Position numbers and translations under genes: made by a program
In this document: positions 1 through 64,000 of the stretch, one piece after another
Position numbering within the stretch: position 1 is the first letter of the stretch
Layout: the number at the start of each line of letters is the position of its first letter
Notes under the pieces: model-generated
Told to the model about the DNA's origin: nothing
Databases searched by the model: none
The model's input: the letters and a program-made list of their open reading frames with translations, nothing else
From: Muribaculaceae bacterium
GTDB taxonomy: Bacteria > Bacteroidota > Bacteroidia > Bacteroidales > G3-4614
Assembly (NCBI GenBank): GCA_017546805.1
Contig: JAFYRT010000075.1
Span: 20,104-84,103, forward strand
Length of the DNA stretch: 64,000 bases
Reading direction: 5' to 3'

Positions 1-120
1 GACACAAACCTATGCCATGTCCTAAAAAATAAAAGGCATAAGCTATAAAACAAAAAAGGCTATTGGGATAAACTCAATAGCCTATTTTGTTATGATATAA
101 ATATTATTTTAACTTTCAAC

Positions 121-151
121 AAAAAAAGAGTTCGGCGTATAACCGAACTCT
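121..151 (-). terminator. intrinsic terminator downstream of purA
   Basis: 9-bp inverted repeat agagttcgg (127-135) / ccgaactct (143-151). On the minus strand the hairpin is followed by a T-run (A-run 121-127 on plus), about 26 nt after the purA stop. Confidence 0.6.
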
Positions 152-176
152 TAATACTAATAATATGTATTGAATA

Positions 177-1439
177 TTATTTTCTAACAATTGTTTGCTC
201 TCTGTCTGGGCCAACAGATACAATCTTGATAGGTACTTCCAATTCCTCTTCCAAGAATTTGATGTAGTTTTTGAACTCAACAGGGAATTCGTCCTCAGAT
301 TGCATTTTTGTCATATCGCAATTCCATCCTGGAAGTTCTTTGTAGATTGGCTCAATATCCTCTTCAATTGAGAATGGGAATTCTGTTACAACCTCTCCGT
401 TCATTTTGTATGCAACACAAGCTTTGATTGTTTTGAATGAGTCAAGCACATCACTCTTCATCATAATCAAATCTGTTACACCATCAATCATGATTGCATA
501 TTTCAAAGCTACAAGGTCAATCCATCCGCAACGACGTTTACGTCCTGTAACAGCACCAAACTCATTACCGTTTTTGCAGATGATTTCTCCTGTTTCGTCA
601 AACAACTCAGTGGGGAATGGACCGCTACCTACGCGAGTACAATATGCTTTGAAGATACCATATACTTTACCAATTTTTGTTGGAGCAATACCCATACCTG
701 TACAAGCACCTGCACATACTGTATTTGATGAAGTTACAAAAGGATATGAACCAAAGTCAACATCCAACAATGTTCCTTGAGCACCCTCTGCCAACATGCT
801 TTTACCCTCTTTAAGAAGGTTGTTGATTACATGTTCGCTATCAATCAATTTAAACTCTTTTAGATACTCTAAAGCCTCAAAGAACTCTTGTTCTAAAGCA
901 TCGATGTTGTACTCAAAGTTCAACGATTTCAAGATTTGCTCGTGTTTAGCTTTTGCTTTAGCATATTTTTGGTCAAAGTTCTCTAATATATCTCCAACTC
1001 TTAAACCGTTACGGCTAACTTTGTCGGTATATGTAGGTCCGATACCTTTTCCTGTAGTACCAATTTTAGCATCACCTTTTGCTGCTTCGTAAGCTGCATC
1101 CAACATACGGTGAGTAGGCATGATAAGGTGTGCTTTTTTTGAAATATACAAACGCGATTTCAAATCGTGTCCGCTCTCTGCCAATGCTACTGCTTCTTGT
1201 TTAAACAAAATTGGATCCAATACTACTCCGTTTCCGATGATGTTTATTTTACCACCTTGGAAAATTCCAGAAGGGATTGAACGCAATACATATTTCTCTC
1301 CGTTAAAAACAAGAGTGTGACCGGCATTAGGTCCGCCTTGGAAGCGGGTAATTACACTATACTCGGGGGTAAGAACGTCAACTACTTTACCTTTACCTTC
1401 GTCTCCCCATTGTAATCCTAATAACACATCTACTTTCAT
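177..1439 (-). CDS. purA: adenylosuccinate synthetase
   Basis: 420-aa ORF with the N-terminal QWGDEGKGK P-loop and GGPNAGHT motif typical of AdSS; full length. Confidence 0.95.
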   Translation of the reverse strand: MKVDVLLGLQWGDEGKGKVVDVLTPEYSVITRFQGGPNAGHTLVFNGEKYVLRSIPSGIFQGGKINIIGNGVVLDPILFKQEAVALAESGHDLKSRLYISKKAHLIMPTHRMLDAAYEAAKGDAKIGTTGKGIGPTYTDKVSRNGLRVGDILENFDQKYAKAKAKHEQILKSLNFEYNIDALEQEFFEALEYLKEFKLIDSEHVINNLLKEGKSMLAEGAQGTLLDVDFGSYPFVTSSNTVCAGACTGMGIAPTKIGKVYGIFKAYCTRVGSGPFPTELFDETGEIICKNGNEFGAVTGRKRRCGWIDLVALKYAIMIDGVTDLIMMKSDVLDSFKTIKACVAYKMNGEVVTEFPFSIEEDIEPIYKELPGWNCDMTKMQSEDEFPVEFKNYIKFLEEELEVPIKIVSVGPDREQTIVRK

Positions 1440-1451
1440 ACCTGTGCTTAT

Positions 1452-1982
1452 TTACTTTTTTTTGTTATTTAATATTTTCTTTTTGTTTTCTAAATTATTC
1501 TCTTTTGCAATAAGTTTGGCTTTTAGTGTTGCTTTTCGTTTGGCATTTACACATGAACTACAAAGCCCGTATACTGCAATGGTGCTATATGATGTTAAAA
1601 ATTTACCATATTTTTTACTATTTACAGCACTAATGGTTTCGCTGTCTTTAACATCTTTAATTTTACCACATTTGGTACAAATCAGCCTTATATATACTTG
1701 AGATAATGGAACTTTCTCGAAATATTTTTTCCCTTCTATCTCATGCTCTCTTAGAATTTGAGCATCAATAAGTGCAGATAATGTATTATATACAGTCGCT
1801 CTACTGATTCTTGTACCTCTGCTCAACACCTCATTAAGTATATATTCTGCATCAAACTTCTTGGATGTTTCACTAACGACATCAAGAATAAAATATCTTT
1901 CAGGTGTTTTTCTGAGTTTGTTCTCTTCAAGGTATTGATTAAACTTAATTCTTAAGCTCTCTTTGCTCTTATCATCCGACAT
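1452..1982 (-). CDS. fur: Fur-family transcriptional regulator with Lys-rich C-terminal tail
   Basis: 176-aa ORF with a winged-helix N-terminal half and paired CxxC motifs (CTKCGK, CSSC) as in Fur/Zur/PerR. It sits immediately upstream of purA. The last ~35 aa are Lys-rich. Confidence 0.75.
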   Translation of the reverse strand: MSDDKSKESLRIKFNQYLEENKLRKTPERYFILDVVSETSKKFDAEYILNEVLSRGTRISRATVYNTLSALIDAQILREHEIEGKKYFEKVPLSQVYIRLICTKCGKIKDVKDSETISAVNSKKYGKFLTSYSTIAVYGLCSSCVNAKRKATLKAKLIAKENNLENKKKILNNKKK

Positions 1983-2157
1983 AGAATTTTATTTTGTTTT
2001 TAATCAATTATGAATTGAACATATAACCTTACAAATTTACAAACTTTTTCTTTATTATCTACCATATTAAGCGTAAAAAACTCCCTTATTCACTATTTTT
2101 TGAATAAAGGAGTTTATATATTAGAGATTTATAGTTACTCTATAGCTAAATCATCTG

Positions 2158-2712
2158 TTAGTTTTCGAATCTATCTATAATATCATTTGTAATTAAAGCT
2201 AAAAATATATTATCCGATTTTGAATATTCTAATGCTTTTGCTTTTACAGTTTCTATAGTTTCTTGACTAATTTCTGATTTGTTTATAAGCAACCTGATGA
2301 ATAATCTAAAGGCGAAATATAGATGATCCTCGTTTTCTGAGTTCACATATTCCAAACATAGCTGTTCGGCATATGGTAATTTCGAAAATAAGAACATCGA
2401 GGCTATATCTGCAACTTCCGAATATTTTATATCCTCAATCCACTCTTTTGCAATATCGATGCTCATCTCAGAGTGGGGGAATATCATTGTAGCAAGAAGT
2501 TTTGATTCTCTGATGTTTTCGTTCCAAAGCCTTATCGCAACCTCTTGGCTTGGTGAATACTTTTCAGCCAAAGTGCGCAATTGAGGAAGAGATAATCCAA
2601 AGATTATCTTATAATCCATCCCTCTGTTTCGCATACTTGTTGAAATTATTCCATTCATTCCAAGACGGAAATCGTTTTTTATGCTTTTTATTATTTCGTC
2701 GTTATTCATCAC
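2158..2712 (-). CDS. DNA alkylation repair (HEAT-like repeat) family protein
   Basis: 184-aa ORF. The segment LPQLRTLAEKY...RLWNENIRESKLLA resembles the DNA alkylation repair enzyme family (PF08713) as I remember it. Confidence 0.6.
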   Translation of the reverse strand: MMNNDEIIKSIKNDFRLGMNGIISTSMRNRGMDYKIIFGLSLPQLRTLAEKYSPSQEVAIRLWNENIRESKLLATMIFPHSEMSIDIAKEWIEDIKYSEVADIASMFLFSKLPYAEQLCLEYVNSENEDHLYFAFRLFIRLLINKSEISQETIETVKAKALEYSKSDNIFLALITNDIIDRFEN

Positions 2713-2727
2713 GATAATTCCTCTATA

Positions 2728-4773
2728 TTAATCGTTATAGGTATCCAATGCTGAGTAATCTTTTGAGTAACGCAACATTTGCTCGTCATACTCTTCGTTG
2801 TAAGTAACAGTAACGTCTGTAACCATTCCATTCTCATCCTCAACCAATGAGTATTTGGGATTGACGAATCCTTTGTAAGGAGCAAGATTTAATTTTTTGT
2901 AGCGAGCCAATACCTCTTTGTGTAGTTCAATATCAACTTTTACCGCATATTTCTCAACCAAAGCTTTACCTGCCTCGTAATCACCCTCTGATTTTATGCG
3001 TTGAACCTCAGCAAGAAGTTTTCCAAACAAGGCGCGAAGTTTGTCGTAATCGTTGATTTTTACATAGCTTTTTCCATCGATTTTCTCAATTGAAATTACG
3101 TTATCTTCAGCTCCGTTTTCCAAACACCATTTAGCAATAAGTTGACGGTTACGCATATGAGACTCTTCAATGTCATTACCCAACTCAATACGAGTTAATT
3201 GAGTCATCAAACCGTTCATTATATATGAGTAGTAGTTTGATTTGTAAGCATCTTCGTTTGGCAACAGGCCTAACTCAATGATTTTATCATCAGCCATATA
3301 GTACATTGCAAACAAATCGGCACGTGTCTCTTCTAATGTTGAAGCATATGCTTTCAAAGCATCAGAATCCACTCCTGGAAGAAGTTTTCCTGAACCGTGT
3401 CCAAGACACTCGTGAAGGTCTGTGTGTAGGTTGTCCGAAGCAAAGCCGTATTTGTTCATCAATTCGCGAGTAGGCTCATCAATAACAAACTCCTCTTTAA
3501 ATCCGTTACCCAAAGCAGCTTGATCGTATGCGTATGTGATGTTTTCGATAGTTACAGATTTTGAACCATAGTCACGACGAATCCAGTCTGCATTAGGTAG
3601 GTTTATACCAATAGGAGTGCTTGGGTAGCAATCTCCACCTAACATGGCAACAGTAATTACTTTTGCAGTAACACCTTTTACTGTCTCTTTTTTGAATCGG
3701 CTATCGATAGGAGAGTTGTCCTCGAACCATTGTGCATTTGCACTGATAGTCTCTGTGCGAGATGATGCTTCAACGTTTTTGAAGTTGATTGATGCTTCCC
3801 AACTTGCTTTCATGCCAAGAGGATCTCCGTAAACTTCAGTGAATCCGCAAATGAAATCTACATTACCTGTTAACTCTTGAACCCAAGCAACAGCGTACTC
3901 GTCAAATGTTTTAAGATCTCCTGTTTTGTTGAATTCTATTAGAAGGTCAATAACATTGCGTTGCTCGTCGTTTTCAGCAACACCTTTTGCCAATTCCAAC
4001 CAGTAAACAATGCGCTCAAGAGCTTTTGAATAGCGTCCACCTACTTTATATACCTCTTCGTAAATTTTACCGTCACGTTTAACCAAACGACTGTTTAATC
4101 CGTATGAGATTGGTTGGTTATCGTTAGGTTTACGCATTTTTGCATAAAAATCTTCCGCCTCTTTTTGAGTTACACCATCATAGTAGTTTCCTGCTGAAGT
4201 TTGAACCAAATCATATCCGGCAGCCAAGTTAATACGTTTAGGCATAACCTCTTTATCAAAGATAACAGGTGTCAATTCCGCAATTAGATTATCAACAGTT
4301 TCTCCCTCTTTTACAGGAAGTAAAGTTGGGTCTACAGCTTTAACTTGCTCTACGAAAAACTCTTGTGAGAATCCTGGAACAAATTTGTCAGCAGCATAGT
4401 GGTGGTGAATACCGTTTGAGAACCAAATGCGTTTTAGGTAAACAACAAATTCTTTGTAATCAGCACTCTCTTTGTCTCCGTTGTAATTTTGGTATACAGC
4501 CTCCAATGTGCGACGTATTGCAAGGTTGTATTTGCCATTTTGGTCGAAAAGAATATCACGTCCCTCTTGAGCAGCTTCAGTCAAATAATAGATATAAAGC
4601 TTTTGATTTAAAGACAATTCTTCAAATCCGGGGACTTGATAACGAAGAATTTGTAAGTCTGCAAATTTATCCACGTTGTAATTGAATTTAGGCTCATTCT
4701 CGGTTTTTGAGCAACTAACGAAACTCATACCGAAAAACAGAGCGGTTGTTGTGATTAAAAATAATTTTTTCAT
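2728..4773 (-). CDS. dipeptidyl-peptidase III (M49 family) lipoprotein
   Basis: 681-aa ORF with M49 zinc motifs HECLGHGSG (HExxGH) and EETRADL (EExRAE/D). Signal peptide with a lipobox-like FVSCS. Confidence 0.85.
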   Translation of the reverse strand: MKKLFLITTTALFFGMSFVSCSKTENEPKFNYNVDKFADLQILRYQVPGFEELSLNQKLYIYYLTEAAQEGRDILFDQNGKYNLAIRRTLEAVYQNYNGDKESADYKEFVVYLKRIWFSNGIHHHYAADKFVPGFSQEFFVEQVKAVDPTLLPVKEGETVDNLIAELTPVIFDKEVMPKRINLAAGYDLVQTSAGNYYDGVTQKEAEDFYAKMRKPNDNQPISYGLNSRLVKRDGKIYEEVYKVGGRYSKALERIVYWLELAKGVAENDEQRNVIDLLIEFNKTGDLKTFDEYAVAWVQELTGNVDFICGFTEVYGDPLGMKASWEASINFKNVEASSRTETISANAQWFEDNSPIDSRFKKETVKGVTAKVITVAMLGGDCYPSTPIGINLPNADWIRRDYGSKSVTIENITYAYDQAALGNGFKEEFVIDEPTRELMNKYGFASDNLHTDLHECLGHGSGKLLPGVDSDALKAYASTLEETRADLFAMYYMADDKIIELGLLPNEDAYKSNYYSYIMNGLMTQLTRIELGNDIEESHMRNRQLIAKWCLENGAEDNVISIEKIDGKSYVKINDYDKLRALFGKLLAEVQRIKSEGDYEAGKALVEKYAVKVDIELHKEVLARYKKLNLAPYKGFVNPKYSLVEDENGMVTDVTVTYNEEYDEQMLRYSKDYSALDTYND

Positions 4774-4799
4774 CTCCTATTTTATTTATTATTAATTGA

Positions 4800-5984
4800 T
4801 TATTCTACATACAAGACTAATCCTTTAAGATATTCACCTTCCGGATGATATATATTGATTGGATGGTCGGCAGGTTGAGTCAGCTGGTGTAGAATTCTGA
4901 CGTTTCTTCCTGACATTGCAGCTGCACTGAAAACTGCCAATCTGAACTGTTCTTTGGTAACAACTTGCGAACATGAGAATGTAAATAGAATTCCACCCGG
5001 TTTAATCTTCTCGAATGCCTTTGCATTTAAACGTTTGTATCCTTGAAGTGCGTTGTGAAGCGCATTTCTGTGTTTTGCAAATGCTGGAGGGTCAAGAATT
5101 ATCAAATCGTAATTATCGCCCATCTCGTCGAGATATTTGAACGCGTCCTTAACGTAAGCTTCATGTCGTTCATCGTTAGGGAAGTTCATCTCAACGTTTT
5201 TCTTTGTCAAATCTATTGCTTTGGCAGAGCTATCAACTGAGTGAACCAATTCTGCGCCACCCCTCATTGCATAAAAAGAGAAACCTCCTGTGTAGCAGAA
5301 CATATTCAAAACCTTGCGGTTTTTAGCATATTTTTCAAGCAATGCTCTGTTGTCGCGTTGATCAACAAAGAATCCTGTTTTTTGCCCTTTTAGCCAATCT
5401 ACATAAAATTTTAATCCGTTTTCAATAGCAACATTGCCTTTGTACGAACCTCTGATATAATCATTTTGAGGATCGAGTTGAGCTTTATAGGGTAGAGTAG
5501 TGTCCGATTTGTAATAAACCTCTGTTATAACACCGTCCATAACCTCCATAAGAGCATCTGCAATTACTTCGCGGGCAAAGTGCATTCCGGGAGAGTGAGC
5601 TTGCATAACAGCAGTTGAACCGTATATATCAATAATCAATCCAGGAAGGAAATCTCCCTCGCCGTGAATCAATCTAAAACAGTTGCTTTTCTCTGTTCCT
5701 GCAATTCCGTATGCTAAACGCAAATCGTATGCACTTGCCAATCTCTTTTTATAAAAATTGTAATCTATCTCAATCTCTTCAAAAGATAAAACTCTAATAG
5801 CGATACTTCCAATTTGGTAATGTCCTGTTGCTGCAAAACTTCCGTCGTTGAAATATACATCTACAACATCTCCCTCTTCAGGCTCACCAACAAATTTTGC
5901 TATTGCTCCTGAAAAAATCCAAGGGTGTCTTCTCAATAAAGAGTCCTCTTTTTTTGGCTTTAGTATTATTTTTGTCTTACTCAT
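4800..5984 (-). CDS. class I SAM-dependent rRNA methyltransferase (RlmI/RlmK-like, PUA + MTase)
   Basis: 394-aa ORF with the MTase core (CYTGGFS, ILDPPAF) and an N-terminal PUA-like region (RRHPWIFSGAI). Confidence 0.8.
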   Translation of the reverse strand: MSKTKIILKPKKEDSLLRRHPWIFSGAIAKFVGEPEEGDVVDVYFNDGSFAATGHYQIGSIAIRVLSFEEIEIDYNFYKKRLASAYDLRLAYGIAGTEKSNCFRLIHGEGDFLPGLIIDIYGSTAVMQAHSPGMHFAREVIADALMEVMDGVITEVYYKSDTTLPYKAQLDPQNDYIRGSYKGNVAIENGLKFYVDWLKGQKTGFFVDQRDNRALLEKYAKNRKVLNMFCYTGGFSFYAMRGGAELVHSVDSSAKAIDLTKKNVEMNFPNDERHEAYVKDAFKYLDEMGDNYDLIILDPPAFAKHRNALHNALQGYKRLNAKAFEKIKPGGILFTFSCSQVVTKEQFRLAVFSAAAMSGRNVRILHQLTQPADHPINIYHPEGEYLKGLVLYVE

Positions 5985-5988
5985 ATCT

Positions 5989-7311
5989 TTAGTTGAATAA
6001 TCTAATTATATCATTAGCATTTGCGTAAATAAGCAGTGCAAACAATAGGAACATACCAACCGTTTGAGCATATTCCATAAATTTAATGCTTGGTTTTCGA
6101 CGTACAATAACTTCATATAATAGGAATAGAACGTGTCCTCCGTCTAATGCAGGTATTGGCAAAATATTCATAAATGCCAAAATTACAGACAAGAATGCAG
6201 TCATATTCCAAAATCCCTCCCAATTCCAAGTAGCAGGGAATATACTTCCGATAGTTCCAAATCCACCAATGCTTGAAGCGCCCTCTTTTGTGAAGACATA
6301 TTTGAAATCACTGATATAGCCTGACAATGTTTCGAATCCTTGTTTAACTCCTACGGGAATAGCTTCAAATAGAGAGTATTTTTCAACTTTTGGCTCGTAT
6401 ACCTCTGTAATTGGTTGAAGTTGTATTCCTAACTTTTTGTCATCATTTAATTTTACCTTAACAAAGTTTGTCTTGCTATCTTTTTGGTAGCATACGGTAA
6501 CGCTATCTCCCGGATTGCAATTATCAAGAATTTTAAACAGTTGAGAAATATCTTCTGTAAGTCTGTAGTTTACAGATAAGATTTTAGAGCCTTTCTCTAA
6601 TCCGGCTTTATCTGCTCCACCTCCTGCAACTACATCAGCAATAACAGGTCTTACTCTATACGAAGCAAAGCCCTCTTGAGACGCTACCAATTTAAGCATG
6701 AAGTCTTCAGGTATTGCAATTGATGTAGGGTTGCCATGACGTAAAACTTTAACCTCTTTTGCCTCTGCAATCATTCTTAAAGTTTTTCCATCAAGAGCTT
6801 TTAAATCCTCTCCATCTGCACTTAATAATATGTCTCCATTCATAAATCCTGCATCAATGGCTGCTTGGCTGAATGTAAAACCACTTGTGACATTTTGTAC
6901 AGGAATATAGGTTTTACCCCAAGTGAACGCAATCATTATGTATATAAGCAGAGCAAGAATAAAGTTAAACAATACTCCACCTATCATTATCAAGAGACGT
7001 TGCCATGCCGGTTTTGAACGGAACTCCCAAGGTTGCTCAGGTTGTTTCATTTGCTCTTTATCCATTGATTCGTCAATCATTCCGGCTATTTTAACGTAGC
7101 CACCCAATGGTAACCAACCTATACCGTACTCTGTTTCGCTCTTTTTAGGTTTGAACTTAAACAAAGAGAACCAAGGATTAAAAAAGAGGTAAAATTTCTC
7201 AACTCTAACTTTAAAAAGTCTAGCAAATATAAAATGTCCAAATTCATGAACAATTACCAAAAGCGACAGACTCATTATAAGTTGTAGAGCTTTGATAAAA
7301 AATGTTTCCAT
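5989..7311 (-). CDS. rseP: RIP (site-2) zinc metalloprotease RseP
   Basis: 440-aa ORF with HEFGHF (HExxH) in the first TM helix, central PDZ-like regions and a C-terminal LPIPALDGG motif. Confidence 0.9.
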   Translation of the reverse strand: METFFIKALQLIMSLSLLVIVHEFGHFIFARLFKVRVEKFYLFFNPWFSLFKFKPKKSETEYGIGWLPLGGYVKIAGMIDESMDKEQMKQPEQPWEFRSKPAWQRLLIMIGGVLFNFILALLIYIMIAFTWGKTYIPVQNVTSGFTFSQAAIDAGFMNGDILLSADGEDLKALDGKTLRMIAEAKEVKVLRHGNPTSIAIPEDFMLKLVASQEGFASYRVRPVIADVVAGGGADKAGLEKGSKILSVNYRLTEDISQLFKILDNCNPGDSVTVCYQKDSKTNFVKVKLNDDKKLGIQLQPITEVYEPKVEKYSLFEAIPVGVKQGFETLSGYISDFKYVFTKEGASSIGGFGTIGSIFPATWNWEGFWNMTAFLSVILAFMNILPIPALDGGHVLFLLYEVIVRRKPSIKFMEYAQTVGMFLLFALLIYANANDIIRLFN

Positions 7312-7316
7312 AGGTA

Positions 7317-8474
7317 TTATAAATTTTTGATTAATTCTTTAGTATATATACGAGTAACTTTATCTGTTTCAACGTAGTCCTCGTATATTGGGTTTTTAAT
7401 AAAATTTCCTGCACTCATTGCCGAATAAGCAAGGTTTGGAATATCTGTAAATTTAATTCTCTCCTCTAAGAATGCCGCAACTGCAATTTCATTTGCTGCA
7501 TTCAATATACATGGCATATTTCCGCCTTTCTCTATTGCGTCATAAGCAAACTTAAGCATAGGAAAACGTTCGGTATCAGGAGTCTCAAAAGTCATGGTAG
7601 AGTAGTCTGCAAGGGTTAATCTCTTACCTCCAAAATCAACTCGCTTAGGATATGTAAATGCATAAGCAATAGGTAATTTCATATCAGGAACACCCAACTG
7701 AGCTTTAACTCCGCCATCTTCAAACTGTACCATTGAGTGTATGATTGATTGAGGATGTACTGCAACTTCAACCTGTTGAGGGGTTACACCAAACAACCAT
7801 TTTGCTTCGATCATTTCAAATCCTTTATTCATTAATGATGCAGAATCAATTGTTATTTTTGCCCCCATAACCCAATTTGGATGTTTGAGTGCATCAGCTT
7901 TGGTTACATGAGCCAATTGGTCTGCTGTATATCTTAGAAATGGACCTCCAGATGCAGTCAATATGATTTTTTCAATATTATTGAACTCTTCACCTGTTAA
8001 ACATTGAAATATTGCAGAGTGTTCTGAATCAACAGGAATTATCTCTGTTCTGTATTCAAGAGCAAGTTTTGTGATTAGCTCTCCTGCAACAACAAGAGTC
8101 TCTTTGTTTGCAAGAGCTATTTTTTTGCCTGCTTTAATGGCTTTGATTGTGGGAAGTAATCCTGAATACCCCATCATCGCTGTTAATACAATGTCAATAG
8201 GTGTTGCCTCTACAGCTTCGGCAATTGCATTGCTTCCTGCGTAAACTTTAATTGGCAAATCACTTAAAGCGTTGCTAACGGTTTCATATAAATCTTCATT
8301 TGCAATAACAACAGTATCCGGCAAAAACTTTCGAGCCTGTTCAATCAATAACTCAGCACTATTATTTGCAGTTAAAGTATGAACCTCAAACATTTCAGGA
8401 AATGTATCAATTACTTCGAGAGCCTGACGTCCTATAGAACCTGTTGAGCCTAATATTGCTATTTGTTTCTTCAT
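7317..8474 (-). CDS. dxr: 1-deoxy-D-xylulose-5-phosphate reductoisomerase
   Basis: 385-aa ORF with the N-terminal ILGSTGSIG NADPH motif and the typical ANKE, DSEHSA and HPNW motifs of Dxr. Confidence 0.95.
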   Translation of the reverse strand: MKKQIAILGSTGSIGRQALEVIDTFPEMFEVHTLTANNSAELLIEQARKFLPDTVVIANEDLYETVSNALSDLPIKVYAGSNAIAEAVEATPIDIVLTAMMGYSGLLPTIKAIKAGKKIALANKETLVVAGELITKLALEYRTEIIPVDSEHSAIFQCLTGEEFNNIEKIILTASGGPFLRYTADQLAHVTKADALKHPNWVMGAKITIDSASLMNKGFEMIEAKWLFGVTPQQVEVAVHPQSIIHSMVQFEDGGVKAQLGVPDMKLPIAYAFTYPKRVDFGGKRLTLADYSTMTFETPDTERFPMLKFAYDAIEKGGNMPCILNAANEIAVAAFLEERIKFTDIPNLAYSAMSAGNFIKNPIYEDYVETDKVTRIYTKELIKNL

Positions 8475-8668
8475 CGTATAATTAATTCATTTAATCTGTT
8501 TTTGCAACAGAATACACTAATCTGCAAATTTACAAAAAAATGATGAAAATACGAAGGCGTTTCCACTCAAATAGTGTTATAATTATAATTGTTGCATAAA
8601 GAATATAAAATATTAACTATAATTATCTTCTGTAGATACAAAAGAAGATGTGGGTATGAGATAAAGAG

Positions 8669-10750
8669 CTACTCTTTTATGAGATATGTACCATGTTCTT
8701 TTATATCAAAGTATGGTATTTTTAGAGCTTTGCACTCTTTTATTATGGATTTGCGTTTAAAATAATTCAAGTTTGAAGCTATAACTATCTCTTCAAAAAT
8801 AAACATCTCTGTTAACTTTGCCACCGAACCTGAAAAACCATTGCATACTATAGCTCTATTGATAAAGAGCCTTTCTCCTGAAGCTTTCTTTTTGTTCTTA
8901 AACTCAGAAGAGTTTAAAATTAGATATTTCTCTCCTTTGTATGCAATATATGGTAACTTAACGAAAAGATTATTATCTACAACTGAATCTGTTATAAATA
9001 TGGCATTTGGAAGCGCTTCTTTTATCCAAAACTTTTTGCCCATATATTCAATTTTTTCTTCAACACCAACTGTGTCAATAGTTAAAACATAGTTATAATT
9101 TTTATCAACAAAGTTCAGTGCGGTTATTCTGTTATCATCATATATAACAGCTTTGCATTGTTCTCTATTTTTATTGACAACGGTCTCAGTAATTATAAAT
9201 GCTGCTATGAGAATCAGTAGTATTATAAGCAACTCACTTCGCTTACTTTTCAATATCCATATTCCTCCAAATATTACAATGTATAGAAAGAGAATATAGT
9301 AGCTTTTTATGTAAATATCGTCAATATATGAGTAGGGGATTGTGTTCGATAAATTGGCTATAAAATCAATATAAGAGAATAAGCTATCTGTAATATTAAA
9401 AAATATATCCACAGAAATAATCATTGTCAATATAGCCGAAACAATCACTATAGGAAGAATCGGAATCACCAGCAAATTGGTAAATAGACCCATTAATGGG
9501 AGTTGATTAAAATAATATACACTCAAAGGTAGTGTGCCAATTTGAGCTGCTAATGTAACCGCAATGGTTGAGGATATGTATGCCGATACTTTGTTTTTAT
9601 GAGGTAAACATGAGTATATAAACGGATATATGTAAAAGATTGAAAAGACAGCTATAAAGCTTAATTGAAAACTTACATCAGATATATAATTAGGATTATA
9701 TGCAAGTATAAATAAAGCGGCTGCAAAAAGTGAATTTACAGTAGTTCCTTTGCGATTTACAACTTCTCCAACAAGAACAAAAGTTGCCATTACGGCAGCT
9801 CTGACCGCTGACGGAGGAAATCCTATGACAAAAATATATGCCCATAAGATTAGGATTGTAATTAGCGGTCTGACAAACGAAAGTTTTATTAATTTTAAAG
9901 GGAAAAGTAATAGATACAAGGCAAAGGCAATAATACCAATATGCAAACCACTGACAGCAAGGATATGAGATAAACCCGATGTAGAATAAGCATTACGCAT
10001 ATCTTTGGATAACATGGCTTTATCACCCAAAATCATTGCACTTATTAATGCTTTTGAAGTATCATTTATCTCAAAACTTTTTATGATTTTCAGTAGTTTA
10101 TTTTTAATTTCCAACGACTTCTCTTTTATAGAATTTGGACTTATATAATCTATCTTGTTCCAACCATTGCAAGGGATATATTGCGAATAATAAAATCCTT
10201 CGCGTTCTAATTTTGAGTTGTAATTAAATGACGATAAGTTGTTCGAAAAATTTATTGGTTGTAGATTTTGCTCAAAAATAATAACATCTCCCTTTATGAG
10301 ATTTTTTGACAATGAATCGGGCTGAATATAAAGCACCACATTTAAATTGTCGTTAATATCTTCAATACCACTCAGCTTTATTATTGATGCTTTACTCTCA
10401 ACCGAATGTTCTTTTACATTAACATCTTCATTGATAATAGCTATGGCATAATCTTTAATTTTCGGTATTGAGATATCTGGTTTTGAGACGATTTGAGCAT
10501 CAATTGCACCTAATGCAATAAAAAGAGAAAATATAGCATAACCAAAATAATTTCTCTTTGCAAATTTCGTCTTTGGAAGGTGTGCTTTGTAAAAACCGTA
10601 AAAGAAAAAAAATGATAATATAACGAATGACAGAGCAATATAATATCCTCCGTTAAAAACCATTTGTAATAAAATTCCTATTACAAAAGATAAAAGATAT
10701 TTAAGAAAAGGGGCTTCAGATAATTTCAGAAACCCCTCTTTATTTGCCAT
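8669..10750 (-). CDS. comEC: ComEC/Rec2-family membrane protein
   Basis: 693-aa polytopic membrane ORF. The central competence-domain-like segment (SGLSHILAVSGLHIGI) is typical of ComEC/Rec2. Confidence 0.75.
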   Translation of the reverse strand: MANKEGFLKLSEAPFLKYLLSFVIGILLQMVFNGGYYIALSFVILSFFFFYGFYKAHLPKTKFAKRNYFGYAIFSLFIALGAIDAQIVSKPDISIPKIKDYAIAIINEDVNVKEHSVESKASIIKLSGIEDINDNLNVVLYIQPDSLSKNLIKGDVIIFEQNLQPINFSNNLSSFNYNSKLEREGFYYSQYIPCNGWNKIDYISPNSIKEKSLEIKNKLLKIIKSFEINDTSKALISAMILGDKAMLSKDMRNAYSTSGLSHILAVSGLHIGIIAFALYLLLFPLKLIKLSFVRPLITILILWAYIFVIGFPPSAVRAAVMATFVLVGEVVNRKGTTVNSLFAAALFILAYNPNYISDVSFQLSFIAVFSIFYIYPFIYSCLPHKNKVSAYISSTIAVTLAAQIGTLPLSVYYFNQLPLMGLFTNLLVIPILPIVIVSAILTMIISVDIFFNITDSLFSYIDFIANLSNTIPYSYIDDIYIKSYYILFLYIVIFGGIWILKSKRSELLIILLILIAAFIITETVVNKNREQCKAVIYDDNRITALNFVDKNYNYVLTIDTVGVEEKIEYMGKKFWIKEALPNAIFITDSVVDNNLFVKLPYIAYKGEKYLILNSSEFKNKKKASGERLFINRAIVCNGFSGSVAKLTEMFIFEEIVIASNLNYFKRKSIIKECKALKIPYFDIKEHGTYLIKE

Positions 10751-10771
10751 ATTATATTAATGTTTATTTTA

Positions 10772-11419
10772 TTACAATGCTTTCAAGGCCGCTATTGTCT
10801 CAATTGGATTTTCTGATTTAAATACAAAATTTCCGGCAACAAGAGCATCTGCGCCTGCATCCACAACTAATTTGCCTGTTTCAAGGTTAATACCTCCGTC
10901 GACCTCAATTATTGCAGAAGAACCCTTTTTTAATATCATCTCTTTTAGTTCTGCAACTTTGTTGACTGTGTTCGGAATAAATTTTTGTCCTCCGAATCCA
11001 GGATTTACCGACATCAATAAAACCATATCCAAATCTGTTATAACATCTTGTAACAGAGAAACAGGAGTATGAGGATTAAGGGTAACAGCAGCCTTCATAC
11101 CAGCCTCTTTTATTTGTTGAATAGAGCGGTGTAGGTGTGCAGAAACCTCATAGTGAATATTCATCAAATAAGCATTACTATCTTTAACCTCTTTGACAAA
11201 TTTCATGGGGTCAACAATCATCAAATGAACATCGAGAGGCTTTGTAGACAATTTCTTAACATAATCCAATACAGGAAAACCAAAAGATATATTTGGAACA
11301 AACACTCCATCCATAACGTCAATATGTAACCAATCAGCTTCGCTGTTATTTACCATATTTATTGATGAGGCTAAGTTCCCAAAATCAGCCGATAATAATG
11401 AAGGTGCAATTATTGCCAT
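10772..11419 (-). CDS. rpe: ribulose-phosphate 3-epimerase
   Basis: 215-aa ORF with IAPSLLSADF, HIDVMDG, MSVNPGFGGQ and VDGG motifs. Confidence 0.95.
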   Translation of the reverse strand: MAIIAPSLLSADFGNLASSINMVNNSEADWLHIDVMDGVFVPNISFGFPVLDYVKKLSTKPLDVHLMIVDPMKFVKEVKDSNAYLMNIHYEVSAHLHRSIQQIKEAGMKAAVTLNPHTPVSLLQDVITDLDMVLLMSVNPGFGGQKFIPNTVNKVAELKEMILKKGSSAIIEVDGGINLETGKLVVDAGADALVAGNFVFKSENPIETIAALKAL

Positions 11420-11560
11420 AATTTGTCTTATATATTAGTTGTTGTTTTAAAAATAGAAAACCTTTGTAATACTACAAAGGTAATCATTTTAGATTGATTT
11501 ATACAACTTCTTTTAATAATAAATAAAAGAAAAGATAATCTATTGGCAGATGACATCCAA

Positions 11561-11752
11561 TTAATTGAGTATATATCCACCTGTTGAAGTCATATATTTG
11601 CTATCGCAACAATAAACTCTTGCAAAGTTCATCAAAAAGGCAATTGTTGAATCTTTTGGAGAGATTATCTCTTTTTTATCTTTTACAATTGAATCAGAGG
11701 TGTACTTTTTATTCATAGGCATAATGTGCTTGTGTTTGTTTAATAAACGCAC
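11561..11752 (-). CDS. small hypothetical protein downstream of the ECF sigma (possible cognate partner)
   Basis: 63-aa ORF, same strand, 87 nt downstream of the sigma gene. No motif recognised; an alternative start MPMNKK lies at 11722. Confidence 0.3.
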   Translation of the reverse strand: MRLLNKHKHIMPMNKKYTSDSIVKDKKEIISPKDSTIAFLMNFARVYCCDSKYMTSTGGYILN

Positions 11753-11839
11753 AAATGAATAATTTATTGCACCATATAAAAAAGAAACAAGAAGGATTTC
11801 AAAACCCTTCTTGTCATCTGTTTTTTATTTGGAATGTTA

Positions 11840-12430
11840 TTAGAAGAATAGTTCCACTTTATTTTCTTCTGCCATTCTGCGCATATTCATTATTGCATAT
11901 CTCATACGGCCAAGAGCGGTATTTATGCTTACATTTGTAGCATCAGCAATCTCTTTAAAGCTCATGTTTTGATAATATCTCATTACCAATACCTCTTTTT
12001 GGTTGTCGGGTAGGGCGTTCACAAGCTTACGTATATCGATTCTAACTTGAGCCGAAATCATAGAATCCTCAACGGTTCCTTCGCTTAACTCTTTTCTATT
12101 GAAAACATCAGGATTCATATCTGAATTAGGAATATGATTCTCCGATTTCTCTTGACGATAGTGGTCAATTATTAAGTTGTGAGCTATACGAGTAATCCAT
12201 GATGAGAATTTGCCCGATTCAACATATCTTCCTTGTTTAATTGTGGTAATAACTTTCACAAAAGTCTCTTGGAATATGTCTTCAGCCAAATCCCTATCTT
12301 TTACAATATAGAAAACGTATGAGTAAATGCGATTTTTGTGTCTGAGAAGTAGAACATCAAAAGCACCATTATCTCCTTCTGAATATAATGCCACCAACTC
12401 CTCGTCGGTAAGCAAATTATAATTTTTCAT
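11840..12430 (-). CDS. ECF-type RNA polymerase sigma-70 family factor
   Basis: 196-aa ORF with region 2 (AEDIFQETFVK...WITRIAHN) and a region 4 helix-turn-helix (MSFKEIADATNVSINTALGRMRYA). Confidence 0.85.
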   Translation of the reverse strand: MKNYNLLTDEELVALYSEGDNGAFDVLLLRHKNRIYSYVFYIVKDRDLAEDIFQETFVKVITTIKQGRYVESGKFSSWITRIAHNLIIDHYRQEKSENHIPNSDMNPDVFNRKELSEGTVEDSMISAQVRIDIRKLVNALPDNQKEVLVMRYYQNMSFKEIADATNVSINTALGRMRYAIMNMRRMAEENKVELFF

Positions 12431-12659
12431 TAATAATCCTCTTTATAGTTTAAGAGTAGAAGTCTATTCGATAGGCGTGCATTTTTATGTTTAACTCTGC
12501 AAAGAAAAGGCATTTATATGATATTTACAAATATTCTGTCGAAAAAAAGCTCGTATTAAAACATTTTTTAACATTTAAAATACAATAAATATTCTTTTCA
12601 TAAATTACAATATTGAGCAAGATAATAATTTTAAATATTGGTTATTTTAATAAAATTTG

Positions 12660-12667
12660 TAAATTTG
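12660..12667 (+). promoter_or_regulatory. Bacteroidota -7 promoter box (TAAATTTG)
   Basis: Exact TAnnTTTG match followed by CA, 60 nt upstream of the 12727 start. Confidence 0.45.
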
Positions 12668-12726
12668 CATTTGATTTGTTTTTAAACAATTGAATAATTT
12701 TAATAACGATTAAATAAAATCTAATT

Positions 12727-13626
12727 ATGAAACCAACATTATTTGTATTGGCTGCAGGAATGGGAAGCCGCTACGGTTCACTTAAACAATTAGATGGTTT
12801 AGGACCAAACGGAGAAACAATTATGGACTATTCTATTTTCGATGCAATTCGCGGAGGATTTGGAAAAGTTGTATTCGTAATTCGTCATTCATTTGCAGAA
12901 GAGTTTATTGAAAAAGTAGTAAATAAATATGCTCAAGTAATACCAACTGAGGTTGTATATCAAGAGTTGAATTATCTACCTGAAGGATTCTCAGTTCCTG
13001 AAGGTCGTGAAAAACCATGGGGTACTAACCACGCAGTTATGATGGGTAAAGAGGTTATTAAAGAGCCTTTTGCAGTAATTAATGCTGATGATTTCTATGG
13101 CCGCGAAAGCTTTGCAATTATTGCAGATTGGTTGTCAAAACAAGAGGGAGAAAACAAATACTGTATGGTTGGATACCGTGTAGGTAACACTATGAGCGAG
13201 AGCGGAACTGTTTCTCGTGGTATTTGTGAGACAAACGAGGCTTCGGAGTTGACTTCTGTTGTAGAGAGAACAAAAATTGGATACTATAACGATGGTATAG
13301 CATTTAACGAAGGAGAAGAGTGGACAATGCTTGATCCTAACGTTCCTGTATCAATGAACATGTGGGGATTCACTCCTGACTACTTCAAATATTCAGATGA
13401 GATATTTGTAGAATTCTTGAAAGAGAATATGTCAAATCTAAAATCAGAGTTCTTCATTCCTCTTATTGTAAACGATCTTATCCAAACTAAACGTGCAACA
13501 GTTACAGTTCTTGACACTCCTTCAAAATGGTTCGGAGTAACTTATGCTCAAGACCGTCCTGATGTAGTTGCTAAAATTCAATCATTGGTTGATGCAGGAG
13601 AATATCCTTCACCATTATTTAAATAA
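12727..13626 (+). CDS. sugar-phosphate nucleotidyltransferase family protein
   Basis: 299-aa ORF with the N-terminal LAAGMGSRYG (GxGxR NTP-transferase signature) and an INADDFYG motif. Confidence 0.65.
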   Translation: MKPTLFVLAAGMGSRYGSLKQLDGLGPNGETIMDYSIFDAIRGGFGKVVFVIRHSFAEEFIEKVVNKYAQVIPTEVVYQELNYLPEGFSVPEGREKPWGTNHAVMMGKEVIKEPFAVINADDFYGRESFAIIADWLSKQEGENKYCMVGYRVGNTMSESGTVSRGICETNEASELTSVVERTKIGYYNDGIAFNEGEEWTMLDPNVPVSMNMWGFTPDYFKYSDEIFVEFLKENMSNLKSEFFIPLIVNDLIQTKRATVTVLDTPSKWFGVTYAQDRPDVVAKIQSLVDAGEYPSPLFK

Positions 13627-13650
13627 GAATTTAGTAAATAATTAAAATAG

Positions 13651-13680
13651 GAAAGGGGAGTCCGATTGAATTCCCCTTTC
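13651..13680. terminator. bidirectional hairpin terminator between convergent genes
   Basis: Perfect 9-bp stem gaaagggga (13651-13659) / tcccctttc (13672-13680), between the stop at 13626 (+) and the leuB stop at 13704 (-). Confidence 0.6.
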
Positions 13681-13703
13681 TTCGTGATAATATTAAAATT
13701 AGA

Positions 13704-14774
13704 TTATTTATTTTTGATATAATCAACAATCCATTTGCCAACCTCAGACGTTTTGTAAGATTTCTCTCCTTGTGCAATATCCACAGTAACAACTCCTGCA
13801 TCAATTGAAGCAGATACAGCTTCACGAATTAATTTACCCTCTTCCATTAAACCAAAAGCATATTCAAACATCAATGCTGCTGAAAGAATTGTAGCTAATG
13901 GATTAGCAATATCTTTTCCTGCTGCTTGAGGATATGAACCGTGAATTGGCTCAAATACTGATGTATGTAAACCAACAGAAGCTGAAGGCAACATTCCAAG
14001 AGAACCTGTTATAACTGACGCCTCATCTGTTAAAATATCGCCAAACATATTCTCTGTAACCATAACGTCAAAGCGTGAAGGCCATTGAACAAGTTGCATT
14101 GCTGCATTGTCAACAAACATGTATTCAGTTTCAACCTCTGGGTACTCTTTTGAAATTTCTTGAGCAACCTCTCTCCACATACGTGAAGTACATAGAACAT
14201 TAGCTTTATCAACAACAGTTACTTTTTTTCTGCGTTGCATTGCGTATGTATATGCAAGACGAACAATTCTGTCAATCTCTTCACGAGAATATACACAAGT
14301 ATCGTATGCTACATTTCCATCTTCACTTCTTCCTTGAGGACGTCCAAAATATATACCTCCTGTCAACTCCCTGATACACATCAAATCAGTTCCTGCAACA
14401 ACGTCTTGACGAAGTGGAGATTTATGTATAAGTTGAGGCATTGTTGATACAGGACGAATGTTTGCATACAATCCTAATTGTTTACGCATTCCCAACAATC
14501 CTTGCTCTGGGCGTACTTTAGCTGATGGATTGTTGTCATATTTTGGATCTCCAATAGCTCCAAACAAAACAGCATCCGACTCCATACATATTTTGTGAGT
14601 CTCTTCGGGGTATGGGTTACCTGTTGCATCGATTGCACAAGCACCTACAAGAGCATGTTTATATGACAATTCGTGTCCGAATTTCTCGCATACAGCAATT
14701 GTTGCATCCAATGCGGTTGCCACAATTTCAGGACCAATTCCATCGCCTGGCAACACGGCTATATTCATTTTCAT
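13704..14774 (-). CDS. leuB: 3-isopropylmalate dehydrogenase
   Basis: 356-aa ORF with N-terminal [12 protein letters not shown] and the isocitrate/IPM dehydrogenase signature ([25 protein letters not shown]). Confidence 0.95.
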
Positions 14775-14814
14775 ATCTTATTAAAATTAAAAAGTTTTAC
14801 AATTAATATCTCAA

Positions 14815-16338
14815 TTAAAGTTCTTCTATATGGTTCAACATCTTTATGGTAGCTTGAATTGCGGCTGCCATCTGGTCGAGATCCAATCCGTAAGTTTTAA
14901 AAGTCTTTCCTTTATATTCCCATGTGATAGATGTTTGTACCAAAGCATCTGTTCTACCTCCGGGTGGAATATTTACCGCATAATCCAATAGTTGTGGGAA
15001 TGGTCTATGCAGTTTTGTTTTATATATCCATTGGATACCCTTTACAAAAGCATCATATTGTCCGTCTCCTGTTGCACCTGCCTCATACACCTCTCCATTA
15101 ATCTCCAACTTAAGCACAGCTCCCGGACGTAATCCGTTTGCCACAGCAAGAGTATAATTTAAAAGAGTAATTCTCTGCTTTTGGGTATTTCGATTAAGAG
15201 TATCAGAAATAATATAAGGTAAATCTTCTTGTGATATAATCTCTTTTTTGTCACCTAACTCAATGATTCGCTCAGTAACTTTACGCATTGATTCTTCATC
15301 AAGTTCAATACCCATAGCTTCAAGATTTTTACGGATATTTGCTTTCCCTGAAGTTTTACCAAGGGCATATTCTCTCATGCGGCCGAAACGTTCAGGAAGA
15401 AGATCATTATAATAGAGATTATTCTTGCTATCACCATCGGCATGTACTCCTGCACATTGTGTGAATACATTATCTCCAATAACAGGTTTATTAGCTGGTA
15501 TTCTTATTCCTGAATAAGATTCCACTACGCGACTTACATGGTTTATTTTTGCTTCGTTGATAGAGGTCTTCATTCCCAATTGATCATGCACGACAGCCAA
15601 AATACTTGATAAAGCAGCATTTCCAGCTCTTTCGCCTAATCCATTAATTGTACAATGCACACCTTTAACACCTGCTTTAACAGCTGCGTAGCAGTTTGCT
15701 ACAGCCAAATCGTAATCGTTATGGGCATGAAAATCGAAGTGCAGGGTAGGGTATCTCTCTATTATCTCTTTGCAATACCTATATGTTGTATCAGGATTTA
15801 GAACTCCTAATGTATCGGGTAACATGAATCTTTTTATATTGCATGAGCTTAATGAATCTATTAGATTATACACATATTCGGGGGAATCTTTCATTCCGTT
15901 AGACCAATCCTCTAAATATAGATTAACTTCTATTCCCTCTTTAGTCGCAATATCTATTTCATGTTTAATATCGCATATATGCTCCTCAGGGCTCTTTTTT
16001 AATTGATATTGACAATGTCTTAAAGAACCTTTACTCAACATGTTAACAATTTTACCACCGGCATTCTTTATCCAATTTATTGATACACCTTTATCAATAA
16101 AACCTAAAACCTCAATAGCTTTAAGTTTTTTATGCTTTGAAGCCCAATCGCAAACCCGTTTAACAGCTTCCATCTCTCCTGCAGATACTCTTGCAGAGGC
16201 GATTTCAATTCTGTTTACCTTAATTTCGTTTAAAAGAAGACGTGCAATACTTAATTTTTCGAATGCGCCAAACGATACGCCGGAGGTTTGCTCTCCGTCG
16301 CGTAGTGTGGTATCCATTATTTCAAGTTTGCATTTCAT
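14815..16338 (-). CDS. 2-isopropylmalate synthase / citramalate synthase family paralog
   Basis: 507-aa ORF with the HMGL-like motifs TTLRDGEQ and HAHNDYDLAVAN. It is a second family member inside the leu operon. Confidence 0.75.
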   Translation of the reverse strand: MKCKLEIMDTTLRDGEQTSGVSFGAFEKLSIARLLLNEIKVNRIEIASARVSAGEMEAVKRVCDWASKHKKLKAIEVLGFIDKGVSINWIKNAGGKIVNMLSKGSLRHCQYQLKKSPEEHICDIKHEIDIATKEGIEVNLYLEDWSNGMKDSPEYVYNLIDSLSSCNIKRFMLPDTLGVLNPDTTYRYCKEIIERYPTLHFDFHAHNDYDLAVANCYAAVKAGVKGVHCTINGLGERAGNAALSSILAVVHDQLGMKTSINEAKINHVSRVVESYSGIRIPANKPVIGDNVFTQCAGVHADGDSKNNLYYNDLLPERFGRMREYALGKTSGKANIRKNLEAMGIELDEESMRKVTERIIELGDKKEIISQEDLPYIISDTLNRNTQKQRITLLNYTLAVANGLRPGAVLKLEINGEVYEAGATGDGQYDAFVKGIQWIYKTKLHRPFPQLLDYAVNIPPGGRTDALVQTSITWEYKGKTFKTYGLDLDQMAAAIQATIKMLNHIEEL

Positions 16339-16342
16339 ACTA

Positions 16343-16930
16343 TTAACGATTATTTTCCCAAGTTTCTATATCTGCTTTTTTACTTAATAGATAATCGATA
16401 TCGTCAAATCCATTAAGCAAGCAATCCTTTTTATATGGATTTATATCAAACTTCTCAGATTCTTCTGTGGCATTGTTTGTGATAGTTTGATTTGGCAAAT
16501 CAATTGTTATTGTATTTAAGTGATCGCTCTCTACAGAGTCAAAAATATTTTGTAAAAACGATTCTGATACAACAACAGGTAGCACGCAGTTATTAAGAGC
16601 ATTGTTCTTAAAGATATCAGCAAAGAAACTTGATACAACAGCTCTAAAGCCATATCCTGCAACAGCCCAAGCAGCATGTTCACGGCTTGAACCGCTACCA
16701 AAGTTTTTTCCAGCAATTAAGATAGACCCAGAATAAGAGGGATTATTCAATACAAAACTCTCAATTTTATTACCCTCTTTGTCGAATCTCCAATCGCGAA
16801 ACAAATTATCACCAAAGCCCTCTCTTGTTGTTGCTTTTAAGAAACGAGCAGGTATTATTTGGTCAGTATCCACATTCTCAATAGGCAAGGGGATACATGT
16901 TGATGTCAGTTTTTCAAATTTTTCTCTCAT
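16343..16930 (-). CDS. leuD: 3-isopropylmalate dehydratase small subunit
   Basis: The ORF track gives 16343..16963. I prefer the internal ATG at 16930 (MREKFEKL...), which lies just past the leuC stop at 16950. Has the typical [13 protein letters not shown] and GSGSSREHA motifs. Confidence 0.9.
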
Positions 16931-16949
16931 AGTTCTTTCAGAGGTTAAA

Positions 16950-18350
16950 TTAAATAAAATCACGTGGATCTGTTATCTTTCCTGTAATTGCAGCTACTGC
17001 AGCAACAACGGGACTTGCAAGCATTGTTCTTGCTCCAGGACCTTGTCTGCCTTCAAAGTTACGATTCGAAGTAGATACAGAATATTTTCCTGCAGGAATT
17101 TTGTCATCGTTCATGGCCAAACATGCAGAGCATCCGGGTTGACGTAACTCAAATCCAGCCTCTTCCAATACTTTGTCAATACCTTCTGCGCGAATAGCTT
17201 TTTCTACATTCCAAGAACCTGGTACCAGCCATGCTGTTACGTTATCAGCCTTTTTGTGACCTTTAACAACTTCAGCAAAAGCTCTAAAATCTTCAATGCG
17301 TCCGTTAGTACAGCTTCCTAAAAATACATAATCAATATCTTTGCCAAGAACTTTTTCTCCAGCTTTGAATCCCATATAAGATAGAGATTTTTCAAAAGAT
17401 ATTTGACCTGCCTCATCAATCTCCTCCATAGTGGGGATATTAGCATCAATAGCCATTCCCATACCAGGATTTGTTCCGTAAGTAATCATTGGAGCGATAT
17501 CTGCCGCATCAAAATTAACCTCTTTGTCAAATACAGCACCTTCGTCTGTTGGTAGCTTTTTCCACTCCTCAACAGCTTTATCCCAAGCCTCTCCTTGTGG
17601 AGCAAATTCTCTACCCTTTATATATTCAAAAGTAACTTCGTCGGGAGCAATCATGCCACCACGAGCACCCATTTCAATACTCATATTACACAAAGTCATT
17701 CTGCCTTCCATTGAAAGAGAACGTATTGCACTACCTGCAAACTCAACAAAATATCCTGTTGCTCCGCCTGTCGTCATTTTTGAAATAATATACAAAGCAA
17801 CATCTTTTGCTGTAACACCTTTTCCAAGTGTACCTTCAACGTTAATGCGCATTTTCATTGGTTTTGGTTGCAATACACATTGTGATGCAAGCACCATTTC
17901 AACTTCACTTGTTCCAATACCAAATGCTACAGCACCCATTGCTCCGTGTGTTGATGTATGGCTGTCGCCACACACAATAGTCATACCTGGTTGGGTATAT
18001 CCGTTCTCGGGACCAATAACGTGAATAATACCATTTTTAGGATTAAGCAATCCATAAACAGTCAATCCAAAATCATTCGCATTTTTCATCAAGGTGTCAA
18101 CTTGATTGCGCGATATAGGATCAGAAATGGGTTTATCTTGGTTTAGTGTTGGGATATTATGGTCAGGAGAACATGTAGTCCTTTCCGGACGAAATACGGA
18201 TAGATTTCTCTCTCTTAACCCCGCAAATGCCTGAGGACTTGTTACCTCATGGACATAATGTCTATCAATATACAATTGATTAGGTCCCCCCTCAATTTTA
18301 GATACTACGTGAGCATCCCAAATTTTATCAAATAGAGTTTTCTTTTCCAT
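16950..18350 (-). CDS. leuC: 3-isopropylmalate dehydratase large subunit
   Basis: 466-aa ORF with aconitase-family Fe-S ligand motifs ([22 protein letters not shown]). Confidence 0.95.
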
Positions 18351-18365
18351 AAAGTATATAAATTA

Positions 18366-19859
18366 TTATATGACAAATTTATTTATTGCATCAACGAATG
18401 CTTCTGCAGAAGCTGCAACGATGTCTGTATTAGCTCCAAATCCGTAATAGCTTTCGTTGTTATAAGAAACAGTCATGTGAACTTTACCTGTATCGTCGCT
18501 ACCTTTTGTAATAGCTTGAATTAGGAACTCCTCAACAGTCATGTTCCTGTGTATAATCTTCTTGATTGCATTAATTGCAGCATCAACAGGACCATTACCT
18601 GAAGCAGCAGCCTCAAATTTCTCTCCGGCAATTGAAAGACCAATGCTTGCAACAGGGCGAATATCGATACCTGATGTTACTTGTAGATAATCAATTGAGA
18701 TACGGGCTTTTTCGCCTCTGCTTTTACCAACCAACATCAAGATATCATCATCGTTAATATCTTTTTTACGGTCAGCCAACGCTAAGAATTCAGCATATGC
18801 ATTATCCAACTCCTCTTGTGAAAGTTCTACTCCAAGAACATTTAAACGGTGTTTAAGAGCAGCTCTACCACTACGAGCAGTCAATACAATTGAGTTCTCA
18901 TCTATACCAACATCTTTAGGATCGATAATCTCATAGTTCTCTCTGTTTTTTAGAACGCCATCTTGGTGAATTCCTGATGAGTGAGCAAAAGCATTTCTTC
19001 CAACAATCGCTTTGTTTGGTTGAACAGGCATATTCATCATGCTTGAAACCATACGGCTTGTAGAGTATATTTTTTGAGTATTGATATTTGTCTCAATTCC
19101 TTTGTTGTGGCTCTTGAAAGTCATAACAACCTCTTCAAGTGATGTGTTACCTGCACGCTCACCAATACCGTTAATGGTTACCTCTGCTTGACGAGCACCA
19201 TTTAAGATACCTGATACTGTATTTGCAGTAGCCATACCAAGGTCATTATGACAGTGAGTGGCAATAACAACGTTGTCAATACCTTTTACATTCTCTTTTA
19301 GATAAAGTATTTTCTTTCCAAAATCTTCAGGAAGACAATATCCTGTTGTATCGGGAATGTTAATTACTGTAGCACCTGCTTTAACAACAGCTTCAACCAC
19401 ACGTGCAAGATATTCGTTGTCTGTTCTACCTGCATCCTCTGCATAGAATTGAACATCTTCAACATATTTCTTTGCATATTTCACACAAGCAATAGCACGT
19501 TCAATAATCTCTTCGCGAGTAGAATTGAATTTATATTTAATGTGGTAATCCGATGTTCCAATACCGGTGTGTATACGTTTACGTTTAGCATATTTAAGAG
19601 CTTCTGCAGCTGCATCAATATCTTTTTCAACAGCACGAGTCAAAGCACAAATAGTTGGCCATGTAACTGCTTTAGAAATTTCTACAACTGATTTAAAATC
19701 ACCCGGGCTTGAAACGGGGAAACCTGCTTCAATAACATCAACACCCAATGCTTCCAATGCTTTAGCAACTTGTATTTTTTCTACTGTATTTAATTGGCAA
19801 CCTGGAACTTGTTCGCCATCTCTTAATGTTGTGTCAAAAATAAATAGTCTGTCTGACAT
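18366..19859 (-). CDS. leuA: 2-isopropylmalate synthase
   Basis: 497-aa ORF with the TTLRDGEQ and [12 protein letters not shown] motifs and a C-terminal LeuA dimerisation/regulatory region. Confidence 0.95.
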
Positions 19860-19895
19860 AGTTTTTATGTATTAAATATTATTATTTCTAAAAGT

Positions 19896-19927
19896 AAAAA
19901 ACCTTCCACACTACGGAGTGAGAAAGG
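19896..19927 (-). terminator. attenuator terminator in the leu operon leader
   Basis: Minus-strand read: cctttctcac-tccgta-gtgtggaagg followed by TTTTTT. The 10-position stem has 1 mismatch and 1 G-U. It ends about 36 nt upstream of the leuA ATG. Confidence 0.55.
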
Positions 19928-19966
19928 CTTTCATATAATTAAATTACACACACAATATCTCACTCC

Positions 19967-20026
19967 CTATCGTTTATTGAGCAATAGTGACAGAATAATT
20001 AGAGATATAGTGTATATGTAGTTCAT
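19967..20026 (-). CDS. candidate leu operon leader peptide (MNYIYTISLIILSLLLNKR)
   Basis: My own translation of the minus strand gives a 19-codon ORF with 5 Leu (3 consecutive) and 4 Ile. Its stop codon abuts the antiterminator arm. Confidence 0.45.
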   Translation of the reverse strand: MNYIYTISLIILSLLLNKR

Positions 20027-20087
20027 TATCAATTGTTTTTAAAATCCAAATTCTCTTTAACTCTTAACCTGTTTTTCAAGAGCAATG

Positions 20088-20095
20088 CAAAGATA
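20088..20095 (-). promoter_or_regulatory. Bacteroidota -7 promoter box (TATCTTTG) for the leu leader
   Basis: Reverse complement of caaagata is TATCTTTG, followed by CA, about 60 nt upstream of the leader ATG. Confidence 0.45.
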
Positions 20096-20230
20096 TAAAT
20101 TTTGTTCTTATTGTCAAAATAAAATAGTAAAAAAATATATTAAATTTTAATCTTTAATCTAATACATGTTTTTTACTTATGAATTGTAAGAATTATGATA
20201 AAATCATCGGATACAAATGAGCGGTAAATA

Positions 20231-20260
20231 AAAAAGAAACTGCCGAAGTTTATTCGGCAG
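20231..20260 (-). terminator. intrinsic terminator downstream of rpoD
   Basis: 8-bp stem ctgccgaa (20240-20247) / ttcggcag (20253-20260). On the minus strand it is followed by a T-rich run (tttcttttt). Confidence 0.6.
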
Positions 20261-20293
20261 TTCATATCAATTAAAATTTGTAACAAAAATTTT

Positions 20294-21154
20294 TTAACCG
20301 AGAAACGTTTTAAGATGTATACTTCTTGAATTTTGTCTCAATCGGCGGATTGCTTTCTCTTTAATTTGACGAACACGTTCACGAGTTAATCCAAATTTGT
20401 CGCCAATCTCCTCAAGAGTCATTTCTTGGCAACCAATTCCGAAAAACATCTTAACTATATCGCTTTCGCGAGGAGTAAGAGTGCCTAATGCTCTATCAAT
20501 TTCTTTTGAAAGAGATTCATTTATCAATGGACGGTCTGCATTTGGAGAATCATCATTGATAAGCACATCTAACAAACTGTTATCTTCTCCTTCAACAAAA
20601 GGTGCGTCAACCGAAATATGACGACCAGAAACCTTCATTGTATCTGCAATCTTATCTACGGGCATGTCAAGTTGTTCTGCCAACTCTTCCATAGATGGGC
20701 GTCGTTCATTGTCTTGCTCAAAACGAGAAAACGCTTTGCTAATTTTGTTTAACGAGCCAACTTGGTTAAGAGGAAGGCGTACAATTCTTGATTGTTCTGC
20801 CAATGCCTGTAAAATAGATTGGCGAATCCACCAGACAGCATAAGAAATAAACTTAAATCCACGTGTTTCGTCGAATTTCTCTGCAGCTTTAATAAGACCG
20901 AGGTTTCCTTCGTTGATAAGGTCGGGTAGGGAGAGTCCTTGATTTTGATACTGTTTTGCCACAGATACAACGAAACGCAAGTTTGCTCTTGTTAATTTAT
21001 CAAGGGCAGCTCTGTCGCCTTTTCTGATTTTAGCGGCCAATTCAACCTCTTCCTCTACTGTAATAAGTTCCTCTCGTCCAATCTCTTGCAAATACTTGTC
21101 AAGCGAAGCACTTTCGCGATTTGTAATAGATTTAGTAATCTTTAGTTGTCTCAT
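20294..21154 (-). CDS. rpoD: primary RNA polymerase sigma factor (Bacteroidota sigma-A type)
   Basis: 286-aa ORF with regions 2-4 ([45 protein letters not shown]). The short length is typical of the Bacteroidota primary sigma. Confidence 0.9.
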
Positions 21155-21593
21155 TTCAATAAATTGAATTTAAGTTGCAAATATACCTTATTTATTTTAG
21201 ATATAAAATAGTTATGTGAAAAAATATTTATAATACTATTAATACGATAATATTATTAAAAAATTTCAATTTTTTGCGAAAAATTTTAATAAACAAGTAA
21301 AAATATTTGTATCGTCTATTTACTTATATGCAATATAACGTGATTAAAAGGAAAATATTATTCACAAGAAGGATTTACATATTAAAAAACAGGACTTAAA
21401 AACAAATGTTTTTACGTAGGTTTAAAAATAAGGAATATAATGTTATGAATATTTTTATTGTTTAATTTATACACATTATAACACTACAAATCATGTGCCA
21501 TATTTATTTCTGACTTTTTGTCATAACATACACAATAAATGAGCCCATCATCAGACAGGCTCACTATTTTAAATATTAAAAATTAAGAGAATG

Positions 21594-23090
21594 CTAATCG
21601 TTGGCTATGTCAATAGCATAGTATGCACTACGTCCATTTGGATAGACTCCCGTTATAAACATAACTTTATCTCTATTAGAAGAGTTTTGTATAGTATTGT
21701 AAATTCGTTCAATATCGTTAGGATTATTGACTATTTCACCATTTATATTTAAAATGATAAAACCTTTTCTTATTCCAGCACGTTCGAATTTGCCCTCTTT
21801 AACTCCCGAAACTTCAACGCCTGAAGAAATACCCAAAGAAGATTTTGTATCTTTTGTCGGTTCTGCAAAACCTGCGCCTAATACTCCATAGTCAGAGGCT
21901 TTTTTTATAGAGGTATCTCCTTGCTGATTTTTTAACAACACCTCAATATCTTTACTCTTACCATTGCGAGATATAGTTACAATAATCTTATCTCCGGGAT
22001 GATGTAAGCTAATCTGTTCTTGAAGATTTGAGACAGTAGATATTGAAATTCCATCTACGGCTGTAATTATATCTCCCTTCTCCAATCCTGCCTCTTTGGC
22101 TGAACTTCTATCGCTAACAGAGTCAATATATACGCCGGTTATAAAGTCTATATTTTTCTCTTTAGCAAAGTCTGCATCCATTTCAATAATCGAAACACCA
22201 AGTAATGCTCGTTGTACATTACCGTACTCTTTCAAGTCATTAACAATTTTAATTACAATATTCGACGGAACTGCGAATGAATATCCAATATAGTTTCCTG
22301 TTTCAGAAACGATCAAAGTATTTATACCTATCAATTCTCCATTTGTATTCACCAATGCACCACCGCTATTACCGTGATTTACCGCAGCATCTGTCTGTAT
22401 ATACGATTCAATAGACATTGATTTTCCACCTCCTAATGCTCTACTTTTTGCACTAACAATACCTGCAGTAACAGTAGAATTTAGCCCCATAGGATTACCT
22501 ACAGCCAAAACCCATTCTCCAACTTTCAGCATATCTGAATTACCAAATGACATAGCAGGCAAATCTTCTGCTTCAATTTTTAAAAGAGCAATATCTGTAG
22601 AAGGGTCTTTTCCAATTAATTTTGCATTAAACATTCTCTTGTCATTTAAAGTAATCTCAAACTTGTCTCCTTTATCAATAACGTGGTCGTTTGTGACAAT
22701 ATAGCCATCACTACTAATAATAACTCCCGATCCCGCACCAATCTTCATTTGGGGCTCTTGTTGTTGACCTCTAAATCTTTGACCAAAGAAAAACTCAAGA
22801 AATGGGTCCTGAAGCTGTTGACTTTGTTTTTGAATTGATGTTACTCTAATGCCAACAACGGCATTAAGACTATTTTCAGCAATACCGGTAAAGTCAGGAG
22901 CATATCCTACGTTATTTGAGACATTAACAAAATGTCTCTCATTATTCACTCCAAAACTATCTGATTTAACACAGCTTTCTTGCAACTTTGCATCATTATC
23001 ATTAAGTATAGCATATGCTCCCACTGATATTGAAGAACTGATAAGTGCAACAGCGCCAAAACTCAAAAGCATTTTACCATAATTTTTCAT
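21594..23090 (-). CDS. htrA: HtrA/DegP/DegQ-family periplasmic serine protease with two PDZ domains
   Basis: 498-aa ORF with a signal peptide, the catalytic triad context (TNDHV, DIALLKI, GNSGGAL) and two PDZ-like C-terminal regions. Confidence 0.9.
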   Translation of the reverse strand: MKNYGKMLLSFGAVALISSSISVGAYAILNDNDAKLQESCVKSDSFGVNNERHFVNVSNNVGYAPDFTGIAENSLNAVVGIRVTSIQKQSQQLQDPFLEFFFGQRFRGQQQEPQMKIGAGSGVIISSDGYIVTNDHVIDKGDKFEITLNDKRMFNAKLIGKDPSTDIALLKIEAEDLPAMSFGNSDMLKVGEWVLAVGNPMGLNSTVTAGIVSAKSRALGGGKSMSIESYIQTDAAVNHGNSGGALVNTNGELIGINTLIVSETGNYIGYSFAVPSNIVIKIVNDLKEYGNVQRALLGVSIIEMDADFAKEKNIDFITGVYIDSVSDRSSAKEAGLEKGDIITAVDGISISTVSNLQEQISLHHPGDKIIVTISRNGKSKDIEVLLKNQQGDTSIKKASDYGVLGAGFAEPTKDTKSSLGISSGVEVSGVKEGKFERAGIRKGFIILNINGEIVNNPNDIERIYNTIQNSSNRDKVMFITGVYPNGRSAYYAIDIAND

Positions 23091-23372
23091 AATCTTAATA
23101 TTTTATGTTCTGATGAATTTACATTTAATCACGTACAATAAACGTGCTATATTCTCCTAAAATTATAGGTTTAAAATAATTTAACTGTAACCTTCTCTTA
23201 TTTAACAACTGTTTTAAATTTAAGTTAATCTTTCGTCATGACATTTACTCATATGACATACTCCATTAAAAATGGTTTAATTCGAAATACCGCCAAAAAA
23301 CAAAGTAGTGAAAATTAATACTAAATATGTACTAATCTTCACTACACTGTTTTGTTTGAATAGCAGCTATTT

Positions 23373-26165
23373 CTATAATTTCTCTTTCAAAAAATGTCCT
23401 GTGTAAGAAGTTGGGCATGCGGCTACCTCTTCGGGGGTACCTGCGCAAACCAAAGTACCTCCCTTATCTCCACCTTCAGGCCCTAAATCAATAATATGGT
23501 CAGCACACTTGATAACATCCATATTATGCTCAATAACAATAACTGTGTGGCCTTTTGCTACAAGTTTGTTAAATACCGAAATAAGACGTTTAACATCATG
23601 CATATGCAAACCGGTTGTTGGCTCGTCAAAAATAAATATCGTAGGAGCAAGTGTTTCATTTGCCAAGAATGCAGCAAGCTTAACTCTTTGACTTTCTCCT
23701 CCTGAAAGAGTAGACGATGACTGACCCATTTTAAGATACCCTAAGCCTACAGTTTGCAAAGGCAAGAGCTTTTTGACAATCTTCTTCTCGTACGACCCTT
23801 TTTCTTCTGAGAAGAACTCAATAGCCTGATTGATTGTCATATCTAAAATATCGCTAATATTTTTTCCTTTGTATTCAATATCCAAGACATCGCTTTTATA
23901 ACGTTTTCCATTACAGCTCTCACAGACCAATGTTATGTCAGCCATAAATTGCATTTCTACAGTTATAAAGCCTTCTCCTTTACACTCCTCACATCGACCA
24001 CCTTCGCTATTAAACGAGAAGTATCCGGCTGAATATCCCAACTGTTTTGCCGCTTGTTGATCGGCATACAAACGTCTTATTTCGTCAAATGCCTTCAAGT
24101 ATGTTGCAGGATTCGAACGACTTGATTTCCCTATGGGATTTTGATCTACGAACTCGATGCCATGCATCAATTTCATATCCCCAGCAAGTTGAAGCATAGC
24201 ACCCGGAGCATCACTCTCTTTGTCATAGTATCTACACATTGCTCTATAGAAAGTGTCTCTAATCAATGATGATTTACCCGAACCTGAAACCCCCGTTACA
24301 ACTGTAAAAACATTTAAAGGAAAATCCACATCAATACCTTTCAAATTATTGTGTGCTGCACCTTTTATGCTGATATAGTTATTCCATTTTCTACGGAAGT
24401 GGGGGACATCAATCTTTTCTTCACCTGTAAGATATTTAACCGTGTAGCTTTGAGTTTTCTTCTGCAAACCACTTATTTCGCCTTGATATACAACCTCTCC
24501 ACCCAATCGGCCTGCATCCGGACCTATATCTATTATATAGTCAGCTTTACGGATAATATCTTCATCATGCTCAACCACAACAACTGTATTGCCAAGACTC
24601 TGTAATTGGCGAAGGACTTTTATTAAACACTCTGTATCGCGAGAATGTAATCCAATTGAAGGCTCATCTAATATATATAGCGAACCAACAAGATTGCTTC
24701 CTAATGAAGTTGCCAAATTTATACGTTGACTTTCTCCTCCTGAAAGTGTTGATGACAATCGGTTTAGGGTTAAATATCCCAATCCGACATCAACCAGGAA
24801 TTGTAATCTGGTTTTTATCTCAATCAATAATCTCTTTGCAACATTCATATCAAACTCACTCAATTTAAGTTGCTCAAAGAATTGTTGCAAATCCACAATC
24901 GACATATTGGTAAGTTCTGCTATATCCTTTCCACCTATCTTAACATACAAAGCTTCGGGTTTAAGCCTTGCTCCTTTACAATCAGGGCATACGGTTTTAC
25001 CCCTATATCGTGCCAACATCACTCTGTATTGAACCTTATACAGATTAGATTCAACCATTTTAAAGAACGAATCAATACCATAAATCTCATCATTACCGCG
25101 CCATAACAACTCTTTTTGTTCCGTAGTAAGTTCATAATAAGGTTTATGTATAGGGAAATTATACTTATCAGCCTTAAGAATAAAATCGCGTTTCCACTCA
25201 CTCATCTTATCGCCTCTCCAACACAAAACGGCATCATTATATACCGATAAAGCCTTGTTTGGAATAACCAAGTTTTCATCAACTCCAACAACCATACCGT
25301 AGCCCTCACATGTAGGACAGGCACCGATAGGAGAGTTAAAATTAAACATTAAATCATTAGGCTCCTGAAATTTTATTCCGTCAGCTTCGAAATGCTTTGA
25401 GAATTTATGATCTATCTCGCCCTCGTTGGTATAGAAACGCAATATACACTCACCGTCGCTTTCAAAAAATGCAATTTCTGAAGAGTCAACCAATCGACTT
25501 ACAACATCCTTTGCATCGCTGACCGACATACGGTCAATAATAAGATAGCAATCTTTTAAATCAACCGTTTCAGAATTTAAAATATCGTCAATACGAGTAA
25601 TGTTATTATCGCAAATAATTCTAGAGTAACCCTCCTTTTGAAGTTTTGACAAATACTCTTTTGCTTCGTCGCCTTTGTTCTCTTTAAGAGTCGTCATCAA
25701 CATAAAGCGAGTTCCAGTAGGATAGGAGAGCATACACTTTACGATATCCTCCGAATCGTGTTTTTTAACTTCAGCTCCCGAAATAGGAGAGAATGTGTGA
25801 CCAACTCTACCAAACAACATTCTCAAATAGTCATAAATCTCAGTAGATGTTCCAACCGTTGAGCGAGCATTGCGAGTACTAACCTTTTGCTCTATTGCAA
25901 TAGCAGGAGGTATCCCAATAATGTAATCACATTCCGGTTTTGATATGCGACCTAAAAACTGTCGAGCATACGAAGAAAGGCTCTCAACATAACGACGTTG
26001 ACCCTCTGCATAAAGAGTATCAAATGCAAGAGAAGTCTTACCCGAGCCAGAAACTCCGGTAACCACAATAAATTTATCGCGAGGAATCTCAACATCAATA
26101 TTCTTCAGATTATTAACCCTCGCACCTTTTATAAATATATTATCTTCGTTTATGTTTTTCTCCAT
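23373..26165 (-). CDS. uvrA: excinuclease ABC subunit A
   Basis: 930-aa ORF with two ABC modules ([18 protein letters not shown]; LSGGESQR twice) and zinc-finger motifs ([28 protein letters not shown]). Confidence 0.95.
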
Positions 26166-26272
26166 ACCAAAAGCGTGTACACTCTAATTATTTTGCAATC
26201 ATACAAAGTTACAATAAAAAAAGAGAGTTAAGAAATAGATGTATGATTATTTAGTGTTAATTAAACATTATA

Positions 26273-26575
26273 CTATTCCACCACCTCAACATAAAAACTA
26301 ACGGGGCGAAAGCCGTCATTACACGAAATCATAGCAGAATGTGGATTCTTCATCCAGCCATCATAAAAGTTACCACCACCTTCGGCGAGTTCTTTAATAA
26401 ATGGAAACATTGTCTCCCAGGCACTATCGCACATACCATTAGGTTTCAAGCAATCTTTTATGATAAAAGTTTGCCCTAATTGCATATCGCAAGGATGTTC
26501 TATAGGATTTTCAAATTCTTCAATTAAATCCTTGTATCAAGCCATATGTTTAACTGTAATCTTAATCGTTTTCAT
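26273..26575 (-). pseudogene. TIGR04076-like small Cys-rich protein interrupted by an in-frame TGA
   Basis: The ORF track gives only the 70-aa C-terminal part (26273..26485, ending ...SCNDGFRPVSFYVEVVE). Reading further upstream in the same frame gives ATG(26575) MKTIKITVKHMA-TGA(26539-26537)-YKDLIEEFENPIEHPCD-MQLG..., i.e. a roughly 100-codon gene with one internal stop. Confidence 0.5.
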
Positions 26576-26580
26576 CTGAC

Positions 26581-27141
26581 TTATTTTATTTTTTTACCAT
26601 CTGAAAACGCATTGCCAACTTTTGCTCCTAACGCAATATAATCATGATTACAAGGATCGTATGTAATTGGTTGAAGCTTTTGAATATCAATTTTATTGTT
26701 TTCTTTCAAAACAGACTCCTCAACCGAAACATTCACTATTTTACCCACCATATAACAACTCTCCTCGTCATACGAAACGAGTTCACACTCCAAACACATG
26801 GGTAGTTGTTCAATAATCGGAGCATTTACAAATTCTGACTTAATCGCTGTAAATCCTGCCTTTCTGAACTTGTCTGTTTCATTATTACCCGACACTATAC
26901 CAACATAATCACAAGCGACAACCTCATTTACAGTTGCCATACTTACTGTAAAAGCCTTTGTTTTTAGAATATTCTTAGTGGTTTTGTGGTCATCTGCAAG
27001 ACAAATACCTATCATATCATCAGTATGAATACCTCCCCAAGCGGCATTCATAGCATTAGGATTTCCCTCTTCGTCATAAGCTGCAACAATAAAAACAGGC
27101 ATGGGATAGAGCCAAGTTTTTACACCAAAATTTTTACGCAT
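26581..27141 (-). CDS. flavin reductase-like FMN-binding protein
   Basis: 186-aa ORF. The N-terminal LYPMPVFIVAAYDEEGNPNAMNAAWGG is typical of the flavin reductase-like domain family. Confidence 0.75.
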   Translation of the reverse strand: MRKNFGVKTWLYPMPVFIVAAYDEEGNPNAMNAAWGGIHTDDMIGICLADDHKTTKNILKTKAFTVSMATVNEVVACDYVGIVSGNNETDKFRKAGFTAIKSEFVNAPIIEQLPMCLECELVSYDEESCYMVGKIVNVSVEESVLKENNKIDIQKLQPITYDPCNHDYIALGAKVGNAFSDGKKIK

Positions 27142-27195
27142 AGGTTTCTCTGTTTAAATATCTGCGAATATAAGAATAAAATAGAAAAAATATCG

Positions 27196-27203
27196 TAACT
27201 TTG
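27196..27203 (+). promoter_or_regulatory. Bacteroidota -7 promoter box (TAACTTTG)
   Basis: Exact TAnnTTTG match 24 nt upstream of the 27227 start. Confidence 0.5.
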
Positions 27204-27226
27204 TAATAGAATTAAATAATCGAAAC

Positions 27227-27961
27227 ATGGAAAGATATTCAAAAGAGAGCGTTGTAACTTGTTACGAAGCTGATGCAAACGAACTATTAAGACCAACAGC
27301 AATGCTGGATATGATGCAAGAGGCGGCAAATGTCGATGCAACACGTTTAGGATTTGGTTTTGACAATATGATTGCAACAAACACAGCATGGGTATTATCA
27401 CGCCTTCACATGAGAGTAAATTCATATCCCAAATGGAGAGATACAGTAAGACTATTTACCTGGCACAAAGGAGCATTCAAGCTCTTTTTCTTACGTGACT
27501 TTTCATTAAAAGACACCGAAGGAAATTCACTTATCGATGCAACAACTTCGTGGTTGATAATTGATTTGAATACACGCCGTCTATCTCGAAATGCCGAATT
27601 GGCTGATGAAAATACTTGCATAAAAGAGGATGCAATTAGTGAGCCTGCCGATAAGGTGACAGCTCCACAAGATACAGAATTTGAATTTGCAGGAACACAT
27701 AAAGTTGTTTGGTCAGACATTGACACCAACAACCACGTAAACAATGTAAAATATGTAGTTTGGGCATTGGATATTGTTGATTATGAAGATTCAAGCAAAA
27801 AGCCATTAAAAGAACTATTTATAAACTTCGATAACGAAGTTCTTGCAGGACAAGAGGTCGAACTATACAAAATACGTCAAGAGACCGAAGATGGTTTAAC
27901 ATATTACGTTCAGGGTAAGGTTGAGGGCAAACAAAGCTTCATTATAAAACTTATCTTCTAA
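27227..27961 (+). CDS. acyl-[acyl-carrier-protein] thioesterase
   Basis: 244-aa ORF with double hotdog-like organisation and a conserved DTNNHVNNVKY motif, as in FatA/B-type acyl-ACP thioesterases. Confidence 0.8.
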   Translation: MERYSKESVVTCYEADANELLRPTAMLDMMQEAANVDATRLGFGFDNMIATNTAWVLSRLHMRVNSYPKWRDTVRLFTWHKGAFKLFFLRDFSLKDTEGNSLIDATTSWLIIDLNTRRLSRNAELADENTCIKEDAISEPADKVTAPQDTEFEFAGTHKVVWSDIDTNNHVNNVKYVVWALDIVDYEDSSKKPLKELFINFDNEVLAGQEVELYKIRQETEDGLTYYVQGKVEGKQSFIIKLIF

Positions 27962-27981
27962 AATCTCACTAAACAAGGTAG

Positions 27982-29187
27982 ATGAAACTACATCTGTTTA
28001 ATCCTGAAAACGATTTAGCAATTGCCGATGGAAATGCAAACTATTGCCCACCTCCATCGGCATTAAAAATTGCATACGACTTATCTACGCTGCCTTTATG
28101 GTATGCCGATAAAGAAGATGTAGTTTACTTACCGAATATCTCTCACTCACAATATTACAACGAGCTATCTCAAAAATTTTCTTTACCAAATAGATATAGT
28201 GTTGAGAACAGTGACACTATAACAAAGTGTATACCTTGGGGTTGGAGTATGTATATACGTAAGAAATTCGAAAATATGGGACTTTCAACCAAAGCTTTGA
28301 TTTCTGTTGAAACCATTAACAGATTGCGGGAGTTATCCAACAGGAAAGTAACAATTGAAATTCTTACGCGTTTAAACAATTTAGGAGTAGACATTCCGTC
28401 TATGCCTCGCTATATAACAAATTTAGATGAAGTGGGGGAGTTTATATGTAGCATGCCACGTTCAGTCATAAAAGCACCATGGTCGGGAAGTGGAAAAGGT
28501 ATAGCATGGGGATTAGGCAGAATGGAGATTCCGGTTGAGCATTTCTATAAAGGGGTTATTCGTAGACAAGGAGGCGTTGTATGCGAAAAATTTTTAAACA
28601 AAGCAGTTGATTTTGCAATGGAGTTCTATTATAAAAACGGAACTATAACATTTGCAGGATATTCGCTCTTTAAATCCGTAAAAGGAGTATACTCAGGCAA
28701 TATTTTGGCTACGGATGCAGCAATTGAAGAGTTCCTTAATAGCTATATGCCTCAGACTCCCGTCACTAAAGTAAAAGAGAATATTATTACCGTCTTGGAA
28801 GATATATTTAAAGGTTTCGATTACGAAGGATATTTTGGAGTGGATATGATGATATATTCCGACGAAAATAATCACAACCATATAAACCCATGTGTAGAAC
28901 TTAATTTAAGAACCAATATGGGAATAGCTTCTCGTATTCTATACGACAAACATATTGATAATAACTGCGTTGGAGTTTATAATGTAACATTTTATAAACA
29001 AAACGGAGAAGCACTAAAAACAGATAATGAATTGAAACAAAAATATCCGCCAACTATTTGCAATGGCAAATTGTATAACGGATATATATCGTTATCTCCA
29101 ATTAATAAAGACACAAAATATTCAGCTTACGTTATTGTAAACAGAACAGAAAATCAAAACTCTTTAAGTTCTCTGTACAATCGTTGA
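27982..29187 (+). CDS. conserved hypothetical protein (possible ATP-grasp-like fold)
   Basis: 401-aa ORF with coding-like composition. Only a weak glycine-rich segment (APWSGSGKGI) was seen, so no function is assigned. Confidence 0.6.
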   Translation: MKLHLFNPENDLAIADGNANYCPPPSALKIAYDLSTLPLWYADKEDVVYLPNISHSQYYNELSQKFSLPNRYSVENSDTITKCIPWGWSMYIRKKFENMGLSTKALISVETINRLRELSNRKVTIEILTRLNNLGVDIPSMPRYITNLDEVGEFICSMPRSVIKAPWSGSGKGIAWGLGRMEIPVEHFYKGVIRRQGGVVCEKFLNKAVDFAMEFYYKNGTITFAGYSLFKSVKGVYSGNILATDAAIEEFLNSYMPQTPVTKVKENIITVLEDIFKGFDYEGYFGVDMMIYSDENNHNHINPCVELNLRTNMGIASRILYDKHIDNNCVGVYNVTFYKQNGEALKTDNELKQKYPPTICNGKLYNGYISLSPINKDTKYSAYVIVNRTENQNSLSSLYNR

Positions 29188-29735
29188 ATTGGCAATCCCA
29201 TAACATTGAAATATGAGCCATTAATGCTCTCTACTCCAATGTAGCCAATCCACTCCTGAATACCATATGCCCCGGCTTTATCCATAGGAGAGAATGTATC
29301 AACATAATAATCAATCTCCTCATCAGAAAGCGTTGCAAATTTAACATCAGATGCGGAAATAAATGTCTTTGATTTATCCTTTGTCAATAAAGTAACACCT
29401 GTATAAACCGTATGAGTATTACCGGATAGTTCTTTCAACATACATTTCGCATCTTCAGCATCAGCAGGTTTGCCATACTGTTTATCTCCTAACCAAACAA
29501 TGGTGTCGGCGGTTATCAAAAGAGTATTATCCTCTAAAAACTCTTTGTATGAGTTTGACTTTTGTTCCGAAATATATGCAGGAATGTCACCACCTTTTAA
29601 ATTTTCAGGATACGACTCATCAATATCGGGTAAAGAAATAGCTCTAAACTCAACACCCAACCCTTTTAGCAGTTCTCTTCGACGAGGAGAGTTACTTGCA
29701 AGAATTATATCGTATTTTCTAAGATTGTCAAGCAT
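29154..29735 (-). CDS. maf: Maf-family nucleoside triphosphate pyrophosphatase
   Basis: 193-aa ORF with LASNSPRRRELL, DTIV and DKAGAYGIQ motifs. Confidence 0.9.
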   Translation of the reverse strand: MLDNLRKYDIILASNSPRRRELLKGLGVEFRAISLPDIDESYPENLKGGDIPAYISEQKSNSYKEFLEDNTLLITADTIVWLGDKQYGKPADAEDAKCMLKELSGNTHTVYTGVTLLTKDKSKTFISASDVKFATLSDEEIDYYVDTFSPMDKAGAYGIQEWIGYIGVESINGSYFNVMGLPIQRLYRELKEF

Positions 29736-29750
29736 AATATAACCATCAAA

Positions 29751-30272
29751 TTACCAACCAAAAGCTTCGTCGTTCATCCATTTGTCTTGAGCTTTAAGCA
29801 CCTCTTCAATAACCTCTCTTGCGCAACCATTACCACCATTGCACGATGTTATATAAGTTGCACACTCTTTAATTTCAGAAACAGCATCAGCAGGAGCACA
29901 AGGAAGACCAACAACCTTCATTATTTCATAATCAGGAATATCATCTCCCATATACATAATCTCCTCGTCTTTCAAATTGAATTTATCGCGGAACTCTATA
30001 TATGTAGGTAATTTTCTGCTAATACCCATATAAATAGACTCAACCCCCAAGCCTTTGTAACGCTCATATACAGCTTGGGTGCGTCCACCTGTTATAATAG
30101 CAATCTTATAGCCCAACTTAACTGCCAATTGCATTACATAACCATCTTTAATGTTTACCATTCTCATAGGCTCACCCGATGGATGCAAAGAGATGGTAGA
30201 AGGAGAGAGAACTCCATCTACATCAAAAACAAACGATTTAATTTTAGTCAGATCATAATTAATCTTACTCAT
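29751..30272 (-). CDS. kdsC: KDO 8-phosphate phosphatase (HAD-IIIA)
   Basis: 173-aa ORF with HAD motif I (FVFDVDGVL), then MGDDIPD, and tetramer-type KdsC length. Confidence 0.8.
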
Positions 30273-30278
30273 AATATC

Positions 30279-31049
30279 CTATTTTTTATAACTATCAGTT
30301 ATACTTTTACTTAACAATGTATATATCTCTTTCATAGAGGCAGAATCAATTTGCTGTAAATGAGCATTCATAACATCACTATCTCCTCTGCGCGCAGGCC
30401 CTGTTTGAGCCTCATGCGGTGTAATCTCCGATATCTTTTTTGTTGTCTCCTCAATAAGAGGCAACAACACATCAAAAGAGATACCCTCTTTCTCTAATAT
30501 TTGCGAAGCAATATCGTAGCAATGATTAACAAAATTGCATGCAAAAACTGCCGCAACGTGCATAATCTTCCTTCTTGATGAATCCGCTTCAATCACATTT
30601 GAAGATAGTCTTTTTGAAAACTCCTTAATTTCAGATAAAATATCATTATTGCAAGCCTCAATAAAAAGAGGAATCTTCGGAAAATCAAGGTCTCTGTTCT
30701 TTGAAAAAGTTTGCAAGGGATACAATACTCCACACTTCTCTGCAACACCATCAAAGACATCGATATTTATACCGCCGGATGTATGCACTACAATGGAGTT
30801 GAATTCTTTTAAATCTTCAACAACATCTTTAATGGCATCATCTTTAATTGATATGATTAACAAATCAATATCTCTATCAATTTCAGAGATTGAATCTACA
30901 GCAACAGCATTAACTTTTGAGGCAAGAACAGATGAATTCTCAAGAGTGGGAGAGTACACATATTTTACATCCACACCTGCGTTAAAAATGGCCTTTGCTA
31001 AATGTGTGGCCACATTACCCGAACCTATTATTGCAACGCTGCTTATCAT
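30279..31049 (-). CDS. Rossmann-like / DUF2520 domain protein
   Basis: 256-aa ORF with an N-terminal IIGSGNVATHLA dinucleotide-binding motif and a C-terminal GPARRGD motif typical of DUF2520 proteins. Confidence 0.7.
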   Translation of the reverse strand: MISSVAIIGSGNVATHLAKAIFNAGVDVKYVYSPTLENSSVLASKVNAVAVDSISEIDRDIDLLIISIKDDAIKDVVEDLKEFNSIVVHTSGGINIDVFDGVAEKCGVLYPLQTFSKNRDLDFPKIPLFIEACNNDILSEIKEFSKRLSSNVIEADSSRRKIMHVAAVFACNFVNHCYDIASQILEKEGISFDVLLPLIEETTKKISEITPHEAQTGPARRGDSDVMNAHLQQIDSASMKEIYTLLSKSITDSYKK

Positions 31050-31050
31050 A

Positions 31051-31578
31051 TTACCATTTACCTATATGAACCTTTTCCCATTGAGTTTTATCAGGGTCAT
31101 AAGGTTTGCGTTCTTCATCTTTGTATCCAAATGTCATTACAGACAATACCGCAAATTGCTCAGGAATTCCAAACATTTCACGAACATACTCTTCTGACGA
31201 AATACCATCGGCTGTAAAACGTTGTCTCACTTGAATCCAACAACTACCAAGGCCTAAATCGGCAGCTTGAAGTTGCATAATAACAGATGCAATCGAAGCA
31301 TCTTCGATCCACACATCACTCTTTGTTGTATCTGCAGTAACCACAACAGCCAATTTACACCCTGCAATAGGGCGGGCACCATGCTCTTTACATAGCGACA
31401 ACTTCTCCAAAGTCTCTTTATCCTCAACCACAATAAACTCCCAGCCCATTGTCGATTTTGAAGATGGAGATACAAGAGCAGCCTCAAGAATAAGTTTAAC
31501 ATCTTCAGCTTTTAGCTCTTGCTCTTTATATTTTCTATAGCTTCTTCTGTTTAGAAGCAGATTATGGAAATCTTTCAT
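31051..31578 (-). CDS. nitroreductase family protein
   Basis: The ORF track gives 31051..31632. I prefer the ATG at 31578 (MKDFHNLLLNRRSYRKY), the canonical nitroreductase N-terminus. Confidence 0.8.
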   Translation of the reverse strand: MKDFHNLLLNRRSYRKYKEQELKAEDVKLILEAALVSPSSKSTMGWEFIVVEDKETLEKLSLCKEHGARPIAGCKLAVVVTADTTKSDVWIEDASIASVIMQLQAADLGLGSCWIQVRQRFTADGISSEEYVREMFGIPEQFAVLSVMTFGYKDEERKPYDPDKTQWEKVHIGKW

Positions 31579-31703
31579 ATACTTAATAATAAATTTGACA
31601 TACGAAGATATAACAAATATTTCTCTTGACAATAATTAGCGAAAACAAAATATAATTGCTTACATATATAATATGTAGCCATAATTTACGTTAATAAAAT
31701 TGA

Positions 31704-34124
31704 ATGTACAGATTAAGACACTACATATTTCTTGTTTTGATGCTTGTTTCAACAGTGGTTGAAGCAAAATCTTTTATTGTCTCGGGCAAAGTAATTGACG
31801 AATCAAACGAACCTATGGAGTTTGTATCGGTAAGAATTGCAGGAACAATGAGTGGCGGTTTAACAAACGAGAAAGGATTGTTTTCAATCGAAGCACAAAG
31901 CAGAGATACCGCAGAAGTTATAATATCATATCTCGGATACGAAACAGTAAAACGTCGATTAATAGAGCCTGAAGGAGAGATAAAACTAAATGTAAGATTA
32001 TATCAGAAAGACCGCTCATTGGACGAAGTCTCTGTAAGGGAGTTCCGTAAACAGACCACAACATTGGAGTATCTCGATGCTGATGATCTACGTCTGATGC
32101 CTGACGCAACAGGCGGAAGCATAGAATCACTACTTACCACCATGCCCGGAGTACACTCTAACAATGAGTTAAGTACACAATATTCAGTTCGCGGAGGAAA
32201 TTACGACGAAAACCTGGTATATATAAACGGCATTGAGGTGTATCGTCCATTAACAATACGTTCCGGTCAACAAGAGGGATTAAGCATAATCAACCCCGAT
32301 TTGGTTGGCTCGGTAGGATTCTCATCAGGAGGTTTTGCAAGTGAGTATGGAGACAAAATGTCTTCAGTATTGGATATCACATACCGAAAACCCAAGAAAG
32401 CAGTAGAGGGGGCTGTTTCCGGAAGTTTAATGGGAGCAAGCGTATCTGTGGGTAGTAAAATAAAAAACTTCACCCAACTACACGGGTTCCGTTTTAAGAA
32501 AAACTCTCTATTACTTGGCTCATTGGAAACAAAAGGAGAGTACGACCCCTCATTTATCGATTACCAAACCTATATGACATACAAGTTTAACAATAAATGG
32601 TCAGTATCTCTATTGGGCAATATATCACAAAACAAATATAATTTCACACCACAAGAACGCACAACAACTTACGGAACATACGCATCAATCACAGAGTTTA
32701 AGGTATATTTCGACGGAATGGAACGAGATAAGTTCCAATCATATTTTGGAGCTTTCACCGTTGATTACACACCTGCAAACCATACAAAACTAACCCTAAT
32801 GGGATCTGGATTTACCACAAATGAAGAGATTCGATACGATATAAGCGGAGAGTATTGGTTAAGTGAATTGGATGCAGCAATAAACGGAGGAGAACAAGTA
32901 TCTTCTGGCACATTAGGGTACGGAGCATATCGCGAGCATGCAAACAACAAATTAAATGCAGCAGTATACGCCGCAACATTGAAAGGTGTAACAAAACTTA
33001 AAAAAGATAATGAATTACACTATGGTGTAACATATCAATACGAAAGAATAAAGGATAGAGTAAGAGAGTGGGAGACACGCGACTCTGCAGGCTATACCTT
33101 GCCACACACAGGAAAAGGCATAGATTTAATTGAAAGCATAACATCGCACCAAGACATGAAATCGAATCGCATATCGGCATATATTCAAGATACATACCGA
33201 TTACGTTCCGATATAGGAAACTTCACCTTTACAGGAGGAGTAAGAGCTTCATATTGGGATTTCAATAACGAATTCCTAATCAGCCCACGCGCCTCGGTAG
33301 CATACATACCATCATTCCAAGAACGTTTAACATTCCGTTTCTCAACAGGCGTATATTATCAAGCACCGTTCTATAAAGAGCTACGCGATACAATACGAGA
33401 CGAGAGGAATAACGTAATTGTAAAGCTCGATAAGAACATAAAATCACAACAATCAATCCACTTCATATTAGGTAGCGATTTTACATTTAAACTCGGTAAT
33501 CGTCCATTCAAACTAACAGCCGAAGCATATTACAAAATACTCAACGACCTAATACCATACGAGGTTGACAACCTAAGCATATGGTATCGCGACGGAAACA
33601 GTTCGCACGGATATGCAACAGGATTAGATTTAAAACTATTTGGGGAATTTGTTCCGGGTGTAGACTCGTGGATAGGATTCTCTCTAATGAGTACGCAAGA
33701 GTATATAAACGGAATAAAAGTGCCACGACCAACAGATCAACGTTATGCCTTTACACTATTCTTCCAAGATTATATACCAAAATTTCCACGTTTTAAAGTA
33801 AACTTAAGAGCAATTGTAGCAGATGGTCTACCACAATCGGCTCCTCGTAAAGGAAGGGAAGATGGATGGTTTAGAACCCCAGCCTATAAACGATTGGATA
33901 TAGGAGCATCGTGTATGCTTGCCGGAGGAAGCGACAGAGTAATGAAACGTAAATTCTTTAAAGAACTACACAGCATTTGGTTAAGCTTCGATGTTCTGAA
34001 CCTATTAGACATAACCAACGTAAACTCATACTATTGGGTAACCGACATATATAACCAACAAAGTGCAGTACCCAACTATCTGACTCGCCGTCAATTCAAC
34101 GTAAAACTCTCCGTAGATTTTTAA
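31704..34124 (+). CDS. TonB-dependent receptor with N-terminal carboxypeptidase-regulatory-like domain
   Basis: 806-aa ORF with a signal peptide, a CarboxypepD_reg-like start (VSGKVIDESNEPMEFVSVRI), a plug region and a beta-barrel ending in a C-terminal aromatic residue (LSVDF). Confidence 0.85.
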   Translation: MYRLRHYIFLVLMLVSTVVEAKSFIVSGKVIDESNEPMEFVSVRIAGTMSGGLTNEKGLFSIEAQSRDTAEVIISYLGYETVKRRLIEPEGEIKLNVRLYQKDRSLDEVSVREFRKQTTTLEYLDADDLRLMPDATGGSIESLLTTMPGVHSNNELSTQYSVRGGNYDENLVYINGIEVYRPLTIRSGQQEGLSIINPDLVGSVGFSSGGFASEYGDKMSSVLDITYRKPKKAVEGAVSGSLMGASVSVGSKIKNFTQLHGFRFKKNSLLLGSLETKGEYDPSFIDYQTYMTYKFNNKWSVSLLGNISQNKYNFTPQERTTTYGTYASITEFKVYFDGMERDKFQSYFGAFTVDYTPANHTKLTLMGSGFTTNEEIRYDISGEYWLSELDAAINGGEQVSSGTLGYGAYREHANNKLNAAVYAATLKGVTKLKKDNELHYGVTYQYERIKDRVREWETRDSAGYTLPHTGKGIDLIESITSHQDMKSNRISAYIQDTYRLRSDIGNFTFTGGVRASYWDFNNEFLISPRASVAYIPSFQERLTFRFSTGVYYQAPFYKELRDTIRDERNNVIVKLDKNIKSQQSIHFILGSDFTFKLGNRPFKLTAEAYYKILNDLIPYEVDNLSIWYRDGNSSHGYATGLDLKLFGEFVPGVDSWIGFSLMSTQEYINGIKVPRPTDQRYAFTLFFQDYIPKFPRFKVNLRAIVADGLPQSAPRKGREDGWFRTPAYKRLDIGASCMLAGGSDRVMKRKFFKELHSIWLSFDVLNLLDITNVNSYYWVTDIYNQQSAVPNYLTRRQFNVKLSVDF

Positions 34125-34149
34125 ATTATAATTACATCATATACAAAGA

Positions 34150-34184
34150 GGTTAAATTAGTTCAAACTGATTTAGCCTTTTTTT
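34150..34184 (+). terminator. intrinsic terminator after the TonB-dependent receptor gene
   Basis: 8-bp stem ggttaaat (34150-34157) / atttagcc (34170-34177) with one G-U, followed by TTTTTTT (34178-34184). Confidence 0.6.
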
Positions 34185-34455
34185 ATCTCCATCATAAAAT
34201 CTTATTGTCAATATTATAAAAGGGAGCAATATAGCAACAAAACTACTAAAACATCTGAGACTAATTCCCAACCCTCATATCCAACCGATGAAGAGGAAAA
34301 GTTGTCCATATTATCAGGACTTTGCAGATATATAAAAAAACTTATGATAAGACAAAAATAAGTATTATATTATTATTAAGTAGAATAACCTAAATTATTT
34401 TTCTTATCGCTATATTTTAATCTCTTTATTTGTTGTAACTTTACACAATAATTAA

Positions 34456-36477
<2,022 letters not shown>

Positions 36478-36556
36478 CCAAAAAGAGGATATTAATTTCA
36501 AATAGTTAATAATTGTCCTTAATAATATTTAATTTGTTATAGTAAAAGTAGAAATA

Positions 36557-36571
36557 TTTTATTATCTTCGC
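36557..36571 (+). promoter_or_regulatory. promoter-like 15-mer TTTTATTATCTTCGC (TAnnTTCG -7 variant) upstream of dapA
   Basis: An identical 15-mer also occurs at 38047-38061 and 58030-58044. It ends 26 nt before the dapA ATG. Confidence 0.45.
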
Positions 36572-36596
36572 AACTTAAAATATTCGAAAGACCTTT

Positions 36597-37490
36597 ATGG
36601 AGAGAATTAATTTAAAAGGATTGGGTGTTGCGTTGATAACGCCATTTAAAGAAGATGACTCTATCGACTACACCGCACTTGGAAAGCTAATAGAACATTT
36701 AATACAAAACAGCATAGATTATCTTGTAGTACTTGGTACAACTGCCGAAACACCTACTTTATCTACCGAAGAGAAGAAAGAGGTTGTGGCATTTGTTAAA
36801 CAAAGAGTAAACGGAAGAGTTCCTATTGTGCTTGGAGTAGGAGGCAACTGCACAAGTAGCGTTGTTGCTCAACTTAAAAATGACGACTACGAAGGCATAG
36901 ATGCAATATTAAGCGTAGTTCCCTACTACAACAAACCATCACAAGAGGGAATATATCAACACTACAAAGCTATTGCCAAGGCAACAGAACTACCAATTAT
37001 ATTATATAATGTTCCAGGTAGAACAGGTGTGAATATGACAGCTGAAACAACTTTACGAATTGCACGAGAATTTGATAATGTTGTAGCCATTAAAGAGGCT
37101 TCGGGCAATATAGTGCAGATGGATGATATCATCAAAAACAAACCTGCTGATTTTATGGTAATATCAGGAGATGATGGTATTACATTCCCTCTTATCACAT
37201 TGGGCGCGGTTGGCGTAATCTCAGTTATTGGCAATGCATTTCCAAAAGAGTTTGGACGTATGGTGCGCTTAGCTCTTAACGGCGATTACGATAGTGCATT
37301 GAGAATTCACCATGAATTTACAGAGCTATTCTCACTTTTATTTGTTGATGGAAACCCAGCAGGAGTAAAAGCCATGTTAAATGCCATGGGTTATATTGAC
37401 AACAAATTAAGGTTACCATTGGTTCCAACACGAATTACCACATACGAAAAAATGCGAGTTGTATTGGACAACCTGAATATTAAGTGTTAA
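36597..37490 (+). CDS. dapA: 4-hydroxy-tetrahydrodipicolinate synthase
   Basis: 297-aa ORF with GTTAE, YNVPGRTG and AIKEASG (active-site Lys) motifs. Confidence 0.95.
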   Translation: MERINLKGLGVALITPFKEDDSIDYTALGKLIEHLIQNSIDYLVVLGTTAETPTLSTEEKKEVVAFVKQRVNGRVPIVLGVGGNCTSSVVAQLKNDDYEGIDAILSVVPYYNKPSQEGIYQHYKAIAKATELPIILYNVPGRTGVNMTAETTLRIAREFDNVVAIKEASGNIVQMDDIIKNKPADFMVISGDDGITFPLITLGAVGVISVIGNAFPKEFGRMVRLALNGDYDSALRIHHEFTELFSLLFVDGNPAGVKAMLNAMGYIDNKLRLPLVPTRITTYEKMRVVLDNLNIKC

Positions 37491-37503
37491 AAACAGATAT
37501 TTT

Positions 37504-37953
37504 ATGATTCAAAGAATTCAAACCTTATATTTACTAATTGCGGTAATCATAATGATTGCCTTGAATTGGATGCCTTTGGCATATTTCGGCGATTTAGAAT
37601 TTCTCACATGCGGAATATTCTCAGAACCAGGCATTACCGCCATATCAATCACTACATATCCCATTGCTGTGACAGTTATAGCATCTGCCATATTGGCTGC
37701 AATAGCAATATTCATGTATAAAAATCGCATTAAACAAGCAAAGATCGTTGCATTGTCAATATTCTTGGATGTAATGTTCTATCCTATATTCACAGCCTAT
37801 TTATGGTATTCAAAAGAGGCTCTTGCGAATATCGACAATTCTTTTTCATTTGCACTAATTATTCCTGCAATATCAATTATTTTAAAAGCATTAGCAAACA
37901 AAGCAATTAAAGCGGACGAGAAATTAGTACGCTCTGCCGATAGAATAAGATAA
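37504..37953 (+). CDS. DUF4293 family membrane protein
   Basis: 149-aa ORF with 4 predicted TM segments and the MIQRIQTLYLL N-terminus typical of this Bacteroidota family. Confidence 0.7.
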   Translation: MIQRIQTLYLLIAVIIMIALNWMPLAYFGDLEFLTCGIFSEPGITAISITTYPIAVTVIASAILAAIAIFMYKNRIKQAKIVALSIFLDVMFYPIFTAYLWYSKEALANIDNSFSFALIIPAISIILKALANKAIKADEKLVRSADRIR

Positions 37954-37983
37954 CATAGGGAAACAAAATAAATCAACTATAAC

Positions 37984-38016
37984 GAGGTCAATGTTAAACC
38001 CATTGACCTCTTTTTT
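37984..38016 (+). terminator. intrinsic terminator after the DUF4293 gene
   Basis: Perfect 10-bp stem gaggtcaatg (37984-37993) / cattgacctc (38001-38010) followed by TTTTTT. Confidence 0.75.
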
Positions 38017-38046
38017 GTCTCTACAAATAGGGATGGAAAGATATAT

Positions 38047-38061
38047 TTTTATTATCTTCGC
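38047..38061 (+). promoter_or_regulatory. promoter-like 15-mer TTTTATTATCTTCGC upstream of the GH2 gene
   Basis: Identical to the 15-mers at 36557 and 58030. It ends 46 nt before the ATG at 38107. Confidence 0.45.
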
Positions 38062-38106
38062 CAAATAATGAATATTGACAAATCATAAACTTTAATAATA
38101 AACAGT

Positions 38107-40611
38107 ATGAATTACAGAAAAATCAGAAATGCAGTAATGTTGTTAATGCTTTCTCCGGTAATGGTATTTGCGAATCCACGTACCGAAACTCTTTTGGAGA
38201 AAGGTTGGCGTTTTACTCGCGAGGACAACAGTCTGTTTTCAACGACAGATTATGCCGATGGTAGTTGGCAACAAGTAAGAGTTCCACACGATTGGGCAAT
38301 TTATGGTCCATTTAGTATTGACAACGACAAACAAAACGTTGCAATTACTCAAGACGGACAAAAAGAGGCTATGGAACACGCAGGTCGTACAGGTGGATTG
38401 CCATTTATCGGACCGGGCTGGTATAGAATAGCATTTGACGTTCCTGAATTCAAAGAAGGCAAAAAATGCACTATCATTTTTGATGGAGCAATGAGCCATG
38501 CAAATGTGTATATCAATGGCGAAAAAGCGACATTCAGACCATACGGATACACATCATTTAATGTAGATGCCACTCCATTTATCAAAGAAGGGGAGAAGGT
38601 TGTATTGGCTGTACGTCTTGAGAACCTAATTGAAAGTTCTCGCTGGTATCCCGGAGCAGGATTATATCGTAATGTTCATGTAATAGTAACAGAGGATGCT
38701 CACGTTCCTGTATATGGAACACAACTAACAACTCCTGTTATAGAGCCCGATTACGCTAAGGTAAATCTAAAAACAAAATTAGAGATGCCTTCAAATAAAA
38801 CTATCGAAAGCTATTCTATTTCAACAGAAATAAAAGATGCAGATGGCAATGTTGTAGCTTTCAACAACAAAAACGGTTCAATATATGATGGCGGATTATT
38901 TGAGCAAAACTTTGTGGTAAAATCGCCCAAACTATGGACATTAGAATCTCCTATATTATATACTGCTGAATCGAAAATATACGAAGGAGAGAAACTAAAA
39001 GATACATACTCAACAACATTCGGATTTAGAACAATAAAAATTATCCCTGATAAAGGATTTTATCTAAATGGCGAACGCACTCAATTTAAAGGAGTATGTA
39101 ATCACCACGATTTAGGACCTCTTGGCGGTATTGCAAACGAAGCAGGTATTCGTCGTCAAGTTCGCATATTAAAAGATATGGGATGTAATGCTATTCGCAC
39201 ATCACACAACATGCCTGCACCTGAGCTTGTAAAAGCATGCGACGAAATGGGTATGATGCTGATGCTCGAATCATTTGACGAGTGGGAAACACCAAAAGTA
39301 AAAAACGGATACAACACCATGTTCAAAGAGTGGGTTGAAAAAGACCTTGTAAATCTAATTCACCAATACCGCAACAATCCAAGTGTTGTAATGTGGTGTA
39401 TAGGTAACGAGGTTCCAGATCAATGGAAACCCGAAACAGGACAAAAACTATCAAGAATGTTGCAAGACATTTGCCATAGAGAAGACCCAACACGCCCTGT
39501 AACTCAAGGTATGGATGCTCCAGATGCAGTTGTAAACAACAACATGGCTGCTACAATGGACGTTGCAGGATTCAACTATCGTCCTCACAAATACATAGAG
39601 AACTACACAAAACTTCCACAACAAATTATTCTTGGTAGCGAAACAGCTTCAACATTAAGCTCACGTGGAGTTTACAAATTCCCTGTGGTTCGTCGTTCAA
39701 TGCACAAATACGAAGATCACCAAGCATCATCATACGACGTTGAGCATTGTGGTTGGTCGAACCTGCCAGAAGACGATTGGATTCAACACGAAGATTTACC
39801 ATACTGTATTGGAGAGTTTGTTTGGACAGGATTTGACTATTTAGGAGAGCCAACACCATACTATTCAGATTGGCCAAGCCACTCATCACTATTTGGAATT
39901 ATCGACTTGGCAGGATTGCCAAAAGACAGATACTACTTGTATCGTAGCCATTGGAACAAAGAGGCAGAGACACTACACATACTACCACACTGGAATTGGA
40001 AAGGCAGAGAAGGAGAAGTAACACCAATATTTGTATACACAAACTATCCTTCAGCAGAGTTATTCATCAATGGTAAGAGCCAAGGTGTTCGCACAAAAGA
40101 CATGAGCGTTAACGTATATAACAGTGCAGACTCTGTTTCTGCTGCTGAATTAAAACGCCTTACTCGCTACCGTTTAATGTGGATGGATACAAAATACGAA
40201 CCCGGAACAGTTAAGGTTGTTGCATACGACAGTGACGGAAATGCCGTTGCAGAGAGAGAAATGACAACTGCAGGCAAGCCATATGCAATCGAGCTAATTG
40301 CCGACCGCTCTGAAATTACCGCTGACGGAAAAGACCTTTCGTTTGTTACAGTAAGAGTAGTTGACAAAAACGGAAATCTTTGTCCTCTGGCAGATAACCA
40401 AATCTGCTTTAAAGTAAAAGGAAATGGAAAATATGTGGCAGGAGCAAACGGAGATCCAACATCACTTGAATCGTTCCAAAAACCAACAATGAAGGTATTC
40501 TACGGAATGATGACAGCTATTGTAGCATCAGACGAAACTCCCGGTACAATAACCCTCGAAGCAACAGCAAAAGGATTGCAAAAAGGGAAAATAACCATTA
40601 TTGGTAAATAA
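38107..40611 (+). CDS. glycoside hydrolase family 2 (beta-galactosidase/beta-glucuronidase-like)
   Basis: 834-aa ORF with a signal peptide, a sugar-binding N-domain (VRVPHDW), a TIM-barrel with NAIRTSHN and WCIGNE (acid/base Glu), and Ig-like C-terminal domains. Confidence 0.85.
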   Translation: MNYRKIRNAVMLLMLSPVMVFANPRTETLLEKGWRFTREDNSLFSTTDYADGSWQQVRVPHDWAIYGPFSIDNDKQNVAITQDGQKEAMEHAGRTGGLPFIGPGWYRIAFDVPEFKEGKKCTIIFDGAMSHANVYINGEKATFRPYGYTSFNVDATPFIKEGEKVVLAVRLENLIESSRWYPGAGLYRNVHVIVTEDAHVPVYGTQLTTPVIEPDYAKVNLKTKLEMPSNKTIESYSISTEIKDADGNVVAFNNKNGSIYDGGLFEQNFVVKSPKLWTLESPILYTAESKIYEGEKLKDTYSTTFGFRTIKIIPDKGFYLNGERTQFKGVCNHHDLGPLGGIANEAGIRRQVRILKDMGCNAIRTSHNMPAPELVKACDEMGMMLMLESFDEWETPKVKNGYNTMFKEWVEKDLVNLIHQYRNNPSVVMWCIGNEVPDQWKPETGQKLSRMLQDICHREDPTRPVTQGMDAPDAVVNNNMAATMDVAGFNYRPHKYIENYTKLPQQIILGSETASTLSSRGVYKFPVVRRSMHKYEDHQASSYDVEHCGWSNLPEDDWIQHEDLPYCIGEFVWTGFDYLGEPTPYYSDWPSHSSLFGIIDLAGLPKDRYYLYRSHWNKEAETLHILPHWNWKGREGEVTPIFVYTNYPSAELFINGKSQGVRTKDMSVNVYNSADSVSAAELKRLTRYRLMWMDTKYEPGTVKVVAYDSDGNAVAEREMTTAGKPYAIELIADRSEITADGKDLSFVTVRVVDKNGNLCPLADNQICFKVKGNGKYVAGANGDPTSLESFQKPTMKVFYGMMTAIVASDETPGTITLEATAKGLQKGKITIIGK

Positions 40612-40633
40612 TTAAGTAATAAAAAAATAGAAG

Positions 40634-40672
40634 AGAGAGAGTGGTATTTTAAATTTCCACTCTCTCTTTTTC
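40634..40672. terminator. hairpin terminator between convergent genes
   Basis: Perfect 11-bp stem agagagagtgg (40634-40644) / ccactctctct (40657-40667) followed by TTTTT. An A-run lies upstream, so it may act in both directions. Confidence 0.7.
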
Positions 40673-40689
40673 TTAAGGATTGAATAACG

Positions 40690-40977
40690 TTACTCTAACG
40701 ATTCTTTAATAAAGCGAGAAAACTCTTTTTTGTTTTCTAAACGATTATATCTATTTTTTCTACATAAACTACAACTACATGGAGTTCCTGTAGTCTTAAA
40801 AACGAAATAATCTTTACTTTTTGCCAAATCAAACCAATGCGGATTTTGAATATAATTTCCACTATTATCAAAACATCCCATTTGGTTATTCGCAAATCTA
40901 ATCATTCTTGCTTTGTAAACTCTCCATTCATGAGTTTTTCTCCAAAGTTTGTCTCTTTTTTCCATCGTCTCTTTCAA
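40690..40977 (-). CDS. hypothetical small basic protein with CSCxxC motif
   Basis: 95-aa ORF; no family recognised. The terminator downstream supports a real transcription unit. Confidence 0.45.
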   Translation of the reverse strand: MKETMEKRDKLWRKTHEWRVYKARMIRFANNQMGCFDNSGNYIQNPHWFDLAKSKDYFVFKTTGTPCSCSLCRKNRYNRLENKKEFSRFIKESLE

Positions 40978-41139
40978 TTAAATTAATAATGAACGATGGT
41001 ATTATCTGAATAAAAAATATTGTTTTCATATAAAATAGATTTTAAATTGTTATTAATAAATTTGTTACTTCAATTTATATGCCAATTTTACACAAACAGA
41101 GAATATCTCTAATGTTGTGTAGATGTAAAAATATATTAA

Positions 41140-41147
41140 TACCTTTG
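41140..41147 (+). promoter_or_regulatory. Bacteroidota -7 promoter box (TACCTTTG)
   Basis: Exact TAnnTTTG match followed by CA, 15 nt upstream of the 41162 ATG. Confidence 0.5.
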
Positions 41148-41161
41148 CAAAAAGTAAACAA

Positions 41162-42265
41162 ATGAAATCAAAAGAAAGCATATTACCACTTATAAGCCAC
41201 TTGGCATCTATCATTATTGTAGTGTTTCTAATATCAATTGTTGCGATAAACAGAGACAATCAACTATTCGGAATATCATTGGAGGAGGATACGAGCCAAA
41301 ATAGCGAGTCTATAACATATACCAACGACTATATTATAGTAAATACAACAAACATAGTAAACGGCATAAAAGGCTATGCAGGCGAAACACCTTTGGAAAT
41401 TTACATAAACCAAGACGGTTACATCGCAGAGGTAAAGCCTTTGAAAAATGCTGAGTCTCCGAGATTTTTCAAAAGCCTCGAGAAAAAAGGGCTATATTCA
41501 CAATGGATTGGACTTACCCCACAAGATGCAATAGAAAAAAAAGTTGATGCAATTTCAGGAGCAACAATATCTTCAAACGCAGTTATCAAAACATTCAATT
41601 CAGCGATGCAGTACACTATCGACAATAGAGTTGTCAAAAGCGAAAATATAAAAGAGTACTTTTCGCTAAAAAACATTATTGCACTATTAGTAATATTAAT
41701 AGCAGCAATAGTACCGATATATCTAAAAAACAGAATTTACCGATACATTCAACTCATAACAAACATAATAGTTTTAGGCATTTGGTGTAGCACATTTCTA
41801 TCATTATCAATGATAGTAAACTTTGTATCAAACGGATTTAACGGCATAGCAATATTAATACCTCTGCTACTTATTATCATAGCATTTATATACCCACTAT
41901 TTGGCAAAAAACAACACTACTGCACATGGGTGTGTCCGTTTGGAGCATCGCAAGAGCTTATACATAGCATATCTCCATTCAAGGTAAACATATCGCAAAA
42001 AGCAAACGAAATACTCAAAACATTGCAGAAAGTATTATGGACTATAATAATGATAATACTCTGCATGGGTATCTATTTTGAGATTATGGATTACGAAGCA
42101 CTCTCAATATTTCTATTTAATCAGGCAGATATACCTGTATTGATTATAAGTTTTGCATTTTTATTTGCATCACTATTCGTTAAACGTCCATATTGCAAAT
42201 ATGTATGTCCTACAGGATATTTAGTTAAGTTTTCGGAGAGAGACAACTATAAGCAAAAAGGATAG
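41162..42265 (+). CDS. membrane FMN-binding domain / 4Fe-4S-binding (NosR/NapH-like) protein
   Basis: 367-aa ORF with an N-terminal TM segment, an FMN_bind-like site (AISGATISSNAV), several TM helices and two CxxxCP motifs (CTWVCPFG, CKYVCPTG). Confidence 0.65.
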   Translation: MKSKESILPLISHLASIIIVVFLISIVAINRDNQLFGISLEEDTSQNSESITYTNDYIIVNTTNIVNGIKGYAGETPLEIYINQDGYIAEVKPLKNAESPRFFKSLEKKGLYSQWIGLTPQDAIEKKVDAISGATISSNAVIKTFNSAMQYTIDNRVVKSENIKEYFSLKNIIALLVILIAAIVPIYLKNRIYRYIQLITNIIVLGIWCSTFLSLSMIVNFVSNGFNGIAILIPLLLIIIAFIYPLFGKKQHYCTWVCPFGASQELIHSISPFKVNISQKANEILKTLQKVLWTIIMIILCMGIYFEIMDYEALSIFLFNQADIPVLIISFAFLFASLFVKRPYCKYVCPTGYLVKFSERDNYKQKG

Positions 42266-42272
42266 AAAAAGC

Positions 42273-43157
42273 CTATCTCAACATCTCAACGTATAAAATT
42301 TTACTGAACTTTTCAGCTCCTTTAGGACATAGATGCACATCATCAAAAAAGTCTGTATCATTAAATCTATCGTCGGTAAGATAGCTCAAATACGAAGCAT
42401 CATACTCCAAACAAACACCATTAACGATTGATGTAGTAAAGTTCCATCTTTCTTTATCAAGACTATTGTAATAAGAGGGAAGAGTAGGGGTAGTAACAAA
42501 GAATAATCGGATGTTACGTTGTTTGCAAATCTCTGCTATTTGACGTAAACAACCTACATTTTTGTCAATAAATTCATCACCTCGAGAATTATCCATATCA
42601 ACACCCCTGACAGTATCATAATCGGTAGCACAACCATTTCGGTTAAAGCCATAATCAATCTCACATCCAAATAAATCACCAAAGTAAGCAACAGCCCTAT
42701 CTTTAAGAGTATTCAAGCTACATATTTCAAGTTTCTCAACATAATTGAGCAGAGTATCTGAATACCCCATATAACGCTCATAAAATTTAACCCTGAACCT
42801 CTCATTACCACAATCCAAAGGTACATTATGCAGAGTAAAATAAGAAATTGGGATAATAACAGTATTAAGATTGGGACATTTATCAATGTAACGATTTAAG
42901 AGAAACAAATCGAACTTTAAATCTTGCGAAATATTTGCCAAATTAAACGAATTACCACCCAAATATTCAGGATTTATGCCATAAAACGAGAGAGAATTAC
43001 CCAAAACCAGCATACCTACAGAGTGACAATTAGAGCTAATAAATTCCTCCTTATACCTATACGAATTAGGAGTAGAACGAGCAATAAGTTCTAATCCCAC
43101 CAATATTGAAACAAGTAGGATAATAGATATAACAACTTTAAAAACTACCTTGCCCAT
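42273..43157 (-). CDS. hypothetical membrane-anchored protein, possible SGNH/GDSL-like fold
   Basis: 294-aa ORF with an N-terminal TM anchor, a block-I-like LVLGNSLS and a C-terminal DDVHL (DxxH-like). The assignment is weak. Confidence 0.45.
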   Translation of the reverse strand: MGKVVFKVVISIILLVSILVGLELIARSTPNSYRYKEEFISSNCHSVGMLVLGNSLSFYGINPEYLGGNSFNLANISQDLKFDLFLLNRYIDKCPNLNTVIIPISYFTLHNVPLDCGNERFRVKFYERYMGYSDTLLNYVEKLEICSLNTLKDRAVAYFGDLFGCEIDYGFNRNGCATDYDTVRGVDMDNSRGDEFIDKNVGCLRQIAEICKQRNIRLFFVTTPTLPSYYNSLDKERWNFTTSIVNGVCLEYDASYLSYLTDDRFNDTDFFDDVHLCPKGAEKFSKILYVEMLR

Positions 43158-43254
43158 ACGTTAAAATTAAAAATATAATTATTCAAAGTTATTAACAAAA
43201 ATCAAATTTAGGTCAAAAAAACACAAATCATTTTATCAGTTTCTTAATAATTCG

Positions 43255-43262
43255 TATCTTTG
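43255..43262 (+). promoter_or_regulatory. Bacteroidota -7 promoter box (TATCTTTG)
   Basis: Exact TAnnTTTG match 33 nt upstream of the 43295 ATG. Confidence 0.5.
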
Positions 43263-43294
43263 AGGTAAACTTCGAATATATATCTTAAACAAAA

Positions 43295-44185
43295 ATGGCA
43301 GATAGAATTTTAAAAGTAGGATTGGTGCAACAATCGATAGTTGCCGACAAAGAGACAAATCGTATGCGACTTGCTGAGAACATAAGAAAATGTGCAGCAG
43401 AAGGCGCACAGTTGGTAGTATTACAAGAGTTGCACGACACACTATATTTTTGCCAAGTTGAGAACACCGAAAACTTCTCATTGGCAGAACCATTCCCAGG
43501 AGAAGCAATCCCATTTTATAGCGAGATAGCAAAAGAGTGCGGAATTGTTTTGGTAACATCGTTGTTCGAAAAACGAGCTGCTGGGTTGTATCACAATACA
43601 GCAGTAGTGTTTGAGAAAGACGGTTCAATTGCTGGTAAATATCGCAAAATGCATATACCAGATGATCCTGCATACTACGAAAAATTCTATTTCACACCGG
43701 GCGACATAGGCTTTAACCCCATTGAAACATCAGTAGGCAAACTTGGCTTGATGGTATGTTGGGACCAATGGTATCCAGAGGGAGCAAGATTAATGGCTCT
43801 TGCAGGAGCAGAACTGTTGATATACCCAACAGCAATAGGATGGGAGAGTACCGATACCGATGAGGAGAAAGCACGTCAACGCGAAGCTTGGATAACAGTT
43901 CAACGCGGACACGCAGTTGCTAACGGACTACCCGTGATAGCAGTAAACCGAGTTGGCTATGAAGAAGATCCATCGGGCGTAACAAACGGAATAACATTCT
44001 GGGGAAGTAGCTTTGTTGCAGGACCTCAAGGCGAGTTCTTATACCAAGCATCATCAACCGAGGAGGAAAACAAAATTGTAGAAATAGATATGCAACGAAC
44101 AGAAAATGTTCGTCGCTGGTGGCCATTCTTACGCGATCGTCGCATAGATGAATATGGCGATATATTAAAACGATTCAGAGATTAA
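43295..44185 (+). CDS. aguB: carbon-nitrogen hydrolase, N-carbamoylputrescine amidase-like
   Basis: 296-aa ORF with the nitrilase-superfamily catalytic context (QELH..., YRKMHIPDDP, MVCWDQWYPE containing the Cys). Confidence 0.8.
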   Translation: MADRILKVGLVQQSIVADKETNRMRLAENIRKCAAEGAQLVVLQELHDTLYFCQVENTENFSLAEPFPGEAIPFYSEIAKECGIVLVTSLFEKRAAGLYHNTAVVFEKDGSIAGKYRKMHIPDDPAYYEKFYFTPGDIGFNPIETSVGKLGLMVCWDQWYPEGARLMALAGAELLIYPTAIGWESTDTDEEKARQREAWITVQRGHAVANGLPVIAVNRVGYEEDPSGVTNGITFWGSSFVAGPQGEFLYQASSTEEENKIVEIDMQRTENVRRWWPFLRDRRIDEYGDILKRFRD

Positions 44186-44187
44186 CA

Positions 44188-45375
44188 ATGATAAAAGAGA
44201 TAACCCATAATCTATACTATGTAGGAGTAAATGACAACTCCAAAGTATTGTTCGAACGCCTATGGCCTCTACCATACGGAGTATCGTATAATGCATATTT
44301 AATTAAAGATAAACACAACGTATTGATAGATACCGTAGAGTATCCGTTCAATAAAAACTTTTTTGACAATATAAAAGAGGTAATAGCCGATGAAAATATC
44401 GACTATGTGGTAGTAAACCACATGGAACCCGACCACTCTTCATCATTACTTCAGCTAATAGAAAAATACCCCGATATAAAAATAATCGGAAATAAGAAAA
44501 CCATTGATATGTTAAATGGTTTCTATGGAATAACCACAAACATATTAGAGGTAAAAGATGGAGAAACATTGCAGATAGGAGAGCGAACACTATCGTTTCA
44601 TCTAACCCCAATGGTGCATTGGCCCGAAACAATGATGACATACGTTAACGAAGAGGGCATACTCTTCTCAGGCGATGCCTTTGGAGCATTTGGCTCATTA
44701 AAAAACGGGATAATGGACGTGGATGCCAATATAGAATTGGTAACAGACGAAATGTATCGTTATTACTCAAACATAGTTGGCAAATACGGAGGACCCGTAG
44801 AAAAAGCAATAGAAAAACTATCATCATTACCCATAAACTACATCTGTTCAACACATGGTCCTATATGGCACGAAAAAATAAGCTACGTAGTTGAACATTA
44901 CCTAAAAATGGCACGTTACCAAAGCGAGGAAGGTGTAGTAATAGCCTATGGCAGTATGTATGGACATACGGCAGACGTAGCAAAAAACATCTACGATGCT
45001 CTGAACGATGCAGGAGTAAAAAATGTAGTAATGCACGACCTCTCAGACGTAGACGCATCGTTCGTGTTGCGCGATGTATTCAAATACAATACGTTGATAT
45101 TAGGCTCACCAACATACAATTCAGAGATATTCCCCAAAGTAGCCGACCTAACAGTAAAATTAGAAGGCAGAATGATAAAGAACAAAACATTCTCATGCTT
45201 TGGCTCATACTCATGGGCAGGACAAGCCGTAAAACGCCTCAACGCCTTTGCCGAGCGTATGGAATGGAACATTGTAGAGCCTCAAATTGAAATAAAACAA
45301 GCAGGTTTGAATGTAAACATAAAAGCATTAAGCCAACAACTTGCCGAGAATATTATTAAAGCAATCAGAAATTAG
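44188..45375 (+). CDS. fprA: FprA-family A-type flavoprotein (flavodiiron protein)
   Basis: 395-aa ORF with a metallo-beta-lactamase-like N-domain (HMEPDHS) and a C-terminal flavodoxin-like domain (VVIAYGSMYGHT). Confidence 0.85.
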   Translation: MIKEITHNLYYVGVNDNSKVLFERLWPLPYGVSYNAYLIKDKHNVLIDTVEYPFNKNFFDNIKEVIADENIDYVVVNHMEPDHSSSLLQLIEKYPDIKIIGNKKTIDMLNGFYGITTNILEVKDGETLQIGERTLSFHLTPMVHWPETMMTYVNEEGILFSGDAFGAFGSLKNGIMDVDANIELVTDEMYRYYSNIVGKYGGPVEKAIEKLSSLPINYICSTHGPIWHEKISYVVEHYLKMARYQSEEGVVIAYGSMYGHTADVAKNIYDALNDAGVKNVVMHDLSDVDASFVLRDVFKYNTLILGSPTYNSEIFPKVADLTVKLEGRMIKNKTFSCFGSYSWAGQAVKRLNAFAERMEWNIVEPQIEIKQAGLNVNIKALSQQLAENIIKAIRN

Positions 45376-45462
45376 CATCAATAGACAGAAGCTGTTTTGA
45401 AAAACGATAAAATGGCATATAAATTGTTATATTTATAAAAGGAGCAATAATATAAATAAGTT

Positions 45463-45678
45463 ATGTCAGAAAAAGAGATGAATTCATACCGATTTGGCAC
45501 AGGACAAGAACCAACAGACGAAATGTTAAGCCAAATAATGAAAGAAGTTGCTCAAGAAGCTGTAGAAAGCAGAAAAGAAGTTGAAGCATTTCTTTTAAAA
45601 CAAATGTGTTTGAATATTGTCAAAAAACAAGAACAATGGGCTGACCGCATAAATAGCATTATCAATGAAAGAAACTAA
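45463..45678 (+). CDS. small acidic protein, putative antitoxin partner of the zeta-like ATPase
   Basis: 71-aa ORF that overlaps the downstream ATPase gene by 14 nt (45665-45678). No family recognised. Confidence 0.5.
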   Translation: MSEKEMNSYRFGTGQEPTDEMLSQIMKEVAQEAVESRKEVEAFLLKQMCLNIVKKQEQWADRINSIINERN

Positions 45679-46273
45679 TATTAAACCTGAGTTGATAATT
45701 ATTGCCGGGCCTAATGGATCAGGCAAGACATCAGTAACAAAGAAATTCTTACATCACGAATGGGCAGAAGGAACCACATATATAAATCCTGACGAGGTTG
45801 CTAATGATATATTCGGCGATTGGAACTCTAAAGAAGCTGTATTAAAAGCAGCTGATTATTGTGCCAAGTTAAGAGAAGATTGCTTGAAAAACAAACAAAG
45901 TTTTGTATTTGAAACAGTAATGTCTGCAGATGATAAAGTAGATTTTATATTAAGAGCAAAGGAAAATGGCTTTTTTATTCGCCTATTCTTTATATCTACA
46001 GATACTCCTATTATAAACGCATCAAGAATAGCAAATCGAGTAATGAAAGGAGGGCATGACGTGCCTATTTCCAAAGTAATTTCAAGATATTATAAATCAA
46101 TAGAAAATTGCAAGACAATATCATCTGTTGTTGATAGACTATATATATACGACAACTCTATAGACGGAGAAGAAGCAAAACTACTGTTTCGCTTAACAAA
46201 CGGAACTCTTGCAAAAAAATATGTAGCAGATATTCCCGAATGGGCAAAGCCAATACTCCCCGATAAAAATTAA
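45665..46273 (+). CDS. zeta-toxin-like / COG4185-type P-loop kinase
   Basis: 202-aa ORF with Walker A IIAGPNGSGKTS near the N-terminus. Size and layout match the zeta_toxin/AAA_33-like kinase family. Confidence 0.65.
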   Translation: MKETNIKPELIIIAGPNGSGKTSVTKKFLHHEWAEGTTYINPDEVANDIFGDWNSKEAVLKAADYCAKLREDCLKNKQSFVFETVMSADDKVDFILRAKENGFFIRLFFISTDTPIINASRIANRVMKGGHDVPISKVISRYYKSIENCKTISSVVDRLYIYDNSIDGEEAKLLFRLTNGTLAKKYVADIPEWAKPILPDKN

Positions 46274-46296
46274 TAACATAATTAAATATTACAAAA

Positions 46297-46327
46297 CCGT
46301 TCTATCTTAAAGGTAGAGCGGTTTTTT
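46297..46327 (+). terminator. intrinsic terminator after the zeta-like gene
   Basis: 10-bp stem ccgttctatc (46297-46306) / ggtagagcgg (46312-46321) with two G-U pairs, followed by TTTTTT (46322-46327). Confidence 0.7.
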
Positions 46328-46374
46328 GTTGTATAAATAATTAGAATAATTTAGGAATATTCATTTAAAAGAAT

Positions 46375-46382
46375 TAATTTCG
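46375..46382 (+). promoter_or_regulatory. promoter-like -7 box variant TAATTTCG(CA)
   Basis: Same TAnnTTCGCA variant as the boxes upstream of dapA, the GH2 gene and purU. It sits at the 5' edge of the GC-rich ORF-free segment. Confidence 0.35.
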
Positions 46383-46385
46383 CAT

Positions 46386-46730
46386 TGTCCCATGCTGATA
46401 GTCCTATTCTTTAGGGATAGAGAGGGAGGGTGGGACATGACATATAAAAAGGCGTTTACTACGCTTTGGTTTTGACGGTTTAAGAACTTCGCAACTTCAA
46501 TTAACTGTTTGTCAAAAACAAAGCAACGTGAATGTCCCGAGGGTGTGTTATATACATACCTCTAATGCTGTATAGCCATAGGTGCATCCATACTTATGGA
46601 ACATTCAGCGTAGTGGTAGTGTTATACATATCAGCGTGGGCTTTGGCGTTGCTCGTTTCGACAAACAGGGGCAATGCGAAGGCCTTTAAACCGTGAAGCG
46701 AGCGACAGTGCAGGGCTTCACGCTTTTTTT
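46386..46730 (+). ncRNA. candidate structured ncRNA or cis-regulatory leader upstream of the defence operon (unknown class)
   Basis: No ORF of 60 aa or more on either strand. About 45% GC by hand count (156/350), against AT-rich flanking spacers. Has a promoter-like box at the 5' edge, several candidate helices and an intrinsic terminator (46692-46730) at the 3' end. Confidence 0.35.
46692..46730 (+). terminator. intrinsic terminator closing the GC-rich segment
   Basis: Perfect 8-bp stem cgtgaagc (46692-46699) / gcttcacg (46715-46722), a 15-nt loop, then C + TTTTTTT (46724-46730). Confidence 0.6.
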
Positions 46731-46818
46731 ATGTCTACAAATTAATATTCTAAAGAAAATAGGTTATATGAAGTCCGTAACCAATAAGAAGTCATACAAA
46801 AACTGACTCACAAGGTTA

Positions 46819-49800
46819 ATGGAATTAATAGACAATGTAAATAAAACACTTAAAGAAGATCTCATCGCAGAGATTAAATCTGGTAGTAAAATATCTATAG
46901 CGGCTTCGTGTTTTTCAATATTTGCATTCCAAGAATTGAAAGAGCAACTAAAAGATATTGAAGAACTCCGTTTTATTTTTACATCGCCAACTTTCGTAGC
47001 AGAGAAAGCAAGTAAACAAAAGAGAGAGTTTTATATTCCTCGACTTAATCGTGAACGCAACCTTTATGGTTCAGAATTTGAAGTAAAACTTCGTAACGAA
47101 CTTTCTCAACGAGCAATCGCAAAAGAGTGTGCCGAATGGATTAAAGAAAAGGTATGTTTTAAGTCTAATCGCACAAATGAAAATATGATGGGATTCATTA
47201 ATGTTGATAATACCAACTATATGCCTATCAATGGTTTTACTACAGTAGATATAGGATGCGAAAGAGGCAACAATGCTTATAGTTTTGTTCAAAAGACAGA
47301 AGCACCACTTTCTAAACATTTCCTTGACCTATTTGAACAACTTTGGAATGATAGTTCTCGTATGCAAGTTGTTACCGAAGAAATACTTGATAATATCACA
47401 AATGCATATAAAGAGAATGCACCTGATTTCCTTTACTTTATTACTCTATATAACATCTTCAATGAATTTCTCGAAGATATATCAGAAGATGTATTACCAA
47501 ACGAAGCTACAGGGTTCAAGAATAGTATCATTTGGAGCAAACTTTACAACTTTCAAAAAGATGCTTGCCTTGCAATAATAAATAAACTTGAGAAATATAA
47601 TGGATGTATTCTCGCAGATAGTGTAGGTTTGGGTAAGACATTTACCGCACTTTCTGTTATCAAATATTACGAAAATCGTAATAAAACAGTTCTTGTACTT
47701 TGCCCTAAAAAACTCAATGATAACTGGATTACATATAATAACAATTATATAAACAATCCTATAGTTGGAGATCGCTTACGATATGATGTATTTTTCCATA
47801 CCGATTTATCTCGTAGCGCAGGTTATTCTAACGGACGTGACTTATCGCACATAAATTGGAGCAATTACGACCTTGTAGTAATTGATGAAAGCCATAACTT
47901 CCGTAATGGAGGCAAAGTTACAACCGACGAAAACGATGAGAATCCTCGTGAAAATCGTTATTTGCAATTGATGAATAAGATTATTCGCAAAGGTGTAAAG
48001 ACAAAAGTACTTATGCTTTCAGCAACACCAGTGAATAATCGTTTTAACGACCTTAAAAATCAAATTGCACTCGCTTATGAGGGAGAAAGTGATAAAATAG
48101 ATAAATTACTCAATACAAAAAGTAGCATTGATGATATTTTTCGTCAAGCACAGCGAGAATATAATATTTGGTCAAAACTCCCTTCAGAAGAACGCACAAC
48201 CAAGCGTCTGCTTGAACGATTAAGTTTCGATTTCTTTGAGGTACTTGATAGCGTAACTATTGCTCGAAGCCGCAAGCATATTGAGCAATATTACGATACT
48301 ACTGACATTGGAAAATTTCCAACAAGATTATCTCCAATTTCACGCAGGCCACACCTTACAGACCTTGACAGTGCAATTAATTACAATGATATATACTTAT
48401 TGTTAGAAGGACTTAATCTTGCAATATATACTCCGTCTGACTTTATTTTACCAAGCAGACTTGATAAGTATATGAACATTACAAGTGAGGAAGATTACTC
48501 AAACCTCACAATGAAAGGTCGTGAGCGTGGTATTCGCAAATTAATGAGTATCAATCTACTCAAACGACTTGAAAGTTCGGTAAACTCTTTCCGTCTATCG
48601 CTTAATCGTATTCTCGGATTTATATCATCAACCGTTGCTAAAATCGACACTATAAGTCATGGCGGGGGTAGTGTATATGTTGATGAACACGATTTTGAGG
48701 GACTTGACCTTGAGGAACAAGAAGATATATTCATCGGAGGCAAAAAGAGTAAAATTGCTCTCGAAGATATGGATTATGTTGCTTGGAAACAATATCTTGA
48801 CAAGGATATAGAAACACTTAATTTGTTGCTTCTTATGCTTGCAGACATAACTCCTGAGCATGATAGCAAACTACAACAATTAATTGACGACTTAAAATAC
48901 AAATTTGCTAATCCTATAAATGAAAATAATAAGAAGGTAATTATATTTACAGCATTCTCAGACACTGCTGAATATCTTTACGAAAACCTTGCAGATAGTA
49001 TTAAAGAGAGATGCAATTTAAATACAGCAATAGTTACTGGTAGTTCTGATGCTAAAAGTACAATACGTCTTCGCAATCGTCAAAAGCTCGACTTTAATAC
49101 TCTGCTCACTCTTTTCTCCCCTATATCTAAAGAGAAAGCGGCTTTATTACCTGATATAAGTGAAGAAATAGATGTATTAATAGCAACTGATTGTATAAGT
49201 GAAGGTCAGAACTTGCAAGACTGCGACTTCCTTATCAATTATGATATCCATTGGAACCCAGTGCGTATTATTCAAAGATTTGGAAGGATTGACCGCATAG
49301 GTTCTCGCAACGAAGTTATACAACTCGTTAACTACTGGCCCGATATGGACTTGGACGAATACATTGACCTCAAAGGACGTGTTGAAGCTCGTATGAAAGT
49401 GTCTGTAATGACCAGTACGGGCGATGACAACCCCATTTCTCCTGAAGAAAAGGGCGATTTGGAGTATCGTCGTGAGCAACTTAAACGCTTGCAAAGCGAA
49501 GTTGTGGATATTGAGGAGATGAACACCGGCATCAGTATCATGGACTTGGGATTGAATGAGTTCCGTTTAGATTTGCTTGCCTATATGCAAGATAATCCGA
49601 ACATTGAATATACCCCATTCGGTTTGCATGCTGTAGTACCTGCTACAGAAGGTTGTCCTCCAGGAGTGGTGTATGTACTGAAGAATCGCAACAACAATGT
49701 AAATATCGATCGCAAGAACCGTTTACATCCATTCTATTTGGTCTATATCTCTGATGATAGCGAAGTTGTTGTCAATCACCTATCTCCAAAAGAGTTGCTC

Positions 49801-50058
49801 GACAGACTCCGTTACCTATGCAAAGGAAAGTCAAGCCCGAATAAGGAACTATGCAAGGAGTTCAACCGCATTACCCGAGACGGAAAGAACATGCAACACT
49901 ATTCCGAGCTGTTGGGTGATGCAATTGCGTCTATCATCGACGTAAAAGAGGAAAGCGACATTGATTCTTTCCTCGGCGGTGCCACTGGCTCACTCTTTAC
50001 AGAAGAGATTAAGGGACTTGACGATTTTGAATTGATATGTTTTTTGGTAATCAAGTAA
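46819..50058 (+). CDS. SNF2-family helicase/translocase with ~230-aa uncharacterised N-terminal domain
   Basis: 1079-aa ORF with motif I LADSVGLGKTF, motif II VVIDESHNFRN, motif III LMLSATPVNN, motif V/VI region TDCISEGQNLQ and RIIQRFGRIDRIGS. Confidence 0.85.
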   Translation: MELIDNVNKTLKEDLIAEIKSGSKISIAASCFSIFAFQELKEQLKDIEELRFIFTSPTFVAEKASKQKREFYIPRLNRERNLYGSEFEVKLRNELSQRAIAKECAEWIKEKVCFKSNRTNENMMGFINVDNTNYMPINGFTTVDIGCERGNNAYSFVQKTEAPLSKHFLDLFEQLWNDSSRMQVVTEEILDNITNAYKENAPDFLYFITLYNIFNEFLEDISEDVLPNEATGFKNSIIWSKLYNFQKDACLAIINKLEKYNGCILADSVGLGKTFTALSVIKYYENRNKTVLVLCPKKLNDNWITYNNNYINNPIVGDRLRYDVFFHTDLSRSAGYSNGRDLSHINWSNYDLVVIDESHNFRNGGKVTTDENDENPRENRYLQLMNKIIRKGVKTKVLMLSATPVNNRFNDLKNQIALAYEGESDKIDKLLNTKSSIDDIFRQAQREYNIWSKLPSEERTTKRLLERLSFDFFEVLDSVTIARSRKHIEQYYDTTDIGKFPTRLSPISRRPHLTDLDSAINYNDIYLLLEGLNLAIYTPSDFILPSRLDKYMNITSEEDYSNLTMKGRERGIRKLMSINLLKRLESSVNSFRLSLNRILGFISSTVAKIDTISHGGGSVYVDEHDFEGLDLEEQEDIFIGGKKSKIALEDMDYVAWKQYLDKDIETLNLLLLMLADITPEHDSKLQQLIDDLKYKFANPINENNKKVIIFTAFSDTAEYLYENLADSIKERCNLNTAIVTGSSDAKSTIRLRNRQKLDFNTLLTLFSPISKEKAALLPDISEEIDVLIATDCISEGQNLQDCDFLINYDIHWNPVRIIQRFGRIDRIGSRNEVIQLVNYWPDMDLDEYIDLKGRVEARMKVSVMTSTGDDNPISPEEKGDLEYRREQLKRLQSEVVDIEEMNTGISIMDLGLNEFRLDLLAYMQDNPNIEYTPFGLHAVVPATEGCPPGVVYVLKNRNNNVNIDRKNRLHPFYLVYISDDSEVVVNHLSPKELLDRLRYLCKGKSSPNKELCKEFNRITRDGKNMQHYSELLGDAIASIIDVKEESDIDSFLGGATGSLFTEEIKGLDDFELICFLVIK

Positions 50059-50060
50059 CT

Positions 50061-50660
50061 ATGTACGGCTTACCACAGACAACAGAAGTTCGAAAGCAGT
50101 TGCCCAAGAAAGCAATTTATGCAAAGTTTGAGTTGAAGTCCTCGCAACGTGAGAGTTTCGATGCAGACATTGCACGCATAGACATTGTGGCGGTTGTTTC
50201 AACCTCTACTGTACCAGCACTGAATGTCGGAACTGAGGTAAAGGAATTTTATCTGCTTGCCGTACAGCTGAAACGCAAGGGGTACGACAGTAAGAATATC
50301 GCACTGCTAACCAAACTTATTCCGCAACGGATGGTGTTTGCCCTTCAATTTGAGGAGCAGATACAGTTTGCCATCTATCACACAAAACTTATTTCATCGG
50401 CTTGGCAAACTACAGAAGAGGCCACGCTTCCATTGTCAGGATTAAACCTCGATGTTGTGTGGGAGAATATAATCGCCACGATTGGTAATATCACCATTGT
50501 TGGTGGTAATAACATTGTTGAGCAGATTGCAGAGGATGATACACACGCCAAACTGATGAAGCAGATAGAACAGTTGGAGAAGAAGGTTCGTGCCGAGAAG
50601 CAACCTCGCAAGAAGTTGGAACTATTTGAGAAATTGAAGGGGTTGAAGAAAAATTTGTAA
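50061..50660 (+). CDS. DUF4391-like protein
   Basis: The ORF track gives 50037..50660. I prefer the ATG at 50061 (MYGLPQTTEVRKQLPKKAIYAKF...), 2 nt after the SNF2 stop. The N-terminal pattern matches my memory of DUF4391, which typically follows SNF2 helicase genes. Confidence 0.6.
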   Translation: MYGLPQTTEVRKQLPKKAIYAKFELKSSQRESFDADIARIDIVAVVSTSTVPALNVGTEVKEFYLLAVQLKRKGYDSKNIALLTKLIPQRMVFALQFEEQIQFAIYHTKLISSAWQTTEEATLPLSGLNLDVVWENIIATIGNITIVGGNNIVEQIAEDDTHAKLMKQIEQLEKKVRAEKQPRKKLELFEKLKGLKKNL

Positions 50661-50664
50661 TAAT

Positions 50665-51624
50665 ATGTCCAACATAAGCAATACTTTAATTGAAAGAGAA
50701 GGTGTAGCGGCTGTTCAACAGTGTTTAACACGAATGGGGTGGATTTTTAGAGAGAATTCTCACACTGATTATGGAATAGACGGAGATGTAGAGCAAGTAA
50801 TGGATGATAAACCCACCAATTTACATATTGCTCTTCAAATAAAATCAGGACCTTCATACTTAAAAGAAAATAAGGATGGGAATATTACATTTTATATTGA
50901 TGAGTGGCATTACAAATATTGGTTGCAATCAGACAGACCTGTTCTTATTTTATTTTATGACAATGTAAATGATAGGGTTATTTGGGAACAAGTCAAACTC
51001 CGTAATATACAAACTACCAACTCACAATATAAGATTGTAATAAATCCTACAAAGATTTTGAATAAAGATTGTTTGCTAGAACTTAATGACATTATAGCGA
51101 CACACCAACCTCAGCACTTTTACGAATTGACAGACGAGTATAACGATTTCGAGTTTTCTCATTATTGTTACCAAGAACTAAATAGGTCTATTGGTGAATC
51201 GTGTAATGATGTGCTACACTTTAGGGAGGGCATTAAACACCAAGGCGTATCTCTCAATTCGGCTATTATAAAATCGCTAATAAATGATTTAGCAGACAGG
51301 ACACAAAGTCGCACGACAAGGGAATATGAATGGCTACACAAAGGATGTTGGTATTTGCAAACAATGGCGCAGCACATTGACCCATTTTTATTTACGATGC
51401 TGGTAGAGTGCGTTGATGAATATATCACTATAATCGACTACAATACTACCATTTGGCAAGGAATAGTTAATGATATATCAAAACTGTTCCACCCAAACGT
51501 TCCTAATGACATCCAACAATGTGCAGGAAGATGTATCACAATTATAGAAGATAGATTTGCCACATACGAATTAGTCAAAGGAGAGTATCAAAAGTGTATT
51601 AGAATAACAAAGGAACGAAAATAA
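50665..51624 (+). CDS. DUF4365 (PD-(D/E)xK nuclease-like) domain protein with unknown C-terminal domain
   Basis: 319-aa ORF. The N-terminal ~110 aa, EREGVAAVQQCL...TDYGIDGDVEQV...ALQIKSG, fits a D..(D/E)xK restriction-endonuclease-like core. The C-terminal ~200 aa carry no recognisable motif. Confidence 0.6.
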   Translation: MSNISNTLIEREGVAAVQQCLTRMGWIFRENSHTDYGIDGDVEQVMDDKPTNLHIALQIKSGPSYLKENKDGNITFYIDEWHYKYWLQSDRPVLILFYDNVNDRVIWEQVKLRNIQTTNSQYKIVINPTKILNKDCLLELNDIIATHQPQHFYELTDEYNDFEFSHYCYQELNRSIGESCNDVLHFREGIKHQGVSLNSAIIKSLINDLADRTQSRTTREYEWLHKGCWYLQTMAQHIDPFLFTMLVECVDEYITIIDYNTTIWQGIVNDISKLFHPNVPNDIQQCAGRCITIIEDRFATYELVKGEYQKCIRITKERK

Positions 51625-51639
51625 AACTAACCAAATAAT

Positions 51640-53556
51640 ATGGAAAAACTAAAAATGCAGACTGCTGATATGGCAGAGCGAAATATCAAGATGTTGGGAC
51701 AGATGTTCCCGAACTGCTTGACCGAGACCATCAATGCCGACGGTAAGTTGGTGCGTGCTATCGACTTCGATAAGTTGCGTCAAGAGTTGGCGTGTGAGGT
51801 TGTCGAGGGAGCCGATGAGCGTTATCAATTCACTTGGCCAGATAAGCGTGCTGCTATCCGTTTGGCAAATGCACCTATCAACAAAACCCTTCGTCCTTGT
51901 CGTGAGGAGAGTGTTGATTTCGACAACACCGAGAACCTCTATATCGAGGGCGACAACTTGGAGGTGCTGAAGTTGCTCCGTGAGAACTACTTGGGTAAGG
52001 TGAAGATGATTTACATCGATCCTCCATACAACACTGGTAACGACTTTGTCTATAACGATGACTTCGCACAGGGTAAGGCGGAGTTTGAGGCACAGAGCGG
52101 TCTGTTTGACGAGGAGGGACGCCGTATGGCAGACCCTATGGTGCAGAATACCGAGAGCAATGGTCGTTTCCATACCGATTGGCTCAATATGATTTATCCT
52201 CGCCTAAAAGTTGCCAAAGACTTACTCACTGACGATGGCGTTATCTTTATATCAATTGATGATAATGAGGTAAGAAACCTTCGCAATGTGTGTGATGAAG
52301 TTTTTGGAGAACAAAACTTTATAGCAAATCTAATATGGCAAAAGAAGTTTTCAAGAGCAAATGATGCTAAATATTTTTCTACAATGCACGACCACATATT
52401 ATGCTATTGTAAAGTTAATATTTACACATCTGATAACGGATGGCAAATTGGACTATTGCCAAGAGGAGAAGAAATACCAAGTGGTTATGCAAATCCCGAT
52501 AATGACCCAAGAGGAGTTTGGACATCTGTTATCTTATCAGCAAAGTCGGGGTCAGAAAGTCTTGTTTATGAAATAGAAACGCCAAGCGGACGCAAAGTTC
52601 TTCCTCCAAGTGGAAGATATTGGTGCTGTAATAAAGAGACTTTTGTAAAATGGAAAAATGACGGTCGTATTTGGTTTGGAGCAGACGGAAATGGAACTCC
52701 TCGCAAGAAAACATTTTTATCAGAGGTTCAAGATGGATTAAGACCAAATACAATTATTCTTCATTCTGAAGGTGGCCATAATCAAGAAGGCAAGCAGGAA
52801 ATGAAAGCACTTTTTGATGATATAGGAGTATTTGATGGTCCGAAACCGATAAGATTACTTCGTTATTTATCAACTATCGCAAATCTGAATGAAGATTCCA
52901 TTGTATTAGATTTCTTCTCTGGCTCTGCAACAACGGCACACGCTGTAATGCAGTTAAATGCCGAAGACGGTGGTAATCGCAAGTTTATTATGGTGCAACT
53001 ACCCGAAAAGACCGATGAGAAAAGCGAGGCTTATAAGGCTGGCTACAAGAACATCTGCGAGATAGGCAAAGAGCGTATCCGTCGTGCAGGACGCAAGATT
53101 AAGGAGGAGAACGCAACGAAGGAGGGTATCGAGCGACTCGATGTGGGCTTCCGTGTATTGAAACTCGATGAGTCGAATATGGCAGATGTATATTATACCC
53201 CTGCCGAGACTCCAATACAGACCACATTGAACTTTGATGCGTTGGTGGATAATATCCGTGAGGGACGCACAGCCGAAGACCTCTTGTTCCAAGTATTGCC
53301 TGAATGCAACTTACCTCTATCGAGCAAGATAGAGATACGAGAGATACACGGCAAGAAGGTGTTTATTGTGGAGGATGGCTACTTGATGGCTTGCTTCGAC
53401 AACGACATCAACGATGCTGTAATCACCGCCATAGCGAAGGAGAAACCATACTACTTTGTGATGTGCGATCGCTCGATTGCATCCGACAGCGTCGCCGACA
53501 ACTTCGACCAAATCTTCAACGCTTACAGCAAGGATACCGTTAGGAGGATATTGTAA
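51640..53556 (+). CDS. mod: type III-like (beta-class) DNA methyltransferase, Mod subunit
   Basis: 638-aa ORF with motif IV IYIDPPYNTGNDF preceding motif I VLDFFSGSATTAHA (beta permutation). The N-terminal FTWPDKR...TLRP...NLYIEGDNLEVLKLL is typical of type III Mod proteins. Confidence 0.85.
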   Translation: MEKLKMQTADMAERNIKMLGQMFPNCLTETINADGKLVRAIDFDKLRQELACEVVEGADERYQFTWPDKRAAIRLANAPINKTLRPCREESVDFDNTENLYIEGDNLEVLKLLRENYLGKVKMIYIDPPYNTGNDFVYNDDFAQGKAEFEAQSGLFDEEGRRMADPMVQNTESNGRFHTDWLNMIYPRLKVAKDLLTDDGVIFISIDDNEVRNLRNVCDEVFGEQNFIANLIWQKKFSRANDAKYFSTMHDHILCYCKVNIYTSDNGWQIGLLPRGEEIPSGYANPDNDPRGVWTSVILSAKSGSESLVYEIETPSGRKVLPPSGRYWCCNKETFVKWKNDGRIWFGADGNGTPRKKTFLSEVQDGLRPNTIILHSEGGHNQEGKQEMKALFDDIGVFDGPKPIRLLRYLSTIANLNEDSIVLDFFSGSATTAHAVMQLNAEDGGNRKFIMVQLPEKTDEKSEAYKAGYKNICEIGKERIRRAGRKIKEENATKEGIERLDVGFRVLKLDESNMADVYYTPAETPIQTTLNFDALVDNIREGRTAEDLLFQVLPECNLPLSSKIEIREIHGKKVFIVEDGYLMACFDNDINDAVITAIAKEKPYYFVMCDRSIASDSVADNFDQIFNAYSKDTVRRIL

Positions 53557-54749
53557 TGGAAATTAATCCAGACAACATAAAAGAGATTATCCAAAATAAT
53601 TGCCATAATATGGCTTTTATTATTGGCAATGGCATACATTACCAATACAAGGATTGTGACATTTCGTGGAATGATTTATTGATATCATTATGGGAAGAGT
53701 GTTTTGGTGAGAAATTAGAAATTCCCCAAGGTATATCAACTACTGAATTTTTTGACATTATAGAAATGAATTTCTATAAGAATAATAACTATGTGTCTAA
53801 TCCAAATAAAATTAAAAGTCATACAGTAAAGATAACAGACCTGCAAGATGTTAAATCTGATGATTTAGTGCAAATAATGTTTAAGTTGGCTGGCAAATCA
53901 TCGAATACAAACATTGTAAATAATAATGCAATAGAAGAGTTTCGTGATAAGCACGAAAAATTTGTAGAAAATTGCAGAAAGTGGTGTGAGGCAAATATTG
54001 AAGATACTGCAAATTTAACAAATGAGAATTGTGTTTTTCAAGTTCTAGATGTATTATCAAATGAAACAAAAAAGCAAATTGTAACAAATGCTATCAAGAA
54101 AACTGTTGCTAAGAAATTCCCATCTAAAGAAAGATGTAATTTGGATAAATGTATTCAAGGAATTAAGAAGTTAAATACACCAATTTTAACTACTAATTTT
54201 GATACATATATAAGTGAATCCATAGAAAAAACTAAACTAAAAATATTGAAAAACGGACAATATAAATTTACAGATTTCTATCCTTGGAATATGTGCTATA
54301 GTGATAAGAGTCTAGAAAATCCGTTAGATGGTTTTGCAGTATGGCATATTAATGGTATAGTTAAATATCCTAGAAGTATTAGACTCGGGTTAAGCGACTA
54401 TATGGGGTGTGTGGAGCGTGCTCGCAAAATGATACAGGGGACAAACTTGAACGAGTATTTTAGCGGCAAAAATCAAGTAGGTTGGAAAGGGTATAATACT
54501 TGGCTTCATATAATATTCAATAAATCGCTTTTTATATTTGGTCTAGGACTTGAAGAGAATGAAGTTTTTTTAAGATGGCTACTTATTCAGCGTGCTAAAT
54601 ACTTTAGAATGTATAATAAGACTTTTGGAGGTTGGTATGTAGATAAGGAAATAAAACCAGGAAAACGATTCTTCTTGGAACAATTAGGTTTTGAGGTAAT
54701 TGATATTTCCGATTATAAAACATTGTATCAAGCATTAGAAACACTATGA
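53556..54749 (+). CDS. SIR2-like (SIR2_2 family) protein, putative NADase effector
   Basis: 397-aa ORF with AFIIGNGIH (GxG), ILTTNFDTYISE (TTNxD), VWHINGIVKYPRSIRLGLSDY (HxxG...DY) and LFIFGLGLEENEVFLRWLL. The order and spacing match the SIR2_2 domain layout. Confidence 0.65.
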   Translation: MEINPDNIKEIIQNNCHNMAFIIGNGIHYQYKDCDISWNDLLISLWEECFGEKLEIPQGISTTEFFDIIEMNFYKNNNYVSNPNKIKSHTVKITDLQDVKSDDLVQIMFKLAGKSSNTNIVNNNAIEEFRDKHEKFVENCRKWCEANIEDTANLTNENCVFQVLDVLSNETKKQIVTNAIKKTVAKKFPSKERCNLDKCIQGIKKLNTPILTTNFDTYISESIEKTKLKILKNGQYKFTDFYPWNMCYSDKSLENPLDGFAVWHINGIVKYPRSIRLGLSDYMGCVERARKMIQGTNLNEYFSGKNQVGWKGYNTWLHIIFNKSLFIFGLGLEENEVFLRWLLIQRAKYFRMYNKTFGGWYVDKEIKPGKRFFLEQLGFEVIDISDYKTLYQALETL

Positions 54750-57700
54750 AGTTCAAATTTAAGATACAGCAATATCAGACCGATGCGGTAGAACGCACAG
54801 TGGAGGTATTCGAAGGACAGCCATCTATGGATAGTCTGACCTACCGCCGTGACCTCGGTAAGCGTGCTGCGACTTTGTATGATGACGAGTTGGAGATGGG
54901 CTACCGAAATAGCGAGATACAGTTGCTCCCCAAAGAGATACTCGCAAACATCCGTAAGGCACAGGCAGCAGGAGATATCAAGTTATCCGATTCGCTCGTG
55001 CCCAGCATAGGTGCGTGCAGTCTCGATATCGAGATGGAGACAGGAACGGGTAAGACCTATGTGTATATCAAGACGATGTTTGAGTTGAACAAGCGTTATG
55101 GTTGGAGCAAGTTTATCATTGTTGTGCCAAGTATCGCTATCCGTGAGGGTGTTGGCAAGAGTTTTGCTATGCTCGAAGACCATTTTATGGAACACTACGG
55201 CAAGAAGGCTCGTTGGTTTATCTATGACAGTAGCCGTTTGAAGAGTCTTGATGACTTTTCGAGCGATGCGGGTATCAATGTGATGATAATAAACACCCAA
55301 GCATTTGCAACGTCGCTCAAAGAGGGTGCAAAGAACAAGGAGAGCCGCATTATCTACTCAAAGCGTGATGACTTTGCAAGTCGCCGTCCGATTGATGTGA
55401 TTGCAGCGAACCGTCCTATTATCATTATGGATGAACCACAGAAGATGGAGGGAGAGGCTACACAGACCGCTCTTAAACGCTTTATGCCGTTGTTCATCCT
55501 TAACTACTCGGCAACCCATAAGACCAAGCACAACACCGTATATGCACTTGATGCACTTGATGCCTACAACAAGAAACTCGTAAAGAAGATTCAGGTTAAG
55601 GGCTTTGAGGTCAAGAACCTGAAAGGTGCATCAAGTTATCTATACATTGACAGCATCATCCTATCGAAGAACGACCCACCGATGGTTAAAATCGACCTTG
55701 AAATGAACACAGCGTCAGGCATACGCCGTAAGTCTATGAAGTTCGGTAAGGGAGATAAACTATATAGTGTTAGTGGTCTTAAACAATACGAGGGCTTCGA
55801 TATTGCAGAGATTAACCCATATACAGACACCGTTACATTTCTCAATGGCATAACACTCCGCAAGGGTGAAGTATTTGGAGATAGCAGCGAATTGGCAATG
55901 CAGCGTGTTCAGATTCGTGAGACCATCGTTTCGCACTTTGAGAAGGAGCGTGAATTGTTTGCACGAGGCATTAAGACACTATCGTTGTTCTTTATCGACG
56001 AGGTGGCGAAATACAAGAGTTATAATGCCGAAGGTGAGATTGAACAGGGTGTGTTCTGGAAGATGTTTGAGGAGGAGTATATCAGTATCCTCAATGAAAA
56101 TCTTTCGTTGTTTGACTCCGACTATCAGCAGTATCTACGCCGATTTGATGTGGGCGAAATACATAATGGCTACTTCTCAATCGACAAGAAGGGTCGTTCG
56201 GTAAATAGTGAAGTGAAGCGAGGTCGTGATACCTCGGACGATATATCGGCATACGACCTTATCTTGAAGAACAAGGAGCGTCTATTGAGTTTTGATGAAC
56301 CTACACGATTCATCTTCTCGCATTCAGCACTCCGTGAGGGTTGGGATAACCCAAATGTATTCCAAATCTGCACGCTCCGACACGCTAACTCTGCAACAGC
56401 CAAGCGTCAGGAGGTAGGTCGAGGTTTGCGTATCTGCGTGGATGCAAGTGGTAATCGTATGGACTTTGAGACTCTCGGCGAGAATATCCACGAGTTGAAC
56501 AAACTGACCGTGATTGCCAATGAGAGTTACAGCGACTTCGTAGGCGACTTGCAGCGTGAGACCCGTGATGTGCTCCGCGACCGTCCTACAAAGGCTGATG
56601 AGGCATACTTCACAGGCAAACTCGTATTTGTGGGTGATGACAAGCGTGCAATCACCGCAGAAGAGGCTAATTCTATCCGTGCCTACCTTTGGGATAATGA
56701 CTATATCGACGACAAGGGACAGGTTACAGAGCAGTATAAGACCGATTTGGCAGAAGGCAACCTTGCACCGATGTCCAAGAAATTGGCTCCTATGGCTGAC
56801 AGCATACAGTTATTGATTCGTGCATTGTATGATGATTCTGTGGCTATTGATTCAATGTTTGAGGATGGTAATGCTACCGTTGTCAAGGAGAATAAATTGA
56901 ACGATAACTTTGCCAAGGAGGAGTTCCAAGCACTCTGGAAGGAGATTAACCACAAATACGCCTACACAGTTCATTACAACAGCAATGAGTTGGTAGAAAA
57001 GGCTGTGTTGAACATAAACGCCAACCTCGAAGTTAATCAGTTGCGTTATGTAGTGGTTACGGGCGAGCAGGATAGTGTTGATGCCTTTGGCAGCACAACC
57101 TCTACCTCGAAGCGTGTAGGTGCAGTATCAACATCAACCGTTAAATATGACCTTGTAGGTGAGATTGCAAGAGGTGCAACATTGACCCGTAGAACGGTTG
57201 TAGAGATATTGAAGAAATTGAGGGGTGAGAAGTTGGCGATGTTTCAGAATAACCCAGAGGAGTTCATCCGCAATGTGGTTAAATTGATTAAGGAGCAGAA
57301 GGCTACAATGATTGTGGAGCACATATCATACAACCAGATTGAGGGTGGCTATGATAGCAGCATATTTACCCAAGAAAAGCAAAATCAATCATTCAGCAAG
57401 GCATACTCATCGAAGAAGCACATTATGGACTATGTATTCAGCGATTCGGATGGCGAGCGTAAGTTTGCATCGGCTCTCGATGGAGCATCAGAAGTATGCG
57501 TGTATGCGAAGTTGCCTCGTTCGTTCCAAATCCCTACACCAGTAGGCAACTATGCTCCTGACTGGGCGATTGCTTTAAATGAAGGTGTAGTTAAGCATAT
57601 ATTCTTTGTTGCAGAAACAAAAGGTTCGCTTGATAGTTTAGAACTTAGAGGTGTTGAAAAAGCAAAAACTGAATGTGCTAAAAAACTATTCAATCAGTTA

Positions 57701-57775
57701 TCTACTTCTTCAGTCAAATATGGTGTAGTTGACAAGTTTGAAAGTCTTTACGATGTGATTAATTCAATTGACTAA
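54746..57775 (+). CDS. res: type III restriction enzyme Res subunit (SF2 helicase + C-terminal PD-(D/E)xK nuclease)
   Basis: 1009-aa ORF with motif I METGTGKTYVY, motif II IIMDEPQKM, motif VI-like QEVGRGLRI and a C-terminal nuclease motif YAPDWAI...FFVAETKGS. Confidence 0.85.
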   Translation: MKFKFKIQQYQTDAVERTVEVFEGQPSMDSLTYRRDLGKRAATLYDDELEMGYRNSEIQLLPKEILANIRKAQAAGDIKLSDSLVPSIGACSLDIEMETGTGKTYVYIKTMFELNKRYGWSKFIIVVPSIAIREGVGKSFAMLEDHFMEHYGKKARWFIYDSSRLKSLDDFSSDAGINVMIINTQAFATSLKEGAKNKESRIIYSKRDDFASRRPIDVIAANRPIIIMDEPQKMEGEATQTALKRFMPLFILNYSATHKTKHNTVYALDALDAYNKKLVKKIQVKGFEVKNLKGASSYLYIDSIILSKNDPPMVKIDLEMNTASGIRRKSMKFGKGDKLYSVSGLKQYEGFDIAEINPYTDTVTFLNGITLRKGEVFGDSSELAMQRVQIRETIVSHFEKERELFARGIKTLSLFFIDEVAKYKSYNAEGEIEQGVFWKMFEEEYISILNENLSLFDSDYQQYLRRFDVGEIHNGYFSIDKKGRSVNSEVKRGRDTSDDISAYDLILKNKERLLSFDEPTRFIFSHSALREGWDNPNVFQICTLRHANSATAKRQEVGRGLRICVDASGNRMDFETLGENIHELNKLTVIANESYSDFVGDLQRETRDVLRDRPTKADEAYFTGKLVFVGDDKRAITAEEANSIRAYLWDNDYIDDKGQVTEQYKTDLAEGNLAPMSKKLAPMADSIQLLIRALYDDSVAIDSMFEDGNATVVKENKLNDNFAKEEFQALWKEINHKYAYTVHYNSNELVEKAVLNINANLEVNQLRYVVVTGEQDSVDAFGSTTSTSKRVGAVSTSTVKYDLVGEIARGATLTRRTVVEILKKLRGEKLAMFQNNPEEFIRNVVKLIKEQKATMIVEHISYNQIEGGYDSSIFTQEKQNQSFSKAYSSKKHIMDYVFSDSDGERKFASALDGASEVCVYAKLPRSFQIPTPVGNYAPDWAIALNEGVVKHIFFVAETKGSLDSLELRGVEKAKTECAKKLFNQLSTSSVKYGVVDKFESLYDVINSID

Positions 57776-57933
57776 CTTAACCAATATTCTAAAATTAAAT
57801 ATACCAACCATATAGCCTGCACTTCTGATCTGACACCAAAAAGTTTGGACAAAAAACTTTGGGGTTCACTTCAATACAATACAAAATTTATTTGAGTATT
57901 ATTGAGCATGAGCAGATTCAACAAACAATTTCT

Positions 57934-57961
57934 AACAACTAAAAACTAACAACTAACAACT
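57934..57961. repeat. tandem heptamer (AACAACT x4, one variant AAAAACT)
   Basis: Read directly as aacaact aaaaact aacaact aacaact, in the spacer between the res stop and the purU promoter. Confidence 0.8.
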
Positions 57962-58029
57962 ATAGTTTAGTTACGATAAGTAAAATTTGTGCAATTTATA
58001 CTTACTTTATGTAGTATTTATTGCACATT

Positions 58030-58044
58030 TTTTATTATCTTCGC
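58030..58044 (+). promoter_or_regulatory. promoter-like 15-mer TTTTATTATCTTCGC upstream of purU
   Basis: Identical to the 15-mers at 36557 and 38047. It ends 23 nt before the purU ATG. Confidence 0.45.
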
Positions 58045-58066
58045 AAATTGAATTAAATATATCGAT

Positions 58067-58942
58067 ATGCAAGAGAAAAAAACTAACGGTAAAAGTGCTA
58101 TTTTGTTGATGCACTGTCCCGACCAACCGGGTATTATTGCCGTTATGACTGAATTTATTACAAAAAACGGCGGTAATATTCTTTACCTTGACCAATATGT
58201 TGATCGCAGCAACAAGATATTTTTTATGCGATTAGAGTGGGATTTAGAAAACTTCATTATCCCTCAAGATAAGATAGAGGAGTTCTTTGGTACTTTATAC
58301 GGCCAAAAATATAATATGAACTTTACTCTTTATTTCAGCGACCAAAAGCCTAAAATGGCAATTTTTGTTTCAAAGATGTCGCACTGTATTTACGACCTTT
58401 TGGCTCGTTATGCAGCAGGGGAGTGGGATGTTGAAATTCCTATCATCATTAGTAACCACCCCGACATGGAGGTTGTTGCTAAACAGTTTGGTATTGAATA
58501 TGCTTATTTTCCTATAACTAAAGAGAACAAAGCCGAACAAGAGGCTAAAGAGATTGCGTTGCTTAATGAGAAAGGTGTTACATTTATTGTTCTTGCTCGT
58601 TACATGCAAATTCTTTCGCCAGAGTTTATTGATTTGTATCCTAACAAGATTATCAATATTCACCACTCATTCCTTCCTGCTTTCGTAGGTGCTAAACCTT
58701 ACCATGCAGCCTTTGAACGTGGTGTTAAATTGATTGGTGCTACAAGCCACTATGTTACAAGCGACTTGGATGCGGGTCCAATTATTGAACAAGATATTTC
58801 GCGTATCTCTCACAAGGATACTATCGATAATCTTATTGGTAAGGGTAGGGATTTGGAGAAGATTGTTCTTTCTCGTGCCGTTGCTAAACACATTGAAAGA
58901 AAGATTCTTGTTTACAAAAACAAAACTATTGTTTTTAACTAA
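58067..58942 (+). CDS. purU: formyltetrahydrofolate deformylase
   Basis: 291-aa ORF with an N-terminal ACT-like domain (LLMHCPDQPGIIAVMTEFI) and a formyltransferase core (IINIHHSFLPAF, SHYVTSDLDAGPII). Confidence 0.9.
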   Translation: MQEKKTNGKSAILLMHCPDQPGIIAVMTEFITKNGGNILYLDQYVDRSNKIFFMRLEWDLENFIIPQDKIEEFFGTLYGQKYNMNFTLYFSDQKPKMAIFVSKMSHCIYDLLARYAAGEWDVEIPIIISNHPDMEVVAKQFGIEYAYFPITKENKAEQEAKEIALLNEKGVTFIVLARYMQILSPEFIDLYPNKIINIHHSFLPAFVGAKPYHAAFERGVKLIGATSHYVTSDLDAGPIIEQDISRISHKDTIDNLIGKGRDLEKIVLSRAVAKHIERKILVYKNKTIVFN

Positions 58943-58953
58943 GATAAACATAA

Positions 58954-59544
58954 ATGAAGGTTGTTATAATTAAGTACAATGCCGGCAATATATTTTCGGT
59001 ATATTGTGCCTTAAAAAGGGTTGGCGTTGATGCTATTATAACAGATGATAAAGATATTATCAGAAGTGCCGACAAGGTTATATTCCCTGGTGTTGGCGAG
59101 GCTGCTTCGACAATGAAGTATCTTAAAGAGCATGGTTTGGACGAGGTTATTAAAAGCCTTAAGCAACCTGTTTTGGGAATATGTATTGGCATGCAGTTGA
59201 TGTGTAGCCACTCGGAGGAGGGCAATGTTGATTGTTTGGGTATTTTTGATGCTGAGGTAAAGAGGTTTTCTCCTCGATGCCACGCAGATAAAGTTCCTCA
59301 TATGGGATGGAACAGCATTACAAACATTAACGATTCTGTTTTTAACTGCAATGTTAATAACGAGTTTGTTTATTTTGTTCATAGCTATTACGTTCCTTTA
59401 TGTAACGAAACGGTTGGCTGTTGCGACTATATTCAACCCTTTAGTGCGGTGCTTAAAAAGGATAACTTTTACGCCACTCAATTCCACATTGAGAAGAGCG
59501 GTAGCGTAGGAGAGATGATTTTAAAAGGATTTTTAGATTTATAA
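58954..59544 (+). CDS. hisH: imidazole glycerol phosphate synthase, glutamine amidotransferase subunit
   Basis: 196-aa ORF with the class-I GATase Cys context ([11 protein letters not shown]) and HSY/FH..E motifs. Confidence 0.9.
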
Positions 59545-59548
59545 AATA

Positions 59549-60280
59549 ATGATTGAGCTTGTTCCTGCCATTGATATTATTGACGGTAAATGTGTGAGAT
59601 TGTCGCAAGGCGATTATGCACAAAAAACCGTTTATTCGGCACAACCCGAAGAGATGGCAAAGCTTTTTGAGGGGAGCGGTGTTAAACGATTGCACGTTGT
59701 TGATTTGGATGGTGCAAAGAGCAAACACATTGTAAACTATAAGGTTCTTGAGCGTATTGCTACTCAAACCAACTTGGTTATTGACTTTGGTGGCGGTTTA
59801 AAAAGCGATGATGATTTGAGAATTGCTTTTGAGAGCGGTGCAGCGATGGTTACGGGTGGCAGTATTGCCGTTAAAGAACCCGAAACATTCTTGTCGTGGA
59901 TTAACCGTTATGGTGCAGACAAAATTATTTTGGGTGCTGATGCCAAAGACAAGAAAATAGCTGTAAGCGGTTGGTTAGAGAACTCTGATTTGGAGCTTAT
60001 TCCTTTTGTTGAGGAGTATTTGAAACTTGGAGTTAAAAAGTGTATTACTACCGACATCAGTAAAGACGGAATGCTAAAAGGACCTTCTATTGAGTTATAC
60101 AAGGAGATGCAACAGGTTCTTCCCGAATTGTATATTATTGCAAGTGGTGGTGTTGCATCAATGGCTGATATTGAGGCTTTAGACGAAGCAAACATCCCTG
60201 CTGTCATATTCGGAAAGGCATTTTACGAGGGACGCATAACTATTAAAGATATTGAAAATTATATAATTGCAAACAAATAA
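59549..60280 (+). CDS. hisA: ProFAR isomerase
   Basis: 243-aa ORF with [13 protein letters not shown] and VVDLDGA motifs and a (beta/alpha)8 HisA layout. Confidence 0.9.
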
Positions 60281-60285
60281 GAAGT

Positions 60286-61041
60286 ATGTTAGCAAAGAGA
60301 ATTATTCCATGTTTGGATGTTAAAGACGGAATGGTTGTTAAAGGTGTAAATTTCGTCAACTTTAGAAATGCAGGTGATCCTGTTGAACTTGGCAAACAAT
60401 ACAGCGAACAAGGTGCTGACGAGTTGGTATTTTTGGATATTACAGCCTCTTACGAGGGTCGTAAAACATTTACCGACGTTGTTAAGCGTGTTGCTGAAAA
60501 CATAAATATTCCATTCACTGTTGGTGGAGGTATTACAGAATTAGCTGATGTTGAGCGTTTGTTAAACGCCGGTGCAGATAAAGTATCTCTTAACTCATTG
60601 GCTCTAAAAAATCCTCAAATCATTGATGATATTGCCAAAAATTTTGGTGCACAAGTTTGTGTTGTTGCTATTGATGCCAACTTTGAAAACAATATGTGGC
60701 GTTGTTATGTAAACGGTGGACACGTTCCAACAGATAAAGACCTTTTCTCTTGGGCTAAAGAGGCTGAAAGCAGAGGTGCTGGCGAGATTTTGTTTACAAG
60801 TATGAGCCACGACGGCATGAAGATTGGTTTCCCCAACGATGCACTTCGCACTTTGAGCGAAACTTTGAACATTCCTGTTATTGCTTCAGGTGGTGCAGGT
60901 AAAATGGAAGACTTTAAAGATGCTTTTGAATTGGGTAAAGTTGATGCGGCTCTTGCTGCAAGCGTTTTCCACTTTGGAGAGATTAAAATTCCCGAACTAA
61001 AAGCTTATCTTGCCGAAAATAACATTTGTGTCAGACTATAA
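60286..61041 (+). CDS. hisF: imidazole glycerol phosphate synthase cyclase subunit
   Basis: 251-aa ORF with [23 protein letters not shown] and SGGAG motifs. Confidence 0.95.
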
Positions 61042-61056
61042 GAAATACAATATAAG

Positions 61057-61653
61057 ATGAAACTCGATTTTGAAAAAATGGGAGGATTGATTCCCGCTAT
61101 CATACAAGACAGCTGCACAGGTAAAGTGTTGATGTTGGGCTTTATGAACGAAGAGGCTTTGGCCAAAACTGAAGAGACAGGCAAAGTTACTTTCTATAGC
61201 CGCACTAAAAACAGATTGTGGACAAAAGGTGAAACAAGCGGAAACTTCTTGAATGTTGTTTCTATTGCTGTTGATTGCGACAATGATACGCTTCTTATAA
61301 AAGTTAAACCTGTTGGTCCTGTATGTCACACAGGTAGCGATACTTGCTTTGGCGAGGTTAACGATACTGATTTGTTCTTCTTGTCATACTTGCAAGATTT
61401 CATCGATAAGAGAAAAGCTGAAATGCCAGAGGGTTCATACACTACATCTCTTTTCAAAAAAGGTGTAAACCGTATGGCTCAAAAAGTAGGCGAGGAGGCT
61501 GTTGAAACTGTTATTGAGGCTACAAATGGTACTGACGAAGGCTTTTTATATGAGGCTTCTGATTTGATTTATCACTTAATTGTTTTGCTAACTTCAAAAG
61601 GACACAGAATTGAGGAGTTGGCTCAAGAACTTAAGAAACGCCATAAAGAGTAA
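61057..61653 (+). CDS. hisIE: bifunctional phosphoribosyl-AMP cyclohydrolase / phosphoribosyl-ATP pyrophosphatase
   Basis: 198-aa ORF with the HisI part (YSRTKNRLWTKGETSGN, DCDNDTLL) followed by the HisE part (VGEEAVE...EASDLIYHL). Confidence 0.9.
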   Translation: MKLDFEKMGGLIPAIIQDSCTGKVLMLGFMNEEALAKTEETGKVTFYSRTKNRLWTKGETSGNFLNVVSIAVDCDNDTLLIKVKPVGPVCHTGSDTCFGEVNDTDLFFLSYLQDFIDKRKAEMPEGSYTTSLFKKGVNRMAQKVGEEAVETVIEATNGTDEGFLYEASDLIYHLIVLLTSKGHRIEELAQELKKRHKE

Positions 61654-61665
61654 TTTTTATAGGTT

Positions 61666-62364
61666 ATGTCGGGAGAGTTATTAATTGAATACAGAAATGT
61701 AGATATTGACCGCAAGGACTTAAACGTACTTCAGAATGTTGATTTTGAATTGCGCAAAGGTGAATTTGTATATTTCATCGGTAAAGTTGGTAGCGGTAAA
61801 AGTAGTCTTCTAAAAACATTTTACGCTGATGTTCCTGTTGCAGGAGGTGATGCAAAAGTGTTTGATTACGATATGACATCTATCCGCAAACGCGACATTC
61901 CTTATTTACGTCGTAAAATTGGTATTGTATTTCAAGATTTTCAACTCTTAACCGACCGTTCGGTTCAAAGCAACCTGGAGTTTGTTTTAAAGGCAACAGG
62001 CTGGAAAGACAAAAATGAAATTGCTACAAGGGTGGAGGAGGTGCTGACTATGGTTGGCATGCAAAACAAAAACTACAAAATGCCTCACGAACTTTCGGGT
62101 GGTGAACAACAACGTGTAGTTATAGCTCGAGCAATGCTAAACTCTCCGCAAATTATTCTTGCCGATGAGCCAACAGGTAACTTAGACCCCGAAACAGGAA
62201 ACTTAATTACTCAACTGCTACACGATATATGCACAAACGGAACTGCGGTTATTATGACAACTCACAACCACAGTCTGCTGAAATCATATCCTGGTAGAGT
62301 AATAGAGTTCTGCAACAAACATATAAGCGATATTAATACTGAAAACGAAAACGAAATAATATAA
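61666..62364 (+). CDS. ftsE: cell division ATP-binding protein FtsE-like ABC ATPase
   Basis: 232-aa ORF with Walker [10 protein letters not shown], signature LSGGEQQR and Walker [12 protein letters not shown]. Confidence 0.8.
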
Positions 62365-62369
62365 TAAAA

Positions 62370-63680
62370 ATGAAGGTCCTTAAATTTGGTGGAACATCAG
62401 TTGGTTCTGCACAACGAATGAAAGATGTCGCTAAAATTATCTGCGACGGAGAACAAAAGATTGTTGTACTTTCTGCAATGTCGGGTACTACCAATACTTT
62501 GGTTGAGATATCGGACTATCTTTACAAAAAGAATCCCGAAGGTGCTAACGAAATAATCAACTCTCTTCAAAAGAAATATGATGCCGTAATTAACGAACTC
62601 TTCTCAACCGATGAGAGCAAAATTGCAGCAAGAGAGAGATTAAATCTTAACTTCGAGTTGATTCGTTCATTCACAAAATCTTTATTCACTCTTTTCGAAG
62701 AGAAGGTTGTTTTGGCACAAGGTGAGTTGATGTCAACTGCATTGGTTAATATGTATTTGAATGAGATTGGTGTTAAATCTGTTCTTATTCCTGCATTAGA
62801 CTATATGCGCATCGACAAAAACGATGAGCCTGATACTCTTTACATTAAAGAACATCTTCCAAAACTTCTTGAGAGCGAGAAAGATGCAGAAATATATATC
62901 ACTCAAGGATATATCTGTCGCAACCCTTATGGCGAGATTGATAACCTAAAACGTGGTGGTAGCGACTACTCAGCTTCGTTGATTGGTGGTGCTATTCAAG
63001 CAGATGAGATTCAAATTTGGACGGATATTGACGGTATGCACAACAACGATCCTCGCATTGTTGAGGGTACTAAACCTGTGCGTGAGTTGTTCTTTGAAGA
63101 GGCTGCAGAGTTGGCATACTTTGGTGCTAAAATTCTTCACCCAACATGTATTCTTCCTGCAAAAATAAACAACATTCCTGTTCGTTTGTTGAATACAATG
63201 CAACCAGATGCTCCGGGAACTACCATTTACAATAACTCTGAGAGCGGAACTATAAAAGCAGTAGCAGCTAAAGATGGTATTACTGCCATTAAAATTAAAT
63301 CAGGTCGTATGTTGTTGGCTTACGGATTCTTGCGTAAAGTATTCGAAATATTCGAAAGCTATCGCACACCTATCGATATGATTACTACTTCAGAGGTGGG
63401 TGTTTCTGTTACTATCGACAATACTAAATATCTTCAAGAGATTCTTGATGACCTTAAAAAATTCGGTACCGTTACTGTTGACGAAGACATGGTGATTGTT
63501 TGCGTTGTTGGTGACTTGGAGTGGAATAATGTAGGTTTTGAGTCGAAAGTAATGGATGCCATGAAAGAAATTCCTGTTCGCATGGTATCTTACGGAGGAA
63601 GCAACTACAACATCTCTATGTTGATTAAAGCCGAGGACAAAAAACGTGCATTGGTTTCGTTAAGCAAAGAGCTATTTTAA
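62370..63680 (+). CDS. lysC: aspartate kinase
   Basis: 436-aa ORF with N-terminal KFGGTSVG, a kinase core (GGSDYSAS, IWTDIDGM) and C-terminal ACT domains. Confidence 0.9.
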   Translation: MKVLKFGGTSVGSAQRMKDVAKIICDGEQKIVVLSAMSGTTNTLVEISDYLYKKNPEGANEIINSLQKKYDAVINELFSTDESKIAARERLNLNFELIRSFTKSLFTLFEEKVVLAQGELMSTALVNMYLNEIGVKSVLIPALDYMRIDKNDEPDTLYIKEHLPKLLESEKDAEIYITQGYICRNPYGEIDNLKRGGSDYSASLIGGAIQADEIQIWTDIDGMHNNDPRIVEGTKPVRELFFEEAAELAYFGAKILHPTCILPAKINNIPVRLLNTMQPDAPGTTIYNNSESGTIKAVAAKDGITAIKIKSGRMLLAYGFLRKVFEIFESYRTPIDMITTSEVGVSVTIDNTKYLQEILDDLKKFGTVTVDEDMVIVCVVGDLEWNNVGFESKVMDAMKEIPVRMVSYGGSNYNISMLIKAEDKKRALVSLSKELF

Positions 63681-63689
63681 ACATCTTAT

Positions 63690-64000
63690 ATGAGAGACAT
63701 AACAACCAATTTTCCTGTTGAAAAGTTTAAGGATATTCAAACTCCCTTTTACTACTACAACACCGATTTACTAAAAGCAACATTGGCTACAATTAATGCT
63801 GAAACAAGTAAATATGATAATTATCATGTTCACTATGCAGTTAAAGCCAATGCAAACCCTACAATCTTAAGCATAATAAAAGATGCAGGGCTTGGTGCCG
63901 ATTGCGTTAGTGGCGGTGAGGTAGAAGCTGCTCTTAAAGCAGGATTTGCTCCTGAAAAGATTGTATTTGCAGGTGTGGGTAAAAGCGATTGGGAGATTAC
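63690..64000 (+). CDS. lysA: diaminopimelate decarboxylase (5' part, runs off the window)
   Basis: Not in the ORF track because it is open-ended. My translation from the ATG at 63690 is MRDITTNFPVEKFKDIQTPFYYYN...HYAVKANANP...DCVSGGE. It carries the PLP-Lys motif (AVKAN) of group IV decarboxylases, directly downstream of lysC. Confidence 0.8.
   Translation, partial: MRDITTNFPVEKFKDIQTPFYYYNTDLLKATLATINAETSKYDNYHVHYAVKANANPTILSIIKDAGLGADCVSGGEVEAALKAGFAPEKIVFAGVGKSDWEI

Follow-up and report, generated by a model that had tools for sequence, protein, structure and literature searches.

A structured RNA family of Bacteroidales with two mutually complementary arms lies upstream of exchangeable gene cassettes

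The spacer element described here lies at 46376-46736 on the + strand of a 64,000-nt stretch of DNA from a Muribaculaceae bacterium (GCA_017546805.1 JAFYRT010000075.1:20104-84103; the whole stretch is hereafter called the window). It encodes a member of a widespread family of structured RNAs in Bacteroidales, typically 290-345 nt in length. The RNA is the conserved unit at these loci and is independent of any one cassette, while the genes behind it are exchanged. Its interest lies in this widespread family standing before exchangeable cassettes, and not in a role as an accessory of the SNF2 operon that follows it in the window. If our reading is true, gut Bacteroidales possess an RNA of ~300-345 nt that is both abundant and highly conserved, yet has been missed by catalogues and carried as a hypothetical protein in a model species. 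Its anatomy is unusual, with two mutually complementary arms whose loops also pair. It heads gene classes that govern phage and host interactions (restriction and other defence, fimbriae, and surface proteins), and it bears on how Bacteroides control horizontally acquired cassettes and swap them at fixed chromosomal sites. To our knowledge, Bacteroides lack Hfq and classical attenuation systems. We tentatively read the RNA as a structured leader close to its promoter that controls read-through into the downstream cassette, with a probability of roughly 0.45.

The module of ~350 nt occupies most of a 545-bp spacer (46274-46818) in which no ORF reaches 60 aa; the longest is 54 aa (46532-46696). 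A preliminary description of this DNA had reported the ORF-free spacer and a GC-rich core within it, and its count was exact. At 46381-46730, 156 of the 350 bases are G or C (44.6%), compared with 20.6% in the 5' flank (46274-46375), 28% in the 3' flank (46737-46818), and 36.6% over the whole window. The structure suspected at that time is also real. The + strand folded at -141.4 kcal/mol (z = -7.5), which none of 100 shuffles equaled; the - strand gave z = -4.9.

Homology to more distant relatives defined the borders of the module. It starts at 46376 on the 5' side and stops at 46736 in every relative except one, in which it reaches 46749. The 3' border (46692-46736) consists of a terminator-like hairpin formed by CGTGAAGC (46692-99) and GCTTCACG (46715-22), a U-run (46724-31), and the tail ATGTC (46731-35). 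This hairpin is 82% paired across the family and was missed by a simple terminator scan because its loop is 15 nt. The element had been proposed to end in an intrinsic terminator, and a predicted one is indeed present in the sequence, as the hairpin (or the long arm made of helices P1 and P2, see below) followed by eight T residues.

BLAST searches with the element returned no match to phages and a single partial match to plasmids, which was a chromosomal-type Bacteroides finegoldii copy aligned over the 3' block only. Only four matches were obtained from viral contigs, indicating that the element is not phage-borne. A 19-base pattern from the 3' block shared with B. finegoldii retrieved 51 genome loci, 49 of which were real copies. 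These were distributed at one to three copies per genome among Bacteroides, Parabacteroides, Alistipes/Rikenellaceae, Paraprevotella, Alloprevotella, Segatella, and Ca. Caccoplasma. A second pattern, based on the 5' core only, retrieved at least 120 metagenome loci, 104 of them complete and 90 distinct, with 63 clusters below 93% identity. The exact P1 strand of the first pattern was present in only 6 of the 104 complete metagenome loci, and sampling by the 5' core removed the ascertainment bias that the 3'-block pattern had introduced. Altogether, the family amounts to ~150 genome and metagenome loci and, as far as sampled, its range appears to be restricted to Bacteroidales.

Alignment showed that homology spans the whole element rather than the 3' block alone. 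Members of the subfamily to which the window copy belongs (Caccoplasma and Alloprevotella) measure 333-344 nt, most other genome copies (Bacteroides and relatives) 290-317 nt, and short variants such as L020 and L041 229-257 nt. The family shares a fixed order of elements: a -7 box, the core GRCGTTTAC, helix H2, contacts K1-K3, helix P5 (GRTRTGT/ACATATC), helices P1/P2, and a U-run. The window copy carries all of them in that order.

In agreement with the preliminary description, the RNA could not be assigned to a known class. Rfam 15 gave no match at gathering score over the 64-kb window, and at E ≤10 the segment 46200-46900 produced noise only (miRNA, snoRNA, and a flanking terminator). The B. 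finegoldii copy gave no Rfam match, and 18 related loci yielded only a tRNA elsewhere. Neither tRNA nor tmRNA was found by ARAGORN. Searches by sequence strings and by BT_2678, as well as the portions covered of the Bacteroides sRNA atlases and the human-microbiome structured-RNA catalogue, gave no description of the RNA, nor did the first 200 of the 408 supplement files of PMC8040213. A cluster look-up for the Bacteroides thetaiotaomicron locus tags returned none. The family is thus uncatalogued as far as searched, and it may have been listed earlier under an anonymous identifier.

Several known types were considered individually. A riboswitch does not fit downstream genes that are functionally incoherent (HKD-SNF2, methyltransferases, PDC-S31, and surface proteins). 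The absence of an Rfam 6S match, together with a length and three-arm fold that differ from the ~185-nt rod of 6S RNA, speaks against that class; B. thetaiotaomicron has a separate 6S RNA (PMC7366714). For a retron msr-msd, ToxI, or CRISPR guide, no such reverse transcriptase, toxin, cas genes, or repeats were seen adjoining the element. A dCas12f guide RNA was rejected as well, as described guides consist of a scaffold plus 3' guide beside rpoE-dcas12f in Flavobacteriia.

The family has its own Bacteroidetes-type promoter. In the window, this is the -7 box TAATTTCGCA (46375-46384, + strand), a variant of the Bacteroidetes TAnnTTTG box. The box had been noted before as one of a recurring TAnnTTCGCA type, with the element starting just past it. 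A match to that type is present at 46375-46384, but the type as such is not enriched in the window (4 found versus 2.8 expected). The box is meaningful because relatives carry the canonical TAnnTTTG -7 box at the equivalent position. In 37 of the 49 genome copies, TAnnTTTR precedes the core box GRCGTTTAC by 65-83 nt.

The predicted start was corroborated in B. thetaiotaomicron VPI-5482, whose copy lies at ~3336815-3336513 on the - strand. The TSS mapped by dRNA-seq at 3336815(-) (PMC7366714 supplements) is the predicted first base of the RNA, 12 nt past the box start. An sORF labelled '5'UTR-derived' (sORF_00233, coverage 3839) spans arm A of this copy, while a CDS, BT_2678 (134 aa), is annotated over the 3' half of the RNA (PMC7366714). 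BT_2678 is also found among the PM1-promoter genes (PMC10994844). The B. thetaiotaomicron member is therefore transcribed from the predicted start, yet annotated as a protein gene. The ANNOgesic terminator table places the coverage drop of the BT_2678 transcript at 3336036-76, ~740-780 nt from the TSS, and the transcript extends ~450 nt beyond arm B.

These two annotations and the 54-aa ORF of the window are what would recommend a decayed or small protein-coding gene. The probability of this explanation is close to negligible. ATG positions are scattered across the family, the sole recurrent ATG falls inside the conserved H2 strand, ORFs of at least 8 codons range from 8 to 57 codons, and no ORF or leader peptide is positionally conserved. 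Moreover, the substitution pattern is that of a base-paired RNA. The decayed gene, which had been named at the outset as a possible alternative, was rejected on these grounds.

As the structure is pseudoknotted or bistable, the nested folds obtained with RNAalifold alone disagreed with one another. All pairs of columns were therefore scanned without bias for stacked pairs with compensation. The named helices were tested with shuffles and slid partners in 117 sequences, and pairs were counted a second time in 62 sequences below 86% identity. Over the whole structure, 86.3% of 4711 cells were paired, compared with 78.3% in shuffles and 40-50% with slid partners. Changes on both sides were seen for 45 pairs, and none of 500 shuffles reached any of five measures. 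Covariation among homologs thus sustains the original proposal that ~350 nt of the + strand encode a structured RNA, either as a discrete molecule or as a long leader.

The fold is made up of a 5' hairpin (S1), a helix (P0) closing a three-arm junction, and arms A, C, and B, with the loops of arms A and B (L3 and L2) pairing with each other. S1 (46386-46437) has the outer stem GTCCC (46387-91) / GGGAC (46431-35) and coincides with the first of the helices proposed earlier (46386-92/46431-37). In 11 close relatives, RNAalifold showed that its outer pairs are kept via G-U changes and that inner pairs are compensated; its interior is lineage-specific. P0 joins GACATATAAAAAG (46438-46450) to 46724-46735 in both constrained and free folds. 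By column counting it is only 40% paired because of indels. In an alignment-free test of 117 copies, cognate linker:tail pairs averaged -9.05 kcal/mol versus -7.70 kcal/mol for non-cognate pairs, and 0 of 2000 permutations were as low. Clear examples of linker and tail include TATACAG/CTGTATA and TATACATAAA/TTTGTGTATA.

Arm A (46451-46536) comprises H2, P3, loop L3, and a conserved AGCAAC box (46522-27). H2 (GGCGTTT 46451-57 / GAATGTC 46530-36) was 98.6-98.9% paired with one pair changed on both sides, and displayed a G-C to A-U exchange between subfamilies. P3 (46464-73 / 46514-23) was 80-83% paired with four such pairs. Arm C (46542-46632) is closed by P5 (GGTGTGT 46542-48 / ACATATC 46626-32; 92-95% paired, one pair changed on both sides), the 5' strand of which varies solely between A and G opposite U. 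Arm C holds a lineage-specific hairpin insert and its interior is conserved only inside the close lineage; in the short variants L020 and L041, the two P5 strands are joined directly. Arm B (46633-46724) is built from P1 (AGCGTGGG 46633-40 / TTCACGCT 46717-24; 98.7-98.8% paired, two pairs changed on both sides), P2 (TTGCTCGTTTC 46649-59 / GAAGCGAGCGA 46695-705; 98.8-99% paired, five compensated pairs), and loop L2 (46660-94).

The 34-nt loop L3 (46475-46513) provides the 5' strands of three contacts, and L2 their 3' strands. K1 (ACGGTTTAA 46475-83 / 46686-94) was 98% paired, versus 73% in shuffles, with all nine pairs changed on both sides. K2 (CTTCGCA 46487-93 / 46675-81) was 91-93% paired with six of seven, and K3 (CTGTTTGTC 46505-13 / 46660-68) 77-80% paired with nine of nine. 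Together, 24 of the 25 pairs in K1-K3 bear compensatory changes. Free of any alignment, the cognate X:Y duplex reached -45.4 kcal/mol versus -31.5 kcal/mol for non-cognate combinations. Arms A and B are mutual reverse complements, and the U-run lies directly 3' of arm B.

All complementary segments listed in the preliminary description exist in the sequence, but only some are kept in relatives. Besides S1, the pairing 46470-76/46511-17 survives as the top of P3, without the extension proposed for it (cggtttaa/ttaactg), which is displaced by K1. Two other helices were paired at shuffle level: 46458-65/46607-14 (54%) and 46530-35/46601-06 (39%), the latter competing with H2. The suggested pairing of 46379-87 with 46672-80 is wrong, as TGCGAAG pairs instead with CTTCGCA at 46487-93 in K2. 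These three long-range helices are refuted: none is conserved, and all compete with partners that covariation supports. The hairpin 46539-48/46554-62 is conserved within the subfamily but only there, and competes with P5. The hairpin 46576-81/46594-99 was recovered as part of the arm C insert, and is lineage-specific.

Mismatches in the helices were strongly asymmetric. G:U outnumbered A:C by 219 to 1 in P1, 263 to 7 in P2, and 238 to 0 in H2, a bias that identifies + as the RNA strand and rules out a repeat acting at the level of DNA. Accordingly, it is highly improbable that the element works as DNA, as an inverton repeat or recombinase site, and not as RNA. In Bacteroides, surface proteins and R-M systems are typically under invertons. 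Our element shares with these a long inverted repeat, since arms A and B are imperfect inverted repeats, and the same downstream classes. It differs from them in that no flipped copy was found, the middle segment having the same orientation in all full-length copies (~150 loci, 117 aligned), and in that its G:U-specific covariation acts at the RNA level. In addition, the promoter lies outside the repeat: the TSS is at the 5' end in B. thetaiotaomicron, and no TAnnTTTG box was seen inside the segment on reading the sequence. The non-repeat parts S1, P5, and P0 covary as well.

Because arms A and B are mutually reverse-complementary, a fully nested rod is an iso-energetic alternative to the three-arm fold. 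The rod, with arm A paired to arm B, was predicted at -142.6 kcal/mol, versus -112.1 kcal/mol for the three arms plus -31.3 kcal/mol for the kissing contacts, and the two folds are therefore equivalent in modelled energy. A contact specific to the rod, AGCAAC (46522-27) with GTTGCT (46648-53), was 99% paired with four compensated pairs. As this contact is compensated although it overlaps P2 (46649-59), both fold states seem to be under selection. The RNA thereby offers the mutually exclusive pairings expected of an attenuator, both locally (AGCAAC:GTTGCT versus P2) and as two global folds of equal energy.

Covariation is blind to the distinction between cis and trans, and 21-24 bp between two closed 34-nt loops would be topologically strained in cis. 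L3 and L2 could then pair between molecules to give dimers or larger assemblies, making the RNA a scaffold. Scaffold-type assemblies have been reported for other large ornate bacterial RNAs. We judge this quite unlikely for the present family: direct evidence for it is lacking, the nested rod is a cis solution of equal energy, and the RNA has no Rfam similarity to ROOL, GOLLD, OLE, or raiA. Like these RNAs and HEARO, it is large, rich in covariation, long-range paired or pseudoknotted, and often near mobile or variable genes. Unlike them, it is shorter and is found in Bacteroidales only, as sampled, and it matches none of them in Rfam 15 by sequence or structure.

Downstream of the RNA, after a gap of 82 nt (46737-46818, 28% G+C), the window carries a cassette on the + strand (46819-57775). 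Pfam and PADLOC identified its genes as HKD+Snf2, DUF4391, DUF4365/Aga-REase-like, type III Mod, SIR2-like, and type III Res. One option raised earlier was that the RNA travels with this cassette, to be checked by its co-occurrence with SNF2-DUF4391-Mod-Res loci. Our data do not support this option, as the RNA is conserved while the cassette varies, and most family members adjoin unrelated genes. In L028, the RNA is 97% identical to that of the window, but neither flank can be aligned, and the HKD-SNF2 protein encoded downstream shares only 26% identity.

Genes following the RNA fell into 43 clusters. In Bacteroides, Parabacteroides, and Alistipes, the RNA precedes a conserved signal-peptide protein of 155-163 aa, itself followed by an outer-membrane (OM) beta-barrel protein. 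HKD-SNF2 was found directly downstream in at least 16 loci besides that of the window, type II methyltransferase-like genes in 10 + 5, and PDC-S31/DUF2971 in 8. Further classes included fimbrillin-like, Big_2, and BspA-LRR proteins, along with several unknown ones. For most copies, no defence genes adjoin the RNA.

A defence-specific RNA component, serving the SNF2 / type III R-M system much as a retron, ToxI, or guide RNA would, could account for the 16 or more further copies directly upstream of HKD-SNF2 and for those before methyltransferase or PDC-S31 genes. Such a role is very unlikely. The SNF2 proteins behind these copies share only 26-33% identity with that of the window, whereas identity among the RNAs is 75-97%. 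In most copies, the syntenic Bacteroides locus among them, the RNA is followed by OM beta-barrel, fimbrillin-like, Big_2, or LRR proteins. Neither a reverse transcriptase gene nor a repeat array was seen near the element, and the description of dCas12f guides does not fit it.

The orientation and spacing of the following genes bear on function. In 103 of 112 distinct downstream contexts (92%; binomial P = 1.5e-8 against 0.7), the next gene points in the same direction as the RNA. The next ORF starts within 130 nt of the T-run in 74 of 139 loci, most often at 40-80 nt. Among 52 distinct short spacers, a TAnnTTTR box was present in only 6, as judged by one consensus. This co-orientation, along with short spacers mostly devoid of a promoter box, favors a leader. 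So do the covarying tail beyond the U-run, the compensated competing pairing, and the read-through seen in B. thetaiotaomicron.

We therefore favor, tentatively, an RNA that would act in cis as a promoter-proximal leader. Formation of arm B would create the intrinsic terminator and release a short RNA. Alternatively, pairing of arm A with arm B, begun at the loop-loop contacts, would spread to AGCAAC:GTTGCT and compete with the base of P2 and the terminator hairpin. RNA polymerase would then read into the cassette, which in the window is the HKD-SNF2 / type III R-M operon. Once polymerase has read through, the tail past the U-run may pair back to the 5' linker as P0. Covariation of this tail with the linker suggests that read-through transcripts are under selection.

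Other observations weigh against the leader. The U-run belongs to P0, and the terminator look could be partly coincidental. Downstream genes are heterogeneous, unlike those of riboswitches, and no sensor element, ligand pocket, conserved leader peptide, or recognisable ligand- or tRNA-binding core was identified in the RNA. It is intact in the 9 of 112 contexts whose downstream gene is convergent. The strongest covariation (K1 and K2) supports a contact of the 1:4 type that is superfluous in a plain attenuator. Finally, the architecture is more elaborate than that of known attenuators and suits a stand-alone RNA equally.

Comparison with characterized systems showed similar tension. Attenuators and riboswitch platforms (trp, pyr, and T-box) are, like our RNA, promoter-proximal and non-coding, end in a hairpin plus U-run, possess a competing pairing over the terminator arm (here the compensated AGCAAC:GTTGCT), and are followed by co-oriented genes. 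Unlike them, our RNA has no conserved leader peptide or recognisable ligand/tRNA core, its downstream genes are unrelated, its strongest contact joins two loops (1:4), a feature dispensable to attenuators, and it is much larger (~345 nt). The kissing hairpins of CopA-CopT and RNAI-RNAII provide a second comparison. These also have two long hairpins complementary over stem and loop, in which contact can begin at the loops and extend to a four-way junction or full duplex. In our family, by contrast, both hairpins are in one transcript, 95 nt apart, and covariation keeps the intra-arm stems (H2, P1, and P2) as well as the inter-arm contacts.

The main rival to the leader is a stand-alone ncRNA gene, trans-acting or structural, with its own promoter and terminator, that merely borders a hot spot of recombination or insertion. 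Defence and surface cassettes would accumulate there as they do at tRNA and tmRNA genes. We regard this rival as possible, if somewhat unlikely. A strong hairpin with a run of 7-8 U in subfamily A suits such a gene, as do the sharp end of homology at 46736, the unalignable flanks of L028, the 1-3 copies per genome, the elaborate pseudoknotted architecture, the intactness of copies facing convergent genes, and the high coverage in B. thetaiotaomicron. In L007, an IS110-family element has entered precisely between P1 and the U-run, and L083 shows the same junction, indicating that the conserved 3' end serves as an insertion target. The stand-alone gene is harder to reconcile with the 92% co-orientation of downstream genes across short spacers mostly without a promoter box, with the covariation of linker and tail past the U-run, and with a B. 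thetaiotaomicron transcript that runs ~450 nt past arm B. Moreover, the downstream genes examined included no integrase, no att-like repeat was seen, and the 3'-end motifs are single in the window.

The likeness to tRNA/tmRNA island anchors is limited in the same way. A variable, defence-rich 3' side and the IS110 insertion at the 3' end of some copies are held in common. Unlike such anchors, the RNA has no tRNA-like fold (ARAGORN was blank), and the cassettes are co-oriented and start 40-90 nt after it. Neither an integrase nor a duplicated 3' end was seen, the 3'-domain motifs occurring once in the window. The element therefore does not fit an anchor of the tRNA/tmRNA type.

The leader might also be part of something larger. 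Promoter and RNA would together form a conserved docking and expression platform, the RNA-based equivalent of the promoter and attachment region of an integron, with defence and surface-protein cassettes swapped by recombination and with the exchange between arms A and B, possibly intermolecular, acting as a switch for read-through triggered by a cellular or phage-derived signal. We hold this joint proposal to be doubtful.

Two smaller observations concern the ends of the module. TACATATC was at one point taken for a single-stranded seed, and the 3' domain for a separate sRNA; both ideas were dropped, as TACATATC is the 3' strand of P5. The first search pattern had fixed it by ascertainment, as the 5'-anchored metagenome sample revealed. 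On the 5' side, a terminator scan located the intrinsic terminator of the upstream zeta-toxin-like gene at 46293-46325 (+ strand). This terminator and the RNA module are conserved together in the two closest relatives: L028 is homologous to the window from 46278 onward, and the homology of L010 spans the hairpin.

The conserved 3' end of the RNA, where helix P1 of arm B gives way to the terminal U-run, seems to be a target for IS110 elements. In Bacteroides sp. KFT8 (locus L007), an IS110-family transposase gene (PF01548 + PF02371; about 3700-4780 of the locus) lies on the strand opposite to the RNA. The insertion point falls directly 3' of ...TTCCCACG, which is the P1/U-run boundary. The same junction, CCCACG|TATTCTATG, was found again in L083, an unrelated metagenome copy.

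Three further copies (L113, L157, and L091) carry GAACC... after CACGCTT, in place of the U-run, followed by unrelated DNA. In L157 (554 aa) and L091, this unrelated DNA includes a gene on the opposite strand. The site thus altered appears to be a further breakpoint, left by insertion or recombination, at this same position in the RNA. Truncated or disrupted copies were also identified at L071, L085, L148, L154, and L162, where homology is lost within arm C or B; in L148, for instance, it ends after CGGCGTGAG.

In B. thetaiotaomicron (see also loci L005 and L006), the RNA lies within a minus-strand transcript region at NC_004663 3336815-3336036, and the transcript from the TSS at 3336815 appears to be about 740-780 nt long. 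BT_2678, annotated as a 134-aa hypothetical protein, covers the RNA's 3' half and probably does not encode a protein. BT_2677 is probably mis-called as well: its annotated frame runs opposite to a signal-peptide ORF of 161 aa that is conserved. The TSS source data of PMC7366714 list position 3336605 without a strand. Were it a minus-strand site, it would coincide with the start of P1 (RNA position 211), a hint that arm B may also exist as a separate or processed species of ~95 nt.

Recurring motifs were also present in spacers downstream of the RNA. Bacteroides-type loci (e.g. L054, L005, and L042) share a second conserved motif, GGGAGTC-N-GGGGGACAC, about 40-60 nt 3' of the RNA and within the 400-nt spacer separating it from the next gene. 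This motif may be part of a further non-coding domain; some annotations call a 78-81-aa ORF at this spacer. A small hairpin, GCGGTTA-nnGTAGCCCT-TAACCGC, recurs in the spacers of seven loci (L058, L069, L090, L095, L096, L109, and L129). In these loci the RNA is followed by HKD-SNF2 or methyltransferase genes, and the hairpin sits in the intervening spacer, shortly before the defence cassette's first ORF. The hairpin was not obvious in the RNA-to-cassette spacer of the window itself.

On its upstream side, the RNA module of the window is directly adjoined by a 71-aa ORF without a family match (45463-45678) and a zeta-toxin-like gene (45665-46273; PF06414 match). The two overlap by 14 nt, and their layout is that of a putative toxin-antitoxin pair. 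Downstream lies a six-gene operon (46819-57775) whose stops and starts overlap or nearly abut. Its genes encode an HKD+Snf2 protein (PADLOC C3a139), a DUF4391 protein, a DUF4365 protein with a match to an Aga-type REase domain, a type III Mod, a 397-aa protein that matches SIR2_2 weakly, and a type III Res. The operon is a type III R-M system accompanied by three or four accessory genes. Right after it, a TATCTTCGCA box (58036-58045) sits 31 nt upstream of an ORF at 58067. It probably marks the promoter that follows and, with it, where the variable region ends on the right.

Follow-up and report, generated by a model that had tools for sequence, protein, structure and literature searches.

Six genes that follow one another on the forward strand of the window (the whole 64,000-nucleotide stretch of DNA analysed here) include a type III methyltransferase (Mod) and a type III restriction enzyme (Res), and they raise the question of whether all six belong to one defence system. 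A preliminary description had proposed such a composite, undescribed system. Our analysis instead points to a type III-like restriction-modification (R-M) system of a widespread, unnamed four-gene class, SNF2-DUF4391-Mod-Res, in which the junctions between genes are probably slots where self-contained defence genes are embedded and can be exchanged. At this locus a DREN/DUF4365 nuclease protein would occupy the slot between DUF4391 and Mod, and a minimal SIR2 NADase-like protein the one between Mod and Res.

Gene order and junctions of the operon

The operon begins with the gene for a SNF2-family ATPase (46819..50058, + strand, 1079 aa). It is followed on the same strand by genes for a DUF4391 protein (50061..50660), a protein with a DUF4365/DREN nuclease domain (50665..51624, 319 aa), Mod (51640..53556, 638 aa), a minimal SIR2-like protein (53556..54749, 397 aa) and Res (54746..57775, 1009 aa). 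The DUF4391 ORF has an alternative start at 50037; the start at 50061 is favoured because it fits the 199-aa form of the protein in databases. Re-checking of the ORFs reproduced the packing described earlier, with gaps of 2, 4 and 15 nt at the first three junctions, then a TAATG overlap at the fourth and an ATGA overlap at the fifth; the SIR2-like gene has stop/start codon overlaps at both its ends. Every catalytic motif previously quoted was likewise present in the translations.

The preliminary description saw no terminator inside the operon, and this was borne out. A scan for terminator-like sites returned 10 against 9.1 expected in shuffled sequence, which is no excess, and found no strong terminator within the six genes; the sole strong terminator, at 46293-46325, closes the gene upstream of the operon. 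The proposal of a single transcription unit holds up. Judged from their spacing alone, the six genes are probably co-transcribed, starting from a single promoter and reading through a structured, terminator-containing leader RNA.

A constant four-gene core with variable junctions

Mod and Res are by themselves sufficient for classical type III restriction, and both have the hallmarks of that class. Mod matches PF01555 (N6_N4_Mtase, 1.8e-31) and, over its full length (residues 1-636), the PADLOC model MTase_III (5e-235). Its DPPYNT and FFSGSATT stretches correspond to the catalytic DPPY and AdoMet FxGxG motifs of a β-class N6-adenine methyltransferase, the combination that defines a type III Mod. 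Res matches Pfam ResIII and RE_endonuc and, again over its full length (residues 1-1005), PADLOC REase_III (4e-296). With TGTGKT, MDEPQ and PDW..ETKG present, it has the type III make-up of an SF2 ATPase with a C-terminal PD-(D/E)xK (PD..ExK) endonuclease, encoded by a gene whose start overlaps the one upstream. The two proteins make up a complete type III R-M system, as previously claimed, each matching its type III model from end to end. Family knowledge suggests that Mod would methylate an asymmetric site on one of its strands and that Res, together with Mod and ATP, would cut unmethylated invading DNA. In type III systems this ATP-dependent cleavage requires a pair of unmodified sites in inverse orientation.

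Classical type III systems (EcoP15I / StyLTI type, Mod2Res1) share with this locus the mod-res order and the pairing of a DPPY, FxGxG β-class N6-adenine methyltransferase with an SF2 ATPase/PD..ExK Res. In contrast to those systems, Mod and Res are here always preceded by SNF2 (with a degenerate HKD domain) and DUF4391, the junctions contain embedded genes, and Res falls below the cutoff of the NCBIfam equivalog PRK15483 (381 bits vs 564).

The SNF2 protein contains the Pfam domains SNF2-rel_dom and Helicase_C and gives a full-length match to the PADLOC model 'C3a139 HKD+Snf2' (3e-115), a name that is a cluster label only, from a survey of genes near type III CRISPR loci. Its N-terminus is a highly conserved PLD/HKD-like domain without the HxK motif, so that on sequence grounds the ATPase carries a degenerate HKD domain. 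The DUF4391 protein matches PF14335 (5.5e-30), a family for which a search of representative sequences found 945 clusters. A 35-sequence alignment contained no invariant polar residues, and a confident AF2 model (pLDDT 93.1) had no significant fold match in the PDB (best E 0.026, TM 0.18). We regard DUF4391 as the signature of the four-gene scaffold and, probably, as a non-enzymatic adaptor. Purely by inference, SNF2 and DUF4391 would make up an accessory translocase module, a constant companion of this Mod/Res lineage, with DUF4391 as its non-catalytic adaptor.

An SNF2-family ATPase beside an adenine methylase is also found in DISARM and Hma, and the C-terminal helicase lobe gives part-matches to DrmD and HmaA. 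The likeness to class 1 DISARM drawn earlier did not survive closer comparison: DrmD (NF038317) aligns with the C-terminal helicase lobe only, at 147 bits where the cutoff is 610, and neither DrmA nor DrmB (DUF1998) occurs among the six proteins. Hma was also rejected, given that the HmaA model covers residues 681-838 only (2e-21), and that the locus lacks an HmaC-like ATPase gene and has a Res nuclease instead. Unlike DISARM (DrmD + DrmMI + DrmA/B/C) and Hma, this locus encodes a canonical Res nuclease, and the best model for its ATPase is HKD+Snf2 C3a139.

We compared the 80 best DUF4391 loci at species level, judging order where the contig allowed. In 80/80 of them SNF2 comes first and is followed on its strand by DUF4391, Mod and Res, in that order. 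These loci span Bacteroidota, Akkermansia, Clostridia, Treponema and an Enterobacterales MAG, and DUF4391 was never seen without SNF2, Mod and Res among the DUF4391 loci examined. This constancy bears on the reading that SNF2-DUF4391 is a separate two-gene system beside an ordinary type III R-M, with three or four independent systems lying in a row. The self-sufficiency of Mod and Res agrees with such an arrangement, as do two loci (L114, L245) in which a SIR2 or DUF4365 gene accompanies type III Mod and Res in the order Mod-cargo-Res without SNF2 or DUF4391. We nonetheless consider it improbable, since SNF2 and DUF4391 lie directly upstream of Mod/Res, in the same strand and order, at every DUF4391 locus examined and across several phyla, with core junctions of 2-15 nt in many of them (for example L041 and L060-62).

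The genes between the core members, by contrast, vary. None of the 80 DUF4391 loci carries a DUF4365 or SIR2 homologue, and the three core junctions have gaps of 300 bp or more in 19/75, 47/71 and 41/62 cases, reaching 4.5 kb. Counting ORFs of 100 aa or longer, the inserts hold 157, nearly all on the same strand. These fall into 54 families, among them AbiLi/AbiLii, AAA_21+RloB, AlbA_2+HATPase_c_4, TPR, RhuM and Fic. Close relatives have other genes in place of DUF4365 and SIR2. The closest relative of the DUF4365 protein (P0242, 88% identical) occupies the same slot with a TPR protein in place of SIR2 between Mod and Res; beside another relative (P0265) the Mod-Res slot is empty, and a further locus (L030) carries AlbA_2, DUF4365 and RhuM together. 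A SIR2 homologue (P0169) is accompanied in the other slot by AbiGi or DUF4238 rather than DUF4365.

Conservation of the six-gene order had been set as a check in the preliminary description. Across about 105 loci that contain either the DUF4391 core or a homologue of SIR2 or DUF4365, that order is repeated only in a Bacteroides MAG (L002), and the co-occurrence is largely not conserved. Since L002 keeps the order at only 34-72% protein identity, the DUF4365-SIR2 pairing can last long in one lineage. This persistence, together with the tight translational coupling of the six genes, is what speaks for a single integrated, undescribed system that needs all six proteins together. The exchange of both extra genes for members of other families, their lack from the 80 core loci and their occurrence outside R-M contexts all stand against it, and we hold it to be highly improbable; as far as sequence comparison can tell, it is already largely refuted. 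One part of the original proposal that remains is that this set of genes corresponds to no named system, with PADLOC recognising in full only MTase_III and REase_III. Because the core is constant while the cargo varies, we therefore read the locus not as a fixed six-gene system but as a type III-like R-M scaffold in which two defence genes are embedded, an instance of one defence system harbouring the genes of others.

The embedded cargo proteins

The first cargo protein matches DUF4365 (PF14280, 5e-30) over residues 10-142 only, and the PADLOC model Aga_REase aligns over residues 6-153 only; its C-terminal half (about 143-319) has no family match in Pfam, NCBIfam or PADLOC. Its earlier assignment as a PD-(D/E)xK nuclease is supported by alignment with the DREN-APAZ protein of SPARDA (PDB 9jsb, 4.8e-8), in which the GIDG..E..QIK catalytic motif is aligned and kept. 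The DREN domain and its motif are thus common to both, although SPARDA pairs DREN-APAZ with a short pAgo and the cargo protein has no APAZ, nor is there a pAgo gene at this locus. Homologues of DUF4365 lie directly upstream of type III mod in 5/7 contexts, one of them without SNF2/DUF4391. Outside R-M, a mobilisable element has the gene behind AbiC, and a prophage-like region also contains it.

For the second cargo protein the Pfam assignment to SIR2_2 (PF13289) is borderline, since its 24.7 bits lie only just above the cutoff of 24.5. The SIR2 identity proposed for this fifth gene is independently backed by motifs and fold. The GNG, TTN-D and WH-NG motifs are invariant among 24 homologues, including the NAD-site residues N214, D216 and H264, and the top 16 PDB fold hits of a model of moderate confidence only (pLDDT 70.6) are all defence SIR2 NADases (DSR2, KomC, ThsA, SPARSA; E 1e-6 to 3.5e-3). 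The fold and the Asn/Asp/His NAD site are thus shared with DSR2, ThsA, KomC and the SIR2-APAZ protein of SPARSA. The cargo protein differs from DSR2 in having no C-terminal sensor, from ThsA of Thoeris in lacking the SLOG domain and ThsB, from Kongming in lacking KomAB and from SPARSA in lacking APAZ or pAgo. Members of its family are minimal (313-397 aa), with little beyond the SIR2 domain, and no sensor or partner (ThsB, large C-terminal sensor, HerA, pAgo/APAZ, KomA/B) was found in the 397-aa protein or its neighbouring genes. No complete PADLOC system model matches the SIR2-like protein or the DUF4365 C-terminal region. Both cargo proteins are minimal candidate effectors in a genomic setting other than that of the known NADases and DREN.

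Given their intact catalytic motifs and their matches to DSR2/KomC/ThsA/SPARSA and to SPARDA DREN, both cargo proteins appear competent as effectors. Under the slot model they would act as a second line when restriction fails, the nuclease through collateral DNA degradation and the SIR2 protein through NAD+ depletion, and would gain from co-expression and co-transfer with the R-M system without being its obligate subunits. Both the lack of a sensor in the SIR2 protein and the position of its relatives beside restriction enzymes count against such autonomy, and the SIR2 protein could depend functionally on an R-M partner.

One form of dependence has a precedent in PrrC, a toxin-type effector encoded within the EcoprrI type Ic R-M locus. 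In the same manner, SIR2 lies here between mod and res and DUF4365 directly upstream of mod; the likeness is one of gene layout alone, and the effectors differ in being NADase-like and a DNase, not a tRNase. In a PrrC-like arrangement SIR2, perhaps with DREN, would be held inactive on Mod/Res or on SNF2/DUF4391 and freed by phage anti-restriction, leading to abortive infection. This would keep the modular anatomy and make the cargo functionally dependent on the scaffold. We regard it as possible, if rather less than probable. SIR2 relatives adjoin R-M genes of at least four types (I, HsdR/HsdS; IIG, Eco57I-type; ISP; and III), on the same strand and immediately downstream, and the closer relatives are nearly always beside an NTP-dependent restriction-type enzyme. 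The double overlap of the SIR2-like gene with its neighbours, its minimal, sensor-free product and the recurrence of DUF4365 upstream of type III mod point the same way. A coupling of immunity to suicide was also proposed in 2012, in a paper that explicitly lists Sir2 proteins and REase-fold nucleases as toxins nested within R-M operons of types I and III (Makarova et al., PMC3506569). Strict dependence is at odds with SIR2 relatives that follow other helicase-nuclease genes or stand alone, with an HTH-SIR2-T5orf172 arrangement without R-M nearby, and with the AbiC-linked and prophage-like DUF4365 genes; a single SIR2 family would, moreover, need to bind R-M enzymes whose architectures are unrelated. 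One embedded case with an experimental test was found, TgvAB in a V. cholerae type I R-M cluster; there the cargo protected alone, though 10- to 100-fold more weakly than the whole cluster against several phages (PMC11411939).

Embedding itself has already been described. 'Guilt-by-embedding' was studied systematically for Hma, BREX, DISARM and type I R-M (Payne et al. 2024, bioRxiv 10.1101/2024.01.29.577857), and the genes here are embedded in that sense, being same-strand genes between core genes that vary among homologous systems. According to the accessible part of that study, the two cases share unrelated defence families on the same strand between the core genes of a methylation-based multi-gene system, a large fraction of systems with cargo, and recurring AbiL and ABC-ATPase (HEC-01A-like) cargo. 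The host differs, as the scaffold here is the type III-like SNF2-DUF4391-Mod-Res, of which a term look-up found no mention in the same accessible text. What is new is this four-gene scaffold, which has no name, together with DUF4391, itself uncharacterised, and the two candidate effectors embedded here.

Leader RNA and probable promoter

A structured 5' leader RNA of about 300 nt precedes the operon (46432..46742, + strand), supported by its folding z-score (-8.6) and by covariation. It folds into a rod-like hairpin and then a terminator-like hairpin (GTGAAGC..GCTTCAC followed by a run of seven T), which lies about 80-90 nt before the SNF2 ATG. Across an alignment of 76 sequences the paired fraction of cells is 94.5%, and compensatory changes are seen at 36 of 59 pairs, levels matched in 0/500 shuffles; the terminator stem also covaries. 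The leader has no match in Rfam. It was found upstream of SNF2 in 12/58 eligible DUF4391 loci, plus L002, and across Bacteroidales it is widely present ahead of many unrelated genes. As a module it is optional and not specific to this restriction system.

A bolder joint reading, which we think unlikely, would combine these observations into a new NTP-dependent restriction class in which DUF4391 couples a second translocase to Mod/Res, the junctions are evolved docking slots for guardians, SIR2 is a general R-M guardian and the leader represents a new RNA class. If true, a minimal SIR2 protein would read the state of several types of restriction complex and deplete NAD+ upon their inhibition, and a leader RNA class of about 300 nt would control many horizontally acquired Bacteroidales genes, this operon included.

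Upstream of the leader lies a probable Bacteroidetes -7 promoter box, TAATTTCG (46375..46382, + strand), with one mismatch to TAnnTTTG; no exact TAnnTTTG occurs in 46281-46830. We infer that this box is the probable promoter driving the leader and the operon. Among leader homologues a TAnnTTTG box stands upstream of the element at 64/75 loci, most at 41-60 nt, and between the element and the downstream ORF at only 3/75.

Gene content and domain assignments

Six open reading frames (ORFs) on the forward strand, between positions 46819 and 57775 of the window, encode in order SNF2, DUF4391, DUF4365, Mod, SIR2-like and Res proteins. Read from the sequence, their junctions are gaps of 2, 4 and 15 nt followed by a TAATG and an ATGA overlap. 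Terminator-like sites are no more frequent in the window than in shuffled sequence and no strong one lies within the operon; all six genes are presumably carried on one transcript. The ORFs, the junctions and the absence of an internal terminator are as the preliminary description had them, and each of its domain calls was borne out by family scans.

In these scans the SNF2 protein matched SNF2-rel_dom and Helicase_C, and the DUF4391 protein, whose 199-aa database form agrees with a start at 50061, matched PF14335. Mod and Res were assigned to type III by the PADLOC models MTase_III (5e-235) and REase_III (4e-296), and would work together as a type III enzyme. The SIR2-like protein (53556-54749) gave a borderline match to SIR2_2 (24.7 bits, cutoff 24.5). 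This call is strengthened by GNG, TTN-D and WH-NG motifs that are intact here and invariant across 24 homologues, and by a predicted model of moderate confidence (pLDDT 70.6) whose top 16 PDB fold matches are all defence SIR2 NADases (DSR2, KomC, ThsA, SPARSA). In the DUF4365 protein (50665-51624) the PF14280 match covers the N-terminal 140 residues only, and this domain aligns with the DREN nuclease of SPARDA and keeps the GIDG..E..QIK motif. For the C-terminal half (residues ~143-319, window 51091-51624), Pfam, NCBIfam and PADLOC gave no family. About 58 homologue clusters nevertheless conserve this half from end to end, and it may be a sensor or regulatory domain of the nuclease.

The SNF2 protein matched one PADLOC model along its whole length, 'C3a139 HKD+Snf2', which we rejected as a system, the name having served to label a cluster in a 2018 survey of type III CRISPR neighbour genes. 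Its N-terminal domain is highly conserved. The HxK motif of an active HKD nuclease is absent from the window protein and from 63 homologues, and a nuclease role for this domain is therefore unlikely. For DUF4391 (50061-50660), AlphaFold confidently predicts an alpha/beta domain that leads into a long, basic helical hairpin (pLDDT 93.1, pTM 0.79). A Foldseek search of the PDB with this model returned no significant match (best E 0.026, TM 0.18); the modelled fold is possibly new or strongly diverged. Hjc-like and splicing-endonuclease-like matches were weak (TM <0.25) and were not taken as evidence. Since the alignment holds no invariant polar residues and no significant PDB fold was found despite the high pLDDT, we rejected DUF4391 as a recognisable enzyme and read it as a predicted adaptor, which with SNF2 would form an accessory translocase module. 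Our literature search found no paper that characterises DUF4391 or the SNF2-DUF4391-Mod-Res unit; DUF4391 appeared in one incidental table entry and once as a typo for DUF7941.

A conserved four-gene core with exchangeable cargo

To place the operon among its relatives, DUF4391 was taken as the anchor. It has 5133 homologues in 90% clusters, makes up 945 representative clusters at 50% identity and occurs in several phyla; the scaffold is widespread. A scan of one genome per species, in which the locus search used the closer DUF4391 sequences, gave 179 loci, and the best 80 were kept. Across these 80, tblastn of the six window proteins recovered SNF2, DUF4391, Mod and Res in this order at each locus whose contig permits, in Bacteroidota, Akkermansia, several Clostridia, Treponema and one Enterobacterales MAG. 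No DUF4365 or SIR2 homologue was found in any of the 80 (tblastn 1e-6, phmmer 1e-3), and a tblastn search of plasmids with DUF4391 gave no match.

Distances between core genes are bimodal, being either a few bases or hundreds up to 4500 bases. Among the best 80 of the 179 loci, the gap reaches 300 bp or more at 19/75 SNF2-DUF4391, 47/71 DUF4391-Mod and 41/62 Mod-Res junctions. In these three slots lie 157 ORFs with a length of 100 aa or more; almost all share the strand of the core genes, and they group into 54 sequence families. Among the families are AAA_21/AAA_15 with RloB (AbiLi/AbiLii by PADLOC), SLFN_AlbA_2 with HATPase_c_4, TPR proteins, RhuM, Fic and others, and many are unannotated. 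The junctions of the scaffold are a rich and well-defined place to look for new defence genes. A few loci (e.g. L041, L060-62) consist of the four core genes alone, spaced by 2-15 nt.

The two cargo genes of the window were then followed through their own relatives. From 1127 SIR2 homologues a genome scan gave 25 loci, and the six-gene order is repeated in only one of them, L002, from a Bacteroides MAG. SIR2 precedes Res in L004 and in the truncated L024. Other homologues lie directly 3' of an Eco57I-type methylase, a ResIII-Eco57I fusion, a type I HsdR, a type I HsdS (with Mrr next), a type ISP enzyme, further helicase-nuclease genes or unrelated genes. One relative at 51% identity, P0169 (indexed in 67 collection blocks, with 24 contigs examined), occurs in metagenome contigs as SNF2-DUF4391-[AbiGi or DUF4238]-Mod-SIR2-Res. 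Another, P0135 (L114:6106-16393), lies in the arrangement Mod-SIR2-AbiJ-AbiJ-AlbA_2/HATPase_c_4-Res, where AbiJ denotes N-terminal-domain proteins, without SNF2 or DUF4391; genes can thus be embedded between mod and res outside the DUF4391 scaffold too. P0138 is solitary, with an HTH gene on one side and a T5orf172 gene on the other.

The family that joins DUF4365 to the C-terminal domain has 88 homologues, with similarly varied contexts. The closest to be described here (P0242, 88% identity) lies in SNF2-118aa-DUF4391-DUF4365-Mod-TPR-Res. P0265 lies in a core with a 213-aa ORF in the SNF2-DUF4391 slot and an empty Mod-Res slot, P0270 in a core with AlbA_2 and RhuM, and P0282 in DUF4365-Mod-Fic-Res without SNF2 or DUF4391. 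P0248 is found 3' of AbiC on a mobilisable element and P0255 in a prophage-like region. Positions nevertheless recur: DUF4365 is usually followed at once by a type III mod, and SIR2 usually comes next after such a gene. Given how the contexts of both proteins vary among relatives, the six-gene set is one of many slot combinations and not a conserved unit. The proposal of one integrated six-gene defence system, made from the sequence alone, thus stood in its reading of domains and junctions and failed as to a fixed system, the cargo being absent from the best 80 loci and the full order recurring, among the loci examined, only in L002.

Housekeeping genes flank the island in the window: those upstream are metabolic, and purU and hisHAF follow downstream. 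A search of the window gave no tRNA gene, and the ten flanking ORFs scanned (38107-46273, 58067-61041) include no integrase. In L054 (3909-5376, compared with window 58067-59544) a homologous R-M island also adjoins purU-hisH but is reversed, with its leader/SNF2 end facing purU; insertions may thus recur in the region upstream of purU. At L116-L118 and L243-L244, which carry SIR2 or DUF4365 cargo, tyrosine integrases and TA/Abi genes (HipA, AbiEii, Gp49/HTH) flank the core; integrative elements therefore carry the four-gene unit as well, unlike the window copy.

Directly upstream of the operon, a 71-aa ORF (45463-45678, forward strand) shares its last 14 nt with the beginning of a Zeta_toxin-family gene (45665-46273, forward strand; PF06414, 5e-13; terminator 46293-46325), and from their sequences the two look like a toxin-antitoxin pair. 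A homologue 79% identical to this zeta-toxin fills the Mod-Res slot of the core locus L067 (12794-13387), and another lies 3' of Res in L036, so the family can be either neighbour or embedded cargo.

Autonomous or guarded candidate effectors

The analogy with class 1 DISARM that had been drawn for the SNF2-methylase pair did not hold, as scores fell below the HMM cutoffs and partner genes were missing; membership of Hma was rejected on the same grounds. Embedded genes are themselves a known phenomenon. Makarova et al. 2012 (PMC3506569) describe many type I and III R-M operons that include predicted toxins, Sir2 and REase-fold nucleases among them, and propose immunity-suicide coupling on the model of PrrC, which a 2025 review terms, together with PARIS, an 'RM guardian' system. 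Payne et al. 2024 (10.1101/2024.01.29.577857) report embedded genes in 62.7% of Hma systems, and in many BREX, DISARM and type I R-M systems. A tested example within type I R-M, TgvAB (PMC11411939), is active without the R-M and is alone 10- to 100-fold weaker against several phages than the whole cluster. The window locus represents the same phenomenon on a scaffold not described in the passages of these papers that were compared.

Gene content, intact motifs, conservation of the core and exchange of the cargo are direct observations. Within such a locus the DREN nuclease and SIR2 would serve as second-line, abortive-infection-type effectors. As both families also occur without any R-M, we favour a model in which they are embedded cargo and probably act autonomously. 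That the R-M complex instead guards the effectors, as for PrrC, is favoured by a SIR2 that lacks a sensor domain and adjoins four different R-M types, and appears rather unlikely to us in view of the R-M-free relatives. The same adjacency of the minimal SIR2 family makes the immunity-suicide coupling hypothesis directly testable in a two- or three-gene setting. As a defence system the locus is moderately interesting, and the unnamed four-gene scaffold, its cargo slots and the leader RNA add to its value. A common R-M architecture for which annotation tools give only 'type III R-M' plus hypothetical proteins is here named and delimited.

A structured, predicted leader RNA upstream of SNF2

Within the 490-bp spacer upstream of SNF2, positions 46380-46735 fold with z = -8.6. 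The element itself (46432-46742, forward strand) spans about 300 nt directly upstream of SNF2 and consists of a rod-like hairpin, then a terminator-like hairpin and U-run. It precedes SNF2 in 12/58 eligible DUF4391 loci at 69-82% nucleotide identity, as well as in L002 and the truncated L041, and the genes upstream vary between loci. A 20-nt pattern taken from it matches at least 119 Bacteroidales genome stretches. The full element was present in 77/80 matches inspected, and none of the 77 lies near SNF2, DUF4391, Mod or Res, which led us to reject it as a component specific to DUF4391 R-M. Homologues include L039:6364-6680, L126:5161-5462 (Segatella copri) and those at more than 70 other loci. 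Rfam gave no match, so it is not a known family there; plasmid and phage collections gave none, and nothing on this RNA was found in the literature.

The consensus was built from per-sequence MFE folds, the default RNAalifold consensus having left out long-range helices. Over 76 sequences the 59 pairs of the rod are 94.5% paired, compared with 82.4% in shuffles and 38-46% when partners are slid. Compensatory changes occur at 36 pairs, with up to six pair types per pair, and 0/500 shuffles reach these pairing and compensation values. The 3' hairpin before the U-run also covaries.

A same-strand ORF begins 50-115 nt 3' of the element in about 40/65 loci; when the distance is widened to about 450 nt, the number is 48. 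The ORFs are very diverse, with BspA LRR, DUF4007, MACPF and sulfatase among their families. Most loci have a Bacteroidetes -7 box (TAnnTTTG) at 41-60 nt on the upstream side of the element; between element and ORF such a box is almost never present. The ends of the element form inverted repeats, for which a MITE was considered; the fixed orientation, ORF spacing and upstream promoter box fit poorly with one. Our interpretation is a promoter-proximal leader RNA that includes a terminator and may serve for attenuation or antitermination, and in the window it would govern the entire operon. This strongly covarying, uncatalogued RNA stands between a promoter and a large number of accessory genes in gut Bacteroidales, and may reveal shared control of horizontally acquired genes. 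One copy in a core locus (L045:10002-10293, reverse strand) lies 3' of Res in the opposite orientation, aimed into the 3' end of res and with a degenerate U-run; it may have arisen by rearrangement or represent an antisense arrangement.

Follow-up and report, generated by a model that had tools for sequence, protein, structure and literature searches.

So far, an understanding of the DREN (DUF4365) nuclease domain has been reached for SPARDA only, where it serves as a collateral nuclease under Argonaute control and guide-directed filaments assemble the active tetramer; published work describes it as a Mg2+/Mn2+-dependent, sequence-nonspecific DNase. The interfaces of the DREN tetramer are located at alpha1/beta1-beta2. 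In different bacteria, the domain is found linked to many C-terminal modules that are unrelated to one another. The isolated domain is monomeric and inactive, and it is tetramerization that switches it on (PMC12205087; bioRxiv 2025.04.08.647717). DUF4365 has been placed in the RecB-like Mrr subfamily (bioRxiv 366930). Divona, found in Vibrio integron cassettes, is a single-gene system consisting of DUF4365 and a C-terminal domain (CTD) that protects against phage (bioRxiv 2024.07.02.601686). EAT16 of Photorhabdus is a two-domain protein with an N-terminal DUF4365, in which, as in the SPARDA papers, the DxGxD...QxK motif was defined; mutation of this motif, required for cytotoxicity in E. coli, abolishes activity (PMC11297309).

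A 319-aa ORF located in a putative Type III restriction operon was compared to these systems. Its N-terminal domain is homologous to the DUF4365/DREN domain of SPARDA DREN-APAZ (PDB 9jsb, 9jsz, 9jt2, 9vx6, 9qbp, 9qbq, 9qcc; sequence E 4.8e-8, fold E 7e-9), occupies the same N-terminal position and has the same catalytic constellation (E/D-x3-D ... Q-x-K). However, in the ORF a four-helix bundle of 157 residues takes the place of APAZ, fold matches to SPARDA chains are confined to DREN, and there is neither guide RNA nor an Argonaute partner; no Argonaute gene was seen in any of the 14 family contexts sampled. Since there is no guide RNA, the trigger and the way of assembling the nuclease must differ from those of SPARDA. 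Membership in SPARDA was rejected on the CTD without APAZ and on the operon neighbors, which are SNF2, DUF4391, Mod, SIR2-like and Res genes. Divona resembles the ORF in that one polypeptide combines an N-terminal DUF4365 nuclease with a C-terminal non-nuclease domain, and it is also a mobile cassette. The two are set apart by description, the Divona CTD being crr6-like (PF08847) and that of the ORF having no Pfam family (E <= 0.01), and by location, an integron in Vibrio in one case and a restriction operon slot in Bacteroidales in the other. EAT16 differs in its second domain and in its role as a secreted or injected toxin associated with a contractile injection system (eCIS).

The PrrC/Rlo ("restriction-linked ORF") genes of Type I hsd operons are defense effector genes inserted between restriction-modification genes and co-transcribed with them, as is predicted for the ORF, and an AAA_21+RloB pair is one of the cargos found in loci related to the operon studied here. 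PrrC is a tRNA anticodon nuclease that is regulated by an ABC-ATPase and belongs to a Type Ic operon, whereas the ORF has a DNase-type fold and is found in a Type III operon with SNF2 and DUF4391; searches of Pfam, PADLOC and NCBIfam showed no match of the ORF to an ABC-ATPase or anticodon-nuclease (ACNase) family. The existence of family members outside operons makes a coupling of the ORF to the restriction enzyme doubtful. More distantly, I-Ssp6803I, which works as a D2 tetramer, and D212 (PDB 2ost, 2w8m) share the same minimal restriction-endonuclease-like core. This likeness is weak (Foldseek E 5e-3 to 2e-2), neither protein has a C-terminal bundle, and the setting of the ORF includes no intron, intein or viral context.

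The host operon

The features identified in the window, that is, the whole 64,000-nt stretch of DNA that was analyzed, are collected in Table 1. The ORF is separated from the DUF4391 stop codon (TAA, 50658-50660) by a 4-nt gap (TAAT) and from the mod start codon by 15 nt, exactly as described in the initial annotation. The presence of a Mod and Res pair identifies the host operon as a predicted Type III restriction-modification system. The C-terminal PD-(D/E)xK domain of Res (RE_endonuc, residues 890-996, E 9.7e-30), together with that of the ORF, bears out the previous proposal of two such nucleases at the locus. The score of the NCBIfam Type III endonuclease model, 380.9 bits, is below its 564-bit equivalog cut-off.

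Table 1. Coordinates of the operon genes, of the ORF and its parts, and of the recombination block
Feature	Position	Strand	Details
Backbone gene 1, SNF2-family helicase	46819..50058	+	1079 aa; SNF2-rel_dom, Helicase_C
Backbone gene 2, DUF4391 protein	50037..50660	+	207 aa; PF14335 E 5.5e-30
Mosaic recombination block shared with locus L001	50428..52270	+	86.8% identity (blastn); 3' DUF4391 230 nt, whole ORF, 5' mod 630 nt
ORF, DREN(DUF4365) nuclease domain + linker + four-helix-bundle CTD	50665..51624	+	319 aa, ATG, complete
DREN/DUF4365 PD-(D/E)xK nuclease domain	50665..51102	+	residues 1-146; Pfam PF14280, PADLOC, PDB sequence, Foldseek
Catalytic motif DxGxD...QxK	50767..50844	+	D35 50767-69, D39 50779-81, E43 50791-93, Q58 50836-38, K60 50842-44
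Linker	51103..51147	+	residues 147-161; AF2 secondary structure, pLDDT dip to about 84
CTD four-helix bundle	51148..51618	+	residues 162-318; helices 162-192, 199-237, 240-272, 281-318
Backbone gene 3, Type III Mod methyltransferase	51640..53556	+	638 aa; N6_N4_Mtase; PADLOC MTase_III E 5e-235
Slot-3 cargo, SIR2-like protein	53556..54749	+	397 aa; SIR2_2 E 2.7e-5, just over cut-off
Backbone gene 4, Type III Res	54746..57775	+	1009 aa; ResIII; PADLOC REase_III E 4e-296

The DUF4391 gene overlaps the SNF2 gene by 22 nt, and the same order, DUF4391 after SNF2, was observed in all 80 loci compared. The SNF2 protein matches PADLOC C3a139 (E 3e-115) and is DrmD-like, yet far under the equivalog cut-off. 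DISARM was rejected as an identity for the backbone because the SNF2 protein scored 147 bits against the 610-bit DrmD cut-off; equivalents of DrmA (DUF1998 helicase), DrmB and DrmC were not found in the operon. Searching the literature for DUF4391 or for the SNF2-DUF4391-Mod-Res backbone turned up no more than two incidental mentions. The SIR2-like ORF between Mod and Res had been overlooked in the initial annotation; it has the lowest GC content of the operon (0.299), and homologs occupy the same slot in loci L004 and L134. A promoter and terminator scan, based on a sigma-70 consensus that is unsuited to Bacteroidota, returned 44 promoter-like sites against 42.9 expected.

The ORF is a real gene rather than a chance reading frame, as indicated by 58 full-length homolog clusters (35-100% identity) and by family dN/dS values of 0.07-0.15 overall, with both the nuclease domain and the CTD constrained. 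The GC contrast reported previously was reproduced, positions 50901-51000 having a GC content of 0.33 against 0.428 in DUF4391 and 0.45-0.49 at the 5' end of mod. However, taking the low value as a sign of separate acquisition of the ORF reads the contrast in the wrong direction. The GC content of the ORF, 0.347, is at the 26th percentile of the window, close to the mean of 0.366, and it is the DUF4391, Mod and Res genes (0.43-0.45) that are atypical. The composition of the ORF is host-typical, and it is the backbone that stands out as GC-rich.

A DREN nuclease domain fused to an undescribed helical bundle

Several searches identified the N-terminal domain. Residues 10-142 of the ORF match Pfam DUF4365 (PF14280) over profile positions 1-137 of 139 (E 5.1e-30; 104.8 bits, gathering cut-off 24.3), and residues 6-153 match the PADLOC Aga_REase-PNTD1-PNTD2 model (E 2.7e-24), of which only positions 8-152 of 429 are covered. 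Among PDB sequences, DREN-APAZ chain 9jsb_D is a match (E 4.8e-8), with PDB sequence alignments ending at about residue 111. The AF2 model of the whole protein (pLDDT 90.9, pTM 0.87) was compared with solved structures using Foldseek; the 15 best matches were without exception DREN chains of SPARDA (E 7e-9 to 1e-4, probability 1.00 to solved DREN domains), followed by D212 and I-Ssp6803I. The motif residues read D35-Y-G37-I-D39 ... Q58-I-K60, and D35, D39, E43, Q58 and K60, which are invariant among 55 aligned homologs, align with E37/D41/E45/Q60/K62 of NbaSPARDA. By alignment, the motif corresponds to the Mrr/DREN variant, with Q at the position of the D/E of (D/E)xK. Mutation of the equivalent residues leads to loss of activity in SPARDA (PMC12205087; bioRxiv 2025.04.08.647717) and in TmuRE (PMC10810196). 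Residues 1-146 form a DREN PD-(D/E)xK domain in which none of the metal-binding and catalytic residues D35/D39/Q58/K60 is missing. The D-(D/E)xK core proposed in the initial annotation was therefore right with respect to the restriction-endonuclease-like fold and the intact motif, but not with respect to the motif itself, which is DxGxD...QxK.

The remainder of the protein had been described as a C-terminus of about 200 aa, starting near residue 120, with no recognizable motif. In fact the nuclease domain extends to about residue 146, which leaves an uncharacterized part of about 173 aa (147-319); the lack of a family was confirmed, as residues beyond DUF4365 showed no match in Pfam, NCBIfam, PADLOC or PHROGs. 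The sole NCBIfam match of the CTD (E 0.0075-0.015) is far under its cut-off and meaningless. Two independent AF2 models confidently predicted a four-helix bundle (pLDDT about 91). Conserved residues are S165, C168, E171, F186, Y221, K226, W229, Y230, W264, L274, P277 and P280, the last two located in an H-P-N-x-P loop. The description of this region as Cys/His/Trp-rich holds for the sequence at hand (7 C, 8 H, 3 W), but among these residues only C168 and W229/W264 are conserved. A Zn or other metal cluster, considered on the basis of the Cys/His content, was ruled out with C168 as the only conserved residue of the kind. The CTD is under purifying selection (dN/dS 0.09-0.20) and it is acidic (pI 5.4), which makes it unlikely to bind DNA.

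Searches with the CTD alone were uniformly negative, whereas profile and structure searches with the full-length protein, suggested as a check in the initial annotation, identified the restriction-endonuclease-like domain (Pfam, Foldseek). The best match of the CTD profile to PDB sequences was a chemotaxis-receptor coiled coil (E 0.07). Fold comparisons found only generic bundles in the PDB (CorA cytoplasmic helices, cyclodeaminase, de novo bundles and PA26/PA28; best E 0.098) and a generic helical-bundle likeness in BFVD (best E 0.22). A deep profile search of 1.84 billion proteins detected the CTD in just 16 representatives, always fused to DUF4365, and none of the 16 carried it on another effector, all having the same architecture or being fragments. 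The CTD has no sequence or structural relative in these searches and is a previously undescribed helical domain. When compared by hhalign to the C-termini of 30 other DUF4365 proteins, all probabilities were below 2%. Other DUF4365 proteins of similar length have at least seven unrelated CTDs, and one locus (L163) includes two DREN paralogs with CTDs that differ from each other, as expected of an effector that is kept constant while its sensor or regulator modules vary.

Exchange of the gene among operons and other contexts

Eighty operons, out of 184 DUF4391 matches in GTDB representatives, were examined for the presence of the ORF, and 79 SNF2-DUF4391-Mod-Res operons were without it. The backbone has three variable slots that are filled by at least 56 cargo families, and the slot between DUF4391 and mod was empty in 14 of 68 backbones. 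The cargo includes, among others, AbiGi, TIR, AAA_21+RloB, MNT-HepT, Fic, RhuM, SLFN/AlbA, YhcG, SIR2-like and DUF4238 genes, as well as many genes of no assigned function such as a recurrent 590-aa family. Comparison with locus L001 revealed a block of elevated identity that extends from the 3' region of DUF4391 through the whole ORF into the 5' region of mod, with flanks that are far less alike (69% identity in SNF2 and 77% in Res). The alignment with a second locus (L003) ends at about position 50470, in the same breakpoint region, and the identity patterns across related loci are mosaic.

Fourteen lineages were sampled. In 10 of them the family member immediately precedes a Type III mod gene, often overlapping it (gaps range from -23 to +15 nt); in one of these (L161) the member precedes Mod-Fic-Res without SNF2 or DUF4391. 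The other four lineages have it apart from restriction operons: next to putAbiC on a mobilizable element, following mnmE, or as a solitary gene. Operon and non-operon contexts are interleaved on the family tree, and the non-operon members keep every conserved CTD residue. The stand-alone occurrences are compatible with single-gene protection as in Divona. Absence from all related loci, which the initial annotation had regarded as evidence against a role for the gene, was nearly the case for the backbones (1 of 80 carries it) but not for the family.

These observations indicated that the ORF is an interchangeable cargo gene that appears self-contained, rather than a part of the operon machinery. 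The earlier view that it was acquired separately from the backbone is supported by the 79 operons without the gene, the mosaic identity and the presence of the family in other contexts; the GC content is not among its grounds. The strong bias toward the 5' flank of mod is not needed by a model of full autonomy, and it may reflect a functional link.

Possible modes of action

We favor, with moderate confidence, the interpretation that the ORF is a self-contained, portable defense nuclease of the abortive-infection type, carried as exchangeable slot cargo, with a CTD that controls the oligomerization of DREN. The gene would ride one of the three slots of the four-gene operon, with which it would be co-transcribed, and would spread by homologous recombination inside the conserved flanking backbone genes. 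The family-specific acidic bundle would take over the part that Argonaute and APAZ play in assembling DREN in SPARDA, and would keep the nuclease off in uninfected cells. An infection cue, such as some phage product or an altered state of DNA or nucleotides, would then lead the bundle to drive or permit self-association into an active DREN oligomer. Indiscriminate cleavage of DNA would follow and make the infection abortive, backing up the restriction enzyme as a second line of defense. For every member of the family, the nuclease activity, the toxicity, the state of oligomerization and the defense against phage are predicted properties.

Autonomy and portability are argued by the 79 of 80 backbones without the gene, the other contexts, the interleaved tree and the 87%-identity block, and a role in defense by the defense-type slot neighbors and the protection against phage afforded by Divona. 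The confidently predicted bundle, its purifying selection, its fusion to this nuclease only, its acidity and the variety of CTDs elsewhere suggest that the CTD is a dedicated regulatory module. That it acts by regulated oligomerization is suggested by analogy with SPARDA and by the general behavior of helical bundles. The family is thus predicted to pair the DREN catalytic module with a different, small and self-contained control domain. Gating of DREN by a 157-residue bundle would reveal an Argonaute-free mode of switching and could yield a compact triggerable nuclease. The three-slot architecture of a widespread Bacteroidales restriction operon offers a handle for the discovery of gut-microbiota immune genes, and the slot operons are a test bed for synergy between a restriction enzyme and a backup effector.

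The main rival interpretation, which we regard as unlikely, is a PrrC-like restriction guardian, in which the bundle would dock on Mod/Res, holding the nuclease latent until a phage anti-restriction factor causes its release and cell death. PrrC, embedded in the EcoprrI operon, is a precedent (review PMC12707154). The frequent placement just ahead of a Type III mod gene (10 of the 14 lineages, among them the locus without SNF2 or DUF4391) is in agreement with it, as is the inclusion of the 5' end of mod in the block shared with L001. Nevertheless, recombination-mediated spread can account for the slot bias, and the four lineages outside restriction operons, interleaved on the tree, have kept all the conserved CTD residues; a search of the other cargo of the same slots found no CTD-like docking or adaptor segment. 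A broader proposal, to which we assign a rather low probability, is that in gut Bacteroidales the operon serves as a dedicated carrier for rotating abortive-infection effectors in its three fixed slots, which it would express and possibly also supervise. The bundle of the ORF would sense how the Type III enzyme is functioning, or a phage anti-restriction factor, and assemble the DREN tetramer, applying PrrC-type guardian logic to a DNase independently of Argonaute.

The favored interpretation, a portable nuclease gated by its CTD, was also weighed against a stand-alone Type IV-like nuclease, a constitutively competent Mrr-family enzyme that would act on modified or marked foreign DNA and complement the Type III system. 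The placement of DUF4365 in the RecB-like Mrr subfamily and the frequent proximity of Type IV enzymes to restriction-modification systems speak for it. We find it improbable: the closest characterized relatives are nonspecific collateral nucleases that require induced tetramerization, and the acidic helical CTD is unlike known modification readers or DNA-binding domains. An even poorer candidate is a homing-endonuclease-like selfish gene that cuts empty DUF4391/mod junctions and spreads by co-conversion during repair with no benefit to the host. While the weak fold likeness to the tetrameric I-Ssp6803I (E 0.02), also noted by the SPARDA authors, the location between conserved genes and the elevated-identity block, which reaches into the flanks on either side much as a co-conversion tract does, would fit such an element, dozens of unrelated non-nuclease cargos (TIR, AbiGi, DUF4238, RloB) occupy the same slot, so slot turnover is possible without homing. 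Presence in 1 of 80 backbones is a poor record for a homing element, the family is found in at least three unrelated genomic contexts, and the acidic CTD provides no DNA-recognition module. Finally, it is highly implausible that the ORF is a built-in part of the SNF2-DUF4391-Mod-Res machine, whether as a second cleavage subunit or as a sensor needed by the operon, since, despite the tight same-strand packing (4-nt and 15-nt gaps) and a locus that otherwise depends on the Res nuclease alone, 79 of 80 backbones do without it, the slot can be wholly empty, the gene is exchanged on its own and the family exists without the backbone; the initial annotation's view of an effector or sensor of the operon machinery gives way to that of exchangeable cargo.

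The ORF and its two domains

The initial annotation had placed an ORF of 319 aa between the DUF4391 and mod genes, and its position was confirmed (see the table); it starts with ATG, on the + strand. The DUF4391 stop codon, TAA (50658-50660), is followed by a 4-base spacer, TAAT, and the ATG of the ORF, and 15 bases separate the ORF stop codon (51622-51624) from the mod ATG at 51640. Sequence comparisons mark the ORF as a genuine gene. It has 58 clusters of full-length homologs (35-100% identity), dN/dS was 0.07-0.15 in three independent pairs, and both halves are constrained (0.04-0.12 in the N-terminal domain and 0.09-0.20 in the C-terminal domain, CTD). The operon is chromosomal and flanked by housekeeping genes (ligA, dapA and a GH2 gene upstream; purU, hisH/A/F and aspartokinase downstream); no integrase or tRNA was found close to it. 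Just 5' of the operon there is a gene for a 202-aa Zeta-toxin/AAA_33-like P-loop kinase (45665-46273, +), followed by a terminator-like hairpin with a 15-bp stem and a T-run (46293-46325), the sole strong one in the region.

Genes of the operon and their coordinates in the window
Feature	Coordinates	Strand	Remarks
SNF2 helicase	46819-50058	+	Operon gene
DUF4391	50037-50660	+	22-nt overlap with SNF2
DREN ORF	50665-51624	+	Third in operon; DUF4391 5', Mod 3'
Type III Mod	51640-53556	+	Operon gene
SIR2-like ORF, 397 aa	53556-54749	+	Between Mod and Res; absent from the initial annotation
Type III Res	54746-57775	+	C-terminal RE_endonuc domain

All the computational criteria that were applied place the N-terminal domain in DUF4365/DREN. 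Pfam DUF4365 covers residues 10-142 (E 5.1e-30), the nuclease portion of the PADLOC Argonaute-associated REase model aligns with residues 6-153 (E 2.7e-24), and the only sequence matches among solved structures are DREN-APAZ proteins of SPARDA, a short prokaryotic Argonaute system (9jsb_D, E 4.8e-8; 9qbq and 9qbp). An AlphaFold2 model of the protein, built from 55 homologs, was confident (pLDDT 90.9, pTM 0.87). The restriction-endonuclease-like fold was borne out by Foldseek, in which DREN chains of SPARDA took all of the top 15 places (E 7e-9 to 1e-4), ahead of the small PD-(D/E)xK nucleases D212 and I-Ssp6803I. The catalytic domain is intact. DREN residues have been defined by experiment in NbaSPARDA (D41/Q60/K62; PMC12205087), XauSPARDA (E37/D41/Q62/K64; bioRxiv 2025.04.08.647717), TmuRE (Q62/K64; PMC10810196) and EAT16 (D42/D46/Q66/K68; PMC11297309). 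Their counterparts, located through the DREN-APAZ sequence alignment, are D35, D39, E43, Q58 and K60, each invariant in the 55-sequence alignment. Since the experimentally defined residues map to invariant positions, the motif reads DxGxD...QxK, which is the Mrr/DREN variant, where Q stands at the acidic position of (D/E)xK. The D-(D/E)xK core originally proposed was essentially right.

The rest of the protein had been described as a C-terminal part starting at about residue 120 and lacking any known motif. Such a part exists, but its boundary was misplaced: the nuclease domain runs to about residue 146 and, after a short linker, the CTD (residues 162-318) is modeled as four long antiparallel helices (162-192, 199-237, 240-272 and 281-318). 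An independent model of the CTD alone (pLDDT 90.6) shows the same helices as the full-length model. Conserved positions are S165, C168, E171, F186, Y221, K226, W229, Y230, W264 and L274, together with an H-P-N-x-P loop (276-280), and the bundle is acidic (pI 5.4 in the window protein, family median 5.9). A metal cluster is unlikely because C168 is the only conserved one among the seven CTD cysteines. The lack of a known motif held up: no profile library recognizes the CTD, a profile search of PDB sequences gave no relatives below E 0.07, and Foldseek returned only generic helical-bundle matches (best E 0.098 in PDB and 0.22 in BFVD). A search of 1.84 billion representative proteins with the CTD profile retrieved only 16 proteins. 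All full-length ones have 307-330 aa, the remainder being fragments, and in every full-length match the CTD lies at about 146-320, behind the DUF4365 domain; the CTD is therefore narrowly confined to this family as a partner of the DREN nuclease. Thirty further DUF4365 proteins comparable in length have C-termini that form at least seven groups unrelated to the CTD (hhalign probability <2%). The general picture suggested by these sequences is that the DREN effector stays constant while the C-terminal modules vary. At the related operon L163, a family member lies between DUF4391 and Mod and a second DUF4365 protein of 354 aa is encoded directly 3' of Res (14899-15963, +). They have the DREN domain in common (36% identity to about residue 195) and unrelated C-terminal domains, so a single operon carries two DREN paralogs with different CTDs.

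The Type III backbone and its slots

SNF2-DUF4391-Mod-Res is a conserved four-gene backbone of Bacteroidales with three variable slots inside the operon: SNF2/DUF4391 (slot 1), DUF4391/Mod (slot 2) and Mod/Res (slot 3). GTDB genomes were searched with a DUF4391 alignment as query; in the best 80 of 184 relatives, the four genes kept the same order and strand wherever the locus extended far enough. Intergenic spacing was bimodal, either close to zero or on the scale of hundreds to thousands of nucleotides. With a gap of at least 300 nt counted as occupied, slot 1 was occupied in 25 of 77 loci, slot 2 in 49 of 68 and slot 3 in 41 of 60. Same-strand ORFs of at least 100 aa within the slots were taken as cargo. 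The resulting 144 ORFs formed at least 56 clusters (families), whose representatives belong for the most part to defence, abortive-infection or toxin-antitoxin families. Cargo includes AbiGi, DUF4238, TIR, an AAA_21+RloB pair, YhcG/DUF1016 nuclease, MNT+HepT, Fic/DOC, RhuM, SLFN/AlbA_2, and pentapeptide, TPR and SIR2-like proteins, as well as recurrent families of unknown kind with 590 aa (slot 2, 8 loci), 213 aa (slot 1, 14 loci) and 103 aa (6 loci). The DREN ORF is slot 2 cargo in the window, and its family was present in only one of the 80 loci, which is the same contig as L001, a related operon. In the searchable literature, the coverage of which is incomplete, we found no description of a three-slot SNF2-DUF4391-Type III backbone, and DUF4391 is mentioned in no more than two papers, in both cases incidentally. 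A parallel has long been known in the "restriction-linked" genes of Type I operons.

The SIR2-like ORF has overlaps of 1-4 nt with Mod and Res. Its match to SIR2_2 is weak (E 2.7e-5, residues 210-287), no relative was found among PDB sequences, and slot 3 is also filled by homologs in L004 (53% identity) and L134. The ORF probably encodes another cargo effector of the operon, possibly an NADase-type enzyme. DUF4391, universal in the backbone and invariably after the SNF2 gene, often with overlap, matches phrog_37194 (E 1.5e-6, residues 9-117), a phage protein family without known function. Six backbone loci (L111, L122, L138, L146, L152 and L155) are in MAGs that carry the labels Verrucomicrobia, Enterobacterales, Saccharibacteria or Clostridia (Pseudoflavonifractor, Acutalibacteraceae). 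The identity between the DUF4391 proteins of these loci and those of Bacteroidales is 48-61%, which reflects either cross-phylum horizontal transfer or binning contamination.

Family contexts and candidate roles

Full-length relatives came from Bacteroidales MAGs and gut metagenomes. Among 14 lineages with informative flanks, 10 have the gene directly 5' of a Type III mod, with gaps of -23 to +15 nt. It is part of SNF2-DUF4391-...-Mod-...-Res operons in the window, L001, L003, L004, L006, L068, L076, L162 and L163, and precedes Mod-Fic-Res in L161, without SNF2 or DUF4391. In L161, two unannotated genes (341 and 83 aa, no Pfam match; 6707-8004) occupy the upstream position. The remaining four lineages are outside the mod position: the family member P0008 lies just 3' of putAbiC on a mobilizable element (integrase, relaxase, NikA-like) surrounded by NERD, SLFN-helicase, Type I RM or AbiJ cargo, that of L002 immediately 3' of mnmE, that of L007 near DUF2971/DUF3560 genes, and P0034 alone among metabolic genes. 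On a neighbour-joining tree, operon and non-operon contexts are interleaved, the window/L001 pair being sister to the non-operon L002/P0008 pair and the operon-borne P0048 sister to the stand-alone P0034. The gene is therefore portable, having moved repeatedly into and out of restriction operons with its conserved residues kept.

In the P0008 clade (L072-L075, with 55% identity to the protein of the window), the gene (10001-10963; 7821-8783 in L075) always starts about 25 nt after putAbiC (PF16872). The element (integrase, AAA_25, NikA-like, relaxase) is integrated beside mnmE, and its downstream cargo differs (NERD, SLFN-type helicase, Type I RM, AbiJ). PutAbiC and the family gene may be a two-gene module.

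DREN is an Mg2+/Mn2+-dependent nonspecific nuclease, monomeric and inactive in isolation and active only as a tetramer, assembled by the Argonaute filament with alpha1-alpha1 and beta1beta2-beta1beta2 contacts (PMC12205087; bioRxiv 2025.04.08.647717). Single-polypeptide DUF4365 fusions can act as phage defence (Divona; bioRxiv 2024.07.02.601686) or as toxin (EAT16; PMC11297309). The ORF protein has the DREN domain in common with SPARDA, but is not a SPARDA component because APAZ and Argonaute are both absent; nor is it Divona, because it lacks Divona's crr6 domain. We would class it as a DREN nuclease carrying a putative new regulatory domain and serving as restriction-linked cargo. Our analysis leans toward a DREN nuclease regulated by the bundle, which would take over the role of APAZ and Argonaute. 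The bundle would hold DREN apart or occluded before infection and bring it together upon an infection cue; the activated nuclease would then cause indiscriminate DNA damage and abort the infection, as a backup to the co-expressed Type III enzyme.

The main rival, although unlikely, is a PrrC-type guardian, for which a precedent is reviewed in PMC12707154: the ORF protein, not itself a PrrC homolog, would be kept latent by Mod/Res. The strong bias of the family to the position just 5' of mod speaks for it, but the out-of-operon members are interleaved on the tree and a docking segment common to other cargo is absent, a CTD-like segment having been looked for in the other slot cargo and not found. 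That the protein is a Type IV-like nuclease restricting directly is improbable, and a selfish, homing-endonuclease-like gene even more so. An integral subunit of the backbone machine is very hard to sustain, a reading contradicted because 79 of the 80 backbones lack the gene.

Exchange within the operon

The window operon is mosaic with respect to its relatives. Its SNF2 protein is 91% identical to that of L003 and the ORF homolog 39%; against L001, the values are 76% and 88%. Window and L001 share a DNA block (50428-52270, 86.8% identity) that takes in the final 230 nt of DUF4391, the entire ORF and 630 nt of mod from its 5' end, whereas the flanks are 69% (SNF2) and 77% (Res) identical. The L003 DNA alignment stops at about 50470. 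These alignments mark the footprint of a cassette exchange via homologous recombination inside backbone genes.

A lower GC content than that of its neighbours had led to the proposal that the ORF was acquired separately. The contrast is real, but the inference is reversed: the ORF (0.347, 26th percentile of same-sized windows; window mean 0.366) is host-like, and it is DUF4391 (0.428), Mod (0.437) and Res (0.446) that stand out as GC-rich. The SIR2-like cargo has the lowest value in the operon (0.299). Central mod (52270-53140) has a GC content of 0.35-0.40 versus 0.45-0.49 at the mod ends, and its DNA alignment to related operons is poor or absent, whereas the 5' and 3' ends align; the pattern is consistent with target-recognition domain swapping. 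Among the backbone loci, L136 has a tandem pair of mod genes that separates DUF4391 from Res (12332-16232), L117 and L128 have the same AAA_21+RloB pair in slot 2 (10669-14832 in L117), and L117 has an extra DUF4391 fragment (12709-12879). These features look like scars of repeated slot recombination.

Follow-up and report, generated by a model that had tools for sequence, protein, structure and literature searches.

The embedding of defence genes within immune systems of several genes has been described under the term 'guilt-by-embedding' (Payne et al. 2024, bioRxiv 10.1101/2024.01.29.577857). Published embedding surveys cover Hma, BREX, DISARM and type I restriction-modification (R-M) systems, type III mod-res loci lying outside their coverage, and in V. 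cholerae TgvAB is nested in a type I R-M operon (PMC11411939). In the type Ic system EcoprrI a suicide-type effector acting on tRNA, PrrC, is encoded within the R-M operon (PMC12707154) and serves in concept as a backup when restriction is blocked; PrrC accompanies nearly always one R-M type, to which it is physically bound. Cell death has also been linked to type III R-M in the case of EcoR22I, a SNF2 (DrmD-like)-associated system that responds to Ocr by killing the cell (Silas et al. 2023, bioRxiv 10.1101/2023.04.06.535777). This response needs Mod and Res alone, with no embedded effector, and DUF4391 is unmentioned in that paper. Among sirtuins, the vertebrate proteins FAM118B and FAM118A (SIRanc) are filament-forming members of the SIRim group (PMC12700824; bioRxiv 10.1101/2024.09.18.613514) with only weak NAD processing (PMC12700824).

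The locus compared here with these systems lies in a window of 64,000 nucleotides, the whole stretch of DNA that was analysed, and consists of six genes on the plus strand. The first encodes a SNF2-family helicase of 1079 residues (46819-50058; Pfam SNF2-rel_dom, ResIII and Helicase_C), which is matched by the PADLOC model C3a139 'HKD+Snf2' at 3e-115 and partially by DrmD-like models. Its 3' end overlaps by 22 nt the gene of a 207-residue DUF4391 protein (50037-50660; PF14335, 5.5e-30), a backbone gene of the cassette that follows SNF2 in related loci as well. Downstream of a DUF4365 gene lie an intact type III Mod methyltransferase of 638 residues (51640-53556; Pfam N6_N4_Mtase; PADLOC MTase_III 5e-235, profile positions 2-620 of 621), a SIR2-like gene of 397 codons starting with ATG (53556-54749) and an intact Res subunit of 1009 residues (54746-57775; Pfam ResIII and RE_endonuc; PADLOC REase_III 3.7e-296, profile positions 1-986 of 989; NCBIfam PRK15483, 1e-113). 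The host cassette is thus a type III R-M system, with a full-length N6/N4 methyltransferase as Mod and an SF2 helicase with a C-terminal endonuclease as Res. The SNF2 helicase upstream of Mod-Res is kept in most orthologous loci, and the SNF2-DUF4391-Mod-Res cassette occurs in gut and rumen Bacteroidales-type bacteria. Compared by architecture, the succession of SNF2, mod and res resembles that of EcoR22I, and a link of type III R-M to programmed cell death would be shared as well.

The SIR2-like gene overlaps both of its neighbours, as can be read directly from the sequence and as had been reported in the first-pass annotation. In TAATG (53554-53558) the Mod stop codon TAA (53554-53556) shares one base with the SIR2-like ATG (53556-53558), and in ATGA (54746-54749) the Res start codon (54746-54748) is interlocked with the SIR2-like stop codon TGA (54747-54749). 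The low GC content noted earlier in a 100-nt sample (53601-53700, 0.33) extends over the entire reading frame, which has 0.299 against 0.476 in the final 450 nt of Mod and 0.473 in the initial 450 nt of Res; the cassette backbone has 0.44-0.48 and the rest of the window about 0.36.

Two relatives with Res genes of 92-94% nucleotide identity to that of the window (L034 and L033) have an empty slot with the junction TAA-TTGGATGAGTT-ATG. The blastn homology of both to the window stops at 53557 and restarts at 54745, and the inserted segment (53558-54744, plus strand) exactly replaces the 11-nt Mod-Res spacer TTGGATGAGTT. Because these empty-site comparators give exact break points, the insertion at the Mod/Res junction, formerly proposed from the window by itself, is proven. 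In comparison with a third locus (L115) the SIR2-like gene has a dS of 0.06 and the adjacent Res gene one of 0.44, which makes the cargo younger than the genes around it; the C-terminus of Mod, at 70% nucleotide identity, was left out of this comparison because the ungapped alignment was out of register. Neither L115 nor L033 matches the central part of Mod (about 52280-52900) at the nucleotide level.

Presence or absence of the gene in near-identical loci, together with a fairly high dN/dS of 0.43 against L115, would suit a functionless or decaying passenger that is merely tolerated in the operon. That ratio corresponds to weak purifying selection and is derived from few substitutions, and dN is lowest, at 0.015, in the catalytic half. 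The reading frame is of full length with all family-invariant residues intact, the overlaps that would keep Res translationally coupled are preserved, and the family comprises 969 clusters at 50% identity from several phyla with a conserved catalytic core. A mere passenger is extremely improbable in the light of these observations.

Since the insert is devoid of any non-coding sequence, scans for promoters and terminators are uninformative: 41 sigma-70 sites were found with 41.4 expected and 10 terminator sites with 8.3 expected, and the Bacteroidetes-type pattern TTTG...TAnnTTTG has no site in the island and three in the whole window, about the chance number. No terminator-like site with a stem of more than 6 bp is found on the plus strand within 46819-57775, and a strong terminator-like hairpin upstream of the operon (46293-46325, plus strand), which has a 15-bp stem and then a run of T, probably delimits the transcription unit at its 5' end. 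Rfam returns no match at the gathering threshold for the island and only a chance-level one (E 0.84) for the 161-nt Mod-Res spacer of some relatives. The SIR2-like gene leaves no space for its own signals and would therefore depend on the six-gene operon for its expression, with co-transcription and translational coupling suggested by the 1-nt and 4-nt overlaps.

Judged from its sequence and its predicted structure, the SIR2-like protein is a genuine sirtuin of the SIR2_2/SIRim type, though a divergent one, from the immune branch of the superfamily. The match to PF13289 (SIR2_2) lies only marginally above the gathering score (24.7 versus 24.5 bits, E 2.7e-5) and is confined to residues 210-287; 36 of 53 family members match this profile, at best with E 6.2e-10, and no other Pfam family is matched. 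PADLOC gives its SIR2 model at E 0.009 only, and neither it nor NCBIfam provides a usable match. A search of solved structures with the single protein has no match and one with a profile of the close subfamily returns noise and a weak SIR2 match (E 0.42), while the broader family profile (A2) reaches human FAM118B at E 1.3e-6 and ThsA at E 0.015. In the alignment to FAM118B, TTNFD falls on TTNFD and W-H-I-N-G on L-H-I-H-G, with GxG also aligned; ThsA aligns at TTNYD. The AlphaFold (AF2) model (pLDDT 84.7, pTM 0.81) has the Rossmann-type SIR2 fold, and its best PDB matches are defence SIR2 proteins, which make up all 50 matches listed by Foldseek (ThsA, KomC/HAM-SIR2, DSR2, Avs5 and SPARSA; E 2.5e-7 to 1e-4, probability 1.00, target-normalised TM-score at most 0.66). 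Pfam, Foldseek and the FAM118B alignment thus agree on the earlier assignment to the SIR2_2 type with candidate catalytic Asn and His residues.

The motifs on which that assignment had been based are all present in the proposed order, namely GNG (G24-N25-G26, nt 53625-53633), TTNFD (residues 212-216, nt 54189-54203) with N214 as candidate catalytic asparagine, WHING (residues 263-267, nt 54342-54356) with H264 as candidate catalytic histidine, SDY (residues 280-282) and FGLGLEENE (residues 328-336). They are beyond chance because G24, N25, G26, T212, T213, N214, D216, W263, H264, N266, G267, D281, Y282, G329, L330 and E336 are invariant in 35 homologues with identities of 42-66%. All 53 of 53 family sequences have N214; H264 is found in all 35 close members and in 43 of 53 distant ones, and since 10 distant members lack it, not all members have to be NADases. 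Between about residues 75 and 165 lies a helical insertion, which is family-variable and poorly modelled, and apart from it no sensor domain is evident.

With the SIR2 NADases of described defence systems (ThsA, DSR1/DSR2, SIR2-HerA, SPARSA SIR2-APAZ, Avs5 and KomC/HAM-SIR2) the protein has the fold and the Asn/His motifs in common, at a sequence similarity at or below detection. It does not belong to any of the systems with which it was compared in detail: Thoeris ThsA is rejected as SIR2_2 is the only Pfam domain, without a SLOG/Macro domain, and as the operon contains no TIR gene (thsB); DSR1/DSR2 are rejected as these are proteins of about 1000 residues with a large C-terminal sensor, compared to 397 residues here; and SIR2-HerA, SPARSA and Avs5 are rejected as neither HerA nor pAgo-APAZ nor STAND is encoded in the operon and the 28 loci compared show no conserved partner. 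FAM118B, the solved structure that the sequence profile matches best, is alike in size, in its SIR2-only composition and in GxG, TTNFD and HIxG. In contrast to FAM118B, the SIR2-like protein is bacterial and embedded in a defence operon, and its helical insertion is different.

The first-pass annotation read the locus as a restriction-plus-suicide arrangement in which an NADase effector had been inserted between Mod and Res. Its SIR2_2 type and the exact insertion stand as described above, whereas a dedicated pairing of SIR2 with type III R-M is not supported by the survey of type III loci or by the contexts of the family. In 71 orthologous loci the junction slot holds other cargo in 36, Mod and Res are directly adjacent in 24, and the 161-nt spacer is found in 11. 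About 20 unrelated cargo families occur at this junction, including RhuM, AbiJ, KwaB, Schlafen, Fic, TPR and pentapeptide-repeat proteins and AAA_15/21 ATPases, and, irrespective of the family, 20 of the 37 loci with cargo, counting the window, have the ATGA overlap with Res. Among the 80 closest Res orthologues retrieved from metagenomes, no locus has the SIR2-like gene.

These properties correspond closely to guilt-by-embedding: the SIR2-like gene is a guest nested between R-M genes in the same orientation, it has homologues that are not embedded, and its slot is variable with many alternative defence genes. Compared to the published cases, the cassette of the window differs by its two slots, by the start and stop overlaps and by a SIR2 family without a significant match in PADLOC v2. 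The first-pass annotation had also taken the arrangement as apparently undescribed for type III R-M. In the literature covered, with most subscription journals outside that coverage, no description was found of a SIR2 gene within a type III mod-res operon, of DUF4391 together with type III R-M, or of guilt-by-embedding for type III; on the other side, embedding as such and cell death linked to type III R-M had already been described. Embedding in type III R-M and the SIR2 subfamily thus appear to be undescribed, while the concepts of the embedded defence gene and of the SIR2 effector are established and nothing is overturned.

The members of the wider family are mostly single-domain proteins of 300-400 residues, and about half of the homologues surveyed have an R-M gene at most two genes away. 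Homologues adjoin type I HsdR and HsdS, type IIG and type ISP enzymes as well as a DUF4011 helicase-nuclease, others occur with HTH and T5orf172 proteins where R-M is absent, and some are solitary on plasmids. A neighbour-joining tree interleaves these contexts, the copies in type III slots being polyphyletic, and all-against-all clustering of the neighbours in 28 loci identifies no conserved partner gene. The search of phage genomes gave no match and no viral structural relative was found, and a phage origin or an anti-defence role was therefore dropped.

Location inside an intact R-M operon with both start and stop overlapping speaks for a guard, a protein kept latent on Mod/Res or on Mod until phage anti-restriction releases an NAD+-depleting suicide response; PrrC and the Ocr-triggered death by EcoR22I are precedents. 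Furthermore, in type III slots the gene stands nearly always straight after Mod, recurrently so in independent cassettes (L006-9, L011 and L115-L119), and in other types of R-M the wider family often adjoins genes for the methylase or for specificity. However, tight packing is no peculiarity of SIR2, as the unrelated families mentioned above use the same slot and overlaps, and copies of about 70% identity beside R-M systems of types III, IIG and I (L013, L014 and L017) make a co-evolved interface unlikely. The lack of the gene in the closest Res orthologues, the copies without nearby R-M and an intact copy between Mod and Res fragments of a decayed cassette (L004) also speak against such a guard. 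In contrast to PrrC, the family accompanies type I, IIG, ISP or III systems or none, so that embedding within an R-M operon is shared with PrrC and a near-exclusive, co-evolving link to one R-M family is not; the predicted target, NAD+ in place of tRNA, differs too. A PrrC-like guard is rather unlikely, and none of the observations calls for one.

The frequent adjacency to R-M genes and the position after Mod could nevertheless reflect a functional tie instead of hitch-hiking. Another reading is a general R-M guard, which would dock on the Mod, HsdS, IIG or ISP module of the R-M system behind which it lies and deplete NAD+ when phage anti-restriction proteins block that module; we regard this as unlikely. 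If true, the family would be the NADase counterpart of PrrC across R-M types, and the two-slot cassette would be a dedicated swap platform for 'anti-anti-restriction' effectors.

Certain families of sirtuins ADP-ribosylate or deacylate proteins. With Mod on one side of the gene and Res on the other, the product might accordingly act on Mod, Res or DNA as an NAD-dependent ADP-ribosyltransferase or deacylase and tune restriction without killing, for which the weak NAD processing of the FAM118 proteins (PMC12700824) could be a further argument. The structural neighbours, that is the 50 listed Foldseek matches, are nevertheless all NAD-depleting defence effectors, the family is also found without any R-M system, and the near-identical cassettes L033 and L034 lack the gene entirely. 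Such a regulatory role is very improbable.

The SIR2-like gene is thus probably an autonomous abortive-infection effector, carried as interchangeable operon-embedded cargo. Its product would be self-contained and would consume NAD+ when activated by an infection cue. The operon would transcribe the cargo, with translation of the cargo coupled to that of Mod and translation of Res coupled to that of the cargo, and the mod-res slot would act as a platform for expression and dissemination of many defence genes. R-M and cargo would then give layered yet mechanistically independent protection.

The family to which the gene belongs is a large and unstudied one of minimal single-domain immune-type sirtuins, the closest solved relative of which is, by sequence, a human protein, and it may be a useful bacterial model for the activation of SIR2-only proteins, perhaps via filaments or the helical insertion. 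With its two exact cargo slots, the SNF2-DUF4391-Mod-Res cassette brings type III R-M into the range of guilt-by-embedding. Known abortive-infection genes (AbiJ, KwaB, RhuM, Fic, Schlafen, TIR and RloB-type ATPases) occupy the slots in about half of the relatives, next to several cargo families without annotation, and the survey provides a short list of candidate new defence genes for which isogenic empty-slot controls are ready.

The other variable slot, slot 1, lies between DUF4391 and Mod, and the cargo sets of the two slots do not overlap. Elsewhere it contains AbiGi, DUF4238, AAA_21 with RloB, AAA_14/DUF4143, DUF2971 or a TIR protein, or it is empty; in the otherwise near-identical locus L115 it is without the DUF4365 gene. 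In the window it is filled by this gene (50665-51624, plus strand), which has a GC content of 0.347 and encodes a protein of 319 residues with the N-domain of Mrr-like nucleases (PF14280, 5e-30) and a PADLOC match to Aga_REase at 2.7e-24.

The Mod-Res operon comprises six tightly packed open reading frames on the plus strand, namely an SNF2-family helicase (46819-50058, 1079 aa; PADLOC 'HKD+Snf2', DrmD-like), a DUF4391 protein (50037-50660, 207 aa), a DUF4365 (Mrr-like nuclease) protein (50665-51624, 319 aa), a full-length type III Mod (51640-53556, 638 aa; PADLOC MTase_III, 5e-235), the SIR2-like gene (53556-54749, 397 aa) and a full-length type III Res (54746-57775, 1009 aa; REase_III, 4e-296). 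The overlaps of the SIR2-like frame with both neighbours (TAATG at 53554-53558, ATGA at 54746-54749), described in the first-pass annotation, are present in the raw sequence, and its low GC content is reproduced as well: the 100-nt sample taken there has 0.33 and the entire frame 0.299, versus 0.476 and 0.473 in the adjoining 450 nt of Mod and Res, respectively, and about 0.36 in the remaining window. A strong terminator-like hairpin is located upstream of the operon at 46293-46325, and a terminator scan found none comparable within it. The insert harbors no non-coding sequence at all and thus cannot contain a promoter, terminator or ribosome-binding site of its own. From this anatomy of coding-only insert, upstream hairpin and overlaps we infer that the SIR2-like gene is expressed on one transcript with the operon and translationally coupled to its neighbours. 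The hairpin, whose 15-bp stem makes it the strongest terminator-like element of the region, follows a zeta-toxin/AAA_33-like P-loop gene just 5' of the operon (45665-46273, 202 aa, GC 0.337).

The proposed insertion of the SIR2-like gene precisely at the Mod/Res junction is confirmed by two metagenomic relatives with an empty slot, L034 and L033, which give its exact limits. In both, Res (92-94% nucleotide identity to the window) directly follows Mod and the junction reads TAA-TTGGATGAGTT-ATG. Their homology to the window ends at 53557 and restarts at 54745, hence 53558-54744 took the place of an 11-nt spacer. A filled and near-identical relative, L115, matches the window continuously over 52909-55815 with 92.5% nucleotide identity. 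Within this match the SIR2 gene (window 53556-54746, L115 2518-3708) is 96.8% identical with a dS of 0.06, about sevenfold below that of the adjoining N-terminal part of Res (92.1% identical, dS 0.44). The common ancestor of the cargo is therefore more recent than that of its flanks, which we take to mean that cargo transfers between cassettes already diverged. The corresponding dN/dS values are 0.43 for the SIR2-like gene and 0.03 for the Res N-terminus; the amino acid changes of the former cluster in residues 1-200, and dN is lowest in the catalytic half. The centre of Mod (window ~52280-52900) has no nucleotide match in L115 and L033, both otherwise 87-92% identical, and Mod residues 220-378 are unaligned in L115. 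It looks like a swapped target-recognition domain, and near-identical cassettes thus probably differ in specificity.

The junction survey covered the best 80 Res orthologues from metagenomes (66-97% identity, with flanks, not de-replicated), the Mod-Res interval being counted in the 71 loci where the C-terminus of Mod and Res are both present. Extra genes of 0.4-4.6 kb are found between Mod and Res in 36 of these, a gap of 2-14 nt in 24 and a conserved spacer of ~161 nt in 11; a SIR2-like gene occurs in none of the 80. About 20 families make up the cargo, and nearly all of them share the orientation of the operon: Schlafen/AlbA_2 with or without HATPase_c_4, a TPR protein, RhuM, pentapeptide-repeat proteins, a KwaB-like protein and a 200-aa frame preceding its gene, AbiJ, AAA_21 and AAA_15 ATPases, Fic plus HTH, DUF2971 and several families without a Pfam match. 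The first cargo start usually lies -1 to +19 nt from the Mod stop, and the last cargo stop and the Res ATG share an ATGA overlap in 20 of 37 cargo loci (window included), whatever the cargo family, so that the relatives equal the window in tightness of packing. The overlaps therefore belong to the slot and not to SIR2. Of the earlier 'suicide backup' reading, the insertion at the junction stands; a dedicated pairing of SIR2 with type III R-M is not supported, as about 20 other families share slot and packing. The ~161-nt spacer (L041-L043, L048, L049, L051, L053, L054, L057, L060, L069) is non-coding and abundant in GCAA/GGCA-type repeats (e.g. L053 9837-10000), with only a chance-level Rfam match (E 0.84); it may have a regulatory role or be left over from an exchange of cargo.

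The DUF4391-Mod interval forms a second variable slot, which is either empty or occupied by DUF4365 (window and L011), AbiGi, DUF4238, AAA_21 plus RloB, AAA_14/DUF4143, DUF2971, a TIR protein or a 600-aa unknown protein. The cargo families of the two slots were reported as non-overlapping, DUF2971 being named for both. The DUF4365 protein of the window (50665-51624) combines an Mrr-like nuclease N-domain with an uncharacterised C-terminal region of 170 aa, and its best PADLOC match is an Argonaute-associated REase (2.7e-24).

Genomic contexts of the SIR2-like family were collected by looking up single homologues and by scanning the species representatives of GTDB. Further copies in the type III slot (L006-9, L011, L013, L031, L115, L116, L119) are almost always first after Mod, also in L117/118 with the order Mod, SIR2, AbiJ, AbiJ, Schlafen, Res. 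In other R-M contexts, the gene immediately follows a type IIG Eco57I/MmeI-like enzyme (L012), comes after HsdR of type I (L017), a type ISP enzyme (L028) or a DUF4011 helicase-nuclease (L010), lies near a fusion of ResIII with an Eco57I methylase (L014), or separates HsdS from Mrr (L026, L027). L001-3 have no R-M system, and their copy is flanked by an HTH and a T5orf172 gene; plasmid-borne copies in Agrobacterium and Sphingomonas also lie away from R-M and are annotated 'hypothetical protein'. Adjacency to R-M, seen in roughly half of the GTDB loci, is a real tendency, and no neighbour family conserved across the SIR2-like loci was found. A neighbour-joining tree shows the copies in the type III slot to be polyphyletic: the sisters of L013 (type III) are L014 (type IIG-like) and L017 (type I), at ~70% identity, and the window copy clusters with the R-M-free L001. 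In L004 the SIR2-like copy is intact and Mod and Res on either side are reduced to fragments. Mixed contexts, the lack of a conserved neighbour, polyphyly and L004 together argue that the protein does not depend on Mod or Res.

These contexts bear on a PrrC-like guard model, a form of the restriction-plus-suicide logic suggested in the first-pass annotation, in which SIR2 would act as a suicide backup once R-M is blocked. This model accounts for the position directly after Mod and has precedents in PrrC (PMC12707154) and in EcoR22I, an SNF2-associated type III system with Ocr-triggered death (bioRxiv 10.1101/2023.04.06.535777). However, R-M type switches at short evolutionary distance and copies without R-M disfavour a specific interface, and we consider such a guard unlikely. 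A role as modifier of the R-M enzyme is considerably less likely still.

A block of short-form SIR2-like gene, AbiJ, a ~300-aa AbiJ-related frame and RhuM recurs in the decayed type III cassette of L004 (9001-12297, without the ~300-aa frame), beside the ResIII + Eco57I fusion of L014 (10001-13580) and beside type I HsdR in L017 (10001-14238). Its recurrence next to three R-M types suggests that cargo moves as sets.

Taken alone, the window protein offers thin evidence of a sirtuin: PF13289 (SIR2_2) scores 24.7 bits at a gathering score of 24.5 and covers only residues 210-287, the PADLOC SIR2 model reaches only E 0.009, and searches of NCBIfam and, by direct sequence comparison, of PDB chains gave no match. 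Its identity is settled by the family context. A search of the 90% clusters gave 1127 homologues at E<1e-3, the family comprises 969 clusters at 50% identity, and most members are single-domain proteins of 300-400 aa; PF13289 matches 36 of 53 diverse members, none of which matches any other family. The four SIR2 motifs are present in the order first described. The AlphaFold2 model (35 homologues) is confident (pLDDT 84.7, pTM 0.81), with pLDDT below 50 only at residues 79-92 and 116-119, and all 50 PDB neighbours among the matches listed are defence-type SIR2 proteins, namely ThsA, KomC/HAM-SIR2, DSR2, Avs5 and SPARSA (E 2.5e-7 to 1e-4, target-normalised TM-score up to 0.66). The 53-member profile furthermore finds human FAM118B (E 1.3e-6), pairing GNG/GTG, TTNFD/TTNFD and WHING/LHIHG, and ThsA (E 0.015) via the Gly-rich loop and TTNYD. 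FAM118B and bacterial antiphage SIR2 proteins form one 'SIRim' clade apart from the deacetylase sirtuins (bioRxiv 10.1101/2024.09.18.613514; PMC12700824), and the window protein agrees with SIR2_2/SIRim in sequence, fold and motifs. Assignment to ThsA, DSR1/2, SIR2-HerA, SPARSA or Avs5 themselves was rejected, as it is devoid of their sensor domains or partners.

Asn214 is kept in all 53 sequences, and His264 does not vary within the close subfamily and is substituted, mostly by Tyr, in 10 of the 53, these being distant members; the window protein thus retains both candidate catalytic residues. That the gene is a functionless passenger is the least probable of the readings weighed here. The ten substitutions are 7 Tyr, 1 Phe, 1 Asn and 1 Gln, the Asn being retained in all, and 16 of the 53 have a His two residues downstream (WxIHG). 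Some members of the family may lack activity or rely on a shifted His.

The reading we favour, as somewhat more probable than all others together, is an autonomous single-protein SIRim effector carried as operon-embedded cargo. An infection cue would switch it on to degrade NAD+, as in ThsA, DSR2, Avs5 and KomC, and the embedding would ensure co-expression and co-transfer with a first-line R-M system. Leads on the trigger are the family-variable helical insertion, ~90 residues at ~75-165 that the ~310-aa short form lacks, and filament-based activation as seen in ThsA, Avs5 and FAM118B (PMC12700824).

Defence genes nested in Hma, BREX, DISARM and type I R-M operons have been surveyed systematically (Payne et al. 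2024, bioRxiv 10.1101/2024.01.29.577857); that survey does not treat type III R-M or mention SIR2. A full-text literature search, with most subscription journals outside its reach, returned no account of SIR2 genes or cargo hotspots located between mod and res of type III systems. We rate the locus as an uncharacterised minimal SIR2 subfamily at a previously undescribed yet conceptually familiar embedding site; it would not surprise a specialist. The two-slot cassette lends itself to clean tests and supplies candidate defence genes. Slot residents without a Pfam match occur in L038, L055, L074, L098, L105 and other loci, among them proteins of 294 aa (L098 3029-3913), 261 aa (L038 9219-10004) and 154 aa (L074 3755-4219) and, in the DUF4391-Mod slot of 11 loci, of ~600 aa (L105 5257-7077); their position makes them candidates for new defence genes.
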